From NCBI GenBank assembly GCA_907165135.1, contig OU015566.1, forward strand, positions 6,448,001-6,512,000: a DNA stretch of 64,000 nt. Reading direction: 5' to 3'. Shown one piece after another: positions 1 through 64,000 of this stretch (position 1 is the stretch's first letter; the number at the start of each line of letters is the position of its first letter). The notes under the pieces are model-generated. The model saw nothing but the letters and a program-made list of their open reading frames with translations. It did not search any database and had not been told where the DNA came from. This DNA is from Oikopleura dioica (taxonomy: Eukaryota; Animalia; Chordata). The position numbers were made by a program, and so were the translations under genes.

Positions 1-2871
1 TTTCGGCAGAGGCCAATAACTGCCTTGACGAGTGGGTAGTGAGAGTCAGGGCCAAGGAGCTTCACGAGCGTTGGAATTCCATGTCGAACAGCTTCCTGTG
101 CCGCCTTTGCTTGCTCATGTCGCGATGTCAAATGTCGCAGCGCGCAAATGGCCGGTTCGGTGATGTCATCCCGCTCGACAGCTTGGAGCATCGTTTGAAC
201 AAGCGCCTGGACACCGCCAAAGTGGCAAACGAGGGCTTTGTTTCTCGCATTGTTGCAGGTCAAGTTTGAGAGGATTCCAACGCAGCACATGACGATTCCG
301 ACATCGTTCGATTCCAAAAGCCGAACAGATCGCTGGAGCAAATCATCCAATCCTTCTTCCTTGGTCGCTTGATCAGAGAGATTTCGAAGCGTCCAGAGAC
401 AGTTCATAACGACTCTGTTGGATGGATTATCCAACATTGCGCCGAGAATGTTCATTCCATTGCACTCGATAATCACTTGTTTATTCGAGGTCTCGACAGA
501 AAGGACCTTCAACAAACGACACGTGGTAAATAGAAGCTTTTCATAATCGGCATTGTGCTGGAGAATGCGAATAAGCTGCTGGGTTCCGTGCTTTGAGACG
601 ATAATGAGCTTCGATTCTTGGTGCTGAAAGGAGAGCATTTCCAAGCAATCAGTTAAAAGAGCGAGCATTCGAAGTGGAGCATTGTCCTTTGAGAGCAAAT
701 CGACCATCTTTTGGACTCCACCAGCCAATCGGACGGCTCGTTTGGCGTCGTCTCCCTGGTGTTGGAGGATGTTGTGGAGTGTGGTGAGGGAGTAATGGAC
801 CACTTTTTCGACGGGCGAAGAGAGCATCTTGACAAGAGCGGGAATTCCACCGGATCGGAAAATCGACAAGAGACCCTTTTTCGATCCAGAAATCGCTGTC
901 AAAGTACCAGCCAAGGCCTTGACGGTTTCAGGGTCGTCGTTGGTCGTGAGGACCTTGACGATGGCGGGGATGAGATCGGGACTTTCAATGAGCGCATGTC
1001 GCGGGGCTTCTTTTTTCGCAAGTTGGAAAACGGTGCCAGCTGCTTGTCGAGCGACGCCGCGGTCAGGATCTTGCAACAGCTTTTTATTGGGTTGTCAATT
1101 TGAATTTGAAAGACGCAGAAAAAAAGATGCAGCAAGTAGACTTTCAAAGTCGTAATTTATTAATGAACCCTTGCCTTAATTAGTTCCGGAATGGCAATGG
1201 CGGTTACATCGACATCATCCTTGTAGTGGATCAGCATGACAATGGCCTCCTTGAGCAGTTGGCTCGGCTGGGCAAGCTTTTGAACACAGGTGGCCTCTCC
1301 AGTTTCGTACTGAGTCGAAACAAAGCTCGATCCGTCGTCAAGAGTTTCGGGAAACATGGCAGCCCGGATCCGATCCGCTCGTGTTCTCACCATGTCTCTG
1401 TTTAGGTCAGAAACCTAAATTGGAAAATTTCAAAAAGGTCAAAATGGATATTTTTAAATCTGTGTGAAAATGGTCACGGGTGAGGGAACTCGTGCGCGGG
1501 GCTTCGAAAGATGAAACTAATTAACGGCAATTTGAGCTTGATTGATGGAGAATTTTGAATAAACGAAAGGGGGGAGATTGTTTTAGAGCGAAATAAAGAC
1601 CATAATGTCCCGATAAATATCATTTTTATTTAGTTTTTTTATCAAAAAATGAATGAAAAACGTAATCTATCCTCCTTTACAGCACGATGTGTACCGTCAA
1701 TAATTTTTCTATTTAATAAATTAATTAAATCTCAATTCAAAAACAAACTTTTTGAAGAAGAAATATTGATTTACCTGTTCATTCGCATACTCATGTTGCC
1801 ACTCTTCAAACACCTGTCCCATTGTTCTTCAATATTTACTGACAGCTTCTTCTGATTTCTCCTTCTGTAAATATACTTTCTATTTCGTAGCTAATTGAGC
1901 AAACTGAGGCTCCCTCTTTGAGCTTTTAGCGTGCGTGAATGGGGAGTAAGTGTCAAAACGCGCGGGAGCGAACCCAAAACTCGCTGTAGCTCTATCTATT
2001 GGCCAACTGTGGCTGCTATTGATCGCTCTGGGCAATGTTCGCCCGCTCAATGGGCCCGCGTAGTTTTGAATGATTCAACTCCCAACTCGTGCATAATCAT
2101 CCTTCTCGATTTTAAAAGAGGCTCTGATCAATTTTTATGTATTGGTCATCAGATCAAAGGATAATCATCCTTCTTGACATTAAAAATAAGCTCTCATCAA
2201 TTTTTGTTTACCGGGGAGGTTCTTTTATGATAATATTTTTTAGAAATTTATTTCTCGAGCATTATTTTAAAGTAGCGCTTTATTTTCATACGCAATAATC
2301 AATATCAACTTTCAAGGCGTCACTGAGGGTGATCCGTCTACGGCAAGCTTTGGAACGTCTTCATCGAAAAGTTGGAAAGAGGAGGCTTTAAGACAGGAGG
2401 TGGAGGAAGTTCTAGAGAGGGATCGCTCGTCTCTGGTGTATCTTCTATCGCTACGCTCTGTTGATCATCACCAAACTGGAATGGTTATGCATTTTCATAC
2501 TGTAAGAGTGGTAAATTGCTCGTCAACTGCGGTCGGTATCGGAATCAAGGAAGAAAACAACTTTGTACAACTTTGTTGGTATATGTATCTAGGTATTGGT
2601 GTTTTATTTGAGCTTATTGCTCTTGACTCCTTGAGTGAAGAGTGAGCTGCATGCATAGAAAAGAAGCAGTACCGGTTGTTATCAGTTTGGTTAGGTAAGC
2701 GCTCACAGACAGAGTAGATGCAATGACTGACTGTGACGAGAGCTAACACTCACATATACTCTTCTTCCGACTCGTAGTCGGTGCTTCTCGATCTATTCAT
2801 TTCAGAGGCGATTGTGGTTGCGGAGTAATCTGAGTTCGGAACAGAAACGTAGCTCAAACGATCGTCTTGAT
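1..2871 (-). CDS. ctnnb1: Beta-catenin, 5' part of a second copy (3' part lies left of the window)
   Basis: Same sequence as 26517-29386. Exons 2871-2754, 1864-1775, 1397-1175 and 1079-<1; GC-AG intron 1080-1174. Armadillo repeats ([26 protein letters not shown]). Confidence 0.93.
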
Positions 2872-5017
2872 CTGAAAAATGTAAAAGTAGACCTGTGGAA
2901 AGAAGTAGGCCGCGGACGTAAAAATCTATCACCACCATCGGAGCTTCGTATTGGATCATTCAAAAGCTCTTGGAAAAGGCTTTCTTATGGATAGATAAAA
3001 ACATGGCCCTAACTCCTAGTAGTTTTGACCTTATATTTATTTCAAATAACTCGAAACTGGGAGTTTTATATAAGTTATAGGTATCACTTTATAGTATTCA
3101 TATGACCCACATTTTCATTGCGTCGAAGATCTGGGCCAACTTGCGTCTAAATTAATCTATTTTTGATAATTCCAAACACGATGTGCCCCACAAGCATTTG
3201 ACCTTAATTTCGAGAGAATATGATTATGGCTAAGCAAGTGCCCGTGTTTTTGCAATAAAGAGAGAAACATTGATAGTTGTCTTTTTAAACGAGTCAATTG
3301 GCACTTGAAGATCTAGTTCAGATCCTGTCTAAATTCATCTATGGGAGATTTCAAATTTTGCGGACGGGTAAAAAAAATTTTTTTCGTGGTATTTGGTGAT
3401 TTAAGCCATTTGAAAGAAGTGATAAAAATGCCTTGTGAACGAGGCGAAAACAGGAACGAGCAGCTACAAAACGACCTCGAGATCAGGCGCTGAAAATAAG
3501 GCTCATCCCTAACCCGGAAATTTACGAAATTTAGATGTCGAAGTGTAAGGAGAAAAAAACCTAACCTAACGACCTAACCCTAACTGCATAATGCAGTTTC
3601 TTTCTAAAGATCAGTGAGTGCTTAAAATAGGTCACTGTATTGACCGAATCCCCCGGATCGAACTGTATTACAGTCGGAGTCCATAATAAGAGACTTTTTT
3701 TTCTCAAAATGTCGAAAATCAGCTGCAGTAAAAAATCAAATTTAAGGGGGAGGTGGTCGCTTTCTTGACTTTTTGAACAAGCATAATTAAAAAAATTTTA
3801 ATTTCTTTAATTCTAATTTCAGGGGATAATAAAGGGTTAAATGAAGAAGTCAACGTGGAAAAATTTCAAAAAAAATTTTCGAAGATTGAAAAAATTTTCG
3901 TCGAAGTGGGCGTTACTCTTAACAAAGGTTACGGCCAAATCCTTAAAAATTGTGAAAATCTAACTGTCAAAAAACATTGTTTAAACGAGTACTAAGAAGC
4001 AAACGTGGAGAAAAAATTGGGTAGTTATGGTGATTTAGGTTGAAAAAGCCAATTTTTGGAGTTTTGTTTTGTTAAAAATTGTCATTTATCATTCACTTTT
4101 CAATTTTTCACATTGTGAAATTAGTGAACATTAGTAAATTTTCGAAAAACCGTACTACGTACGTCCCAGAAAAGACAATATTGTTATTGCTTTTTAAAAA
4201 TAATAGAAAAAGATGAGTACTTTCGATGAGTTCGAAATAAATTTTGTTCCAAACAAGCATTTTTTGATTATCGAAATTTGTGTCTATCTGGTAGAGCGCT
4301 ATGTTGCCCTCGCAAATTCTAGTTGAAGTAAAAACATGCTATGCTCTTTATAAACTCGGGCAAGACCAATTAATTATCAAAAATCCGAGCTCGAGAATGA
4401 AGCTTCTGAATTGTATTTTAGCTCAAATAGCTAGCGCCGGCTACTTCCAGCAGTACGCTTCGCTGACTGCCGAAGAACGAGAGAGTCGACGAGTCATTTG
4501 CGATGCAAAGATCGACGAGACTCAAGCTGCCTTTCCTATCGAGAACGGATCGTGGGCTTGTCCAGGCTATGGACAAACCAGATCCAAGGTCCGATGCCAT
4601 CCAACTTGCGGCCAAGGCTTCCTTCCTGACTGGACAGAGAAGTCGATTTCAAAGCCGAAAAAAGATGCCGCCCGATTTATGGCTCGATGCGGGGACCCGG
4701 CTACGATCGTCAGAAAGTAAGTTTTCGATTTCAGAATCAATTTATATTTTTTAATTAAGAAATCTCCCGATCGGAATGGAGCTGAAATGTTCCGCCAAGC
4801 CTGCTCATCCATGCATTGCCAGAGCTGCGACGATTGCTATCTCGGACGGCAGACTAGAGCTTGCCAACGTGATCAACAAGAAACGAGCGAGCTACCAGGT
4901 TGTCTGCGAAGACGGAAGCGTCAGTGGTCGAGTTCACTGCTTCCAAGGAGTCTTCAACAATCCCAAATGGAACAGAGACGCATGGAAGAGCTCTTGTGTG
5001 GGAAAGACAACCACCGT
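1..5017. repeat. Near-identical segmental duplication of 26517-31516
   Basis: Base-by-base match until ...ACAACCACCGT (5017 vs 31516). The differences I saw are homopolymer lengths; the offset drifts from 26516 to 26499. Confidence 0.95.
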
Positions 5018-5051
5018 TGTTTTGCCATCAAAAAAGGCGGGAGGAATTTAG
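4397..5051 (+). pseudogene. 3'-truncated copy of the secreted Cys-rich (sushi-like) protein gene at 30898-32264
   Basis: Signal-like MKLLNCILAQIASA at 4397, GT-AAG intron after 4716, Cys-rich modules. Homology stops at 5017 and the frame ends VLPSKKAGGI* in unrelated sequence. Confidence 0.7.
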
Positions 5052-6981
5052 ATTCTGTTTTACGTAAAATCATTAAACTGAAATCCTCTGAAAATAAGTC
5101 CGAACGAACATTAATTAAATTTAACATTTGTGTAAGAAAAATTAAAGAAAGACTTTGAAAGTGGCTAAAAATGGGTCAGAGGCATTTCAGTAAAAAGCTT
5201 TTTTTTCTTGAAAAAGTCGTCAAAAAAAGCCTATTAACTGATTGATCTCCGCTCCATCTTGCTCCCGCGGGTGGCAAATTGGCTCAGCTCTTTTGGGGGC
5301 TTCTGTCAGAAGTCAGCAGCAGAACCAGCAGCTATTTGCACATTTGCTTGATCTTCCATCCAGTCATCGTTTCTTCTAACTGATTGTTTTCGCTTTAACC
5401 AACGTTAGGTCATTTTCCGGCATGAACGCTCTTTCCTTTGCGCCACACCCTTACCGCACTTCGGTATTGGTTGCGCTCCCTTATTCCTTAGCTGGATTTT
5501 TAGAAAGAAAAACATTTTCAAAAAAAAGGATAGTTCAATTTTCTAAAAGCCAAATGTCGATTGAAAAAATAGTTTTTCTTTCTATTACTTTTTTCGTCTT
5601 TTATCAATTTTTATCTCGAATGAGCGGCGACTGCTCATTTCAAAAAATGTTTTTTCAAGTCGAGTCAAGAAGCTGCTCATTTTGGCGACGCCTGTGAAAA
5701 TACGAGCACGCTTCTAACGCTCCGGAAAAAGGCTCAACAAGTGAAAATACAAGTGTCTCCCAAAATACAGCTGCCGCCATTCCCAAATAGGGCGAAATAC
5801 GATCTCGTAAAAGTATAAGTGAAAATGAGCTGGCCCTGGTCAGCGAAAATCCTCAAGAAAGAGGATTTTATCAAGTTCATCACCGCAAAAGCGCCACAGC
5901 GTAAAATCGACGGCCGTTTTACCTGTCGATTTTTACGAGTTAAGCATAAGCCTTTTAGGGGCAACGTCGGCCCAGCCCTTCATCCCGTTGTTATTAAGGG
6001 TAGGGCGCCGTTTTTCGGCGAGGAAGGTAGTTTCTTGATGGAAAAAGGGGTATCTTTGATGATTTTTTGCCGGGGTTAGGGTTAGGGTTGATGCTCAATT
6101 TTTCGAAGGATTTTTCGTTGGAAAAAATTTTTAAGGATGAATTTTTTGTCGAAGTAGAACTGAAATTTATCGTGAAGTATTTGAAAAGCCGCGGACAACG
6201 GTGCCTAGCTCCGTTTGGGATAATCTGGCAAGTGGCCCTCTTCTCGGTAGTACTCATCGTGGGGTTGAGCGCGAAGGGTTTGTTGTGCCAACAGCGATTC
6301 TATAGATGCCTCGTGGAAAAGTCCTTTTTTTCAGCGATAGGAACTTCTAAGAAACATGTTTCAAAACAAGAGTTTACTCAGCAAACAACTTACAAAGTTG
6401 GAAATGACCATTTACACGGTTTAAAACGTCTATTTTTGGCTCAAAAAATGACAAATTTTCCAATTAAAACTACGAATAATGATTTAAATTGAAAAAAAGC
6501 TTCTTATTTGAGAAATTCTGTCATTTTTTGACCCAAAAATTGAAAAAAGCTTGAAAAAATTTCGCTTGGTAAATTGTTTTCGTTGAACCCTAGTAGTGCA
6601 AATAATGATAGAGCGTTTAAGATCGCTCCGTGCTCGTTATGAAGCTCGTTTCTTCGCCCTTAAATCACATGCTTGTTCGGCTCTTGGCCCGACAAGACTG
6701 ACCTCTAATGTTCTCTCGTTGCGACATTTGTCGCTGAGGCTAGTTCTTACTCTTCCTCCGCGTTCAACAAATCAATTTCGACCGGCCAGTCGAGCGGTTT
6801 CGGAGTAGGGCGAAAGGAGCGTGTAGAGACGAACATGGGGACATTTCCGGGGCCTCTGTTATTAGCTAGAATTTCCAATTGCGACAATTCAATTTTCAAT
6901 TAGTTGTCCAGCAAAATATTTAAAGGATTTTCCATGATGCGGGAAATGAATCGGTCTAAAAAATAACGTCAGGGTCTTGAA

Positions 6982-7127
6982 AGAGCTTTTCCTGAAAGCC
7001 GCGTAGCGGCTTTTTTTAAAACGAAGCCGCAGAGCGGCTTCGCCATAATTTTTTTCGTCATCTCTTTGAGATTTCGAAGCGGCTTCGTTTTTGGAAAAGC
7101 CGCTGCACGGCTTTCAATTGAAGCTCT
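6982..7127. mobile_element. Hairpin-rich MITE-like repeat (AAGCCGC-N3-GCGGCTT family)
   Basis: Several AAGCCGC...GCGGCTT-type palindromes inside imperfect terminal inverted repeats; homologous inverted copy at 33802-33971 and a fragment near 46712. Confidence 0.7.
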
Positions 7128-7899
7128 CTAAAGTCAATGTCTTAAAAATGAACTTTTTTTCAACTGAATTCATAAAATGACTTGATTTCTACAATCTTGA
7201 TTTTGCGGGGTGATCCTTTAACCCGAAAAAGACGGGTCTTCGTTCCGAGGGGGTGTCAGCCTCTCGTTGTCTAAAATTGGCCCCTGCTCCTTGCGGAATT
7301 TCGCCTGGCGAAGGTGATAATGTGCTCCTCCGAAACCACGAGACCGCGAAAATGAAAAAATGTCTTTTTCACGATTCGCAGCGGAGCAGATGGCTCCAGT
7401 GAGCCAGGTCACGTGTGGTCACTTATCCACACTCTAACGATGTCTGTGGCGCGATTAACTCTCTTCCTTCGTCTGATTTTACGTCAGCTGCCAAAAAATT
7501 GGCATTCCTCGGCTGCGCGAGACTCGATTTCAAAGAACCAAAAAACGAGACATTCGTCGCGATTTTTCTGTGTTGAATTCTTGATTGACGTGGCTGCGAA
7601 AATTGCCACTTGAAAGAAAAAAGAAAGAAATTGTCAATTTTCAACCCTCTGTCCAATACCCTCGTAAATTCAGCTCGCGGTTGTTTTGGGGCGAGTCTCA
7701 GGACTGGAATAGAGAGAGATACACGCATCTGGGATGGCACTACTCTTGAGCCAAGAGTCACGTGTGCCAACGCATCGGGCAAAATCCTTTTGATCGCTTT
7801 ATCGCATTTGGAATTTAATACGCGCTAGTGCCATACAACCCCGCTTCATAATCATTTTTTCCTCAATTTTTTATATTGAAACTAACTTTTTATTTTCAG

Positions 7900-9086
7900 T
7901 CTTGAACGGAATCAAGTTCCGACGACAGGGAAAAGAGCCCAAGCCCGATTCTTTGGAGCGATTCAGAAAGGTGACCCGATCTGACAACGGTCACCTGACA
8001 TGCATGGACGCCGACAAAATCCACAAAAAGCACAAGGGCGGAAACTCTCACCAAGAAGAAGAGCCCGCTCCCGGCATGCAAATGGACGTCGGTTTGGATG
8101 TCGAGCCGCTCCAGGAAATCATCTACCCGCGATACAATGGGCCCGACGCTCCCTTCCCAGATGCTCACATGGGAATCTTTTCTGAAGAAGTCGAGGAAGA
8201 GGAAGAGCAAGAAGTTACTCCACGACGAAATCCAATCTCGGAATTCAATCTGTCTTCTGTTGATCCAGTCAGTGGGGGTGTTGTTTCGACGGAATTTGAA
8301 GAGCCAGAAGAAGGTAATAATTAATTTTATGATTTTCTTATAAGGAACATACGTTCTGCTGGATTGGATAACAGCTGGTATGGGTCTTATTTAAATTCCA
8401 TGAATCTAACAATCGATAAATTCATAAAGACACAAGTTGCATTATTATTCTGGTGTTTCATTTCTTCATTTTTCTTTCTAGATGAAGCCACAATGGTCCA
8501 ACTCGTCGGAGAAATCCCAGAAGAACAACTCGTTCCCGCCAACTACGAAGAAGAAAGCTTGAGCCGAGAGGAGGTAAAAAATTTGAGCTAAATAAGTACT
8601 AAATAAAAATTAAAATTTTGATGTTTATGCAAAACTAACTCCTTCCTCATCAACTTATCTAGATCCGCCTCATCCGCCTCCGAAAGAAGTTTTTCGAGAT
8701 GAAAAACGTCAAGATCGGCTGCTGCAACGGACAGGCTTACAATTCGCAGAAGCGATGCTGCTGCCGACGAGTTTCGTTTGATATGGACAAGAAATTCTGC
8801 TGCGCCATCAACGTACTTTTCAAAAAATGCCTTTTCAAAATTACTAAAATTTTTAAGGGTTGCGAAAGCTTCAAGATCATGAACAGAGGCAGCATTCAGG
8901 ACTACAACGATTGTCTTTCTCTTGATGGTACGTTTTCAACGCAGTGATTTATCGATGCCTACACCCTTAATCCTCTTTTTGCGCCATTTTATCAACCATC
9001 TTTCAGGTCTCGTCGTGCAGGAATACGGTTACCAAGGTCAACGAGGACAGCCCAAGATCTTCGGAAACGACCGAAGCCGAAATTAA
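7900..9086 (+). CDS. Acidic protein with a C-terminal galaxin-like di-cysteine region (copy A); start not located
   Basis: Phase-consistent GT-AG exons 7900-8313, 8482-8573, 8663-8812, 8858-8927 and 9007-9086. Motif GCCNGQAYNSQKRCCC...KFCC resembles galaxin-type repeats. Confidence 0.6.
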
Positions 9087-9842
9087 AACCCTTCCACCGA
9101 GCAGTATCCGGAAATGGACCACAACCAGGGCGTAAGAGGTGAAAATCAGTCGCAGTACAAAATTGACCCCTTGACTTGTTTTCCTTGAAGTCCTGTTTCG
9201 CGTCTCCTTTTCCGTAGTTTTATATTTTGCGCTTTCAAAAAAGACTTCTTCAATTTTCAAACAAAATCTCGCCGATTTTTTTTTATCTTTTATGCCACAT
9301 TTTTTTTTTGTCTTTTTTTTTGTAAATTTGTTGTTTTAATTTTTAACTCATCGTCGCGGTCGACAAAATTTCGACCATCCACGATCATCACAAAATAAAA
9401 CACGCGAGTACTATTTAAAAAAAAGAAAACCAACAACCCTGAATTTCCCAATCCCCCAAAAAACTACTTTTACTTTTTGATATAAGTTTTTCTTGTGTAA
9501 ATATCGCGCCACTAAGAACATGAATCAAACATGGCAGAACGCACGTCTGTACAGAAGACCACAAGATGGTAGCAGCCGACAAAAAATAACGAAGAAAAAA
9601 AATGAAGAAAAAACTCATCTTCCACAAAAAACAGCTGCCGCTTTATTTCAATAAATTTCCTGTTTATACCTAAAAAGTTGCTTTCTATATTTTTTTTTGC
9701 ATTCTTATTTTGAAACTTGTCCCTTTCGTATCATCGCTGAAGAAAATAGGAAGCAATAGTAAGCGACAAAAATAAAATTGACTTCCGCTTCCATCCGCAT
9801 ATAATCAAGGCTTCTGAGGGAGAGCAATACAGTGAGAAAGAA

Positions 9843-10140
9843 ATGAGTGCAATTAATGATTTTTACGACAAGCTCCGCCCTGATCAAGTGACCAAATTCC
9901 GATCAATTTTGGACGATCTGAGAGGGGCCTACGACAACCTTGATTCTGCCCAGAAAGAGTTCTTCGAGTCGAAATACTCAGACGGTTCTGCTGCTGATTG
10001 CCCGGTGGTGAAGCTTATTGGTAATGCTGGAGCCTTCGATAAAGGTAAATTTTTATTTCGAATTAAAAATGTTTCTAAAAATTTAAATTCTCCCAGAAGC
10101 TACAACTGATGGTCAAAGCCATTTTTGTGTTCTTTTATAA
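9843..10140 (+). CDS. Small hypothetical protein (about 81 aa, two exons)
   Basis: Exon 9843-10044, GT-AG intron 10045-10096, exon 10097-10140 ending TAA; homologous copy at 20991. Confidence 0.55.
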
Positions 10141-10320
10141 AAGAAAAATTGTATCTTGAAAGAAAATATGCAATAAAATGAGCAAAATAAGACTTCAAGA
10201 AAATCAAACCGTTTTTTTTTTGCATGCTAAGTGTATTGAGAAAAGCAAAAGAAGTATCGCCTAAATAAGTGACAATTTGTGTAACGTGTTTTCGTGAAGA
10301 TCGTGTTCCTATTCCAAAGC

Positions 10321-12925
10321 TCAAGAATTTTGAAGATTGTCCATTGTATCGAATATCCAGTCAACATAATTGGAGACTTTAGCGTAAATTCCTGGAAAGT
10401 TCGGAGCAGCGCAGCCGAAACCCCAAGAAACAACACCGTAAACAACGGGTTTTCCAAAAGCTTCGCAGACCAAGGGTCCTCCAGAGTCGCCCTGGCAGGA
10501 ATCCTTCCCTCCGTCAGTTTGTCCATCGCCATCAAAATCTGGGATTCCAGCGCAAAACTGCGTTTCCCAAGTTGTTGGCTCGAAACTTATCATATTCGTT
10601 GCCTCACAGTACTCGTTAGAAAATGTGTAAACGCCGACTTCATTCAAAAGATGCGATGGCTCGTTACCAGCCCCATAACCTGCAACCTTGCAGTAAGATC
10701 CGTCGGCAACATGGTCTGCTGGAAGACATGCTGGGGATATCTTCGATGCGCATGTTTCTGGGCCCTCAGGGCCGTACTGATTGATGAGCGACTGCTTGAC
10801 ATTGGGAATTTTCAGAAGACAGATGTCATGAGGAGTTCCAGTCTCGTCAGTACTGTTGAAATCAAAACGATCGTAATCTTCGTGAATCTTGAAGTTTTGC
10901 AATTCAAGGTCCAAACTGCAAGGTTCAACCCGGTCGATGACTGAGACTCCTAAAAGCACAAGGGCATCATCTATATTTGTACCGAAACAACAGTGCGCAG
11001 CAGTCAGTACAAAATCGTGAGAGCCATCTTCAAACATTGTGATCAATGTCCCTCCGCAGGAGAAATCAAAGTTCGCGTAATAAGGATGCGCATCGATCGG
11101 CACATCTGTTCCGCCGACGATTTTTGTAAGAGGCTCGCTCTCGATTGGTTCAAGAGGAGTTTCACAAGTCATGTTTTTCCAAGATGGCTGCTCGAAAGTC
11201 GCATTTGGGAAGATTCCAGGACCAGTGGGAAGCGGAGAAGAGTCAGTTGTCGACGTTTCGGTTGGTTCTGTCACAGGAGGTGGAGTGAGAACAAAGCTCT
11301 CCATTTCGTTCGCGTCAACAAAACTGACACTGATTAAATCGTCAACCTCAGCGCAAAGGCCCCAATTGTAGTCAAGCACGCCTTTGAGAACAGGATAGTC
11401 ATCGACGAGGCAGATGAGCCCTCCGCCAGTATCACCAAGGCAAGTCTTTGCTGGGTCATTTTCGTCGATTGATTTGAATTCTCCATCCAAATAGATTAGA
11501 ACCGCATCACGGAGAACCGTCGCTTGCTCGGGCACGAACTCAATGTAGTCACCAAGGCCAGCTATATAGCAGCTTGTTCCACTAAAAATTATTAAGACAA
11601 AAATTCAACCCAAGATTTAACTTACTCTTCCAACTCCACATCTGATAAGCAAGCTGGCTCAAAACACGATCCGCCAGCACAAGAATCGGGTGCGTTGTCA
11701 ATCAGATTCGGAACCCTGACCATGCATTGTCTGGTTTCAGATAGAATTCCATTTCGATACTCGATGGGATTGATTATGTATTCATCGTTGTCGGGGTATT
11801 CCAAGTCATAAGCGCCAATATGGATGTTGAATCGGGACATATCAAAGTAGCAGCACCACGAGTCTGTCACAAGCCAATCGTCAGAACCGTCCTCGTATTT
11901 TGTCAAAATTGTCAAGCCGCAGTTTTCGGTCTCATCAAAGCCCGTCTTCTCGCTCCAAGCAAACCAGGGGTATCTTCCCTTTTTCGTTTCTTGTCCACCA
12001 GCGATTTTCGAAGAACTTCCAGGGCTTGAACAAGTTTTCGTCTTCGGCATGGATAGGGGTGGAAACTCGAAAGTTTCCTCCCAATCGATCGGCTCTTTGT
12101 AGAGTGAATGGAGCATACATTTGGTGTAGTCTTCGTTGTTGGTTTCTTCATCGATTTGCTAAAAATTGAATTAAGGCTTGGCTGGTTTTGAAAGAGCTTG
12201 ATTCTCACCTTGGTCATGAAATAATAATTAGCTTTTGTCACGCATTCTTCCACTGCTTCAAAGTCGTGCTGATCTTCATTGAAATTCACCTCCATCAGCA
12301 AAGAGTCACCATTCTCATTCTTCAGTTCTCGTTGTTGATATCGTCGAGAAAACTGGAGAAAAACACTTTCTTTCGTCCCATGTCTTTCTTTTTTCGGCGT
12401 TTGATGTCCGATGAACTGACTTTCGTAGACATCAAGTTGGAGGTCAGAAAATGAAACATGTAGATCTTGCAAGTGGAGATGATGGTCAGTGACGAACTCG
12501 CCGCAGTTGGAAATTTTGAAGCGAACCATTCCGACGTAATCCTCCTCTGCTGGCAGCCTTGTTTTCCCTTTGAAGTCGACTGAGTAGAGAACAGAACCAT
12601 ATTTTCGACTGATCACCCTGGTCTTTGTCTTTGTCGCTTGCTTAGATTGGATTTAAGCATGTCCGACAAAAATTTTCTTGTAAATTATCAGACGTTAATT
12701 CCTTTCCTTAAAACCGTTGCACTTCTTTTTGCATTTGACTGACGATCCGAAAGCTGCTCCATTGTCCGGGTCACAGCCTTGCTTGAGCTTTGGAAACTCG
12801 CAGTAGCTGACTGGCTGGGATGATTCTGTTGGGCTGAATGAAGTTGTTGATGTAGCAGACGTGGAGATAATAGTTGTCGAGTGAAACGCACTCGTAGTCA
12901 AAAAGAAGGAAGAAAGTAACTTCAT
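10321..12925 (-). CDS. Secreted tandem-domain S1 protease: inactive trypsin-like domain followed by an active trypsin domain (copy A)
   Basis: Exons 12925-~12700, ~12640-12209, 12158-11626 and 11581-10321. Domain 2 has IVGG, LTAAHC, HDICLL, KDSCQGDSGGP. Domain 1 has IAGG, LVTDSWC, GDTGGG. Confidence 0.9.
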
Positions 12926-13361
12926 CTCTTCTCGAGCGACTCTCGTTCTGACCGCACCCGAACTTTTGCCGTCGTTTTTAAGTGCTTCATGGCTTTGACG
13001 AAGTTTAGCAGAAGAAAGAAAATCTTTAATGAACTATTCTGCGGTTTACGGAGATTGATCTTGATATTGTATCCATCGCATTGTATTTGTTTCATGATGT
13101 GCGCATGAAAGAACGATGACCTTTGGGAGGTCTTTCTTTTTTTGCTGACCTGTCATCTTGAAATTCTTACAAATAGATGAACCAACAACTTTTACGGAGT
13201 GCAACATGTTTTAATTAAACGCTTGTACGGTCAAAACAGTAAAGAAAAGAATGCTTAGTACGCTTTGATTTTTCGGGGAAAAAAAGAAAGAGGGAAAGTT
13301 AGGTCAAACATTGGTGAAGGAAACAGGGATTTTTCTAAGGAAATGACATGTCGATTTTGGC

Positions 13362-13499
13362 TTAGATGTCAGTATCGTGCCAACCGTTGAGTTGTTGGTC
13401 GGGAGTTTGGTGGCCAGAGCGCGACATTTGAGTCATCGCGGTCGGAGATCGGTGCTCAGAGGGGAGGAGGGATGTTCCTTCGTCGTGGTAGGTCGTCAC
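13362..13499 (-). pseudogene. ctnnb1: Orphan copy of the beta-catenin terminal exon
   Basis: After a CAG acceptor it encodes VTTYH...[11 protein letters not shown], like the beta-catenin end WFDTDL*. No armadillo exons lie immediately upstream in copy A. Confidence 0.75.
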
Positions 13500-13649
13500 C
13501 TGAACTTGTTTTAAATGCTTGTATAATTTTAAAGAATGGAGGGAGAGGTTAGTTAGAAATCAAAGGAGGAAAGAAAGGAGTTAGAGAAAGGAGGATAAAT
13601 CTGGATCCAATCAAGCCAATAATCAAATCGCTCAAATCTTGTTGTTATT

Positions 13650-14240
13650 GAACCTCGGATTTCTGAGCCGCAATAGAAATCATTTCAATATCCGCTTCAG
13701 TGAAAACTGTGATGTGCTTTGAATTGTTTGTGGTACTCATTTTTCGTTGAAAACAAGGAAGAAAACCAGGAAGAATTGCAGAATTCTCTTTCAACAAAAT
13801 TGCCTATTCAAATTCTCATCAATTTCCATTTTCGCTTGTTTTTCTGGCGGCGAGCTTCTAGGCTTGGGAACTGCCGAGGATCTTCCGGAAGCACGAGCGG
13901 AAGCATGAGTCGATGCTCGGAGAGTTTGAGGGAGGGAAGCCTTGCTCATTCGGCTGGGAGACTCGCGCACGAACGAGGTGTTTTCAATTCCACTTTCTGG
14001 TTTTGGAGTCACTTGAGCTACTTGTTGGTTCAACAATATGACAATAAATCTTTTGAGCTCCTTTTCTTCATTTGAACCTTCCCTGAAACCTTGGGCTTGC
14101 TTTTCGCAGCTTCGAGTCTGGCAATTTCTTCATCAATATTCCTCTCTGCCTCCTTTTGCTTCTCCACAGCAATTTCATATTCTCTCATTTGCTTTTCATA
14201 TTCTTCTCCAGCGGCCTTGACGGCTTTTTCTGCAGCTTTC
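13650..14240 (-). CDS. Conserved coding segments (coiled-coil-like and Ser/Pro/Arg-rich), copy A; gene structure unresolved
   Basis: Differences from 25040-25632 are mostly synonymous in frames [18 protein letters not shown]..., [13 protein letters not shown]... and [13 protein letters not shown]... Confidence 0.55.
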
Positions 14241-14388
14241 TTTCCAAATTCATTCAAAAATCAGTGCCAAAATATAAATCTGTGATACGTGCACTTGTTT
14301 TTCCGTGTTTTTTTTTTATGAGAAAATTAAAATTTAATCGAAAATTAAAATTTAATCGATAATCGAAATTCTGTAGAGAGCTTTCTCA

Positions 14389-14497
14389 GAATCTTGGTCA
14401 AAATTAATCTCAGACTAAGATTAAAAACTTTTCTTTCATTTTAAAAAGCCAGCCCTTCCAGCCAAATCCCCGCGGGGAAATGGCCGGAGGGGCTGGC
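14389..14497. repeat. MITE-like module: ATCTTGGTCAAAATT motif plus GC-rich palindrome CCAGCCAAATCCCCGCGGGGAAATGGCCGGAGG
   Basis: Related modules at 15550-15690 and 19155-19542. Confidence 0.7.
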
Positions 14498-14782
14498 ATA
14501 TCGACATTCAAAGATTTTAAATATTTCTCATTTGGAGGATTAATCTTCCTTGATTTCATTCTTTCACGGAAAAGAAACTGTTAAATAGTTAATTTTATAA
14601 ATAACACTGTATAACACTTACTCAACTTTGCAAAAAAGCCAATCAAAAACTAAATTCTTCTTTTCTGTCTCCAAAAAGTAGATTTTCTGTATTCAAAAAC
14701 TTAGTCAAGCTTTGAAAATTCCAATTAAAAAAGTCTTCTTTCGCAAAAACCATTTATTGAATAATTCTCAGAAAAATTGAAA

Positions 14783-14990
14783 ATGGACAATCCGATTTCG
14801 CAACTAGCAAATTACAAACTGCAGTTGGGCAAGGTGGAGGCTGCCTTGACCGCAGACCCGGAGAACCAAAAAATGACGAGCCAGATCATTAGAGCCAGAT
14901 CAAAGAGTTCGATGACTTCCTCTGATTCTAGCTCTAGTTGAATCGAAAGTGTTGAAGAGAAGAATGAGTTATTGAGCACTCAGCCTAAAA
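14783..14990 (+). pseudogene. SMNDC1/SPF30-like N-terminal fragment
   Basis: MDNPISQLANYKLQLGKVEAALTADPEN and, past an in-frame TGA, ELLSTQP resemble SMNDC1 QLASYKAQLQQVEAAL...DLLSTQP. No Tudor domain seen. Confidence 0.55.
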
Positions 14991-15748
14991 ATAAGGACGG
15001 GTAAGAGAGCCATTTTTCAAGTTGTCGGAAAACAAGTTGACCAGCTTTTAATTATGTAACAAGAACGCGTGTACTACCTTGAAGCAAACGTAGTATGGTT
15101 AATTTCCAAGATCAAGTGTCCATTCTTGTCCAAAAGCCGAATCGCCTCTGAAAGCTGCCGTCGTTAATCTTTTGCGGCTAAACTCGCCCGCCCCCTCCGG
15201 AGCATTTTCCTGGGCGTGAAAAAGTTCACAGCGCGGCGCGCTGATTGGCCGTCACTTGAGTTCAAAAAGCCACGGCCAGGACCAGCGGATTCACCACCAC
15301 AACAGCGCCACTCTGAGCGCAGCGGATCAGAAGCCAAGCCCGGCCCATATGGAAAAAGATCAACAAGAGCCATAAAGCTCGAAATGGCCAAAATTCATGA
15401 AAATAACTAAAAAGGGGGATTAAGGGGTTTTTGGACACGGGGAATTCAGATATGGGATTATATTTTAGAAAAAAGCAAGTTTGAAGGGAAAAATCAAGTT
15501 TGAAAATTGAAATAAAGGAAGACTTTAAAAAATGATTAACGAATACATCAGCCCCTCTGGTTGCTCCCTTTTCGGGAGTGACTGGAGGGGCTTTTTTGCG
15601 TTTGGACAGCTGATTTTTTGAATGAAATATTGTCTAAACGCAAAAAAGCCCCTCCAGTCACTCCCGAAAAAGGAGCGACCAGAGGGGCAGAAGATTTTTG
15701 AATTTTTTATCTGCTTATTTTGCAAAATAAAGACAAACAAACATTTTT

Positions 15749-16807
15749 TTATGATAGATTGTATTCTTGAGCAAATGAAATATTTACAGGAGGGGCAGTG
15801 GGAAGGTCAGAAAGAACATGAATGTTGTGTTCTTCGATCCGGGGATTTTCTGTCGGCGCAGCAGCGATGAGTGTTCTTGTTGATTGCATCAAATCATGGT
15901 GAATCGGGCCTTGCTCGTAAAAGACGTAGAGCATCTGGTTGCCAATATCAGACTGGATCATTCTGTTGAATGATGTCTTTTGCCATTCATCGACTCTAGG
16001 CTCGCCGATGCTATTTTGGACAAGATGATCAGGATGTACTCCACGCACATGTTTGACGAGCTCTGCCTTGTTCTTGATGAGGCACTTGCATCGGGAGCAG
16101 ACGTATCTGGACATGGCCGCCTTGAACTTTGCATCCGCCAAGTTTTCGTCAAAGATTTGTTTAAGTTGGATCAGGTTGAGCGTATTTTCCCAGTTGAAGC
16201 ATGAAAGATTCGCCAAGGCGCGGAGCTTTTCGCAGTCGTTTTCGTAGAGCACATGTCGCTTGAAATTTTCCCGAAGAAAAACTCCAGCAATGTCCCAGTC
16301 GCCGGTTTTTTCATGGTAGAGATATTCTTGAGTAGCATCAGCAAATCTAAAAATAGGTTAATTTCAATCAAAAATTTTGCCAGAAAAATCTTACTTTTGA
16401 AATTACCTCGGATCTCTAACAGGCTTGAAAGCATCGCCATCAAAATAAGGACTCCACGGGTCGGTCGAAAACATGGAGTAAACTTGGGCGTAATATTCGG
16501 GAGTGTTTCCTCTGTCCTCTTGAATTATCCGCGTAAATCCATGCTTCGACAATGCCTTTAATGCCATGGGAAGGCCTTTTTTAATTAGCCAAGCCATGTC
16601 ACCAAAAGCATTTTTGTCAGTAGCTCGAATAGTGGATAATAAAACTTCTGGAAGCAATGGGATGTTATCAGTCTCTCTCTGATTTCTACGTCTCTGATTT
16701 TGTAGTGGTGCAACTCTTTGTCGAGCAACCCTTCTGGCTCTTCTATACGAAGCTCCCTGTCGGGCTCTCATTCTTTCTTCATCATTGGCATGAACTAGTC
16801 TTGGCAT
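15749..16807 (-). CDS. Two-exon hypothetical protein with a basic N-terminus and one C2H2 zinc finger
   Basis: Exon 16807-16407, GT-AG intron 16406-16347, exon 16346-15749 in frame (DPR/FADATQEY...). YVCSRCKCLIKNKAELVKHVRGVH is a C2H2 pattern. Confidence 0.6.
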
Positions 16808-17814
16808 TTTGATTTATTGATACAATCTTGAAGCTGTATTTATTCAAAAAAAAAACTCTAGCTCCATCGAGGAGCTAAGTGATAAAATCAACTCGGCGTG
16901 AGACAAACTTCGCGCACAAGCTGCCGATTCCAAGAAGCAGGAAAGATTAACTTTTTGCCCGCCGCTCGGTGGCGCCTTTTGAGAGAGAAATCGAAAGATT
17001 TTCTTAATATCGGCTTATTTCAAATTTTTAACAAGCTTTATAATGTCAAGCCTATAAGCTTGTCAAAAGTATTATTAAGAATCTCGTTGCTGCTACCATG
17101 AATTTTTGAGAGCAATTCGAAAGTGCACGAGTGCGATGCGCTGTATTTTCGTTATGCGGGCGCGATTCGGCCCCAGAAATTTACTGTTTCAGCAACGGAA
17201 ATAAAATTAAGATTTTCAGAAAACTAAAAGGCTCGTGATTCGAAAACTTTCTTAAAAATTGAAAGAAACCAATTTTTGAGGAATCTCTCTGAATGTTGCT
17301 ATTAGGGCGCGCGTGTGGAAATTCGAAAATTCAAAAAACCGCCTTTTTTAATTTTTAAAAAAGGTTAAGAGTCACGAGCCTATAAGGTTTCTTAAAAACA
17401 GTATTATAAATTCATAACTGCTAACAAAAATTTGTGAGGGCCAAACGCGCGCGCACGCTGAAAATTCAGGGAATCTTACTCGTGTTTTTTCAAACCGCTC
17501 TCAAAAATTCCCAGTAGCAGCTATGAATTTCTGAAAAAAGCCTTTTGAAAAGCTTATTTGCTCGAGCTTATGATGCATCTTATAAATTTAAAAAAGACCG
17601 ATTTAGAAATTAGCTTTTCAAATTCAAAGAGAATGCCGCTCGGTGGCGCTTATTTGGCAGGCAGGTTTCAAGTTCAGAACATTCGCCGAATGTCCTAAAG
17701 GATGACTGCTTCAAAAGTTTCAATATGGGACATAAACGAGCATTGTCCAGAATTTTCAACCTGCAAGAATTTTTGCTCTGGATTGCTCTGGATTTTCAAA
17801 CTGCCAGAATCTGG

Positions 17815-18722
17815 AGTGTGTTGATGAAGATGAGTGTTCCCTTGAACTATATGACGAAAATATGATCTGCAGTAACACGATCGGAAGCTACTCGTGTGAC
17901 TGTGTTGATGGAATGAAAATGATGGCTGTGACTGTTATGATGTTGATGAATGTGAAGAGGAAAATGCTTGCCCTGAAAATTCGATTGGTAAAAATATTGA
18001 TAGGAGCTTCGAATGTTTTGCCAATCAGGATTTACCGGCGATATTTGTTTTGGATGTCTGTTTTGTGATACCTGTTTCGATGTCGACGAATGCGAAAAGG
18101 GGGATCACTTGTGCGAAAAAATCTGCATCAATACAATTGGGAGCTTCACATGCTCGTGCCTTGTACCAATGCGACAACTCGACACATACAACTGCGAAGA
18201 TGTAAGCAAGGATGATGAGCTTCAAAAAATGATGGAAAATGAACTAACGAGTATTTCCGAAAAATGCAACTTGCCTTGAAATTTAAAAACGACTCGAAAC
18301 TTGTTTCAGAAGCAATAGGCGAAGCGTCAGCGAGAACTAGAAATCTTCTGTCGAATCTTCTCGCTCCTAAAAGTGGAGATGACTCTTTTTTGAAGAAAAT
18401 TGGATCTTCGAGTGTGGATCTACTAGAATCAAGATCAAGTAAGAAGGGATTGCTAGCTGAAATTAAATTTAATCCCTTTATCTACTCTGACGACGATTTG
18501 AGACTTGCCAACCAAGTTTTCGAGGGCTCCCTAACTCTGTCCAAAAAATCCGAAAAAGGCCAGTTCAGCTGCTTCCAGAGCAATCTAACTTTTAATCTTG
18601 GCGCGCCGCGGGAGATCGCTAGAATTTTTCGATCGAGGCCACCTTCCGGGGCGGTGCACCAAGATTTAAAAAAAAGATTGCTACGAAAGCGGTTCCGAAT
18701 GCCAAGGACTAACCTAGAATAG
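17815..18722 (+). pseudogene. Frameshifted calcium-binding EGF-repeat gene fragment (fibrillin/fibulin-like) with downstream ORF
   Basis: DEDECS...CSNTIGSYSCDC, DVDECEE...SFEC and DVDECEKGDHLCEKICINTIGSFTCSC fall in different frames; one Cys appears lost. Confidence 0.7.
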
Positions 18723-18763
18723 CTAGCATTTTCTGTGCAAAAAGAAATAAATTAGATTTTTAC

Positions 18764-19030
18764 TCAAAAGACTTTTCTATTTTCATAAGTCGCCGAGTGA
18801 GCTGTGACAGAAATCGAAGAAATTTGGTTTTTTGGGAGTTTGAATTTGAACTCAACTTGTGCGTCGCCAGTAGAATCTTCCAACATAGCAAGGTAGCACA
18901 TCTTCCAGTTCTTTTTTTCTTTCCTGGAGATTTTCTGATTGCAATACGCGAAAGAAGCCCAGTTGGAAAAAGTCTCTCCGCCAATAGAGTAGTTGTCTTT
19001 CGCGCAATTTATAAGTTCAGAATGTCTTCT
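18764..19030 (-). pseudogene. NGLY1 (peptide:N-glycanase) C-terminal PAW domain-like fragment
   Basis: NCAKDNY...ETFSNW...ISRKEKKNWKMCYLAMLEDS...FKF...ISSISV..SATY matches my recollection of NGLY1 NIVKDRY...QTISGW...[20 protein letters not shown]...WKF...VDSISI..SQTF. The rest of the gene is absent. Confidence 0.7.
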
Positions 19031-19154
19031 GACCAAGATTTTTTATTATTTTCTGATAATAAAAAATTTTTTATTGACAAAATAACGTTAAGAAGGGGCT
19101 AATAAACGTGATAATAGCATTAAATTTTTAATAAGAAATAAAATAATCATCTAA

Positions 19155-19542
19155 ATCTTGGTTGAGAATTTTCTGACCAAGATTTCTCACATTTTCCAAA
19201 AAAAAAGCCAGCCCCTCCGACCATTTCCCCGCTGGGATTAGGCTGGAGGGGCTTTTTTGCGTTTGGCGAGCCTGAGGCCAAAATTGACCAAACGTAAAAA
19301 AGCCCCTCCAGCCAAATCCCCGCGGGGAAATGGCCGGAGGGGCTGGCTTTTTCAAACCAATTAAAGTGCGAAGAAACTTTTTTTCTCGTAACCAAGATTC
19401 AGAGAATTCTCTCCATTAAATTTTTCTTCTATCGATAATATAACGATTATTAACCCTTAATTTACGCAATGATAGTGTCAAAATTAAGATTTTGAAGTAA
19501 ATTCTTATCTTAATCTTGGTTGACAATTTTTGACCAAGATTC
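19155..19542. mobile_element. MITE-like element with ATCTTGGTTGA...TGACCAAGAT hairpins at both ends and internal GC-rich palindromes
   Basis: Hairpins at 19155-19182 and 19513-19542; palindromic units at 19205-19350; same family as 14389-14497. Confidence 0.65.
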
Positions 19543-19827
19543 CTTCCTTTTTCCCATTGATGAAAATTTTTTCTCACCAATAGAACGTTAATAAACGGCT
19601 AATGAAGGCAATATTAGTGCAAAAAATTTAAAGTGGGCTTGTCTCGGCATCTCGAAAATGGGCTTGTAGAAAGGGATCTGCCAACAGACTCGTCCGACAC
19701 TTTAACAAATACAACCGTCAATTCCAGGCGCGAATGTGCTCCGGCGAGTAATTTATTTTCGTTGGTGTAATTTCATAAAAAGATATCAGTTTTGTAAAAT
19801 TTGAAGCTAAATCGAAACTTTTGACAG

Positions 19828-20267
19828 CCCTCTCCGAAGCCAAGAACAATTTTCTTCGATGCAAACTGGCGTCAAATTCCAACGCCAATGAAAAACGTCA
19901 AGATCGGCTGCTGCAACGGACAGGCTTACAATTCGCAGAAGCGATGCTGCTGCCGACGAGTTTCGTTTGATATGGACAAGAAATTCTGCTGCGCCATCAA
20001 CGTACTTTTCAAAAATACCTTTGCAAAGTTACTAAAATGGTGATTTCTAGGGTTGCGAAAGCTTCAAGATCATGAATAGAGGCAGCATTCAGGACTACAA
20101 CGATTGTCTTTCTCTTGATGGTAAGACAAATTATCGATACCTACACCCTTAATCCTTCTTTTCGCTCTTTTATCAACCAATTTTCAGGTCTCGTCGTGCA
20201 GGAATACGGCTACCAAGGTCAACGAGGACAGCCCAAGATCTTCGGAAACGACCGAAGCCGAAACTAA
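19828..20267 (+). CDS. Galaxin-like Cys-rich gene, copy B (different upstream sequence from copy A)
   Basis: Same last three exons as copy A. After the acceptor at 19827, PSPKPRTIFFDANWRQIPTP is in frame with MKNVKIGCC. Confidence 0.5.
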
Positions 20268-20990
20268 ACCCCTTCCACCGAGCAGTATCCGGAAAGTGGC
20301 AACAATCAGGGCGTAAGAGGTTAAAATCAGTCGCAGTACAAACAAAGCCCCCTTGACTAAATTTCCTTGAAGTCCTGTTTCGCGTCTCCTTTTCCGTAGT
20401 TTTATATTTTGCGCTTTCAAAAAAGACTTCTTCAATTTTCAAACGAAATCTCGCCGATTTTTTTTTATCTTTTTTGCCACATTTTTTTTGTCTTTTTTTT
20501 GTAAATTTTTTGTGTTAATTTTTAACTCATCGTCGCGGTCGACAAAATTTCGACCATCCGCGATCATCACAAAACGAAACACGCGAGTACTATTTAAAAA
20601 AAGAAAACCATCAACCCTGAATTTCCCAATCCCCAAAAAACTACTTTCACTTTTTGATATAATTTTTCTTGTGTAAATATCGCGCCACTAAGAACATGAA
20701 TCAAACATGGCAGAACGCACGTCTGTACAGAAGACCACAAGATGGTAGCAGCCGACAAAAAATAACGAAGAAAAAAATGAAGAAAAAACTCATCTTCCAC
20801 AAAAAACAGCTGCCGCTTTATTTCAATAAATTTCCTGTTTATACCTAAAAATTGATTTTTATAATTTTTTGCATCAAAATTTTGAAACTCGTCTTGAAGA
20901 AAATAGGAATCTACAAAAAATAACATTTACTTCCGCTTTCATCCCCATATAATCAAGGCTTCTGAGGGAGAGCAATACAGTGAGAAAGAA

Positions 20991-21285
20991 ATGAGTGCAA
21001 TTAATGATTTTTACGACAAGCTCCGCCCTGATCAAGTGAACAAGTTCCAATAAATTTTGGAGGATCTGAGAGGGGCCTACGACAACCTTGATCCTGCCGA
21101 GAAAGAGTTCTTCGAGTCGAAATACTCAGACGGTTCTGCTGGTGATTGCCCGGTGGTGAGGCTTATTGGTAATGCTGAAGCCTTCGATACAGGTAAATTT
21201 TTATTTCGAATTAAAAATGTTTCTAAAAATTTAAATTCTCCCAGAAGCAACAACTGATGGTCAAAGCCATTTTTGTATTCTTTTA
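20991..21285 (+). pseudogene. Copy B of the small hypothetical gene with a premature stop
   Basis: TCA in copy A is TAA at 21051-21053, after MSAINDFYDKLRPDQVNKFQ. Confidence 0.65.
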
Positions 21286-21466
21286 TAAAAGAAAAATTGT
21301 ATCTTGAAAGAAAATATGCAATAAAATGATCAAAATAAGACTTCAAGAAAATCAAACCGTTTTTTTTACATGCTAAGTGTATTGAGAAAAGCAAAAGAAG
21401 TATCGCCTAAATAAGTGACAATTTGTGTAAGGTGTTTTCGTGAAGATCGTGTTCAATTTCCAAAGC

Positions 21467-24318
21467 TCAAGAATTTTGAAGATTCTCCATTGTATCGAAT
21501 ATCCAGTCCACATAATTCGAAACTTTAGCGTAAATTCCTGGAAAATTCGGAGCAGCGCAGCCGAAACCCCAAGATACAACACCGTAAACAACGGGTTTTC
21601 CAAAAGCTTCGCAGACCAAGGGTCCTCCAGAGTCGCCCTGGCAGGAGTCTTTACCGCCGTCAGTTTGTCCATCGCCATCAAAATCGGGTATTCCAGCGCA
21701 AAACTGTGTCTCCCAGGTTGTTGGCTCAAAACTTATCATATTCGTCGCTTCACAGTACTCGTTAGAAAATGTGTAGACGCCGACTTCATTCAAAAGATGA
21801 CTTGGCTCGTTACCAACCCCATAACCTGCTACCTTGCAGTAAGATCCGTCGGCAACATGGTCTGCTGGAAGACATGCAGGGGATATCTTCGATGCGCAAG
21901 TCTCTGGGCCGTCAGGCCCGTACTGATTGATAAGCGACTCCTTGACATTGGGAATTTTCAGAAGACAGATGTCATGAGGAGTTCCAGTCTCGTCAGTACT
22001 GTTGAAATCAAAATGATCGTAATTTTCGTGAATTTTGAAGTCTTGCAACTCAAGGTCCAAACTGCAAGGTTCAACACGGTCGATGACTGAGACTCCTAGA
22101 AGCACAAGGGCATCATCTATATTTGTACCGAAACAACAGTGTGCAGCAGTCAGCACAAAATCGTGAGAGCCGTCTTCAAACATTGTGATCAATGTTCCTC
22201 CGCAGGAGAAATCAAAGTTCGCGTAATAAGGATGCGCATCGATCGGCACATCTGTTCCGCCGATGATTTTTGTAAGAGGTTCGCTCTCGATTGGTTCAAG
22301 AGGAGTTTCACAAGTCATGTTTTTCCAAGATGGCTGCTCGAAAGTCGCATTTGGGAAGATTCCAGGACCAGTGGGAAGCGGAGAAGAGTCAGTTGTCGAC
22401 GTTTCGGTTGGTTCTGTCACAGGAGGTGGAGTGAGAACAAAGCTCTCCATTTCGTTCGCGTCCACAAAGCTTACACTGAAGAAATCGTTTAGCTCAGCGC
22501 AACTGCTCCCAGTGTAGTCAAGAACGCCTTTGAGAACGGGATAGTCATCGACAAGGCAGATGAGCCCTCCGCCAGTATCACCAAGACAAGTTTTTGCTGG
22601 GTCATTTTCGTCGATCGATTTGAATTCTCCATCCAAAAAGATTAAAACGGCATCACGAAGGACCGTTGCTTGCTCGGGCATGGACTCATCGTAGTCACCG
22701 AGGCCAGCTATATAACAGCTTGTTCCACTAAAAATTGTTAAAGCCAGGTAATTGGGCCAAGATTTAACGCCGAAACGCATATCGACCCATTTCCGGGTAA
22801 GGCGCAGAAATATGGTTTGAAAGATGGTCATTTTCTAGTGTTAAAACAACACATGAGAGATATTTCAATATTGTAGTCCGGCGTCTGAAGATCATATTTA
22901 TAGTAAAATATGGGTTGATGTAAGCAAGAAAACGGGTCTACGGGCTCTCAACCAAAAATGGGTCGATATGCGTTCCGGGAAAATTCTATTTCATGCGTTC
23001 CAGCGTTAACTCACTCTTCCAACTCCACATCTGATAAGCAAGCTGGCTCAAAACACGATCCGCCAGCACACGAATCTGGGGCGTTGTCAATCAAATTTGG
23101 AACCCTAACCATGCACTGTCTGGTTTCAGATAGAATTCCCCATCGATACTCGATGGGATTGATTATGTATTCATCGTTGTCGGGATATTCCAAATCATGA
23201 GCGCCAATATGAATGTTGAATCGGGACACACCAAAGAAGCAGCACCACGAGTCTGTCACAAGCCAGTCGTCAGAACCGTCCTCGTATTTTGTCAAAATAG
23301 TCAGGCCGCAGTTTTCAGACTCATCAAAGCCCGTCTTCTCGCTCCAAGCAAACCAAGGGTATCTTCCTTTTTTCGTTTCTTGGCCACCAGCGATTTTCGA
23401 AGAGCTGCCAGGGCTTGAGCATGTTTTCGTCTTTGGCATGGATAGGGGTGGAAGCTCGAAAGTTTGCTCCCAATCGATCGGCTCTTTGTAGAGTGAATGG
23501 AGCATGCATTTGGTGTAGTCTTCGTTGTTGGTTTCTTCATCGATTTGCTAAAAATTGAATTGAGGCTTGGCTGGTTTTGAAAGACAGAGCTTGATTCTCA
23601 CCTTGGTCATGAAATAGTAATTGGCTTTTGTTACGCATTCTTCCACTGCTTCAAAATCGTGCTGGTCCTCATCGAAATTCACCTCCATCAGCAAAGAGTC
23701 ACCATTCTCGTTTTTCAGTTCTCGTTGTTTATATCGTCGAGAAAACTGGAGAAAAACGCTTTCTTTCGACTCATGTCTTTCTTTTTTCGGCGCTTGATGT
23801 CCTATGAACTGATTTTCGTAGACATCAAGTTGGCGGTCAGAAAATGAGACATGTAGATCTTGCAAGTGAAGATGATGGTCAGTGACGAACTCGCCGCAGT
23901 TGGAGATTTTAAACCGAACCATTCCGACGTAATCTTCCTCTGCTGGCAGCCTTGTTTTTCCTTTGAAGTCGACCGAGTAGAGAACAGAACCATATTTTCG
24001 ACGGATTACCCTGGCCTTTGCTTTTGATGCTTGCTTAGATGGAATTTTGAGCGGATCGAAGAAAATTTTCTTCATAAATATCGAAAATTAATCCCTTTCC
24101 TTAAAACCATTGCACTTCTTTTTGCACTTTACTGACGATCCGAAAACTGCTCCATTGTCCGGGTCACAACCTTGCTTGAGTTTTGGAAACTCGCAATAGC
24201 TAACTGGCTGGGATGTTTCAGTTGGGCTGAATGAAGTTGTTGATGTAGCAGACGTGGAGATAAAAGTCGTCGAGTGAAACGCACTCGTAGTTAAAAAGAA
24301 GGAAGAAAGTAACTTCAT
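21467..24318 (-). CDS. Secreted tandem-domain S1 protease (inactive plus active trypsin domains), copy B
   Basis: Exons 24318-~24103, ~24072-23602, 23547-23015 and 22727-21467; intact H/D/S triad and Asp S1 pocket in domain 2. Confidence 0.9.
22768..23005. mobile_element. 238-bp TTAA-duplicating (piggyBac-like) MITE in a protease intron
   Basis: TTAA at 22764-22767 and 23006-23009; termini CGCCGAAACGCAT / ATGCGTTCCAGCG; subterminal 19-bp inverted repeat; copy A has a single TTAA (empty site) near 11617. Confidence 0.88.
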
Positions 24319-24754
24319 CTCTTCTCGAGCGACTCTCGTTCTGACCGCACCCGAACTTTTGCCGTCGTTTTTAAGTGCTTCATGGCTTTGACGAAGTTTA
24401 GCAGAAGAAAGAAAATCTTTAATGAACTATTCTGCGGTTTACGGAGATTGATCTTGATATTGTATCCATCGCATTGTATTTGTTTCATGATGTGCGCATG
24501 AAAGAACGATGACCTTTGGGAGGTCTTTCTTTTTTTGCTGACCTGTCATCTTGAAATTCTTACAAATAGATGAACCAACAACTTTTACGGAGTGCAACAT
24601 GTTTTAATTAAACGCTTGTACGGTCAAAACAGTAAAGAAAAGAATGCTTAGTACGCTTTGATTTTTCGGGGAAAAAAAGAAAGAGGGAAAGTTAGGTCAA
24701 ACATTGGTGAAGGAAACAGGGATTTTTCTAAAGAAGTGACATGTCGATTTCGGC

Positions 24755-27700
24755 TTAGATGTCAGTATCGTGCCAGCCGTTGAGTTGTTGGTCGGGAGTT
24801 TGGTGGCCAGAGCGCGACATTTGGGTCATCGCGGTTGGAGATCGGTGCTCAGAGGGGAGGAGGGATGTTCCTTCGTCGTGGTAGGTCGTCACCTGAAGTT
24901 GTTTTAAACGCTGGTACAATGTAAAAGAATGGAGGGAAAGGTTAGTTAGAAATCAAAGGAGGAAAGAAAGGAGTTAGAGAAAGGAGGATAAATCTGGATC
25001 CAATCAAGCCAATAATCAAATCGCTCAAATTGTTGAATCATTGAACCTCGGATTTCTGAGCAGCAATAGAAATCATTTCAATATCAGCTTCAGTGAAAAC
25101 TGTGATGTGCTTTGAATTGTTTGTGGTGCTCATTTTTCGTTGAAAACAAGGAAGAGAACCAGCTAGAATTGCTGAATTCTTTTTCAACAAAATTGCCTAT
25201 TTAGGTTCTCATCAATTTCCATCTTCGCTTGTTTTTCTGGCGGAGAGCTTCTAGGCTTGGGAACTGCTGATGATCTTCCGGAAGCACGAGCGGATGCATG
25301 AGTCGATGCTCGGAGAGTTTGAGGGAGGGAAGCTTTGCTCATTCGGCTGGGGGACTCGCGCACGAACGAGGTGTTTTCGATCCCACTTTCTGGTTTTGGA
25401 GTAACTTGAGCTATTTTTTGGTTCAGCAATTTGACCATAAATCTTTACATCCCTTTTTCTTCATTTGAACCGTCCCTGAAGCCTTAGGCTTGTTCTTCGC
25501 AGCTTCAAGTCTTGCAATTTCTTCATCAATATTTCTCTCTGCCTCTTTTTGCTTCTCCACAGCAATTTGATATTCTTTCATTTGCTTTTCATATTCTTCT
25601 CCAGCGGCTTTGACGGCTTTTTCTGCAGCTTTCTGTCCAAATTCATTCAAAAATCAGTGCCAAAATAAAAATTTGTGATCCGTGCTCTTGCTTTTCCGTG
25701 ATTTTTTTTAATGATCATTTTTGAACATGCCTGGGCGTCAACCATTCCGAAAATGGGACGTGTTGTGCGGAAAATAGCCTAGTGGAAGTGAAAAAGAAAG
25801 GAAAAGAAGAAGGAAGATACAAGAAGTAGGAGAAGGAAGATTGAAAGATTAATTTACCTCGTCGTTGTTGTAGTGATCGTCCAAATCCTCTGGTCGGAAG
25901 AGCGAGTTTGTCAGCTCCTGTGAAAGTTGTATCGTTATCACTTTGTTTTCATCCAATTTCGTTTTTACCTGGGAGAGTCGTTTACGGATATCGTGGGGCT
26001 TATCTTCAGACATTCGGTACATCGTGGCAGCGGCATAGGTGGCGACGCACTCGTTTGCAGAGTGAAGGAGGGGTTGGAGGATAACAGTGGCGTTTTGAGC
26101 TTCGATTTGGTCGGCAGCTTCCTTATCAGTTGCGAGTTCGCACAAAAGACCAGCTAGAAAATTTATTGTAAATTTGAAACTACGTTTTTGAAACATCTTA
26201 GAGAATGTCTTTCTTGAGAAAGCATATGATCTTACCTGCGCTTCGCTGCATATTCCCATTCGGAGAAGACAGGAATCGAACAACAGTTGGAATCACATTG
26301 GATTGTCGGATGAGCTGTCGATTCATTGGATCTCGCGCCAAGACGTGAAGTGCGCCAGTGGAACCTTCCGCTACATCTTCCGGGACAACTCCATCTTCGT
26401 CGTCATCTCGGTAGCCGCGGGACATCTCCCCGTCCGCTCGGAAAAGCAGCTCAATCAATTTCGGAATCGCTCCTGCGTCACGAAGATATTGCTGGTTTGC
26501 AGATCCGATGCCCAAGTTTCGGCAGAGGCCAATAACTGCCTTGACGAGTGGGTAGTGAGAGTCAGGGCCAAGGAGCTTCACGAGCGTTGGAATTCCATGT
26601 CGAACAGCTTCCTGTGCCGCCTTTGCTTGCTCATGTCGCGATGTCAAATGTCGCAGCGCGCAAATGGCCGGTTCGGTGATGTCATCCCGCTCGACAGCTT
26701 GGAGCATCGTTTGAACAAGCGCCTGGACACCGCCAAAGTGGCAAACGAGGGCTTTGTTTCTCGCATTGTTGCAGGTCAAGTTTGAGAGGATTCCAACGCA
26801 GCACATGACGATTCCGACATCGTTCGATTCCAAAAGCCGAACAGATCGCTGGAGCAAATCATCCAATCCTTCTTCCTTGGTCGCTTGATCAGAGAGATTT
26901 CGAAGCGTCCAGAGACAGTTCATAACGACTCTGTTGGATGGATTATCCAACATTGCGCCGAGAATGTTCATTCCATTGCACTCGATAATCACTTGTTTAT
27001 TCGAGGTCTCGACAGAAAGGACCTTCAACAAACGACACGTGGTAAATAGAAGCTTTTCATAATCGGCATTGTGCTGGAGAATGCGAATAAGCTGCTGGGT
27101 TCCGTGCTTTGAGACGATAATGAGCTTCGATTCTTGGTGCTGAAAGGAGAGCATTTCCAAGCAATCAGTTAAAAGAGCGAGCATTCGAAGTGGAGCATTG
27201 TCCTTTGAGAGCAAATCGACCATCTTTTGGACTCCACCAGCCAATCGGACGGCTCGTTTGGCGTCGTCTCCCTGGTGTTGGAGGATGTTGTGGAGTGTGG
27301 TGAGGGAGTAATGGACCACTTTTTCGACGGGCGAAGAGAGCATCTTGACAAGAGCGGGAATTCCACCGGATCGGAAAATCGACAAGAGACCCTTTTTCGA
27401 TCCAGAAATCGCTGTCAAAGTACCAGCCAAGGCCTTGACGGTTTCAGGGTCGTCGTTGGTCGTGAGGACCTTGACGATGGCGGGGATGAGATCGGGACTT
27501 TCAATGAGCGCATGTCGCGGGGCTTCTTTTTTCGCAAGTTGGAAAACGGTGCCAGCTGCTTGTCGAGCGACGCCGCGGTCAGGATCTTGCAACAGCTTTT
27601 TATTGGGTTGTCAATTTGAATTTGAAAGACGCAGAAAAAAGATGCAGCAAGTAGACTTTCAAAGTCGTAATTTATTAATGAACCCTTGCCTTAATTAGTT

Positions 27701-29386
27701 CCGGAATGGCAATGGCGGTTACATCGACATCATCCTTGTAGTGGATCAGCATGACAATGGCCTCCTTGAGCAGTTGGCTCGGCTGGGCAAGCTTTTGAAC
27801 ACAGGTGGCCTCTCCAGTTTCGTACTGAGTCGAAACAAAGCTCGATCCGTCGTCAAGAGTTTCGGGAAACATGGCAGCCCGGATCCGATCCGCTCGTGTT
27901 CTCACCATGTCTCTGTTTAGGTCAGAAACCTAAATTGGAAAATTTCAAAAAGGTCAAAATGGATATTTTTAAATCTGTGTGAAAATGGTCACGGGTGAGG
28001 GAACTCGTGCGCGGGGCTTCGAAAGATGAAACTAATTAACGGCAATTTGAGCTTGATTGATGGAGAATTTTGAATAAACGAAAGGGGGGAGATTGTTTTA
28101 GAGCGAAATAAAGACCATAATGTCCCGATAAATATCATTTTTATTTAGTTTTTTTATCAAAAAATGAATGAAAAACGTAATCTATCCTCCTTTACAGCAC
28201 GATGTGTACCGTCAATAATTTTTCTATTTAATAAATTAATTAAATCTCAATTCAAAAACAAACTTTTTGAAGAAGAAATATTGATTTACCTGTTCATTCG
28301 CATACTCATGTTGCCACTCTTCAAACACCTGTCCCATTGTTCTTCAATATTTACTGACAGCTTCTTCTGATTTCTCCTTCTGTAAATATACTTTCTATTT
28401 CGTAGCTAATTGAGCAAACTGAGGCTCCCTCTTTGAGCTTTTAGCGTGCGTGAATGGGGAGTAAGTGTCAAAACGCGCGGGAGCGAACCCAAAACTCGCT
28501 GTAGCTCTATCTATTGGCCAACTGTGGCTGCTATTGATCGCTCTGGGCAATGTTCGCCCGCTCAATGGGCCCGCGTAGTTTTGAATGATTCAACTCCCAA
28601 CTCGTGCATAATCATCCTTCTCGATTTTAAAAGAGGCTCTGATCAATTTTTATGTATTGGTCATCAGATCAAAGGATAATCATCCTTCTTGACATTAAAA
28701 ATAAGCTCTCATCAATTTTTGTTTACCGGGGAGGTTCTTTTATGATAATATTTTTTAGAAATTTATTTCTCGAGCATTATTTTAAAGTAGCGCTTTATTT
28801 TCATACGCAATAATCAATATCAACTTTCAAGGCGTCACTGAGGGTGATCCGTCTACGGCAAGCTTTGGAACGTCTTCATCGAAAAGTTGGAAAGAGGAGG
28901 CTTTAAGACAGGAGGTGGAGGAAGTTCTAGAGAGGGATCGCTCGTCTCTGGTGTATCTTCTATCGCTACGCTCTGTTGATCATCACCAAACTGGAATGGT
29001 TATGCATTTTCATACTGTAAGAGTGGTAAATTGCTCGTCAACTGCGGTCGGTATCGGAATCAAGGAAGAAAACAACTTTGTACAACTTTGTTGGTATATG
29101 TATCTAGGTATTGGTGTTTTATTTGAGCTTATTGCTCTTGACTCCTTGAGTGAAGAGTGAGCTGCATGCATAGAAAAGAAGCAGTACCGGTTGTTATCAG
29201 TTTGGTTAGGTAAGCGCTCACAGACAGAGTAGATGCAATGACTGACTGTGACGAGAGCTAACACTCACATATACTCTTCTTCCGACTCGTAGTCGGTGCT
29301 TCTCGATCTATTCATTTCAGAGGCGATTGTGGTTGCGGAGTAATCTGAGTTCGGAACAGAAACGTAGCTCAAACGATCGTCTTGAT
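24755..29386 (-). CDS. ctnnb1: Beta-catenin; short first coding exon not located
   Basis: Phase-consistent exons 29386-29269, 28379-28290, 27912-27690, 27595-26236, 26153-25969, 25917-25858 and 24892-24755. [18 protein letters not shown], armadillo repeats, TYAAA, KRLS, terminal GWHDTDI*. Confidence 0.95.
25040..25632 (-). CDS. Conserved coding segments inside the last beta-catenin intron (nested gene or alternative tail exons)
   Basis: Mostly synonymous divergence from copy A; K/E/A-rich helical segment; possible phase-0 donor TCCGAG/GTTCAA compatible with the terminal exon. Confidence 0.55.
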
Positions 29387-30897
29387 CTGAAAAATGTAAA
29401 AGTAGACCTGTGGAAAGAAGTAGGCCGCGGACGTAAAAATCTATCACCACCATCGGAGCTTCGTATTGGATCATTCAAAAGCTCTTGGAAAAGGCTTTCT
29501 TATGGATAGATAAAAACATGGCCCTAACTCCTAGTAGTTTTGACCTTATATTTATTTCAAATAACTCGAAACTGGGAGTTTTATATAAGTTATAGGTATC
29601 ACTTTATAGTATTCATATGACCCACATTTTCATTGCGTCGAAGATCTGGGCCAACTTGCGTCTAAATTAATCTATTTTTGATAATTCCAAACACGATGTG
29701 CCCCACAAGCATTTGACCTTAATTTCGAGAGAATATGATTATGGCTAAGCAAGTGCCCGTGTTTTTGCAATAAAGAGAGAAACATTGATAGTTGTCTTTT
29801 TAAACGAGTCAATTGGCACTTGAAGATCTAGTTCAGATCCTGTCTAAATTCATCTATGGGAGATTTCAAATTTTGCGGACGGGTAAAAAAAATTTTTTTC
29901 GTGGTATTTGGTGATTTAAGCCATTTGAAAGAAGTGATAAAAATGCCTTGTGAACGAGGCGAAAACAGGAACGAGCAGCTACAAAACGACCTCGAGATCA
30001 GGCGCTGAAAATAAGGCTCATCCCTAACCCGGAAATTTACGAAATTTAGATGTCGAAGTGTAAGGAGAAAAACCTAACCTAACGACCTAACCCTAACTGC
30101 ATAATGCAGTTTCTTTCTAAAGATCAGTGAGTGCTTAAAATAGGTCACTGTATTGACCGAATCCCCGGATCGAACTGTATTACAGTCGGAGTCCATAATA
30201 AGAGACTTTTTCTCAAAATGTCGAAAATCAGCTGCAGTAAAAATCAAATTTAAGGGGAGGTGGTCGCTTTCTTGACTTTTTGAACAAGCATAATTAAAAA
30301 ATTTTAATTTCTTTAATTCTAATTTCAGGGGATAATAAAGGGTTAAATGAAGAAGTCAACGTGGAAAAATTTCAAAAAATTTTCGAAGATTGAAAAAATT
30401 TTCGTCGAAGTGGGCGTTACTCTTAACAAAGGTTACGGCCAAATCCTTAAAAATTGTGAAAATCTAACTGTCAAAAACATTGTTTAAACGAGTACTAAGA
30501 AGCAAACGTGGAGAAAAATTGGGTAGTTATGGTGATTTAGGTTGAAAAAGCCAATTTTTGGAGTTTTGTTTTGTTAAAAATTGTCATTTATCATTCACTT
30601 TTCAATTTTTCACATTGTGAAATTAGTGAACATTAGTAAATTTTCGAAAAACCGTACTACGTACGTCCCAGAAAAGACAATATTGTTATTGCTTTTTAAA
30701 AATAATAGAAAAGATGAGTACTTTCGATGAGTTCGAAATAAATTTTGTTCCAAACAAGCATTTTTTGATTATCGAAATTTGTGTCTATCTGGTAGAGCGC
30801 TATGTTGCCCTCGCAAATTCTAGTTGAAGTAAAAACATGCTATGCTCTTTATAAACTCGGGCAAGACCAATTAATTATCAAAAATCCGAGCTCGAGA

Positions 30898-32264
30898 ATG
30901 AAGCTTCTGAATTGTATTTTAGCTCAAATAGCTAGCGCCGGCTACTTCCAGCAGTACGCTTCGCTGACTGCCGAAGAACGAGAGAGTCGACGAGTCATTT
31001 GCGATGCAAAGATCGACGAGACTCAAGCTGCCTTTCCTATCGAGAACGGATCGTGGGCTTGTCCAGGCTATGGACAAACCAGATCCAAGGTCCGATGCCA
31101 TCCAACTTGCGGCCAAGGCTTCCTTCCTGACTGGACAGAGAAGTCGATTTCAAAGCCGAAAAAGATGCCGCCCGATTTATGGCTCGATGCGGGGACCCGG
31201 CTACGATCGTCAGAAAGTAAGTTTTCGATTTCAGAATCAATTTATATTTTTAATTAAGAAATCTCCCGATCGGAATGGAGCTGAAATGTTCCGCCAAGCC
31301 TGCTCATCCATGCATTGCCAGAGCTGCGACGATTGCTATCTCGGACGGCAGACTAGAGCTTGCCAACGTGATCAACAAGAAACGAGCGAGCTACCAGGTT
31401 GTCTGCGAAGACGGAAGCGTCAGTGGTCGAGTTCACTGCTTCCAAGGAGTCTTCAACAATCCCAAATGGAACAGAGACGCATGGAAGAGCTCTTGTGTGG
31501 GAAAGACAACCACCGTCGCGCCATCCACTGAGCCACCGACGGAGCCACCAACGGAGCCCCCAACTGCGCCACCAACTGAGCCGCCAACTGAGCCGCCGAC
31601 GGAGCCACCGACGGAGCCAGCAACAACGCTTCCTGCCTGCCGCGACCCATGCCATGGGCTTGCCTCTTGTCAAACCTTCATCAATGGCTGCGAAATCGCA
31701 CCAAGCAGAAATAACCAGCTCGCAACTGTCTCTTCAGGAAGGGTTTCAATGTTTTGATATCCAAATTTTTTTTTCAAAATTTAAAACAATTGAAATCAAT
31801 TCTAAGCTTTTAACTACAAATTTTCGGCTGATGTCCTTTGCGATTTGTACGTGACCGGACACCAGGAGAATCTTATTCACGTCAATAGAGGAAACGCCTC
31901 TAGCGAAATCGGCGATCGTACGTTTTGTCTTTGGAAACGAATGAATCAAGACACTAAACTAAAATTTGCCGTTACTGACCCTGCCGACCTCTCGAAGTTT
32001 GACTACTCGGACGATTATGAGTGTGTTCCTGGCGAATGGACGACGATCTCTGTGGAAGTTCGCCAAGAAGAAGCAGACCCATCTACGCTTCGATTCACCA
32101 TGAAGATGGGAGACACCCAACTTCATTCCGGCACTTACGCTGCGACAGAGGAATTGAAGAGCTACGATCTCCAAGTTTTCGTTGGAAACCCCTGGGTAAA
32201 TTCCGCTACCGGCATGCTCGTCCGAAATTTCTACTACCAAACCTTCGAAGAAATCCCAGTTTAA
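30898..32264 (+). CDS. Secreted modular protein: sushi-like Cys modules, (TEPP)n linker, C-terminal ConA/LamG-like domain
   Basis: Exons 30898-31216, 31259-~31740 and 31807-32264. An A5 run near 31159 breaks the frame, while A6 in the copy at 4658 restores it. Confidence 0.7.
31527..31619 (+). repeat. 12-nt coding tandem repeat (TEPP)n
   Basis: About eight degenerate ACNGAGCCNCCN units. Confidence 0.9.
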
Positions 32265-33530
32265 ATTCTGGTCTGTTTTTCCACTGTAGTTACATTGCTT
32301 CAAAATTTTATTCATTATTCTCGAACTCATTCTTCCTTTATCTTTCGTGATTATCACCGAATAAATTATTCAAGAGCAATAAAATCTTTAATGAAAAAAC
32401 GAAATTGGCAATTTGAAAATTAAACCGACCAAATTTTTTCATCCAAGAAAATTCCAAATTGAGAGGACTTTTTTGAAAATTTCCATTCAAAATCAGGAAA
32501 TGTCAGCCGAGCAGTGAATCAATTTCTTTGTTTTTTAGCTTAAGATTTTATTTAATATTAAGAAAAAAATTCGCAAAAAGAGGTGATTTCGCGCTTTTCC
32601 CAAAACGAAGTTGAGTAGATCTCCCGCCGAGCCAGCGCGGCCAGACGCGCAGGAGCCACCCTTGACGATATTCACTTGCTTCTGTGACCGTTGAATCTGG
32701 ACAGCATCATTATCTGTAACATTTTCATCATACGCTTCTTAGGTTGATTGCGTGTGAACGACCCTGGCGGCTAGAAACTGTCTTTTGCGGCTTTTTCAGG
32801 GCATTTTTGAGGCTGACTCAAAAAGGTTCAAATTCTTAATAATGTTTATTTTTTTAATTGGAATTTTTATTGAACTAGATAACCGAAAGCAGTTCTTATT
32901 TTGTAGTCTCGAAAATTCAGCGATTTTTGATCAAAATTTGACTTCTTTTCTGCAAACTATTTTTCGAAAAAACGGGTTTTTTACTTCAGTTTCATCCAGT
33001 CCAATTTTCCTCCTTTTTTTCGACCATTTCCGGCAACCGCATGCGTGCGCTCCCCTGTCAAATGATCTCGATGGAGTGGCCCTTCCGCTATTCTTTAGTA
33101 GTGTGTGGCGGTGGTGTTGCATTAATCGCCCAGCTAAGGTCAGCGCAGCACCAAAAATGTCACGCCAAATGGCACCAACGGACTCCACGGAGCTTTGGCT
33201 ACACAATACATCGAGCCCGAGAGCAACATCATTTTTCCGCGCGCCGCGAAATTTTGATTTACCGCAATGTTTGAAATATTTTCATCCAAAAAGCAAAAAT
33301 TTGTTCATTTTCGAGCCGGAGAAAGACGAAATTCAAATCTTGTGCGATACAATTACTTAGCCCAAAATCCGACATGCATGAATTTTTGCATTTCCCCTCG
33401 ATGCGCCCTAATTGGTTTATTGTCTTTCGGACAGCAAGGCGGTAACTCACGAGTTTCAAAATATTCCTACAGAAGGGCTTTAGTTTAAGACCACCCCCGA
33501 GCTTTTTTTTACATTCGAGTAAGTTTATTT

Positions 33531-34302
33531 TCACAGAGAAGTTTTAGATCTTCGTTTGAAACTTGAGTTGTAGCTGGTAATAAAATTTTCGTTCATCTTT
33601 TTCACCGAATCTGAAAAGCTTGTTCTCGGCTTTCCGTTTTCTTTTTCTTCCTTTCTGATTGAAGACCCGACTCTTGAAAATCTCCTGTGCTTTGGTTTTG
33701 TATAGAAATGATGTCGTAAACTAGAAATTTGATAGAAAGAGAGTTTCTTTTCTGAATTCTGAATTCTGAGCTCGGCAACCACTGTACAAAACCTTTGTCA
33801 GGTTTTGAAGAGTTAAAATGAAAAGCCGCGCAACGGCTTTATTCAAAACGAAGCCGCTAAGCGGCTTCGCATTACAATCACTCTTATCTATCTTAAATAT
33901 TGGCGAAGCCGCTTCGCGGCTTCGTTTTCAAAAAAGCCGCTACGCGGCTTTTCATTTGAACTCTTCAAAACTTGACTCAGGTATTGTACACAGGTTCTTA
34001 TTGCAAATTAGTTTACCTCGGGGTCGGTTGTTTATCTGCATTTTGAGTTGCGAGCGAGATGAGCGAAGTCGGCACGTTTTCGTCCAATTCATCAAGGTTG
34101 CAAGCTGTGATGTAAGCTGCCGGATAATAAAGATTAGCGAGTGCCGCAGTGGCGAAGTTACTGTATAATATACAGTGTATATCGAAAAAAACTCACCCAA
34201 TATGCCGATGATAAAAGGGAAGGCGATGCCCAACGAGCAGACGCAAAATGTGAGCGCTCCGGTGAAGTCAGAATCGCCTCTTTGACTTGAAAAAGGGCTC
34301 AT
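33531..34302 (-). CDS. Possible single-pass membrane hypothetical protein
   Basis: ORF 34302-33952 has a hydrophobic stretch (ALTFCVCSLGIAFPFIIGILG) and a GTAAAC donor; the basic ORF 33782-33531 may be a later exon. Confidence 0.3.
33802..33971. mobile_element. Hairpin-rich MITE (same family as 6982-7127)
   Basis: TIRs GTTTTGAAGAGTTAAAATGAAAAGCCGC / GCGGCTTTTCATTTGAACTCTTCAAAAC with internal palindromes. Confidence 0.75.
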
Positions 34303-36817
34303 TTAGGTGAAATTAACAATTGATTCTGGACGAGTTAAAATTAAAGAAAAAGTCTCAGACAATTTGACAGACGCTTCTTTAACGAATTAGGAGCGCATTA
34401 GTATTCGACCAAATTATGTCGCATTCTGTTCGAATTGCAAAATAAGCATGTTTAGTCAGCCTTATTCCCCGATAATTGGGAATCCTGACTTCTAAAATCG
34501 ACAGTTATTTCGATCTCAAATTAGTCACGTGACCTGGTTTCGACGAAAAAGGGTCCTTGAAAAGAATTTTTGAAAAAATCAAAATTTTCTAATTCTATCT
34601 TTCAGAAAATAAAGTTTGATTTGTATAACTATCAAATTGAATTCTTGTCCGACCCAGAAATTATTTTGTAAAAAAAATATTTTTCATTTTTATCCTATTT
34701 TTCAGGAGAAATTCGTTTGCTACTGTTATGAACAGAAATTTTTTAATAGATTCGTGAGCCCTAGTCATTCTTGGTTCATCTGATCTTCTTCAAAATCTTC
34801 TTCTTTCAAAACCAGCTTCTTATTTTCATCTTTATTCTCTCATTTCAAAACCTGCTCTGTCTGTCCTTTTTCTCGTCCGGATTTAATTGTAACTGACCAG
34901 TCTGTATTGATCCTGTTGTTTCTATAATTCCTTCTTCGTTCTTTCTCGTCTAATTAAGCTGATAAAATTATTAATCAGGTCATGTGACTCCTCACGTGTT
35001 CTCTTTTTACTTCGCCGTTTTTTTCGTTGTTTGTGAGAAGATAATTTATTGGCGCCGCGAATGGGAAGATTCTTCTTTTTAGCGAGTGCCTTAGTGGGAT
35101 AAGCCATTTTTAATTAGATTTCATAAAGCCCTGTCCCATGGGCCGAGAAACAGGACGTGTTTCTTTACTGTCCGATACAGGTAACCTGTAATTGAAGCGG
35201 TTTTTGAGCACGGGACCTGTCAATTTTCGGTCTCGTCAGTTTTGAAAGAGGGTGATTTCGAATATTAGATTTTCTGTTTTTTCTAAAAAAGAAAAATCTT
35301 TTGAGGGATGAAAATCAAGTTCAAAAAATAGTTAAAAAATTATTCGAATCACTCGAAATTTCGACGGTAATTGGCTTATCCAATTAGATGGCGGTGATTG
35401 AACCGGATTGACTTTTCTGCTTCGAATCGGTTTCTAACGGTTGATGTGATGACCAGCCGGGGACATAAATAGTGTCACTTTGTTATCCCTCTAAATTAAC
35501 CGGTTCCTCCACCGTATCATTTTCTGCTGATAAATATTGCCGTTAGTTTGTCCTGGTTGTCGCCGCCATGGCTTCCGATCTTCTTCTAATAGTTTTTATT
35601 GTGTATTATTGATTTTGTGAATCATAATTTTAAACATTCAAGGAGTTGTATTTGAATTGGTTAATTTGAATGCAACTTGTTACATTTACACTGAGATATG
35701 AGTGAAACGATTGAAAATGCAAAGAAAAAACTTGAGGAGTTTATGGTTCAGCTAAAAATTGATGAAGCTGCTCGTAGCAATAAAAATATTGAATCAACTC
35801 AATCAAGTATCCAAGCTTTTTTGGGTACAGCTGAAACAAATTTACAAAAAGATGAGGCGAATATTTCAGAAAAAGAGAAAGAAATTGAAGCAATGGAGAA
35901 AATGATGTCAATATGTGGAAAAATTTTAGATGGGTACAATGAAGCTAATAATTTTCATTTGCAGCACAGAGACTTTTTTAAATCATTCGACGTGAAATCA
36001 TTCAGCATTGATTTCGTGACGAAAAGAACAACGAACTTAGAAACGAAAATAGCTGAGCACAAGACCTCCATTGAAGCCTCGAAGATGGCAATTGCTGAAA
36101 TCAAAGCAAATATTTAAGATTACATGGATAGAGAATGCAATTTGAACAATTATTCACTCGAGGATCTTATTCCAAAATGCGAAATCTGTCTTGGAAGATA
36201 TGACTAATAGGGCACAAATAAAGTACCCTGGTACCGGTCTCCTGACGCTAGTCAAATTCCTGCTCGGGTTTTTTATACTTGGGTCTATGCGTGTACGACT
36301 AAATAGACAATACACTGCGACTACAAGATTCAAGACTCAAAACAGCTCTACTAAGGCGTAGACCTGAGTTCGCAAGTACCCGTGAGAGTACTTGTTACCA
36401 CTGATTGCTCAGCGGCCGTTGTGGTTGCTGCTGCTGGTGTTGTTGCTGCTGCGGTTGTTGCTTCTGCTGTTGTTTGGTGGTTTCTTCTGCTGGATAAAAA
36501 GACAAGTGTTTTTTGTTTGGTTCGTTAGAATGATTTATTGAGGCGAAAGTCGCCTTTATATACTCAGAAAGGGATAATAAGAATGTTCGAGAACTTTCGT
36601 GGAACAGTAATAGAATAATCTTGTATCTTCTTAGAACAGTAATAGAACAATCAAGTATCTTCTCCAAGATGAAGTCATAATTCGTCAGCGTGAGTCATTG
36701 TCGCTAGAAGGTTCCAGGAGTATCTTCGGATGATGTCATTCAAGCGTCAGAAGTCCGTCATTGCTTCATACATTGAGTCAATACATTGTTATTTGTAAAC
36801 ATATGTATTTATGCTCA

Positions 36818-36963
36818 CCATAGGTGGCGCTAGTGTGTCACCACTAGAGGTCACTAGAGAGCCATTCCTGAGTGTCCACTAGGTGGCGCTAGAGAGCTGA
36901 CACTAGGTGGGGCGCGAGAGCCAACACTAGATGGGGCGCGAGAGCACACGCTAGGTGGCGCTG
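36818..36963 (+). promoter_or_regulatory. Cluster of six CTCF-like motifs in the LTR (also 41380-41525)
   Basis: CCATAGGTGGCGCT, CCACTAGAGGTCACT, CCACTAGGTGGCGCT, CACTAGGTGGGGCGC, CACTAGATGGGGCGC and CGCTAGGTGGCGCT versus the CTCF core CCACYAGRKGGCRS. Confidence 0.6.
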
Positions 36964-37042
36964 TTACAAGTGAGCATTAGCTCAGCTATTCTCTTACAAG
37001 GTATATGAATCGATGCGTACTTATAGTAATGATCTTGAGGTG

Positions 37043-37156
37043 AACCGGAAGTGACCGGAAGTAAACCGGAAGTGACCGGAAATGACCGGAAGTGAACCGG
37101 AAGTGACCGGAAGTGAACCGGAAGTGACCGGAAATGAACCGGAAGTGACCGGAAAT
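37043..37156 (+). repeat. Eleven-copy CCGGAA(G/A)T minisatellite (ETS-type sites) in the LTR (also 41605-41718)
   Basis: Units of GACCGGAAGT and GAACCGGAAGT spaced 10 or 11 nt apart, mostly alternating. Confidence 0.9.
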
Positions 37157-39173
37157 GTTTACAGGCGTTTGTTAAGGGCAAGAGCGACTCTTGCCTAACA
37201 TCTTCACTCAATTAGCGCCCTCCGGCGACCAAACATAGGGAAAATCATATAAGCTCCGCTTTCTGCACTCAAACACTATTGTAAGGGATATTCTCCCTTA
37301 CATCTCCTCCCCCTCATCGGAAAAAGAGATTTTCCATACATAGGGATTTTAAATTTTCTTTCCTTGGTTGAATTTCTTCGTTTCTCAGCAGATGTTATTG
37401 AGTTTTCATATTTGTCTGATCAGACCTCGACTGTCTCATTTCTTCGTCAGTTATAATTTTTATTTTCATCTTCTTCATCATCTTTCTTTTCAATTTTGAT
37501 TCTCAAATTCATTTTCTTCAATATCTTTCTTCTTCTTTTTCTGTTCTTCTTTTTATCATCTTCTTTTTTTGATTTCCAATCGTCTTCTCTCGTTTTATTC
37601 GAATTTTATTTTCTTCTTTCTTCTTTTTAAATACTTTTTTCAGTTATCCTATCTTCTTTCTACTCATTCCATACATAACTTCGTGTGATTTTCTTCTTCC
37701 TTCTTACTCGATTCATTACATCGTTCTCCTTCTTTTCTCATCTTATTCTGAATTTGCTTTCTTTTTTCTTGTTATAACTTTCATCTCTTCGTTTCTCTAT
37801 TCTTTCTCCTTTCAATTTATATTTTTCTTCATTTCTCTTCTTTCTTCTTCCAACTTTTTTTTTTGTTCGTTTTTCATACTTTATCATTACGATTTTTATT
37901 CCTTTTCTATCTCCTTCATTATTTATGCTTCTTCGTCTCAGCCAAAAATCCAGAATTAGTGCACTGTTGGATAGATGACCAAGATTCTTTCATAGCACTG
38001 TCTCAATTCGACTTATCAACTCAAATTCGATTGCGATGGTAAAGCAATTAAGATTGTTTGGAAGACACTTTAGGTTCAAGCATGGCCAGTGCATGAGGGT
38101 CGAATGCTCCCTTGTTGAGCTTTATACTCAAAATGAGACAAAGATTTTAAAATTGCTATGTAAGAAGCTCGCATGCGTTATAAAATCGATTTCAAATGTA
38201 TTTTTTACAGTCATGTCTTCTCCTCTCTCTTTCATTGTTAACATGTTTTTTCAAGTCTTTTACACGAGTTCAATTATCAATTTTGTCTTTCATTTAGTCT
38301 TTGCAAATTGACGATCGTTTTTTTTTTCTTCTATTTCTTAAATACGATATTCATATTCCTTTTTCTTCTTTTCCATTTTAAATGCTCATTTTCATTCATC
38401 GTCTCGTTTGTAATCAAATATTCTCTTTATTCCTCTTTTTTACGAAGATTATATATAATCATGTTCAACCACTTCTTTGACTTAAAAATAATCTCTTCAT
38501 GTATTCATCGACGCGTATGCTTATCTTTTTTAATAATATGCGTCGCAAAAATTTCTTTTCTCGAGTCAATTCGTCTTCGCTTCCAAGATTCAATTGAATT
38601 TAAAGAACTGAGCTAATAACGCACTATGACAGTTCTTTTCTTGTTGCCATGAAAGTCGATCTAACAATCAAATGATTTCTGACTGGCATTTGTGGTTGTG
38701 GTCATCAAACCACAGATTTCTTTCTCGAAAAAACGATTGTTCTTTCACTTTTATTTTCAAGAGTGCTTGATTCACGGACTAAGCTTGTTCCTACTCGAGC
38801 ATAACTTATAACCATTTTTATTATTTTTTCCTTTTTAACTGTTCATTCTCGTTCTCCGAGAAATCTTCAGGAGGAATTCAATGCCTTTTGCCGGTCGCTT
38901 TAACCCTGTCTGCGTCAATTCGTCCTCCATAGGCGAAATAAAAAAATATTTAACATGGTTTTATTATCATAAATGTGCTTTTCGCGTTTAATCAGCTTCT
39001 ATGTAATCGACAATATTAATCTTGCAGACCTGTCTATGAATTCGAATCAACACTGCGCCATCTCCAATTTAAAAATTTATTATCTATAAGGCACACAAAA
39101 TAATAAAGAAAGGCAAAAAACACATTTTTGAAACAGTAAGGTCTAAAAATTCTTCGTCAAAGGGAATTCCAAT

Positions 39174-40398
39174 TTATTCATCCTTTCTTGGGCATTGTGC
39201 TCGTTTGTGGCCTCGTCGTCCGCAAGACCAACAAGTTATTCCTGATTCGCACCCATGGTTGTCTTCGTCACTCTCCGATTGTTGTCGTTCACGAGTTCGA
39301 TATGGACACTGGTAAATTTTGTGACCTGCTTCACCACAATTGTAGCACAGGCTAATGTCAGCCTTTCTTTCTCGCTCTTTCAATTTTCGGCAATCTTTCT
39401 GGAGATGACCGTATTTACCGCAATAGTTGCAGTCGGTTGTTTCACAGTAATTCGCCTTATGGCCTTTTTTGCCACATCTGTAACAAATAACACTGATTTT
39501 TCAAGCTCCCACGCAAATCGGTTCTTAAGTTTTTGGCAGTCAACTGTTCGATGACCGTTCATTTCGCAATAAATACATTCGTAGTCTTCTTCTTCTCCCT
39601 CTTCTTCATTCTCTTTCGTTCGATCCGTGTTAACATTTGAGAGTTCATTCTTATCTTCCTTTTTGTCTTCGTCTTCGTAATCTTCCTCGTCATCATATTC
39701 GTCTTCACTGGAATAGGTACAGTGATAATCTTCGGGTATATCGGACTCATTAGATGAAATTTCATCGGAAGATTGATCAGTCTCATCTCCCAAAGCATTA
39801 ACTTCCTTTTCTCGCTCGCTTTGCTTTTCGTAAAGCTCAGCGCATTTATCAACAATATCCATATTGTCTGATTTTTCCTTCCTGTATTCCAAAAGGAATT
39901 CGGAATTCTGGATCTTTTTCGGAAGTTTCTTAAGAAATTCTTTCATGGTGATCTTTTCAACCATGCTATCGCACTCATCACCGATGGTCTGTTTGACAAG
40001 TTGATTCACTCGATAGTAGAAATTTCTAAGATTCAAATGCTCTTCTGGGTCATATTTAAGTTTATCAAGCAAATTCTCGTAAACGAAAGGATTCTTTCGA
40101 CATGCTCGATTGAATATGACCAAAAGTCCTTGATTGAAATTTTTGCTTTGTCTAATTGTGCAAGTTCGAGAATAACTGTTTCTTGGATCGGGTCCGGTAA
40201 TTGACTACACATCTGACCAATCTTTGCAGATTCGTCAGTCAGACCGTTCAATCCGAGAAGAAAATCGCATTTGTTTACCCATGCTTCACAGTTATCATTC
40301 TCCTTAAATTTTGGTAATTTTAACTTGCTTGACATAAGCGAATTAATTTCCGAATTTTCAGAGTAGCCAATATCATCGTTGAAATCAGACTGACTCAT
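39174..40398 (-). CDS. gag: Gag-like protein with three CCHC zinc knuckles, split by two 1-nt frameshifts
   Basis: KLPKF..NCEAWVNK capsid-like start; CIYCEMNGHRTVDC, CYNCGEAGHKIYQC and CWSCGRRGHKRAQC. The shifts at ~40120 and ~39383 lie in short homopolymer runs. Confidence 0.8.
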
Positions 40399-40765
40399 TG
40401 TAATTTCTTCTTCTCAAATTTATCTGATTAAAATGCTAAATGCTACTGCTTATGCAAATGCAAATGCGTTAACTAAACCCTATCCGGGTATTACTGGGGA
40501 ATGTGGACGTCGCCACGGGAAATCGTCTATACGCTAGACTGCGTTCGGGTAGTTTTTCGTCTATACGCCGTAGACGGATCTTTTTATTCCCCGCTAGGTA
40601 AAAAATACCCTTACGCCGAGAACCGAATCAAAAAAGATTCTTACTGAGTCCGATATAGATCAGGGCAGACCTTGACGTAGCCACTCCAGAATGGCGACTA
40701 CGCAAGTATCGTGTTAGCTACCGTGTCTGATCTATTCTCGTGGAATCGATAACTTCAGTCACCAA

Positions 40766-41864
40766 TAATAGGGCACAAATAAAGTACCCTGGTACCGGTC
40801 TCCTGACGCTAGTCAAATTCCTGCTCGGGTTTTTTTATACTTGGGTCTATGCGTGTACGACTAAATAGACAATACACTGCGACTACAAGATTCAAGACTC
40901 AAAACAGCTCTACTAAGGCGTAGACCTGAGTTCGCAAGTACCCGTGAGAGTACTTGTTACCACTGATTGCTCAGCGGCCGTTGTGGTTGCTGCTGCTGGT
41001 GTTGTTGCTGCTGCGGTTGTTGCTTCTGCTGTTGTTTGGTGGTTTCTTCTGCTGGATAAAAAGACAAGTGTTTTTTGTTTGGTTCGTTAGAATGATTTAT
41101 TGAGGCGAAAGTCGCCTTTATATACTCAGAAAGGGATAATAAGAATGTTCGAGAACTTTCGTGGAACAGTAATAGAATAATCTTGTATCTTCTTAGAACA
41201 GTAATAGAACAATCAAGTATCTTCTCCAAGATGAAGTCATAATTCGTCAGCGTGAGTCATTGTCGCTAGAAGGTTCCAGGAGTATCTTCGGATGATGTCA
41301 TTCAAGCGTCAGAAGTCCGTCATTGCTTCATACATTGAGTCAATACATTGTTATTTGTAAACATATGTATTTATGCTCACCATAGGTGGCGCTAGTGTGT
41401 CACCACTAGAGGTCACTAGAGAGCCATTCCTGAGTGTCCACTAGGTGGCGCTAGAGAGCTGACACTAGGTGGGGCGCGAGAGCCAACACTAGATGGGGCG
41501 CGAGAGCACACGCTAGGTGGCGCTGTTACAAGTGAGCATTAGCTCAGCTATTCTCTTACAAGGTATATGAATCGATGCGTACTTATAGTAATGATCTTGA
41601 GGTGAACCGGAAGTGACCGGAAGTAAACCGGAAGTGACCGGAAATGACCGGAAGTGAACCGGAAGTGACCGGAAGTGAACCGGAAGTGACCGGAAGTGAA
41701 CCGGAAGTGACCGGAAATGTTTACAGGCGTTTGTTAAGGGCAAGAGCGACTCTTGCCTAACATCTTCACTCAATTAGCGCCCTCCGGCGACCAAACATAG
41801 GGAAAATCATATAAGCTCCGCTTTCTGCACTCAAACACTATTGTAAGGGATATTCTCCCTTACA
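40766..41864 (-). repeat. 5' LTR (1099 bp)
   Basis: On the minus strand it begins TGTAAGGGAGAATATCCCTTACA, ends CCCTATTA and is followed by the PBS. Confidence 0.95.
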
Positions 41865-43292
41865 ATGACCACAAAGAACATTGGCAGTGCTGCATTATAA
41901 TTTGCGGTCATCAATTTGGAAAATCTTGCATCGAGAAATGGCACAATGAAAAAGGACGTTGCCCAAAATGTGACAAAAAATTTTCGCTCGAAAATATTCT
42001 CACTCTTTTCTGAGACTTCAGCTTGATTAATTAATATTTACATTTATTCAAATATATTTTAAAAAATATATCAATTCTTTTTCTCTGTAGTCATGATTAC
42101 AAGTTTGCTTTGAAACATATTCAGGTTTGATTAGGAAGGTCGCTGACCTTGACAGGTTCTGGCTTCGGCTAAAACGTTGTAGCTATTGAGTGTCGGGGCG
42201 TCGGAAATGCTTTTCATTGTCCGCAGGACGGTTTAGAAACGAGTGTGAATTATTAGATTTGCATTTTGGAGCAGCAAATCAGCACCAATTAGCGATAAAC
42301 GCCAAAGCGACCGGTCACACCGAGAACCGATTTGGCAAAAGGCCGAACAAGACCAGACAAAACCAAAAGATGACAATTTTTGTTGGTCGTACAAGCAACT
42401 ACAGTCGTTTTTCCAGACGATGAAATTTTAATTTCGTCGGTTAAAATTAAAATTCTAGTTCTCTTCCAGCTTTTCTCTTAGAAATAAGATAGTGACACCC
42501 TTATTTTTGGCCTTTTTGGCGAGAAAATAAGCAAGTCGTTCTGAAAAAAGATGAAATTAGCCTCAAAATCGGGGTGTTTCGAAAATGTCAAGTCGATCGG
42601 CGTAATCAGTGGGCTCTAAATGAGCAGAAAATGCAAAATGATCCAAAACAAAACCACGTTTGGGATGGTAAATATTGCAGAAAATCTAAATTCAGCGCCA
42701 ATAAGTCGTCGGCTTAGTTGAACTAACACTGATTTGGAACTTATGCTTCTTGCATCATCTTTGTTTCATGCTTCCTAGCAAATATCACGCGGCTTTTTTA
42801 TAAGTTCCCAGCGCAGATTTTATTCTGAGCAAACACTATAAAAAAACCACCGCAGCATTCCTTGACTCATCTCAATTTTAGATTTGTCCTTCTTTCTTGT
42901 TAATATTTCCGCTCGATCATCATTAGAACAAGTCGTCGATAAATTGAGGCGACTGAATTTTCGCCACAATTTCCGATTTCACGGGTCGTCATTCAAAGGC
43001 GCTTAGCTCCTCCTGCCTGGCGTCGACATTGTTAAACCTAAAACGCTTGATACGCCAGCATCAAGACGGATCGCTGTCGCAATTAAAAATTGAAACTTTT
43101 TTCCCACTCCTACTTCTTATTCTTTACTTCGTATTTCTGCCCAAATTTCTGTTTCAAATTCACTTTTATAATTTATTGTTTTCAAAAATACAGTTTAAAA
43201 TACGCAAAATTCGCAGCAAAAAGATTTAGGTTTAAAAAAAAGGTTGAAACAGAAATAGTTATTATCGCAGCAAAATAGAATAATTCTCATCC

Positions 43293-49676
<6,384 letters not shown>

Positions 49677-51547
49677 TTAGTTTAAGGATAATGTTTTTCA
49701 TAAAAATATTTCGATAATTGATATTCCACCTCCAGTTCTTTTAGTTTCTAATGTTTGAAAGTCAACGAGCTTAATTTAATTTTTTATAAAAAGATAACAG
49801 TAAAAATATAATTATAGTACTTTATTTTTTATTCTTGAATCTCTTGCCAAAAGCTCTTCCTTAAAAAGGCTTTTGAATACTCGACTAAGGGGATCTACTA
49901 GAGACGAGAAAATAATGCCATCTCGCGCGCTCCACATTTTTTCACCGAGAAGGGTTGAAATTTCAATTTTACCGATCTTCGATTCGAAAAAATCCAACTC
50001 TGGAGACACTATTTTCCCGATCATTTTCACTTTTTTCTTCCAAAAGCAAATGATCCCTTTACAAAACTCAGAAGCAGAGTATTTTTTGCCGAGAATTTAT
50101 TTGAAGAGGTTATTTGGACGAGAAGTGCGAAAAGTCACACGCACGGTTTTCTGCGTTCTTTACCGGTTGTACTGATTTGTGTGTTCTAGCGCGCGTGTGG
50201 AGAGTGAAAACATTTAGAGATAATAAATCAAGAGCGAATTTCACACCGAGGATAATCGGACAGCAACGAATTCAGGACTGAATCAAGGGGGGAAATTATG
50301 ACTCGTCATAGACAGATATTAATAAAGTTATGAAGAAGTGGCTACTAAAATATATTTTTAAGAGTTAATCATTTACTCTAGTCAGTAAAAATATTTATCA
50401 GCACAATTAAAAAGACCAGATATGGTTCCTTAATTAATATTGAAGTATGTTAATTTCAAACGAAGTCTTCAGCAGTAATCAAAACGTAGCCTGTAGATGA
50501 TTTATGAAGATAGTCACCAAAATGTTTTTTAATAAATATATAAAGAAACCCGTTAAAAGCCATTTATGGTCCTACTTTTTCATTTCTCATCATCTTTTCT
50601 TGCTTTTATTTATGATTTCCCTTCATCCAGCTTGGTGCCAAAAAGATGCACCTGTTGCCAATTTTAGCCGTATCAATTTATTTTTGAGAAATTAACCGTG
50701 AAGTCGGCGGAAATATTTGGATCAGGATTTATATCGAACACCAGCGCATCTAATTTTCACCAAACTTGATACTCTCTAATCTTTCAATTTCCCTTGCTTT
50801 TTCCGTAGAAATTTTATTTTTAACCTTCGAGAGGAAATGGTGGTCGAAAACAGCTGGTCATTGTCGGTACCATTGGATTCATTTTAGGGCTTTGTAGTCG
50901 ACCTTTTCTTCGTTTTTGGTCTCTTTTTGACTCTCACGCGCCAGGGTGTTAAAATGACTAGGAGGTCGTTGTTGATTGAAGTGGTTAAAAAGGGTTGATA
51001 AGGGTCTAATTCAATAGATCTTTCGTTTTGTGATGAATAGTAAAGTAGATTCTTAATTTCAATTTTCTCCCTATTTTCAGGTGCGGGGCGCGCGAGGTGG
51101 CCCAACTCGTGAAACAGCAAAAGCGCCACCACCGCCACCAAGAAGAGCGAGAGACAAGCACCGTACCACCACCACCGCCAACGAAAACCGGAAAATGAAA
51201 CGAGTCCAAATCAAGAAATCAAAATTTCATCGCGCTCAGCAAAAAACGCGCAACACGAAATCAAAACCAAATCCAAACTGACCCGAGTTTCAAAGGTCCC
51301 TCAAAGGAAGCGAAAATATTATAAGATTAATTTCTTCGATTCGATTCTAGTTTGTCTATTTTAGGCAAAAAAGACGGTAAAGCTAGCATCAAGAATTATT
51401 ATGATCAAATTATAGTCATCTTAAAAGTCAAGCTTAGCTTATTGGAGACATAGAAGAGTACAATTTTAACATCGGTTAAAACTCTTTTCCTATCCCTAAA
51501 TAAAAATCTGAGGAAATTTTTTCCAAAATTTCCTTTGAGAATAAAAA

Positions 51548-51738
51548 AGACATTATTAATGTCTATTTATATATTTTTTTTAAACATCTCTTTCCTAAAA
51601 TTGTCAAATTCCGTACGTGACTATGCTGCAAACAGGTCTTGATCCCAGATGTACGCAGCATAGTCACGTACAGAATTTGAAAATTTTAGGAAAAAGATGT
51701 TTTCAAATAAAATATATAAATAGACATTAATAATGTCT
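51548..51738. repeat. Foldback/MITE with ~80-bp inverted arms
   Basis: AGACATTATTAATGTCTATTTATATATT...TACGTGACTATGCTGC is mirrored by GCAGCATAGTCACGTA...AATATATAAATAGACATTAATAATGTCT around a ~25-nt loop. Confidence 0.85.
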
Positions 51739-52328
51739 ACCTTCTCCAATGCCATAAAAATGCAAAAATGCAACTCGTCAGAAATCAATTTACTGCTCAA
51801 AATTGTCGAAATTAATCAACCTTTTGCGAGATTGCATTTTATTGACCTTTGAGAAGGTGAATATATCCGATTAGCGAATTTCATCCGGTTCCTCAAATTC
51901 CACGCTTGGTTTTTTTCTTGAAGGTCATCACGCTTCCTAATCATCAGTTTCTTCAAATAAAATACGAGTTGACTTCAGGGCGTCTAAAATCTGCCCTTGA
52001 CTTTACCGGCAATTTTCTTAATTCTGTGGGAATTTATGACAACCCTTCCGCTTTCAAGCGCCGAATCAATTTTTCCTTGCTTGTAAGTTTCCTTCTGAAA
52101 TCTACCACAATTCGGTAATGGACTTAGATTCGATTTTGTCCAAATTTCTTTCAGCGCCTCGCGCCGAAATGTGATTGGTCACGCTCTTTTCAAGAACGAT
52201 CGCGGCGCTCGCGAGGTGGCGCCTTTTCCAAACTTGGCCAGCTTCGAGACAATTGTTAATTGACAAATATTGCGGATTTATTTGAATTGAGTAGCAAATA
52301 TAAAAATCGAGTGAATATAAAAAGACTT

Positions 52329-53115
52329 CTAATAGCAGGATAAGCGCTGAGGAGATTTCCAGAATAATTTTCGGCAGGGAGTTTCAATGTGTCTCTTTGA
52401 TACCTAAAAAGTTAAGATTTTCATACACTTTTCGATAGATAGAGAACCATAATTGTTTGAAAAAACATTTGCTCCTGGTCTTTTTTTTAATTCATGCCAT
52501 TGGAATTTAAAGTGTAGACGCGTTATACAGTACATCGTAAGCCCGAGTCGTCCCCTATGAGTTTTTGTTCAAAGCTTATTTTAAGGTACCCCCCGTCAGC
52601 TTTTTCCTCCGAAAAATTGAAATTTTTGAAAACACCATATTTATGGTTCTTTATGTGTCCTTAAGGTAAACTTTCTTCAAAAACTTGATAAGACGAAGAT
52701 TTGACCAAGAAAAATCAATATTTTTGCCAAAATTAGGGCAAATTCTTCAATTTTCGGCGAAATGCTCAATTTTCAAATGCGATTTTAAGGGTGAAGGAGT
52801 CGAGATAGACTCCCAAAAATGAAGCCTCAAAATCGTTTTTGACCCGTGGAATCCATTTCCGGGGTGAAAATTTTAAAATTCCGAAATTTGATTTTTCAAA
52901 AAAAGCTGACGGGGGGGGGGGGTCCTTAATAAGAAAGCATAATTTGAAAATAGTAATCCTATTTTACTGTTAATAATATTATTTTTATAGGTATTTATCG
53001 TTTTTATGGCAAAAATATCAGTCAATAATCTTACCAGCATTGGAAATCCTCGTTCGCTAAAATATCTGCCTTGGACTACGCTCACAGCTGCGAAAACAAG
53101 ATTAAAAACTTTCAT
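52329..53115 (-). CDS. Somatostatin/cortistatin-like neuropeptide precursor (51 aa)
   Basis: Exon 53115-53035 (MKVFNLVFAAVSVVQGRYFSERGFPML, donor GTAAGA) joins in phase 0 to exon 52403-52329 (acceptor TTTTTAG; VSKRHIETPCRKLFWKSPQRLSCY*). It has a signal peptide, a KR site and a C-x3-FWK...SC ring. Confidence 0.8.
52585..52925. mobile_element. TTAA-flanked MITE with GG...CC termini (Kolobok-like) in the neuropeptide intron
   Basis: TTAA at 52581-52584 and 52926-52929; TIRs GGTACCCCCCGTCAGCTTTTT / AAAAAGCTGACGGGGGGGGGGGGTCC. Confidence 0.6.
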
Positions 53116-54614
53116 ATTTTTCTTTTCAAGCCTTGAAAAAAGTGGATTTTGTAAATTGTGTTTTGTTTGAGTTCTTGCGGCGAAAACCTTATTTTATAGC
53201 ACCCGACTTCGCAAGCTTTTTAATAATTGATTGGATTTATTAAAATGACCCTCGGCGCAAGAGGGCCACCAGCGCGCCTCCTTTGCATTTACAGTAGAAG
53301 CCAACACTTGTTGTTTGAACACGATACAGCTCCGAATCAAAGATACAGGGGGTAGTACAGGAGATCATACAGGTAGAGGGAGATGAGCAGCTTCAGTTGG
53401 TGTATACATAAGGGTCGTAACGGGCCATTTTCGTGACGAAATCACCGCGGGTGAAGACTTTGTGGATAGCAGACTTGAATCTCATCATTCTGAAGTCATT
53501 TTTAGGCCGTGTGAAAATAATTGAGTTTTTGTGAATAACGAAGTTAGGCGTAAGAATGATTTAATAATCCCAATCTATTCTATGTTTATATCATCAAGTT
53601 TTATCGTTATTAAATAAAGCGACCCTTTTTTTAATAAAAAAACAACAAGGGATAGAAATGGTTAAGAATGATGGCTCTGAAATATTTTTATCAAGCAACG
53701 ATGAGTTTCGCGAGCTGTTCGAATTGTCTTCGGTCAACTTTTTCGTCGAACTTGCATGATAAATTTATTTTTTATTTAGAGTCTACTTGTTTTTCTTGAT
53801 TTTTTAATCCTAAAAGCCACAATCTCCTCGTTGATTTCCAAAATTCTCACTGTTTCGTGTACCTCTTTAAATTTGTATTGCACCCCCTATCTGTACAGTT
53901 CTTAGGTGAAAATAAACTGAAATCGCTAATTGGTAGCCTTTTCGCATTTGAATCTTATAGACAGCTATTCGATTCGATTATTGAGATTCGTGCTAACTCT
54001 TATTGACTTACCTCGGGCATTGTCGATATCTTTGAGTTACCAGAGTCGCTATCGCGTCTTCCAAATCATAAAGCGACTTTGCCAGAAAGATTCTCCTCCT
54101 TGTCTCCAACTGTTCTGTGAAAAAGGTTCAATTGCAGGATTTGAACTTGATCTAATTGTCGATTTATTATTAACGAAAGCAGAAGAGAATGAATAAGATC
54201 ATAATTGGCCATTTTGAAAATGAGCAGGGCTTTCAGATTCTAATCGAATATGTCAGATTTGAATTTTGATGGTTTTTTTCTAATTGACTTTTTTGCTATT
54301 TTAATCGGGTTGATTACGCAAAAGATGCATATTCAATTCAAATTGCATCATGCGAAACCATATATAAAGAGGCCGTTTTTGTACTGTATCGACAGTAAGA
54401 TTGGTGAACCCTATCCTAGAGTGTCGATCTCACAATTGTACGGAATTCCATAAAAAATATCGGTGAAAACATCCTGGGCCCGGCTGCAGATCGACTGTAC
54501 TTTCTATTTTAAGGGGTCGACGGGGATATACGGAATGTGTTAAACACATCAGTACATAGTGCCAACACGAGGCTGTTGACATGATAAATGCCCGTACCGT
54601 CTACCCGATCCTTA

Positions 54615-57207
54615 TTAATAATTTCCCGCTTGAGTTGAAGTCCTCGAGTGCTCACACGAATCTGGAAGTTTAATAAGTCGCAGAATCGATCTACAATCAA
54701 GGTCAAAAATGCTGTCTAAAACAAACCATTCTACCTCCAAGAAGATCTTTAAAAGTCTCCGAATGAGTTGAGTGAGCCAGAACATATTGCATCCACGGAT
54801 TCAAATCGTCTAAAAGATGCAAAAGTAACAAATTTTGGATCAAATATTCTCCCTGAACATATTAAATATACTGACCATTAAAATCTGCCGCATCATTTTG
54901 AGTCGCTTTTCTAAGTGCGTTTTGGCAGGTTTCAAGCTCGTTGGTTAGTTTAGAGATGAAGATGCTTAGCGCTCCGAATTCTGGACGATGTTGTTCTTCG
55001 TTGTTTTCTTTGAAGGTTAATTTTAGAGAGTTGGAAAAAAGGGACCCAAAAGAATAATAAAAACAAAGAGTCAATGTAATATTTACCTGCTGAACCGAGG
55101 TAAGAGTCTGAATTTATTCCAATAAAGAGGTCTTCCGTTGTTGTTAAAAACTCTTCGGCTGCTGCAGTAGTCATCGAATCAGTGGTGGAGAAAATGCGAG
55201 GGTCAGATGATGTCACAGGAGTAGATACGGTAGTGGTGAGTTGATCCTCCGTTCCAAATAGAAAATCGCCCAAGCTGAAGTCCGAGAGCCCGTCTAAAAT
55301 CGGCGAGTCTGTTGTAATGCCACGGTTTAATTCGGAATCCGGCGAATTGGGAGTGATCAATAATTCATTATGCAGTGTTACTGTTTCTCGGGTCGAATCA
55401 GAATATGGAGTTGTATTTATCTCATCGTTGAAAGAGTTGGAATCAAAAGACGTTGAGTTCGGGTTGAAATAATCGAGGATTATTTCAGTGGATGCTTGAG
55501 CTTCAGTTGTCGTGGTCGTTGTCGTCGATGTGGTTGTTGTTGATACGATTTCGCAGTTTGCGCCAGCGAACCCATCTTGACAAATGCATTCAATCTCGGC
55601 GCCATTATATGTGCAATCGGAATCATTTTCACAAGGAGATGCTGTGCACGGATCATCCTGGCAGTCTTTTCCAGAGAATCCATCTGGACAGATGCATTCG
55701 TAAACTCCACCATTTTCTGTACAAGTTCCTCCGTTCTCACAAGGCTCGCCAGAGCAAGGAGTAAGTTGACAGTTTTCTCCAGAAAAGCCATCATCACAGG
55801 CGCATTCGTAGCCAGAGCCGATTACTGAGCATGATCCGTGTCCAGAGCAAGGATTTTGAGAGCACGGTGTTGTCTCGCAATTATCTCCTGAAAAACCCTC
55901 CTCACAGGAGCAGCGATAGGATGATCCGAATATTTCACAACTGGCACCATTTAGACAAGGACTGTCAGAGCAGGGGGTTGATTCGCATTTCTCCCCGCTA
56001 AATCCTTCTGGACAAGAGCATGTAAAATCTGATCCTTCAACAACACACGATCCATTATTGACGCAAGGATTTGCAGTACATGGCGTCATTGAGCAATTAG
56101 CGCCGCTGAAGCTAGAAGGACAAGTGCATTCAAAAGTGGATCCGTTGACTGAGCATTGGCCGTTGTTTTCGCATGGATTGTTTGAGCAAGGGTCAATTTC
56201 GCACGTCTCGCCAGAGTATCCAGACGGGCAGGAGCAAGCGCACGAGGTTCCGTTGATGGAAGGTAAGCCGGAATTGAGACAGGGGTTGGGATCGCAAGGA
56301 CTAGGGGTCGTGGTGATCGTTGTGGTTGTAGTTGTTGTGGTGGTGGTAGTTGTCGTCGTTGTTGTGGTTGTGGTGCTCGTAGTTGTGGTGGTTGTAGTTG
56401 TTGTTGTGGTAGACGTGGTTGTGGTAGTAGTAGTTGTTGTAGTCGTAGATGTCGTCGTAGTTGTGGTACTTGTAGATGTGGTAGTTGTTGTGGTTGTAGT
56501 AGAAGTAGAGGTAGTCGTCGTTGAAGATGTAGTTGTTGAGGTTGTTGTGGTAGTGGACGTCGTTGTGGTAGAAGTAGTAGTAGACGTAGTCGTTGTTGTC
56601 GTAGAGGACGTTGTCGTTGTTACATCTGGAGAAGATTCTGTTGGTTTTGTCTCAGTTGTTGTATCCACAATGATTTCCTCTTCACACGGACCCAATCTCA
56701 TTAAATCCGGTAATGGTCCATCAATATTCGTCCATCTAAAAACAGCCATGAATGGGAAATCAAAATCGAATCAAATATTCAAGTACATTCAAAGGAAAGT
56801 GGTATTATCCCATTTGGCTCGTTTTGACTTACCCAGCTTCAGTTGGACAAGCTCCCGAGTGCGTTCTGGAATATGCAAAGCCACTGTATTCGCCGGGCGT
56901 CATTGACACAAACCAGATCTTTGAACGGCAATAGAGGTAAATTCTATCCCCATTAAAATAAACTGCAGTTCCAGGATCAAAACGAGCGTCAGGAAAATTC
57001 GCGATTTCTTCTTCCCGCAAAATGTAAAATTGATTTCTATTTACGAGTTCAAATAAAACGCTCATCAAGTCTCATAAAAGATTCTCTTGCTAACTCGTTC
57101 CTTGAATCTACTGTATCTCTATACAAATTCAGCGTCAGTCGAGGACAGCAATCAAATTGCGCCGAGGAAAATCCAAACAATAAGAAGAAAAAATTTGCAG
57201 AGCGCAT
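54615..57207 (-). CDS. Secreted mucin-like protein with a long Thr tract and seven EGF-like repeats; 3' end uncertain
   Basis: Signal MRSANFFFLLFGFSSA at 57207; exons 57207-57060, ~57010-56833, 56735-55087 and ~55009-54877. Further open exon-like segments may extend to ~53400. Confidence 0.8.
56312..56612 (-). repeat. Thr/Ser homopeptide coding tract (ACN)n
   Basis: Roughly 90-100 T/S codons with mixed codon usage. Confidence 0.9.
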
Positions 57208-57659
57208 TTTTCTCTATTCGACGAAAAAAAACTGAAGTGGCAAAGTTGGAAGGGATTCTTTTATAGAGGAAAAAGTGAAAGTGGGTACTTATAATCTGCA
57301 CTTTTTCCGCGTACTCACCTGGAAAAAGCAAAGGGATGAAAAAGGGCTTCCGGAGTAATTGGCGACACCGGAGCTGATTCTTCGCGCATGATTTACGCTC
57401 TTGCGCTCGGCGTGCTTCAGAGGGGAAGTTGTAAAATAAGTAGCAGGAAAACCGACAAATATATATACAGTTAGCACATTTGTACAAAGTGACGACGGGA
57501 AATATTCTCAGATATTAATATTTAAGAATATTTTGATATCTAACTATATATACAAGTGCAGCTTATGGAAATTTATTACAGACAGGTCCTTTTGCAAGAT
57601 GGACCTTCGCTACTAGCCCTCCTCTTTCTCAAAGAGCTCATACTCTCTTCCTGTTCTTC

Positions 57660-58622
57660 TACAGAAACCTCGTTAGATTGATCGTCTGGTTCAGAATGTT
57701 GATTGTTATCGTTGTTGTCTTCGGGCATTCGAAATTTGAATCCAAAGCCAAGATAACTTTAAAATAAATCATAATTCAGGTTTTTTTGAAACAATTACTG
57801 ATACCAGTATCGAGAAAGAACGTCGTTTGTGATCCCCCAATCAAGGGTTTCTTTGAGAAACTTCGGAGTCTCTTCGAATCCAACCAAGAATGGTTGTTCT
57901 CGAACTTGCTGCATCAATTCTTCATCACGCCAATTTTCAGGAAACTTTAAATCAAAAATTTTTAATTCCGCGATTTGTTACCTGATAAGTGTTGTACTGA
58001 ATTCTCGAAGCAAATCCTGCCTTTTCATCGACATCTCTTTCCTCTGCAGACATCTTTCTTTTGAATCTAATTTTGACAAAGTTGGTTCGCACTCGGAGTT
58101 CCTTGATCAGCTTGTCGCATTCTTTTTTGAGTTTCTGATATCTCTCGCACTTCTCATCGATCAAATTGACTTTGATTTGCATTTTTACGGTAAAATTCAC
58201 CAGTTTCATTTGTTTAGCTCTGCGCAAAACTTCACGTAAAGCCACATATTTCAATTCTTGATACTTGGTGTCTTTGGGTGAATGGTCAGCTGTTATTCCA
58301 GTAACAGGGACCTAGTTAAAGAATGAAAAAAAAAACCTTATGGAAGCTGTTAATTTTCTACCATTACAGTTTCCTGGCCGGGAAACTTGAATGCAAATCC
58401 TCTGCATCTAACATCCTTGTTCTCAGGATCCCGATGATTTGTTGAAACGGAGTGCACGTACACTGTCTGACCTCTTAGATTTGTCTTACCATCGTCTGGC
58501 TTAAGATTGACAAAGAACTGGGTCATAAGCATTTGTCCTTTCTTTGCAATTCCTCCCATTTTCTCTTTTTTAGACAGTAAGGAAAAACTTCCGGTTTTAT
58601 AGGCGGATCTCCGGCACAGCAT
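57660..58622 (-). CDS. Multi-exon hypothetical protein
   Basis: Phase-consistent GT-AG joins ...FPGQET/VPVTGITADH... and ...YNTYQ/FPENWRDEEL...; no recognisable domain; 3' end approximate. Confidence 0.55.
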
Positions 58623-58657
58623 GCGACTGTGTCTACGAAAGGAGAACAGAATACCCT

Positions 58658-59131
58658 TGTTATAGTATGACTATAACGTATGACTGTTTTACTACATAGT
58701 ATTTCTGCTACTGATCACTGTACGCGCCCAACGCGCGGCGACCTTTCCCTTTTCCCTTTTTGTTATTAATTATTCACTGCACCACCAATAATTTCGGCTG
58801 CTCCGCCGATATTCTCGCGCGGCGCTCCGATATTCTCGGAAGGGCCGAGAATATCCGCGGACGCTCTCCCGATATTCTTGGGCGCTGCTCTGATATTCTC
58901 GGATAAGCCGAGAATATCCTCGTAGAAAAGTGACCACTATATAAGGACGACACCCTCCATCAAATCAGTAACGTTCTCAGGGGTCACTTTGAGCAAGACA
59001 TACGGCTTTATGCCTAGAGATTACTGTACTGAGACTGTACTAGCGCTGGTCGCAGAATAAATCGGAAACGCTTATTAGCTTTTTATTACAATTGTAGTGT
59101 GTCTTTATTTCACGCAAGCCATACTACAACA
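58658..59131 (+). repeat. 5' LTR (474 bp)
   Basis: TG...CA ends, TATATAA at 58938, AATAAA at 59056, six GATATTCT-type motifs at 58807-58918. Confidence 0.9.
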
Positions 59132-60027
59132 TTGGTGTCAGAAGTATAAAGAAACCCAGCCTCAGAGAAAAACACAAGAAGTATTCCGAAACCACACGCT
59201 TACCAGCTGCTACCTCACTTGCGATCAAAGATGACACTTGTTAAGGTAAGGATAAATGGGTTATTAAGGGTATAGAGCCAGGGATTTTCACAGAAAGCGG
59301 AGCTTGCACCCTTAAGGGCAGCCACCGATAGGAAATCCTTTAGGCGGATCATATTAAGAATTTTTTTTTTTATCGAAAATAATCTTAAGGGTATACCTAG
59401 GCTTAACAAAAAAAAAAGAAAAAGAGTTTTCTTGTTTTTTTCTGGTTGCAATAGAGAAAATGACCATTCGAATAATTTGTTCAGAGTTCTATGAGGATTG
59501 GAAAAAAAAATTGACCCAGATTTAATATTTGAGACTTGGCAAAAAAAGCGATGACTACACCCCTAAGAAAAATAGAAGGGGCAATTTTGAATAATTTTGG
59601 ATAAAGAGGGCATTAACAACAAATTTAAAAAAAAAAAACTATCAAGAATAAGTATTAAATAAATAACGTGAAATTTTTATTTCCAAAAAGATTAAAACAA
59701 TAAATCATCTCTTTCTTAGTTTTTTCTTCTCTTTCAAAGAGCTGGACAATACGCGAAAAATAGTGCGACTGATCACAAGGAAGGCAAAATGCAGAATGAC
59801 GCCCGATTTCAAAAGCGAAAATTTCGGCGCTGAATACATTAATATTTATGGACAAGCGCGCGCTCTGAGTGGCTCGCAGCACCTATATTGACTCAGGCAT
59901 CCAATCAGACGATAGAAGAAATAAATTATTCAGGAAGTGCGCACCCTCTCAAAATCACCACCTTTAAAAAAGTAAGACTAACTTGTCTTCGAAAATTGAA
60001 AAATTTCAATTTTTTGATATCGTGAAA

Positions 60028-61419
60028 ATGCCAATCAAATCAAAACAAATCCTTTATTATTTTGAAGATGGCACCGAAAAAGAAATGGTTTACCGCTATG
60101 TGCTTCCACGAGTCCTGTCAATATATCCACCAACCGAACATATACAGAAACCAGAGAAATGGCAAATAATTTTCGACATGATTGCGATTATAGAAGAAAT
60201 CCGTAGAGACACGACGGAATTCATAGCCACGCAAAACTTCTCCGTCGGACAATCAGAAGCTCTTTACAATCATTGGTTAATTAGCCAGTCAAGGAAAAGA
60301 AGAGACCAAAGGGAGCACTTAATTCTCTGGATCTGCAAAGCAACATTTGTGTGCGACGTTTGGAAATCAAAACATGGAAATATAACGGGAATCGGGACAC
60401 AAGTGCGCGTTGCGTTTGATAAAATGTTCAATGGACAGCAAGAGTTTTGGAGAAACTTTTTAAAGATCAAGACCAACTCCGAGATGAGAATTTCCAAAAT
60501 AAAGATGGAAGAGTTCGTGAGGAAAATTGAACATTCTTTCCATGAAGGAAGATCAACTACTTCTCAAGGATTTTCTGAAGGAAGGGATCCTAGAAATTGG
60601 CAGGCTGAAACAGGCATGGTGCCGACGAGACAAGATCCGGGACATTCTGTGAGAAACGAGAAAAGGGCACAACAAGTGATAGAGATAAATAAACCTCCAG
60701 TTCTCAATTTGCGATTTCAAGAGGTGTATTACGGATCGTTGAACAACAATGTCTCAGCTGTCGATATAAGACCACTTCCGATTATTACCAACCATCACAG
60801 TCAACAATCAAGCCTGCAGACAAAGAACCAACAACTGATGAATCAGACTGGAAACGGCGGAATTCAGCCAAGCCAACAAGCTTTCGACTCAACTGATGCG
60901 ACCGGCCCACCAGCTAAACGGCAAAAAATTGTCGGCGACAGTGACTCTTTCTTCATGGCAAATAACACTGGCGAGAAAATTCAAGCTTACCTATTGCCTG
61001 ATAACATTGACAAAATTTTGAATTTAGATGGTAACCAGGGAAATTTTACCGGAAATATGCATGAAGGGACACACATGGTGGAACCAAGCAATCAGCTACA
61101 GTCAGCAACTACTGACCAACAAACTCATCGACAAACCAAAAGAGCGAGAACTCTTTCAGAGCAAGGATTAACAAATAATGACATGAACATTATTCTACCA
61201 AATCAAAGTGCCGAATCATGGAATGATAACAAGAGTATTGAGCCAGATATACGACCAGCAAACGAAATCGGAGAGCCTAATCAAAATGATTCCAACAATT
61301 TAAATCCTCCTTTGCCGTGCCTCGATGCAGACACCGACTTTGAATCTTTTTTTGCTCAACTTGAGGCGGACAATGTCAAGAAGTTCGATGAAACTTTCAC
61401 CTACAACGGGAAGAATTAA
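60028..61419 (+). CDS. Extra ORF upstream of gag, unknown function (about 463 aa from the first ATG)
   Basis: Uninterrupted ORF inside the element: globular-looking N-terminal ~175 aa, then Q/N/D-rich low complexity and an acidic-aromatic tail DFESFFAQLE. Confidence 0.8.
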   Translation: MPIKSKQILYYFEDGTEKEMVYRYVLPRVLSIYPPTEHIQKPEKWQIIFDMIAIIEEIRRDTTEFIATQNFSVGQSEALYNHWLISQSRKRRDQREHLILWICKATFVCDVWKSKHGNITGIGTQVRVAFDKMFNGQQEFWRNFLKIKTNSEMRISKIKMEEFVRKIEHSFHEGRSTTSQGFSEGRDPRNWQAETGMVPTRQDPGHSVRNEKRAQQVIEINKPPVLNLRFQEVYYGSLNNNVSAVDIRPLPIITNHHSQQSSLQTKNQQLMNQTGNGGIQPSQQAFDSTDATGPPAKRQKIVGDSDSFFMANNTGEKIQAYLLPDNIDKILNLDGNQGNFTGNMHEGTHMVEPSNQLQSATTDQQTHRQTKRARTLSEQGLTNNDMNIILPNQSAESWNDNKSIEPDIRPANEIGEPNQNDSNNLNPPLPCLDADTDFESFFAQLEADNVKKFDETFTYNGKN

Positions 61420-61574
61420 ATCTCGCATTGCGAAAACATTTCATTGTTGACAATTTCTTTTACTGAAGTTAACCTCTCACTTCTCCTTAACTGTCTAGTC
61501 TGTCCGGGTATAAAAGACACTTAGCTAATCAAAATTAAAATTTATATGCTTTTAGACAAACGCAAATCTTAACA

Positions 61575-63050
61575 ATGAAACTAATCAAAATCAACACAGC
61601 ACAAGCGAACGGAGTTCCAAATAAAATCGCGATTCACGTGACCAAAGAAGATCTTGAAAGAGATCTTCGGCTGGCGGCGAAAGAAGCAGATTGTCCTGAC
61701 ACATTCGTTTTGATAACAGAAAGCTCCACAGGTATAGTTCAGAGACTAGGTGAGAACGAAGAAAAGCTGCGTAAATCAAGAACGATGGCGGAAAGGATCT
61801 TGAAAGAAGAATCGGATTCAGCAATTTTTATCGAGGAGGATTATGCAAAACGATCAAACATAATCATTGAAACACCACAGCAGACCCAGACAAACAACAT
61901 CGGAGAAGTAAAGCGAGAAGACGAAAAGCAAGAAAGACTCGAGAAACTTGAGAAGGAAAACACCGAGCTGAAGAAAATTGTCAACGCGAATCAAACTGAA
62001 CTTCTTAACCTGCGAATGCAAGGAGAGATGCAGTTTAACGCATTAAAAGACATGGGAGAATCCATCAATGATCTCAGAAAATATTTTGCAAAGAAGAACA
62101 CGATGAGTGACAATGAGGAACTCACTGGGGGAAGTGAGGGAAGTAACCTGCAAAGTCTAGAGGAACGAGCAGATGAGAGTAAGGAAGAGAGGAAAAGATT
62201 TGTGAGGACGGAAGTCAAGAAATTTTTCGCGAATCCCGCAAAATTCAATATGATATCGTGGACTGACAACGAGGACATTACGTTTGACGAGCATTTAGCA
62301 AGAAACCGGATTGCTATACGAAGCGCTAAAGAATCAGGACTTGCTGACAGCCAATTAATCAACCTATTTCTTCTCACGCTGAGACCAAGAGACCACTACC
62401 TGGACGAGGTAGTTGGGGTTAGAGATCGAAAAGACTTCAAGACGTTCATCGAAGGCCTTGGACGATATTTCAATGGATCCTCAACAACGAGCATGAACAA
62501 AGTTATCACCGCAAGAAGAAAACCGAATGAGAAACTTATCGAATTTTTCATACGGTTAAGATCAATGTATGGAATGACGGGAAGAGACCCAACAGAAGGG
62601 GAGACACCAAACCTCTTTTACACTATCCTGCTGAACAATGCAACGAAAATTCAGAAGACCGAACTGATAAGAGACTTAGATGTTGAAAGAAGGAAAACAC
62701 CAATAAAGCTAGACGACCTTAAAGACGCAGTTTTGAAGGCCCAAATGGTGGATGATCAAAGCTACGATGCAAACACTCAACATCTTGTGTATAACATCAA
62801 CGATCAGCAAAAACAAAGAGGTTATGAACAACGAAACGAAATGCCAAGATCAAGCTCTAGAAAGCTTATTGACAAATCAAATGTTGTTTGTTACAACTGC
62901 GACTCCAAAGGGCACATGTGGCGTGACTGCCAAAAGCCTTTAAAACAACGATTTGTCCGAATAAAAGAAAGAACAAAACAACAACAAGGATATCCGAGAG
63001 AGCCTAGAACCCCTCGAGGGACAGGCTATCGAGCGAACAAAAGCACCTAA
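61575..63050 (+). CDS. gag: Gag (coiled coil, capsid-like region, CCHC knuckle)
   Basis: CYNCDSKGHMWRDC knuckle; located upstream of the protease. Confidence 0.9.
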   Translation: MKLIKINTAQANGVPNKIAIHVTKEDLERDLRLAAKEADCPDTFVLITESSTGIVQRLGENEEKLRKSRTMAERILKEESDSAIFIEEDYAKRSNIIIETPQQTQTNNIGEVKREDEKQERLEKLEKENTELKKIVNANQTELLNLRMQGEMQFNALKDMGESINDLRKYFAKKNTMSDNEELTGGSEGSNLQSLEERADESKEERKRFVRTEVKKFFANPAKFNMISWTDNEDITFDEHLARNRIAIRSAKESGLADSQLINLFLLTLRPRDHYLDEVVGVRDRKDFKTFIEGLGRYFNGSSTTSMNKVITARRKPNEKLIEFFIRLRSMYGMTGRDPTEGETPNLFYTILLNNATKIQKTELIRDLDVERRKTPIKLDDLKDAVLKAQMVDDQSYDANTQHLVYNINDQQKQRGYEQRNEMPRSSSRKLIDKSNVVCYNCDSKGHMWRDCQKPLKQRFVRIKERTKQQQGYPREPRTPRGTGYRANKST

Positions 63051-63075
63051 GCCAGCTGCGAATCGGCTTAGAAAT

Positions 63076-64000
63076 ATGGAAACGAAAACGGAACCGGAAC
63101 CGACTAAGAAAAAACCTTATCAACCACTTATTGTGTACGCCAATGTCAAGGCGAAAGCCCGCAATGGCGTCAAACAAGACGTATTGACTTTACTCGATAC
63201 AGGCGCAACCTACAGTTGCGCAAGCCTTGATTTCGCCGAAAGTCTTGAAAAGAACGGCTCCAAAATCATTAAAGAACAAACTCGCAGAGCCCATCCAATA
63301 GCGGCTAAGGGAGGGACAATGGAAATCGCCTATGACATTATACTGGATGTCACAATCAAAAGCTATCCTGATATTGTCTTCCCTTCAGTTCGCGTCAGTA
63401 TTATACCTGGCCTTCGCGCGGAATTAATACTTGGATGTGACAGTCTCCAGAACCATACACTGCAGATAAATAGCAATTCTGCACTGATTGATGGTAGACC
63501 AGTGCAACTCGCGAGACAGAGGAACACAGTTACACTGAAAGTATTGGAGGCAAATGCTTCAAAGGGCTTCAATACCCTGAAACTTGCTGCCGAAGACCTT
63601 GCAGAAGAGAAGCAGCCCTCTAACCGAGTTTTACTCACCTTAGAATCCAGCTCATCGCCTGGTGTGCCGGACGTGTCTATGATCATGAAGTCAAGTGAGT
63701 TGAAAGCCGATTTCTTGATCACATACCCGGGCCCACCGACCACAGTACCGAAGATTTTCCTGGCCAGAATTGACTCGGTACCGGAAAACTCAGAAACCGA
63801 AACTCCTAGGGGATTGTCGGCTGATGATATCAATGATATTATATCAAAAACAGAGCTAAGCCCACAAGGCCAAGAGAAGCTGAAAGTCATTCTCGAGAAG
63901 CATTCCTGTTCATTCTCGAAGAAGAAGACCGACGTTGGAATATATAAAGGACCTAAAGTTAAACTGCAGTTACTTGACCCAAGACTCCCTGGAGCCTGGG
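63076..64000 (+). CDS. pol: Pol, N-terminal part (aspartic protease and linker towards RT), truncated by the window end
   Basis: LLDTGATYS at ~63190-63213 and LILGCD. The frame is open from ~62962 to 64000 and is +1 relative to gag; it is absent from the ORF track because it has no stop in the window. Confidence 0.92.
   Translation, partial: METKTEPEPTKKKPYQPLIVYANVKAKARNGVKQDVLTLLDTGATYSCASLDFAESLEKNGSKIIKEQTRRAHPIAAKGGTMEIAYDIILDVTIKSYPDIVFPSVRVSIIPGLRAELILGCDSLQNHTLQINSNSALIDGRPVQLARQRNTVTLKVLEANASKGFNTLKLAAEDLAEEKQPSNRVLLTLESSSSPGVPDVSMIMKSSELKADFLITYPGPPTTVPKIFLARIDSVPENSETETPRGLSADDINDIISKTELSPQGQEKLKVILEKHSCSFSKKKTDVGIYKGPKVKLQLLDPRLPGAW

Follow-up and report, generated by a model that had tools for sequence, protein, structure and literature searches.

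A decayed ZO-1-derived fragment lies upstream of a beta-catenin gene that starts past the phosphodegron in Oikopleura dioica

RESULTS

The frame at 29269–29386 derives from ZO-1

Analysis of a 64,000-nt stretch of Oikopleura dioica DNA (hereafter, the window) revealed that a short open frame on the (−) strand (29269–29386), which an initial annotation had read as a beta-catenin exon with an altered phosphodegron, is a decayed, non-functional scrap copied from the ZO-1/TJP tight-junction gene and not an exon of beta-catenin. The neighboring beta-catenin gene is translated from an ATG at 28337, lacks the degron altogether, and is most likely the adhesion member of its family. We assign a probability of about 0.8 to this combined reading, which removes a false lead in that the seemingly mutated degron exon is a captured piece of ZO-1.

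Several elements of the initial annotation proved accurate. The open frame is present as claimed, with translation running from 29384 to 29269, ttttcag preceding it, and gtgagt following it. The tract at 2754–2871 is indeed the same, as the two peptides are 100% identical and lie inside a 5-kb duplicate at 99.66%. The gapless count against human S29–S45 was also arithmetically right (5 of the 17 positions are identical), and at the register of the beta-TrCP motif D-S-G-x-x-S the peptide reads S-V-P-N-S-D. The assignment to beta-catenin fails, given the homology to ZO-1 and the lack of any transcript linking the frame to beta-catenin. Specifically, BLASTP of the peptide against residues 1–100 of Xenopus beta-catenin returned zero alignments even at E ≤ 100, beta-catenin chains were absent from its matches among PDB sequences, and we detected no homology to the beta-catenin N-terminus. 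The likeness to the degron region is a product of chance.

The best match of the peptide in the whole PDB was human ZO-1 (3shw_A, DDRLSYLSAPGSEYS; E = 0.19, weak when taken alone). In that chain, the end of the GUK domain is followed by DDRLSYLSAPGSEYS...SDYE, and this region of ZO-1 (TJP1), at residues ~397–424 of 3shw_A, displays a DDRLSY-S-P-S-YS motif whose order is shared with the peptide, indicating homology to the acidic motif found past the GUK domain. The peptide also matched P0135, a ZO-type fragment of another organism (E = 2e-11), the N-terminal part of which aligns with the end of the ZO-1 GUK domain. A large representative search found the motif in 15 short fragments and did not return a full-length named ZO-1, and a word search with the ZO-1 exon yielded three fragments only; the name ZO-1 came from the PDB search, not from the representative search.

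A six-frame search of the genome (G000) uncovered a third copy at C4:8796894–8797004, with 83% amino acid identity and within a longer open frame. This parent is a ZO-1/TJP gene (locus L010, G000:C4:8.797 Mb), and the source of the scrap is the acidic stretch just past its GUK domain. Pfam analysis of the open frames at L010 identified Guanylate_kin in an upstream exon and ZU5 in a downstream one, both with ZO-1 as their best PDB match, and the locus displays the GUK ... ZU5 architecture of ZO-1. Its exon preceding the motif ends in ...LVWVSEKVAAPEEDDENLDQ, which aligns with the end of the GUK domain of human ZO-1. Comparison of the window with L010 yielded three homology blocks with 84–86% nucleotide identity that total ~330 bp. 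Whereas the ZO-1 gene is intact at C4:8.797 Mb, the window copy is an isolated and interrupted fragment without PDZ, SH3, GUK, or ZU5 exons, and no complete ZO-1 gene is found in the window.

The ZO-1 scrap is decayed and lies in a mosaic of captured fragments

The first ZO-1-derived block (29271–29402, (−) strand) shows 84.7% nucleotide identity to L010 1481–1617 and 83% amino acid identity, and holds the annotated exon together with 16 nt from the acceptor region of the parent. An insertion of ~255 bp (29017–29270, (−) strand), which is 72% related to sequences at C5:0.92–0.93 Mb, splits the ZO-1-derived sequence at a point where the parent is continuous. Beyond it, blocks 2 and 3 (28936–29016 and 28833–28941, (−) strand) contain stops in all three frames and, compared with the parent, a 1-nt deletion near 28879. 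The window copy carries a frameshift and is missing the parent segment L010 1698–1804.

On its other side, the scrap adjoins a dispersed repeat of ~115 bp (29418–29535), which provides the 5′ part of a 69-aa frame at 29265–29474. This repeat is found on all large contigs, often in close inverted pairs (a MITE-like or hairpin element). Other pieces of the neighborhood match unrelated loci, and, in view of these matches and those to the dispersed repeat, captured fragments make the region a mosaic. A second, identical ZO-1-derived mosaic (2318–2887, (−) strand), which includes 2754–2871, sits ahead of the second beta-catenin copy. In a wild relative, a metagenome contig (L023) sharing 93% identity with the window over 900 bp, the stop codon TAG replaces GAG ahead of the putative donor. 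Most probably, the ZO-1 scrap joined, as a copy, a mosaic built of gene fragments and dispersed repeats ~0.3–0.9 kb ahead of the site at which beta-catenin transcription begins, was duplicated along with the gene, and is not spliced into beta-catenin mRNA.

The surroundings show a complex segmental duplication (window 1–5017 with 26517–31516, and 8699–14321 with 19888–25714), with two near-identical beta-catenin 5′ halves (99.66%) and four nearby copies of the last beta-catenin exon, two of them in the window (13365–13556 and 24758–24928) and two to the left of it. The window also holds a 454-aa open frame (21467–22831, (−) strand), with a 93% copy near 10300–11595, in which we recognized by eye the trypsin-like serine protease motifs IIGG…, TAAHC, and GDSGGP.

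RNA reads over the scrap originate from the parental ZO-1 gene

The RNA came from a lineage ~85–90% identical (X5–X7) and from metatranscriptome contigs only (X1), and the read likeness threshold was lowered to 82% to accommodate the divergent lineage. The junction of beta-catenin exons 1 and 2 was confirmed by RNA, and a near-identical X1 contig joins 28387–28288 to 27927 in exon 2; its 5′UTR, too, is unbroken and contains an in-frame stop. Reads leaving exon 1 upstream represent the continuous 5′UTR of the relative. Reads were also found over the annotated exon and the block at 28857–29013, with apparent joints between the two; the loose ends of reads on the scrap match L010 at 94–100%, and loose ends of 30 nt found no match in the window by BLAST. 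Their source is the ZO-1 parent. The joints 28924/29013 to 29274/29275 were rejected as splicing, since they are ZO-1 mRNA reads aligned across the 255-bp insertion, and the apparent intron arises because the parent is continuous where the window has that insertion.

We found no joint from beta-catenin exon 1 to 29269/29275 among the X1 and X5–X7 reads and no transcript joining 29269–29386 to beta-catenin among seven transcript contigs and the RNA reads, which are shallow for the exact lineage. The scrap could conceivably serve as a rare alternative 5′ exon; an AG at 28343–28342 would permit an in-frame join. A direct splice from 29269 to the cag at 27913 was rejected, as the annotated proteins place the first exon between these points and the acceptor at 27930/27929. 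Separately, an X1 contig aligned at window ~29960–30000 runs on into sequence with ACTCATCCCATTTT, which we take to resemble the way the Oikopleura spliced leader begins, in an orientation unfit for a simple trans-spliced 5′ end.

Beta-catenin translation starts at 28337

The beta-catenin gene lies on the (−) strand. Exon 1 (28290–28499) consists of a 5′UTR continuous with the genome and a coding part (28337–28290), with an in-frame TGA (28344–28346) three codons upstream of the ATG at 28337. Exon 2 (27690–27929) ends in PELIK and encodes the alpha-catenin-binding region with the equivalent of Y142, exon 3 (26236–27595) contributes 453 codons and most of the armadillo repeats, and exon 4 (25969–26153) encodes the last armadillo repeat and helix C with the equivalents of Y654 and S675. 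Exon 5 (25858–25917) is followed by the last exon (24755–24892), which ends in ...GWHDTDI and a stop, a C-terminal ending of the PDZ type.

A word search returned two of the annotated proteins of this genome (P0001 and P0002) together with close relatives (P0003, P0004, and P0005). P0001–P0004 begin with MGQVFEEWQ or MSGVFEEWQ, the former being the start of P0001, P0002, and an Oikopleura relative in NCBI/UniRef (P0138), while P0005, an open frame reported by a gene caller, differs and begins with MTDLNNDLVRTR. The P0002 model (792 aa) merges beta-catenin with exons of a neighboring gene. Seven transcript contigs (L001–L007), five of them from a relative with 98% protein identity and two from another with 83%, have 5′UTRs that are colinear with the genome directly upstream of the ATG, and each contains an in-frame stop upstream of the ATG. 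One transcript contig opens with an apparent template-switch adaptor that, if it is such, marks the true 5′ end ~58 nt before the ATG. In a distant appendicularian, represented by a genomic contig (L024) with 73% identity, the protein starts with MSQVFEQWQ, a TGA lies nine codons upstream, and a divergent gene is ~540 bp away.

The window protein lacks the degron region and keeps its binding surfaces

When aligned to beta-catenins ranging from cnidarians to vertebrates and Ciona, all of which contain DSGIxSGxxT..S, the window proteins begin at human Q61. By its sequence, the window beta-catenin thus lacks the whole S33/S37/T41/S45 region (~60 N-terminal residues) instead of carrying a mutated one, and the degron is missing because the protein starts late, at the Q61 equivalent. 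The proposal that the degron was replaced by S-V-P-N-S-D with the T41/S45 equivalents kept is accordingly wrong, as coding starts beyond these positions. The finding named in advance as refuting that proposal, a cDNA with another N-terminal exon bearing DSGxxS, was obtained in part: the transcripts show another first coding exon, but that exon is also without DSGxxS. No DSGxxS-like motif was found upstream of the start in any frame of 2.8 kb. The N-terminal CK1/GSK3 cassette and the DSGxxS degron are absent from the window gene and present in a paralogue (L027; see below). Presumably, the human-numbered ubiquitin acceptors K19 and K49 are also gone.

The broader claim, that a beta-catenin encoded here is without the beta-TrCP phosphodegron and yet has intact binding surfaces, is borne out by sequence. 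All nine residues named in its support (Y142, D162, D164, K312, K345, W383, K435, Y654, and S675) are kept in P0001 compared with Xenopus beta-catenin, which is assumed to share human numbering at these positions and to which the window protein shows 56% identity over 632 aa. Arm Pfam families were recorded for P0001, and the gene (24755–28499) encodes both an armadillo core with the K312/K435 charged buttons and an alpha-catenin-binding region. Among the residues kept are the TCF contacts K312, K345, W383, and K435 and the BCL9 contacts D162/D164. The product from the ATG at 28337 keeps the alpha-catenin-binding region, all armadillo repeats, and the ...DTDI end, and the repeats retain the contact residues for cadherin, TCF, and BCL9.

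A paralogue retains a canonical degron, and destruction machinery appears to be present

The genome contains at least four beta-catenin-like loci. Compared with vertebrate beta-catenin, the window gene displays 56% identity versus 38–50% for the paralogues. Two of the loci, L013 (G000:C4:4300984–4304964, (+) strand) and L026 (G000:C5:7297000–7303000, (−) strand), are divergent beta-catenin-like sequences (24–43% identity) that both keep K312 and K435. L013 (C4:4.30 Mb) has a late start, MTDYDPEKIAKRLGRIEAIFFPDQ, and is without a degron.

Another paralogue, L027 (G000:C5:9701000–9706500, (+) strand; C5:9.70 Mb), has a canonical degron, DSGIHSG-ATSQTPS, spread over two exons. Exon 1 (~1444–1706 of the locus) ends in ...GAWQRGGWDSGIHS-G at a GT donor, and exon 2, from 1811, opens with ATSQTPSIVSG past an AG acceptor. 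Read by eye across the junction, the sequence aligns in register with S33, S37, and S45 and has serine at position 41, and exon 1 is conserved up to the donor in 11 related metagenome or transcriptome sequences. L027 also has a Q/H-rich N-terminus and a P/G/Q-rich C-terminal open frame. The degron came to light when the paralogue loci were scanned with a regular expression; a genome-wide profile search for it returned nothing useful, a false negative that missed the perfect DSGIHSG in L027, and negatives of this first-look profile filter on short motifs are untrustworthy.

An Axin-like gene (L021, G000:C4:7110833–7113895, (+) strand) contains an RGS-looking open frame followed by Axin_b-cat_bind (31 bits, over the cut-off) and DIX (32 bits). 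A Beta-TrCP_D domain match (34.9 bits) was found at L020 (G000:C4:8295347–8298457, (−) strand), and a beta-TrCP-type F-box gene is therefore present. At L028 (G000:C1:10918433–10921489, (−) strand), open frames encode 20-residue repeats of the APC type (…QDTPLMFSRHSPASASSIES…), which score 24.6 bits with APC_r, over the cut-off; the locus is possibly a divergent APC. The profiles for TCF CTNNB1_binding and APC SAMP gave no usable match, which does not speak for their absence. Neither Axin nor APC was found by KAAS, an automatic KEGG-orthologue annotation (Marti-Solans et al. 2021, PMC8220140). Judged by these domain matches, our data suggest that Axin-like and APC-like genes are present but divergent and were missed by KAAS, which would alter the reading of canonical Wnt loss in this gene-poor chordate.

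DISCUSSION

Other readings of the upstream frame

The idea that 29269–29386 is a real beta-catenin exon and a homologue of the human exon-3 region, in which DSGxxS mutated to SVPNSD while the T41/S45 equivalents persisted, draws on an open frame with AG and GT flanks, on S-Y, T-T, and S residues that match human S29-Y30, T41-T42, and S45, on an acidic EEE run that comes next as it does in the human protein, and on the formal possibility of an in-frame join to the AG 5 nt before the ATG. We consider it hardly credible, as both the peptide and its acceptor were copied from ZO-1, BLASTP detects no resemblance to the N-terminus of beta-catenin, all transcripts show an unbroken 5′UTR with an in-frame stop, a stop codon falls within the "exon" in one relative, and the distant appendicularian has the same ATG-QVFE start with no space for such an exon. 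It also appears very improbable that the scrap functions by itself as a small gene or a regulatory exon, for example, by encoding a micro-protein or by giving rise to a non-coding upstream transcript with control over beta-catenin. The 69-aa frame at 29265–29474 is ATG-initiated, and the mosaic is kept at 93% identity in a wild relative as well as in both tandem copies; yet that level of identity is the one seen in the surrounding non-coding DNA, the 5′ part of the frame is dispersed repeat, a stop shortens the frame in the relative, and no reads are assignable to the window copy instead of the ZO-1 parent.

Adhesion or signaling

Two maternal beta-catenins have been described in Oikopleura dioica, with beta-catenin1 acting in adhesion and beta-catenin2 in endoderm formation and Wnt signaling (Omotezako et al. 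2017, PMC5345011). Knock-down of one gene led to looser cell adhesion, while knock-down of the other abolished endoderm and muscle; the N-terminus, GSK3 sites, and degron are unmentioned in that report (PMC5345011), and we found no description of the degron status of Oikopleura beta-catenins in the literature. The window gene belongs to the same family in the same species complex, in which the present analysis counts at least four beta-catenin-like loci.

We infer that the window protein would escape marking by CK1/GSK3 for SCF-beta-TrCP and that, of the duplicated family, it is most likely the adhesion member, stable and bound to junctions, while Wnt-regulated turnover would fall to the C5:9.70 Mb paralogue with the canonical degron. 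When compared with adhesion-type beta-catenins (planarian beta-cat2 and HMP-2), its sequence has likewise lost the GSK3 sites and kept alpha-catenin and cadherin binding. Specialization for adhesion, one of two options offered by the initial annotation, thus gains support from the degron-bearing L027 and from the published split, although the role itself is only inferred. The conserved TCF contact residues argue against complete segregation of the two roles, and the window gene could still signal.

A different assignment would make the window gene the signaling beta-catenin (the published beta-catenin2), a degron-less co-activator controlled without beta-TrCP, for example, by localization, translation, or Axin sequestration, with the paralogue employed otherwise. 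The C-terminal region is intact, as are the residues that contact TCF and BCL9, the window gene is by far the best-conserved member of the family (56% versus 38–50%), and, as PMC5345011 gives no sequence detail, it may carry either published name. Against this stand the canonical degron of L027, which is conserved in appendicularian sequences, and the Axin, beta-TrCP, and APC-like parts, which together make L027 most simply the Wnt-regulated member. In addition, the window gene resembles adhesion paralogues (PMC5643146, planarian beta-cat2) in retaining both the region that binds alpha-catenin and a C-terminus of the PDZ type. On balance, we regard the signaling assignment as unlikely. A more far-reaching version, in which the slow-evolving, duplicated beta-catenin is constitutively degron-free and still signals via TCF/BCL9 without beta-TrCP control while the fast-evolving degron paralogue was re-purposed, strikes us as doubtful; if true, it would describe a chordate whose main beta-catenin has escaped the destruction complex.

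Comparison with other beta-catenins

The vertebrate beta-catenins that are N-terminally deleted or mutated in exon 3 are stabilized, oncogenic forms. Like the window protein, they have lost the S33/S37/T41/S45 cassette while the armadillo core is intact. They differ in that theirs is a somatic lesion, whereas the truncation in the window gene is a wild-type, evolutionarily conserved start.

The adhesion-type reading of the window gene finds its closest counterpart in planarians, in which Smed-beta-catenin-2 acts in adhesion and beta-catenin-1 in signaling (Chai et al. 2010, as summarized in PMC5643146), and GSK3 sites are found only in the signaling paralogue (PMC5643146). As in the planarian pair, one Oikopleura paralogue has N-terminal GSK3 sites and the other does not, and the planarian adhesion paralogue, like the window gene, has an alpha-catenin-binding motif, a platform for cadherin, and a PDZ-type ending at its C-terminus. 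Surfaces for Wnt components have, in addition, been lost from the planarian adhesion paralogue, which binds neither TCF nor beta-TrCP; the window gene, in contrast, keeps K312, K345, W383, K435, and D162/D164, so that segregation looks incomplete, and, unlike the planarian adhesion copy, it is slow-evolving and tandemly duplicated. Because a beta-catenin split is already known in planarians, nematodes, and Oikopleura dioica, the surprise is modest. What the present comparison would add is a reason, at the level of sequence, why the Oikopleura paralogues are split in function as published, in that one paralogue starts past the degron and another keeps the textbook degron.

Follow-up and report, generated by a model that had tools for sequence, protein, structure and literature searches.

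A short two-exon gene of the larvacean Oikopleura dioica encodes a probable somatostatin-type peptide precursor

In the stretch of Oikopleura dioica DNA that was analysed (64,000 nucleotides, hereafter the window), we identified a mini-gene of this larvacean tunicate that is almost certainly a real gene, appears to be independently transcribed and has an mRNA of about 280 nt. Its product is very probably a secreted and processed cyclic peptide, and we consider it likely that it represents a tunicate member of the chordate somatostatin-type (SS-type) family, with conservation within the O. dioica species complex. Reads and contigs from bulk oligo-dT RNA-seq (runs X18 and X19), a 2016 marine metatranscriptome (X7) and DNA runs were placed on window positions 51900-54940. 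When JGI metagenome contigs were scanned with the precursor, one further contig, L001, was retrieved.

Gene model and predicted precursor

On the minus strand, exons 53115-53035 and 52403-52329 joined in frame, and scripted translation gave a 51-residue precursor, MKVFNLVFAAVSVVQGRYFSERGFPMLVSKRHIETPCRKLFWKSPQRLSCY*. The initial annotation had proposed two short exons with canonical splice sites that join in frame, and strand reading and translation showed this model to be exact to the base. The same translation contained the other elements it had named, i.e. a C-terminal two-Cys peptide after a dibasic KR (also conserved in L001), a ring of 14 residues including both Cys as compared with 12 in somatostatin-14, FWK three residues past the first Cys, and Ser preceding the last Cys. 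The elements of the gene are:

53192..53198, minus strand: TATA box (TATAAAA), identical in L001 at 1160-1166; the X7 contig has its 5' end 30 nt downstream of it
53116..53168, minus strand: 5' UTR; the X7 contig has its 5' end at 53168, where an Inr-like TCAAACA is found
53035..53115, minus strand: coding part of exon 1, with ATG at 53115 and 27 codons for the predicted signal peptide and the start of the propeptide
52404..53034, minus strand: intron of 631 nt in phase 0, with donor GTAAG at 53034 and acceptor TTTTTAG; matched by the joint in the X7 contig
52329..52403, minus strand: coding part of exon 2, with 24 codons plus TAG for VS, KR and the mature peptide; covered by RNA from X18, X19 and X7
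52392..52397, minus strand: Lys-Arg dibasic convertase site (AAG AGA), residues 30-31; L001 keeps KR with a synonymous AAG>AAA
52332..52391, minus strand: predicted mature peptide of 20 residues, HIETPCRKLFWKSPQRLSCY, with a ring closed by Cys6 and Cys19 and 12 residues between the Cys
52260..52328, minus strand: 3' UTR with AATAAA at 52282-52277; its end probably lies at ~52260, and the X7 contig reaches 52299

The 53-nt leader contained no upstream ATG. As judged by inspection, the predicted signal peptide MKVFNLVFAAVSVVQG (16 residues, 53115-53068) consists of MK, a 12-residue hydrophobic core and VQG, after which the propeptide begins with RYFSERGFPML. Its GRAVY value was 1.49 in the window and 1.26 in L001, and both lineages kept V at -3 and G at -1. 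The mature peptide occupies the extreme C-terminus of the precursor, with 20 residues after KR and then the stop. The predicted 20-mer is basic (pI 9.4) and has a computed monoisotopic mass of 2489.25 Da in its cyclic, oxidised form and of 2491.26 Da when reduced; the cyclic form of the L001 lineage would have 2447.20 Da.

On the basis of secretory-pathway biochemistry, signal peptidase would be expected to cleave after Gly16, and a PC1/3- or PC2-type convertase would cleave after Lys30-Arg31. The C-terminal 20-mer would then form the Cys6-Cys19 disulfide and be released as a cyclic hormone or neuropeptide of the somatostatin type. It is predicted not to be amidated, because a C-terminal Gly is absent. 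By resemblance to known ligands, the Phe-Trp-Lys turn may be offered to a GPCR of the somatostatin/urotensin class.

Transcription and splicing in two lineages

The 53035/52403 junction, for which the initial annotation had named RNA as the check, was found in the X7 contig, and the homologous junction was found in reads of X18 and X19. The X7 contig (249 nt, minus strand) covers 53168-53032 and then 52400-52299. Its joint omits exactly 631 nt and, with plus-strand ends CT..AC and an ambiguity of 3-4 nt, equals the predicted GT..AG junction 53035|52403. X18 and X19 share their species label with the window but aligned at only 85-95% identity, and we conclude from this that they derive from a diverged lineage. 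Seven of their raw reads, with distinct starts, connect exon 2 with exon 1, and the ten letters by which their two aligned parts are separated equal the exon 1/exon 2 junction of L001. Transcription and splicing at the predicted GT-AG junction hence take place in two lineages.

Differences between the X18/X19 reads and exon 2 of the window were located at 52368, 52383 and 52386, all of them synonymous third positions (in Lys, Glu and Ile codons), and a loose end at 52348 continues as ...SPQRASCY-stop. The depth of X18 on exon 2 was low, about 7, which fits a transcript from few cells; the divergence also lowers the depth. In DNA run X3, from organism B, both intron borders were kept and the intron interior was different, and there was no sign of an intron-less DNA copy in this run.

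Altogether, the lineages in which the gene was located belong to a single species complex and are represented by the window, organism B, X7, and L001 together with X18/X19. The X18/X19 RNA-seq data, from 2026 and filed under the species label of the window, match the metagenome contig L001, and the DNA filed under a different label (organism B) is nearer to the window than they are. Since the X18/X19 reads are 85-95% identical and the organism B DNA is closer, the species label spans deeply diverged lineages.

An orthologous gene under asymmetric selection

L001 is 3171 nt long and collinear with window 54692-50632, in blocks of 77-92% DNA identity. Its copy of the gene comprises TATAAAA, ATG, 27 codons, GTAAGT, a 173-nt intron ending in TTTCTAG, 24 codons plus TGA, and AATAAA, and the intron is in phase 0 after codon 27 as in the window. 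The L001 precursor product is MKVFYCVLAAANLVQGSFFNERGFPVRLSKRHIETPCRKLFWKSPQRASCY.

The two precursors differ very unevenly along their length. In residues 1-31 (signal peptide, pro region and KR), 19/31 were identical, as compared with 19/20 in residues 32-51 (mature peptide), where the sole change is Leu48Ala. Codons 30-51 (KR and mature peptide) carry 11 base changes and one residue change, with a dN of 0.046, a dS of 1.40 (pS 0.63) and a dN/dS of about 0.03. For codons 1-29 (signal peptide and pro region), these numbers were 0.24 for dN, 0.59 for dS and about 0.41 for dN/dS. When 11 changes were placed at random, <=1 residue change was obtained in ~5/10^6 trials. L001 retains both ring Cys, with TGC>TGT as a synonymous change, and CRKLFWK is invariant across the window, L001 and the X18/X19 reads. 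The Cys/FWK/Cys pattern, whose conservation in related species the initial annotation had made a touchstone, is thus retained in a related lineage at which synonymous sites are nearly saturated. Strong purifying selection is centred on KR and the C-terminal 20 residues. Neuropeptide precursors classically show this combination of a variable spacer with a frozen cleavage site and end peptide.

Chance expectation, profile scores and database searches

We then considered how often the motif would be met by chance. The pattern C-x(3,4)-[FYI]WK-x(4,9)-C had a single occurrence in the window translated in all six frames, and shuffles gave 0.06 occurrences per 64 kb. The motif alone proves nothing, because dozens of chance matches are expected per genome of tens of megabases; the gene is raised above chance by splicing seen in the RNA of two lineages and by selection that is strongly asymmetric. 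Against an SS-type HMM, the mature peptide scored 10.3 bits, which was equalled by 1/5000 Cys-fixed shuffles, a weak test in that the profile was made from seven short published sequences. Against an ASTC-like profile the score was -0.5 bits, and 1673/5000 shuffles reached it.

With Pfam at E<=10, no family was returned for the window precursor, the L001 precursor or the exon-2 peptide, and this includes the Somatostatin family. The Pfam failure weighs less if that model is composed mostly of vertebrate peptides with a 12-residue ring. The gene had been described as unannotated, in line with an exact look-up among 15 billion proteins, from which the window precursor and the L001 precursor were both absent. 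A word-indexed search of 5.8 billion clusters gave no relative among proteins of 28-89 aa. A HMMER search of 1.84 billion representatives gave three matches, two of which were tandem-repeat proteins unrelated to the peptide, and the third a 2016-aa protein aligned over just 25 residues. The blank from HMMER is uninformative, because even an identical 20-mer was estimated not to reach E<=0.001 there. Gene finders miss mRNAs of ~280 nt with 24-codon exons, and other hidden neuropeptide candidates here merit RNA checks.

Probable assignment to the somatostatin type and alternative readings

Chordate SS-type peptides bear FWK or YWK, and in somatostatin/cortistatin and echinoderm SS2 the loop between the Cys spans 10-15 residues (PMC9048919). 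Somatostatin/allatostatin-C genes are characterised by a conserved phase-0 intron in their N-terminal part, and urotensin II and URP genes by an intron in phase 1 together with additional introns (PMC7536072). In the peptide described here, the 12-residue loop between Cys6 and Cys19 lies inside the published range, the F of FWK stands at Cys+4 inside the loop (SS-type peptides have [FY]WK, or IWK in some echinoderms), and the gene has a single phase-0 intron in its N-terminal part. All structural characters of the SS type are thus present in the predicted product and its gene, and those of urotensin II and allatostatin-C are lacking. The somatostatin-family reading that had been put forward from the DNA is supported by the loop size, FWK, the C-terminal position, the phase-0 intron and the small profile test, with no Pfam match among this support.

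The likeness to vertebrate somatostatin (SST) and cortistatin (CORT) extends to the precursor, the ring and the gene. Their precursors likewise have a signal peptide, a basic site followed by the active peptide as the very C-terminal segment, and one disulfide ring; a basic residue directly follows the first Cys, F-W-K starts from Cys+4, and Ser-Cys ends the ring. The genes have two exons and one phase-0 intron in the N-terminal part, and cortistatin shares Pro-Cys ahead of the ring. In contrast, there are 10 residues between the Cys in the vertebrate peptides (WK-TFT-SC) and 12 here (WK-SPQRL-SC), and the vertebrate precursors are much longer than 51 aa.

In a published alignment, the nearest look-alikes were human cortistatin (P-C-R-N-F-F-W-K...S-C) and an amphioxus peptide. 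The latter, AKGCARFYWKMPATAMSC from Branchiostoma floridae, also has an enlarged ring, [FY]WK at Cys+4 and Ser-Cys at the ring end. In that alignment it reads C-ARF-YWK-MP-ATAM-SC against C-RKL-FWK-SP-QRL-SC here, with Pro two residues past Lys in both (WKMP and WKSP). It differs in having 13 residues between the Cys instead of 12, and in the remaining ring residues. Echinoderm SS2-type peptides (e.g. ArSS2) similarly show FWK or IWK in a large ring, a C-terminal position and a phase-0 intron, but their WKGR-G and the Asp that precedes their aromatic residue are absent here. Allatostatin-C-type peptides, including echinoderm SS1, have a short ring with an FxP or [YF]FN...SCF core, and no such core is present here.

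Three other readings were weighed against these likenesses. Placement in the urotensin II/URP branch instead of somatostatin proper would account for the FWK pharmacophore within a disulfide ring, which is common to urotensin II and URP, and for the ETP-x-C lead-in, since ETP-C before the ring resembles ETPDC of human urotensin II in the published alignment. We regard it as very improbable: the urotensin ring is a hexapeptide, CFWKYC, with four residues between the Cys as compared with 12 here, no Tyr-Cys follows WK in our peptide, and the multi-exon urotensin genes have a phase-1 first intron and two or three more, whereas a single phase-0 intron is found here. Even less credible is a chance ORF on a non-coding or untranslated transcript. 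The reading frame is very short, and the gene is known here from DNA and RNA, which would suit such an origin. Against it, the frame, length, intron phase, start, stop, KR and 19/20 mature residues were kept at a pS of 0.63, at P about 5e-6 under random placement of changes.

The reading that competes most closely accepts a real, secreted, convertase-processed Cys-loop peptide but holds that it is lineage-specific (an orphan hormone, an antimicrobial or a house-related peptide) and that FWK and the ring are convergent. It agrees with the missing Pfam match and with the fact that no homologue was detected outside the species complex, in searches that covered proteins of 28-89 aa and, with HMMER, were too insensitive for a 20-residue core. 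Chance alone yields such a short motif about 0.06 times in the six frames of 64 kb, the existence of somatostatin receptors in tunicates is doubtful, and Oikopleura evolves fast, its beta-catenin sharing only about 55% identity with the beta-catenins of other animals. On the other hand, convergence would have to bring together five independent family traits (the C-terminal position after KR, loop size, FWK at Cys+4, Ser-Cys and the phase-0 intron), as well as a profile score matched by only 1/5000 shuffles that is specific for the SS type and not for ASTC. On this evidence we consider convergence unlikely, though still to be reckoned with, and favour the somatostatin-type reading: descent from that family is probable, by a fair distance short of certainty. 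Whether the peptide would signal through a somatostatin-type receptor, as analogy suggests, appears to us an even question.

The question of somatostatin-type signalling in tunicates

Somatostatin-type peptides are on record for vertebrates, amphioxus and echinoderms, and tunicates are the sister group of vertebrates. In the searchable literature on Oikopleura, larvaceans, tunicates and Ciona, we found no report of a somatostatin-type precursor gene from any tunicate. For Ciona, this literature contains only old immunoreactivity data for somatostatin, cited in PMC5818035, and peptidome lists from which somatostatin is missing (PMC12441681). Somatostatin is not mentioned in the 2025 Ciona neuropeptide atlas. 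With regard to receptors, one Ciona study failed to identify an unambiguous somatostatin receptor (PMC3560075), and another survey lists one receptor in the somatostatin cluster (PMC2396169).

An expressed and constrained Oikopleura gene makes it testable whether somatostatin signalling survived in tunicates. The interest of the gene lies in comparative neuroendocrinology. The nervous system of Oikopleura is very small, the 20-mer is simple to synthesise, and single-cell RNA runs exist for O. dioica.

Genomic neighbourhood, promoter and intron element

The features surrounding the peptide gene are:

53169..53278, minus strand: conserved promoter block, 91/110 identical to L001; overlaps the 3' UTR and AATAAA of the upstream gene
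about 54692-54609, 54505-54420 and 53494-53395, minus strand: exons of the upstream same-strand gene, conserved in L001 and transcribed in X18/X19
52585..52925, no strand assigned: piggyBac-type MITE of 341 nt in the intron, flanked by TTAA target duplications (52581-52584, 52926-52929) and with perfect terminal inverted repeats of 17 nt
44302-44619 and 45272-45520, minus strand: Pax gene exons (paired box E 5e-12, homeodomain E 2e-17)

Identity to L001 was 83% in the promoter block, as compared with 60% (32/53) in the 5' UTR and 66% (42/64) in the 3' UTR. The 83% is not pure promoter constraint, because the block doubles as the 3' UTR of the upstream gene. The AATAAA of that gene (53241-53236) precedes the peptide gene's TATA box by about 40 nt, and the C-terminal end of its product reads ...KMARYDPYVYTN-stop / ...FTRGDFVTKMARYDPYVYTN-stop. 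Pfam gave no name for its three exon peptides. We also considered the peptide gene as a downstream operon member, with the neighbour ending ~50 nt upstream, and rejected this as the main reading, because a conserved TATA box lies 30 nt before the X7 5' end and the contig has no extra 5' letters. From the conserved TATA/Inr elements and the X7 5' end, we favour an independent promoter for the peptide gene.

The MITE in the intron is evidently a high-copy element, given its word depth of ~10^4-5x10^4 in DNA run X3. Its insertion is lineage-specific and tolerated, as it is absent from the 173-nt orthologous intron of L001. The inverted ends of the element follow a poly-C/G run.

The Pax gene is located about 7 kb downstream of the peptide gene. 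Human PAX7, CORT and UTS2 all lie on 1p36, and the Pax adjacency is possibly a trace of old linkage. The peptide gene may be co-orthologous to the vertebrate somatostatin/cortistatin and urotensin II lines. A bolder proposal, which we put forward tentatively and think rather improbable, is that the ancestor of the somatostatin/cortistatin and urotensin II families left this gene as its only descendant in tunicates, still 7 kb from Pax. Such a peptide might use a different GPCR, since tunicates may lack an unambiguous somatostatin receptor; if so, the ligand would have been kept while the receptor changed.

Two GC-rich and partly palindromic blocks, one on either side of the mini-gene, show conservation between the lineages (window 53245-53285 and 52190-52240; L001 1075-1112 and 1648-1680). 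Their sequences, GTGGCCCTCTTGCGCCGAGGGTCA upstream and AAGGCGCCACC..CGCG..GCGCC.CGATCGTTCTT downstream, loosely recall CCACC-type insulator motifs. Two further segments, window 51013-51142 (92%) and 50632-50885 (85%), were more identical to L001 than the exons of the peptide gene, and no obvious long ORF was seen in either of them. The next gene upstream (54950-56749, minus strand) is a single ORF with a long mucin-like poly-Thr/Ser stretch followed by about nine EGF domains.
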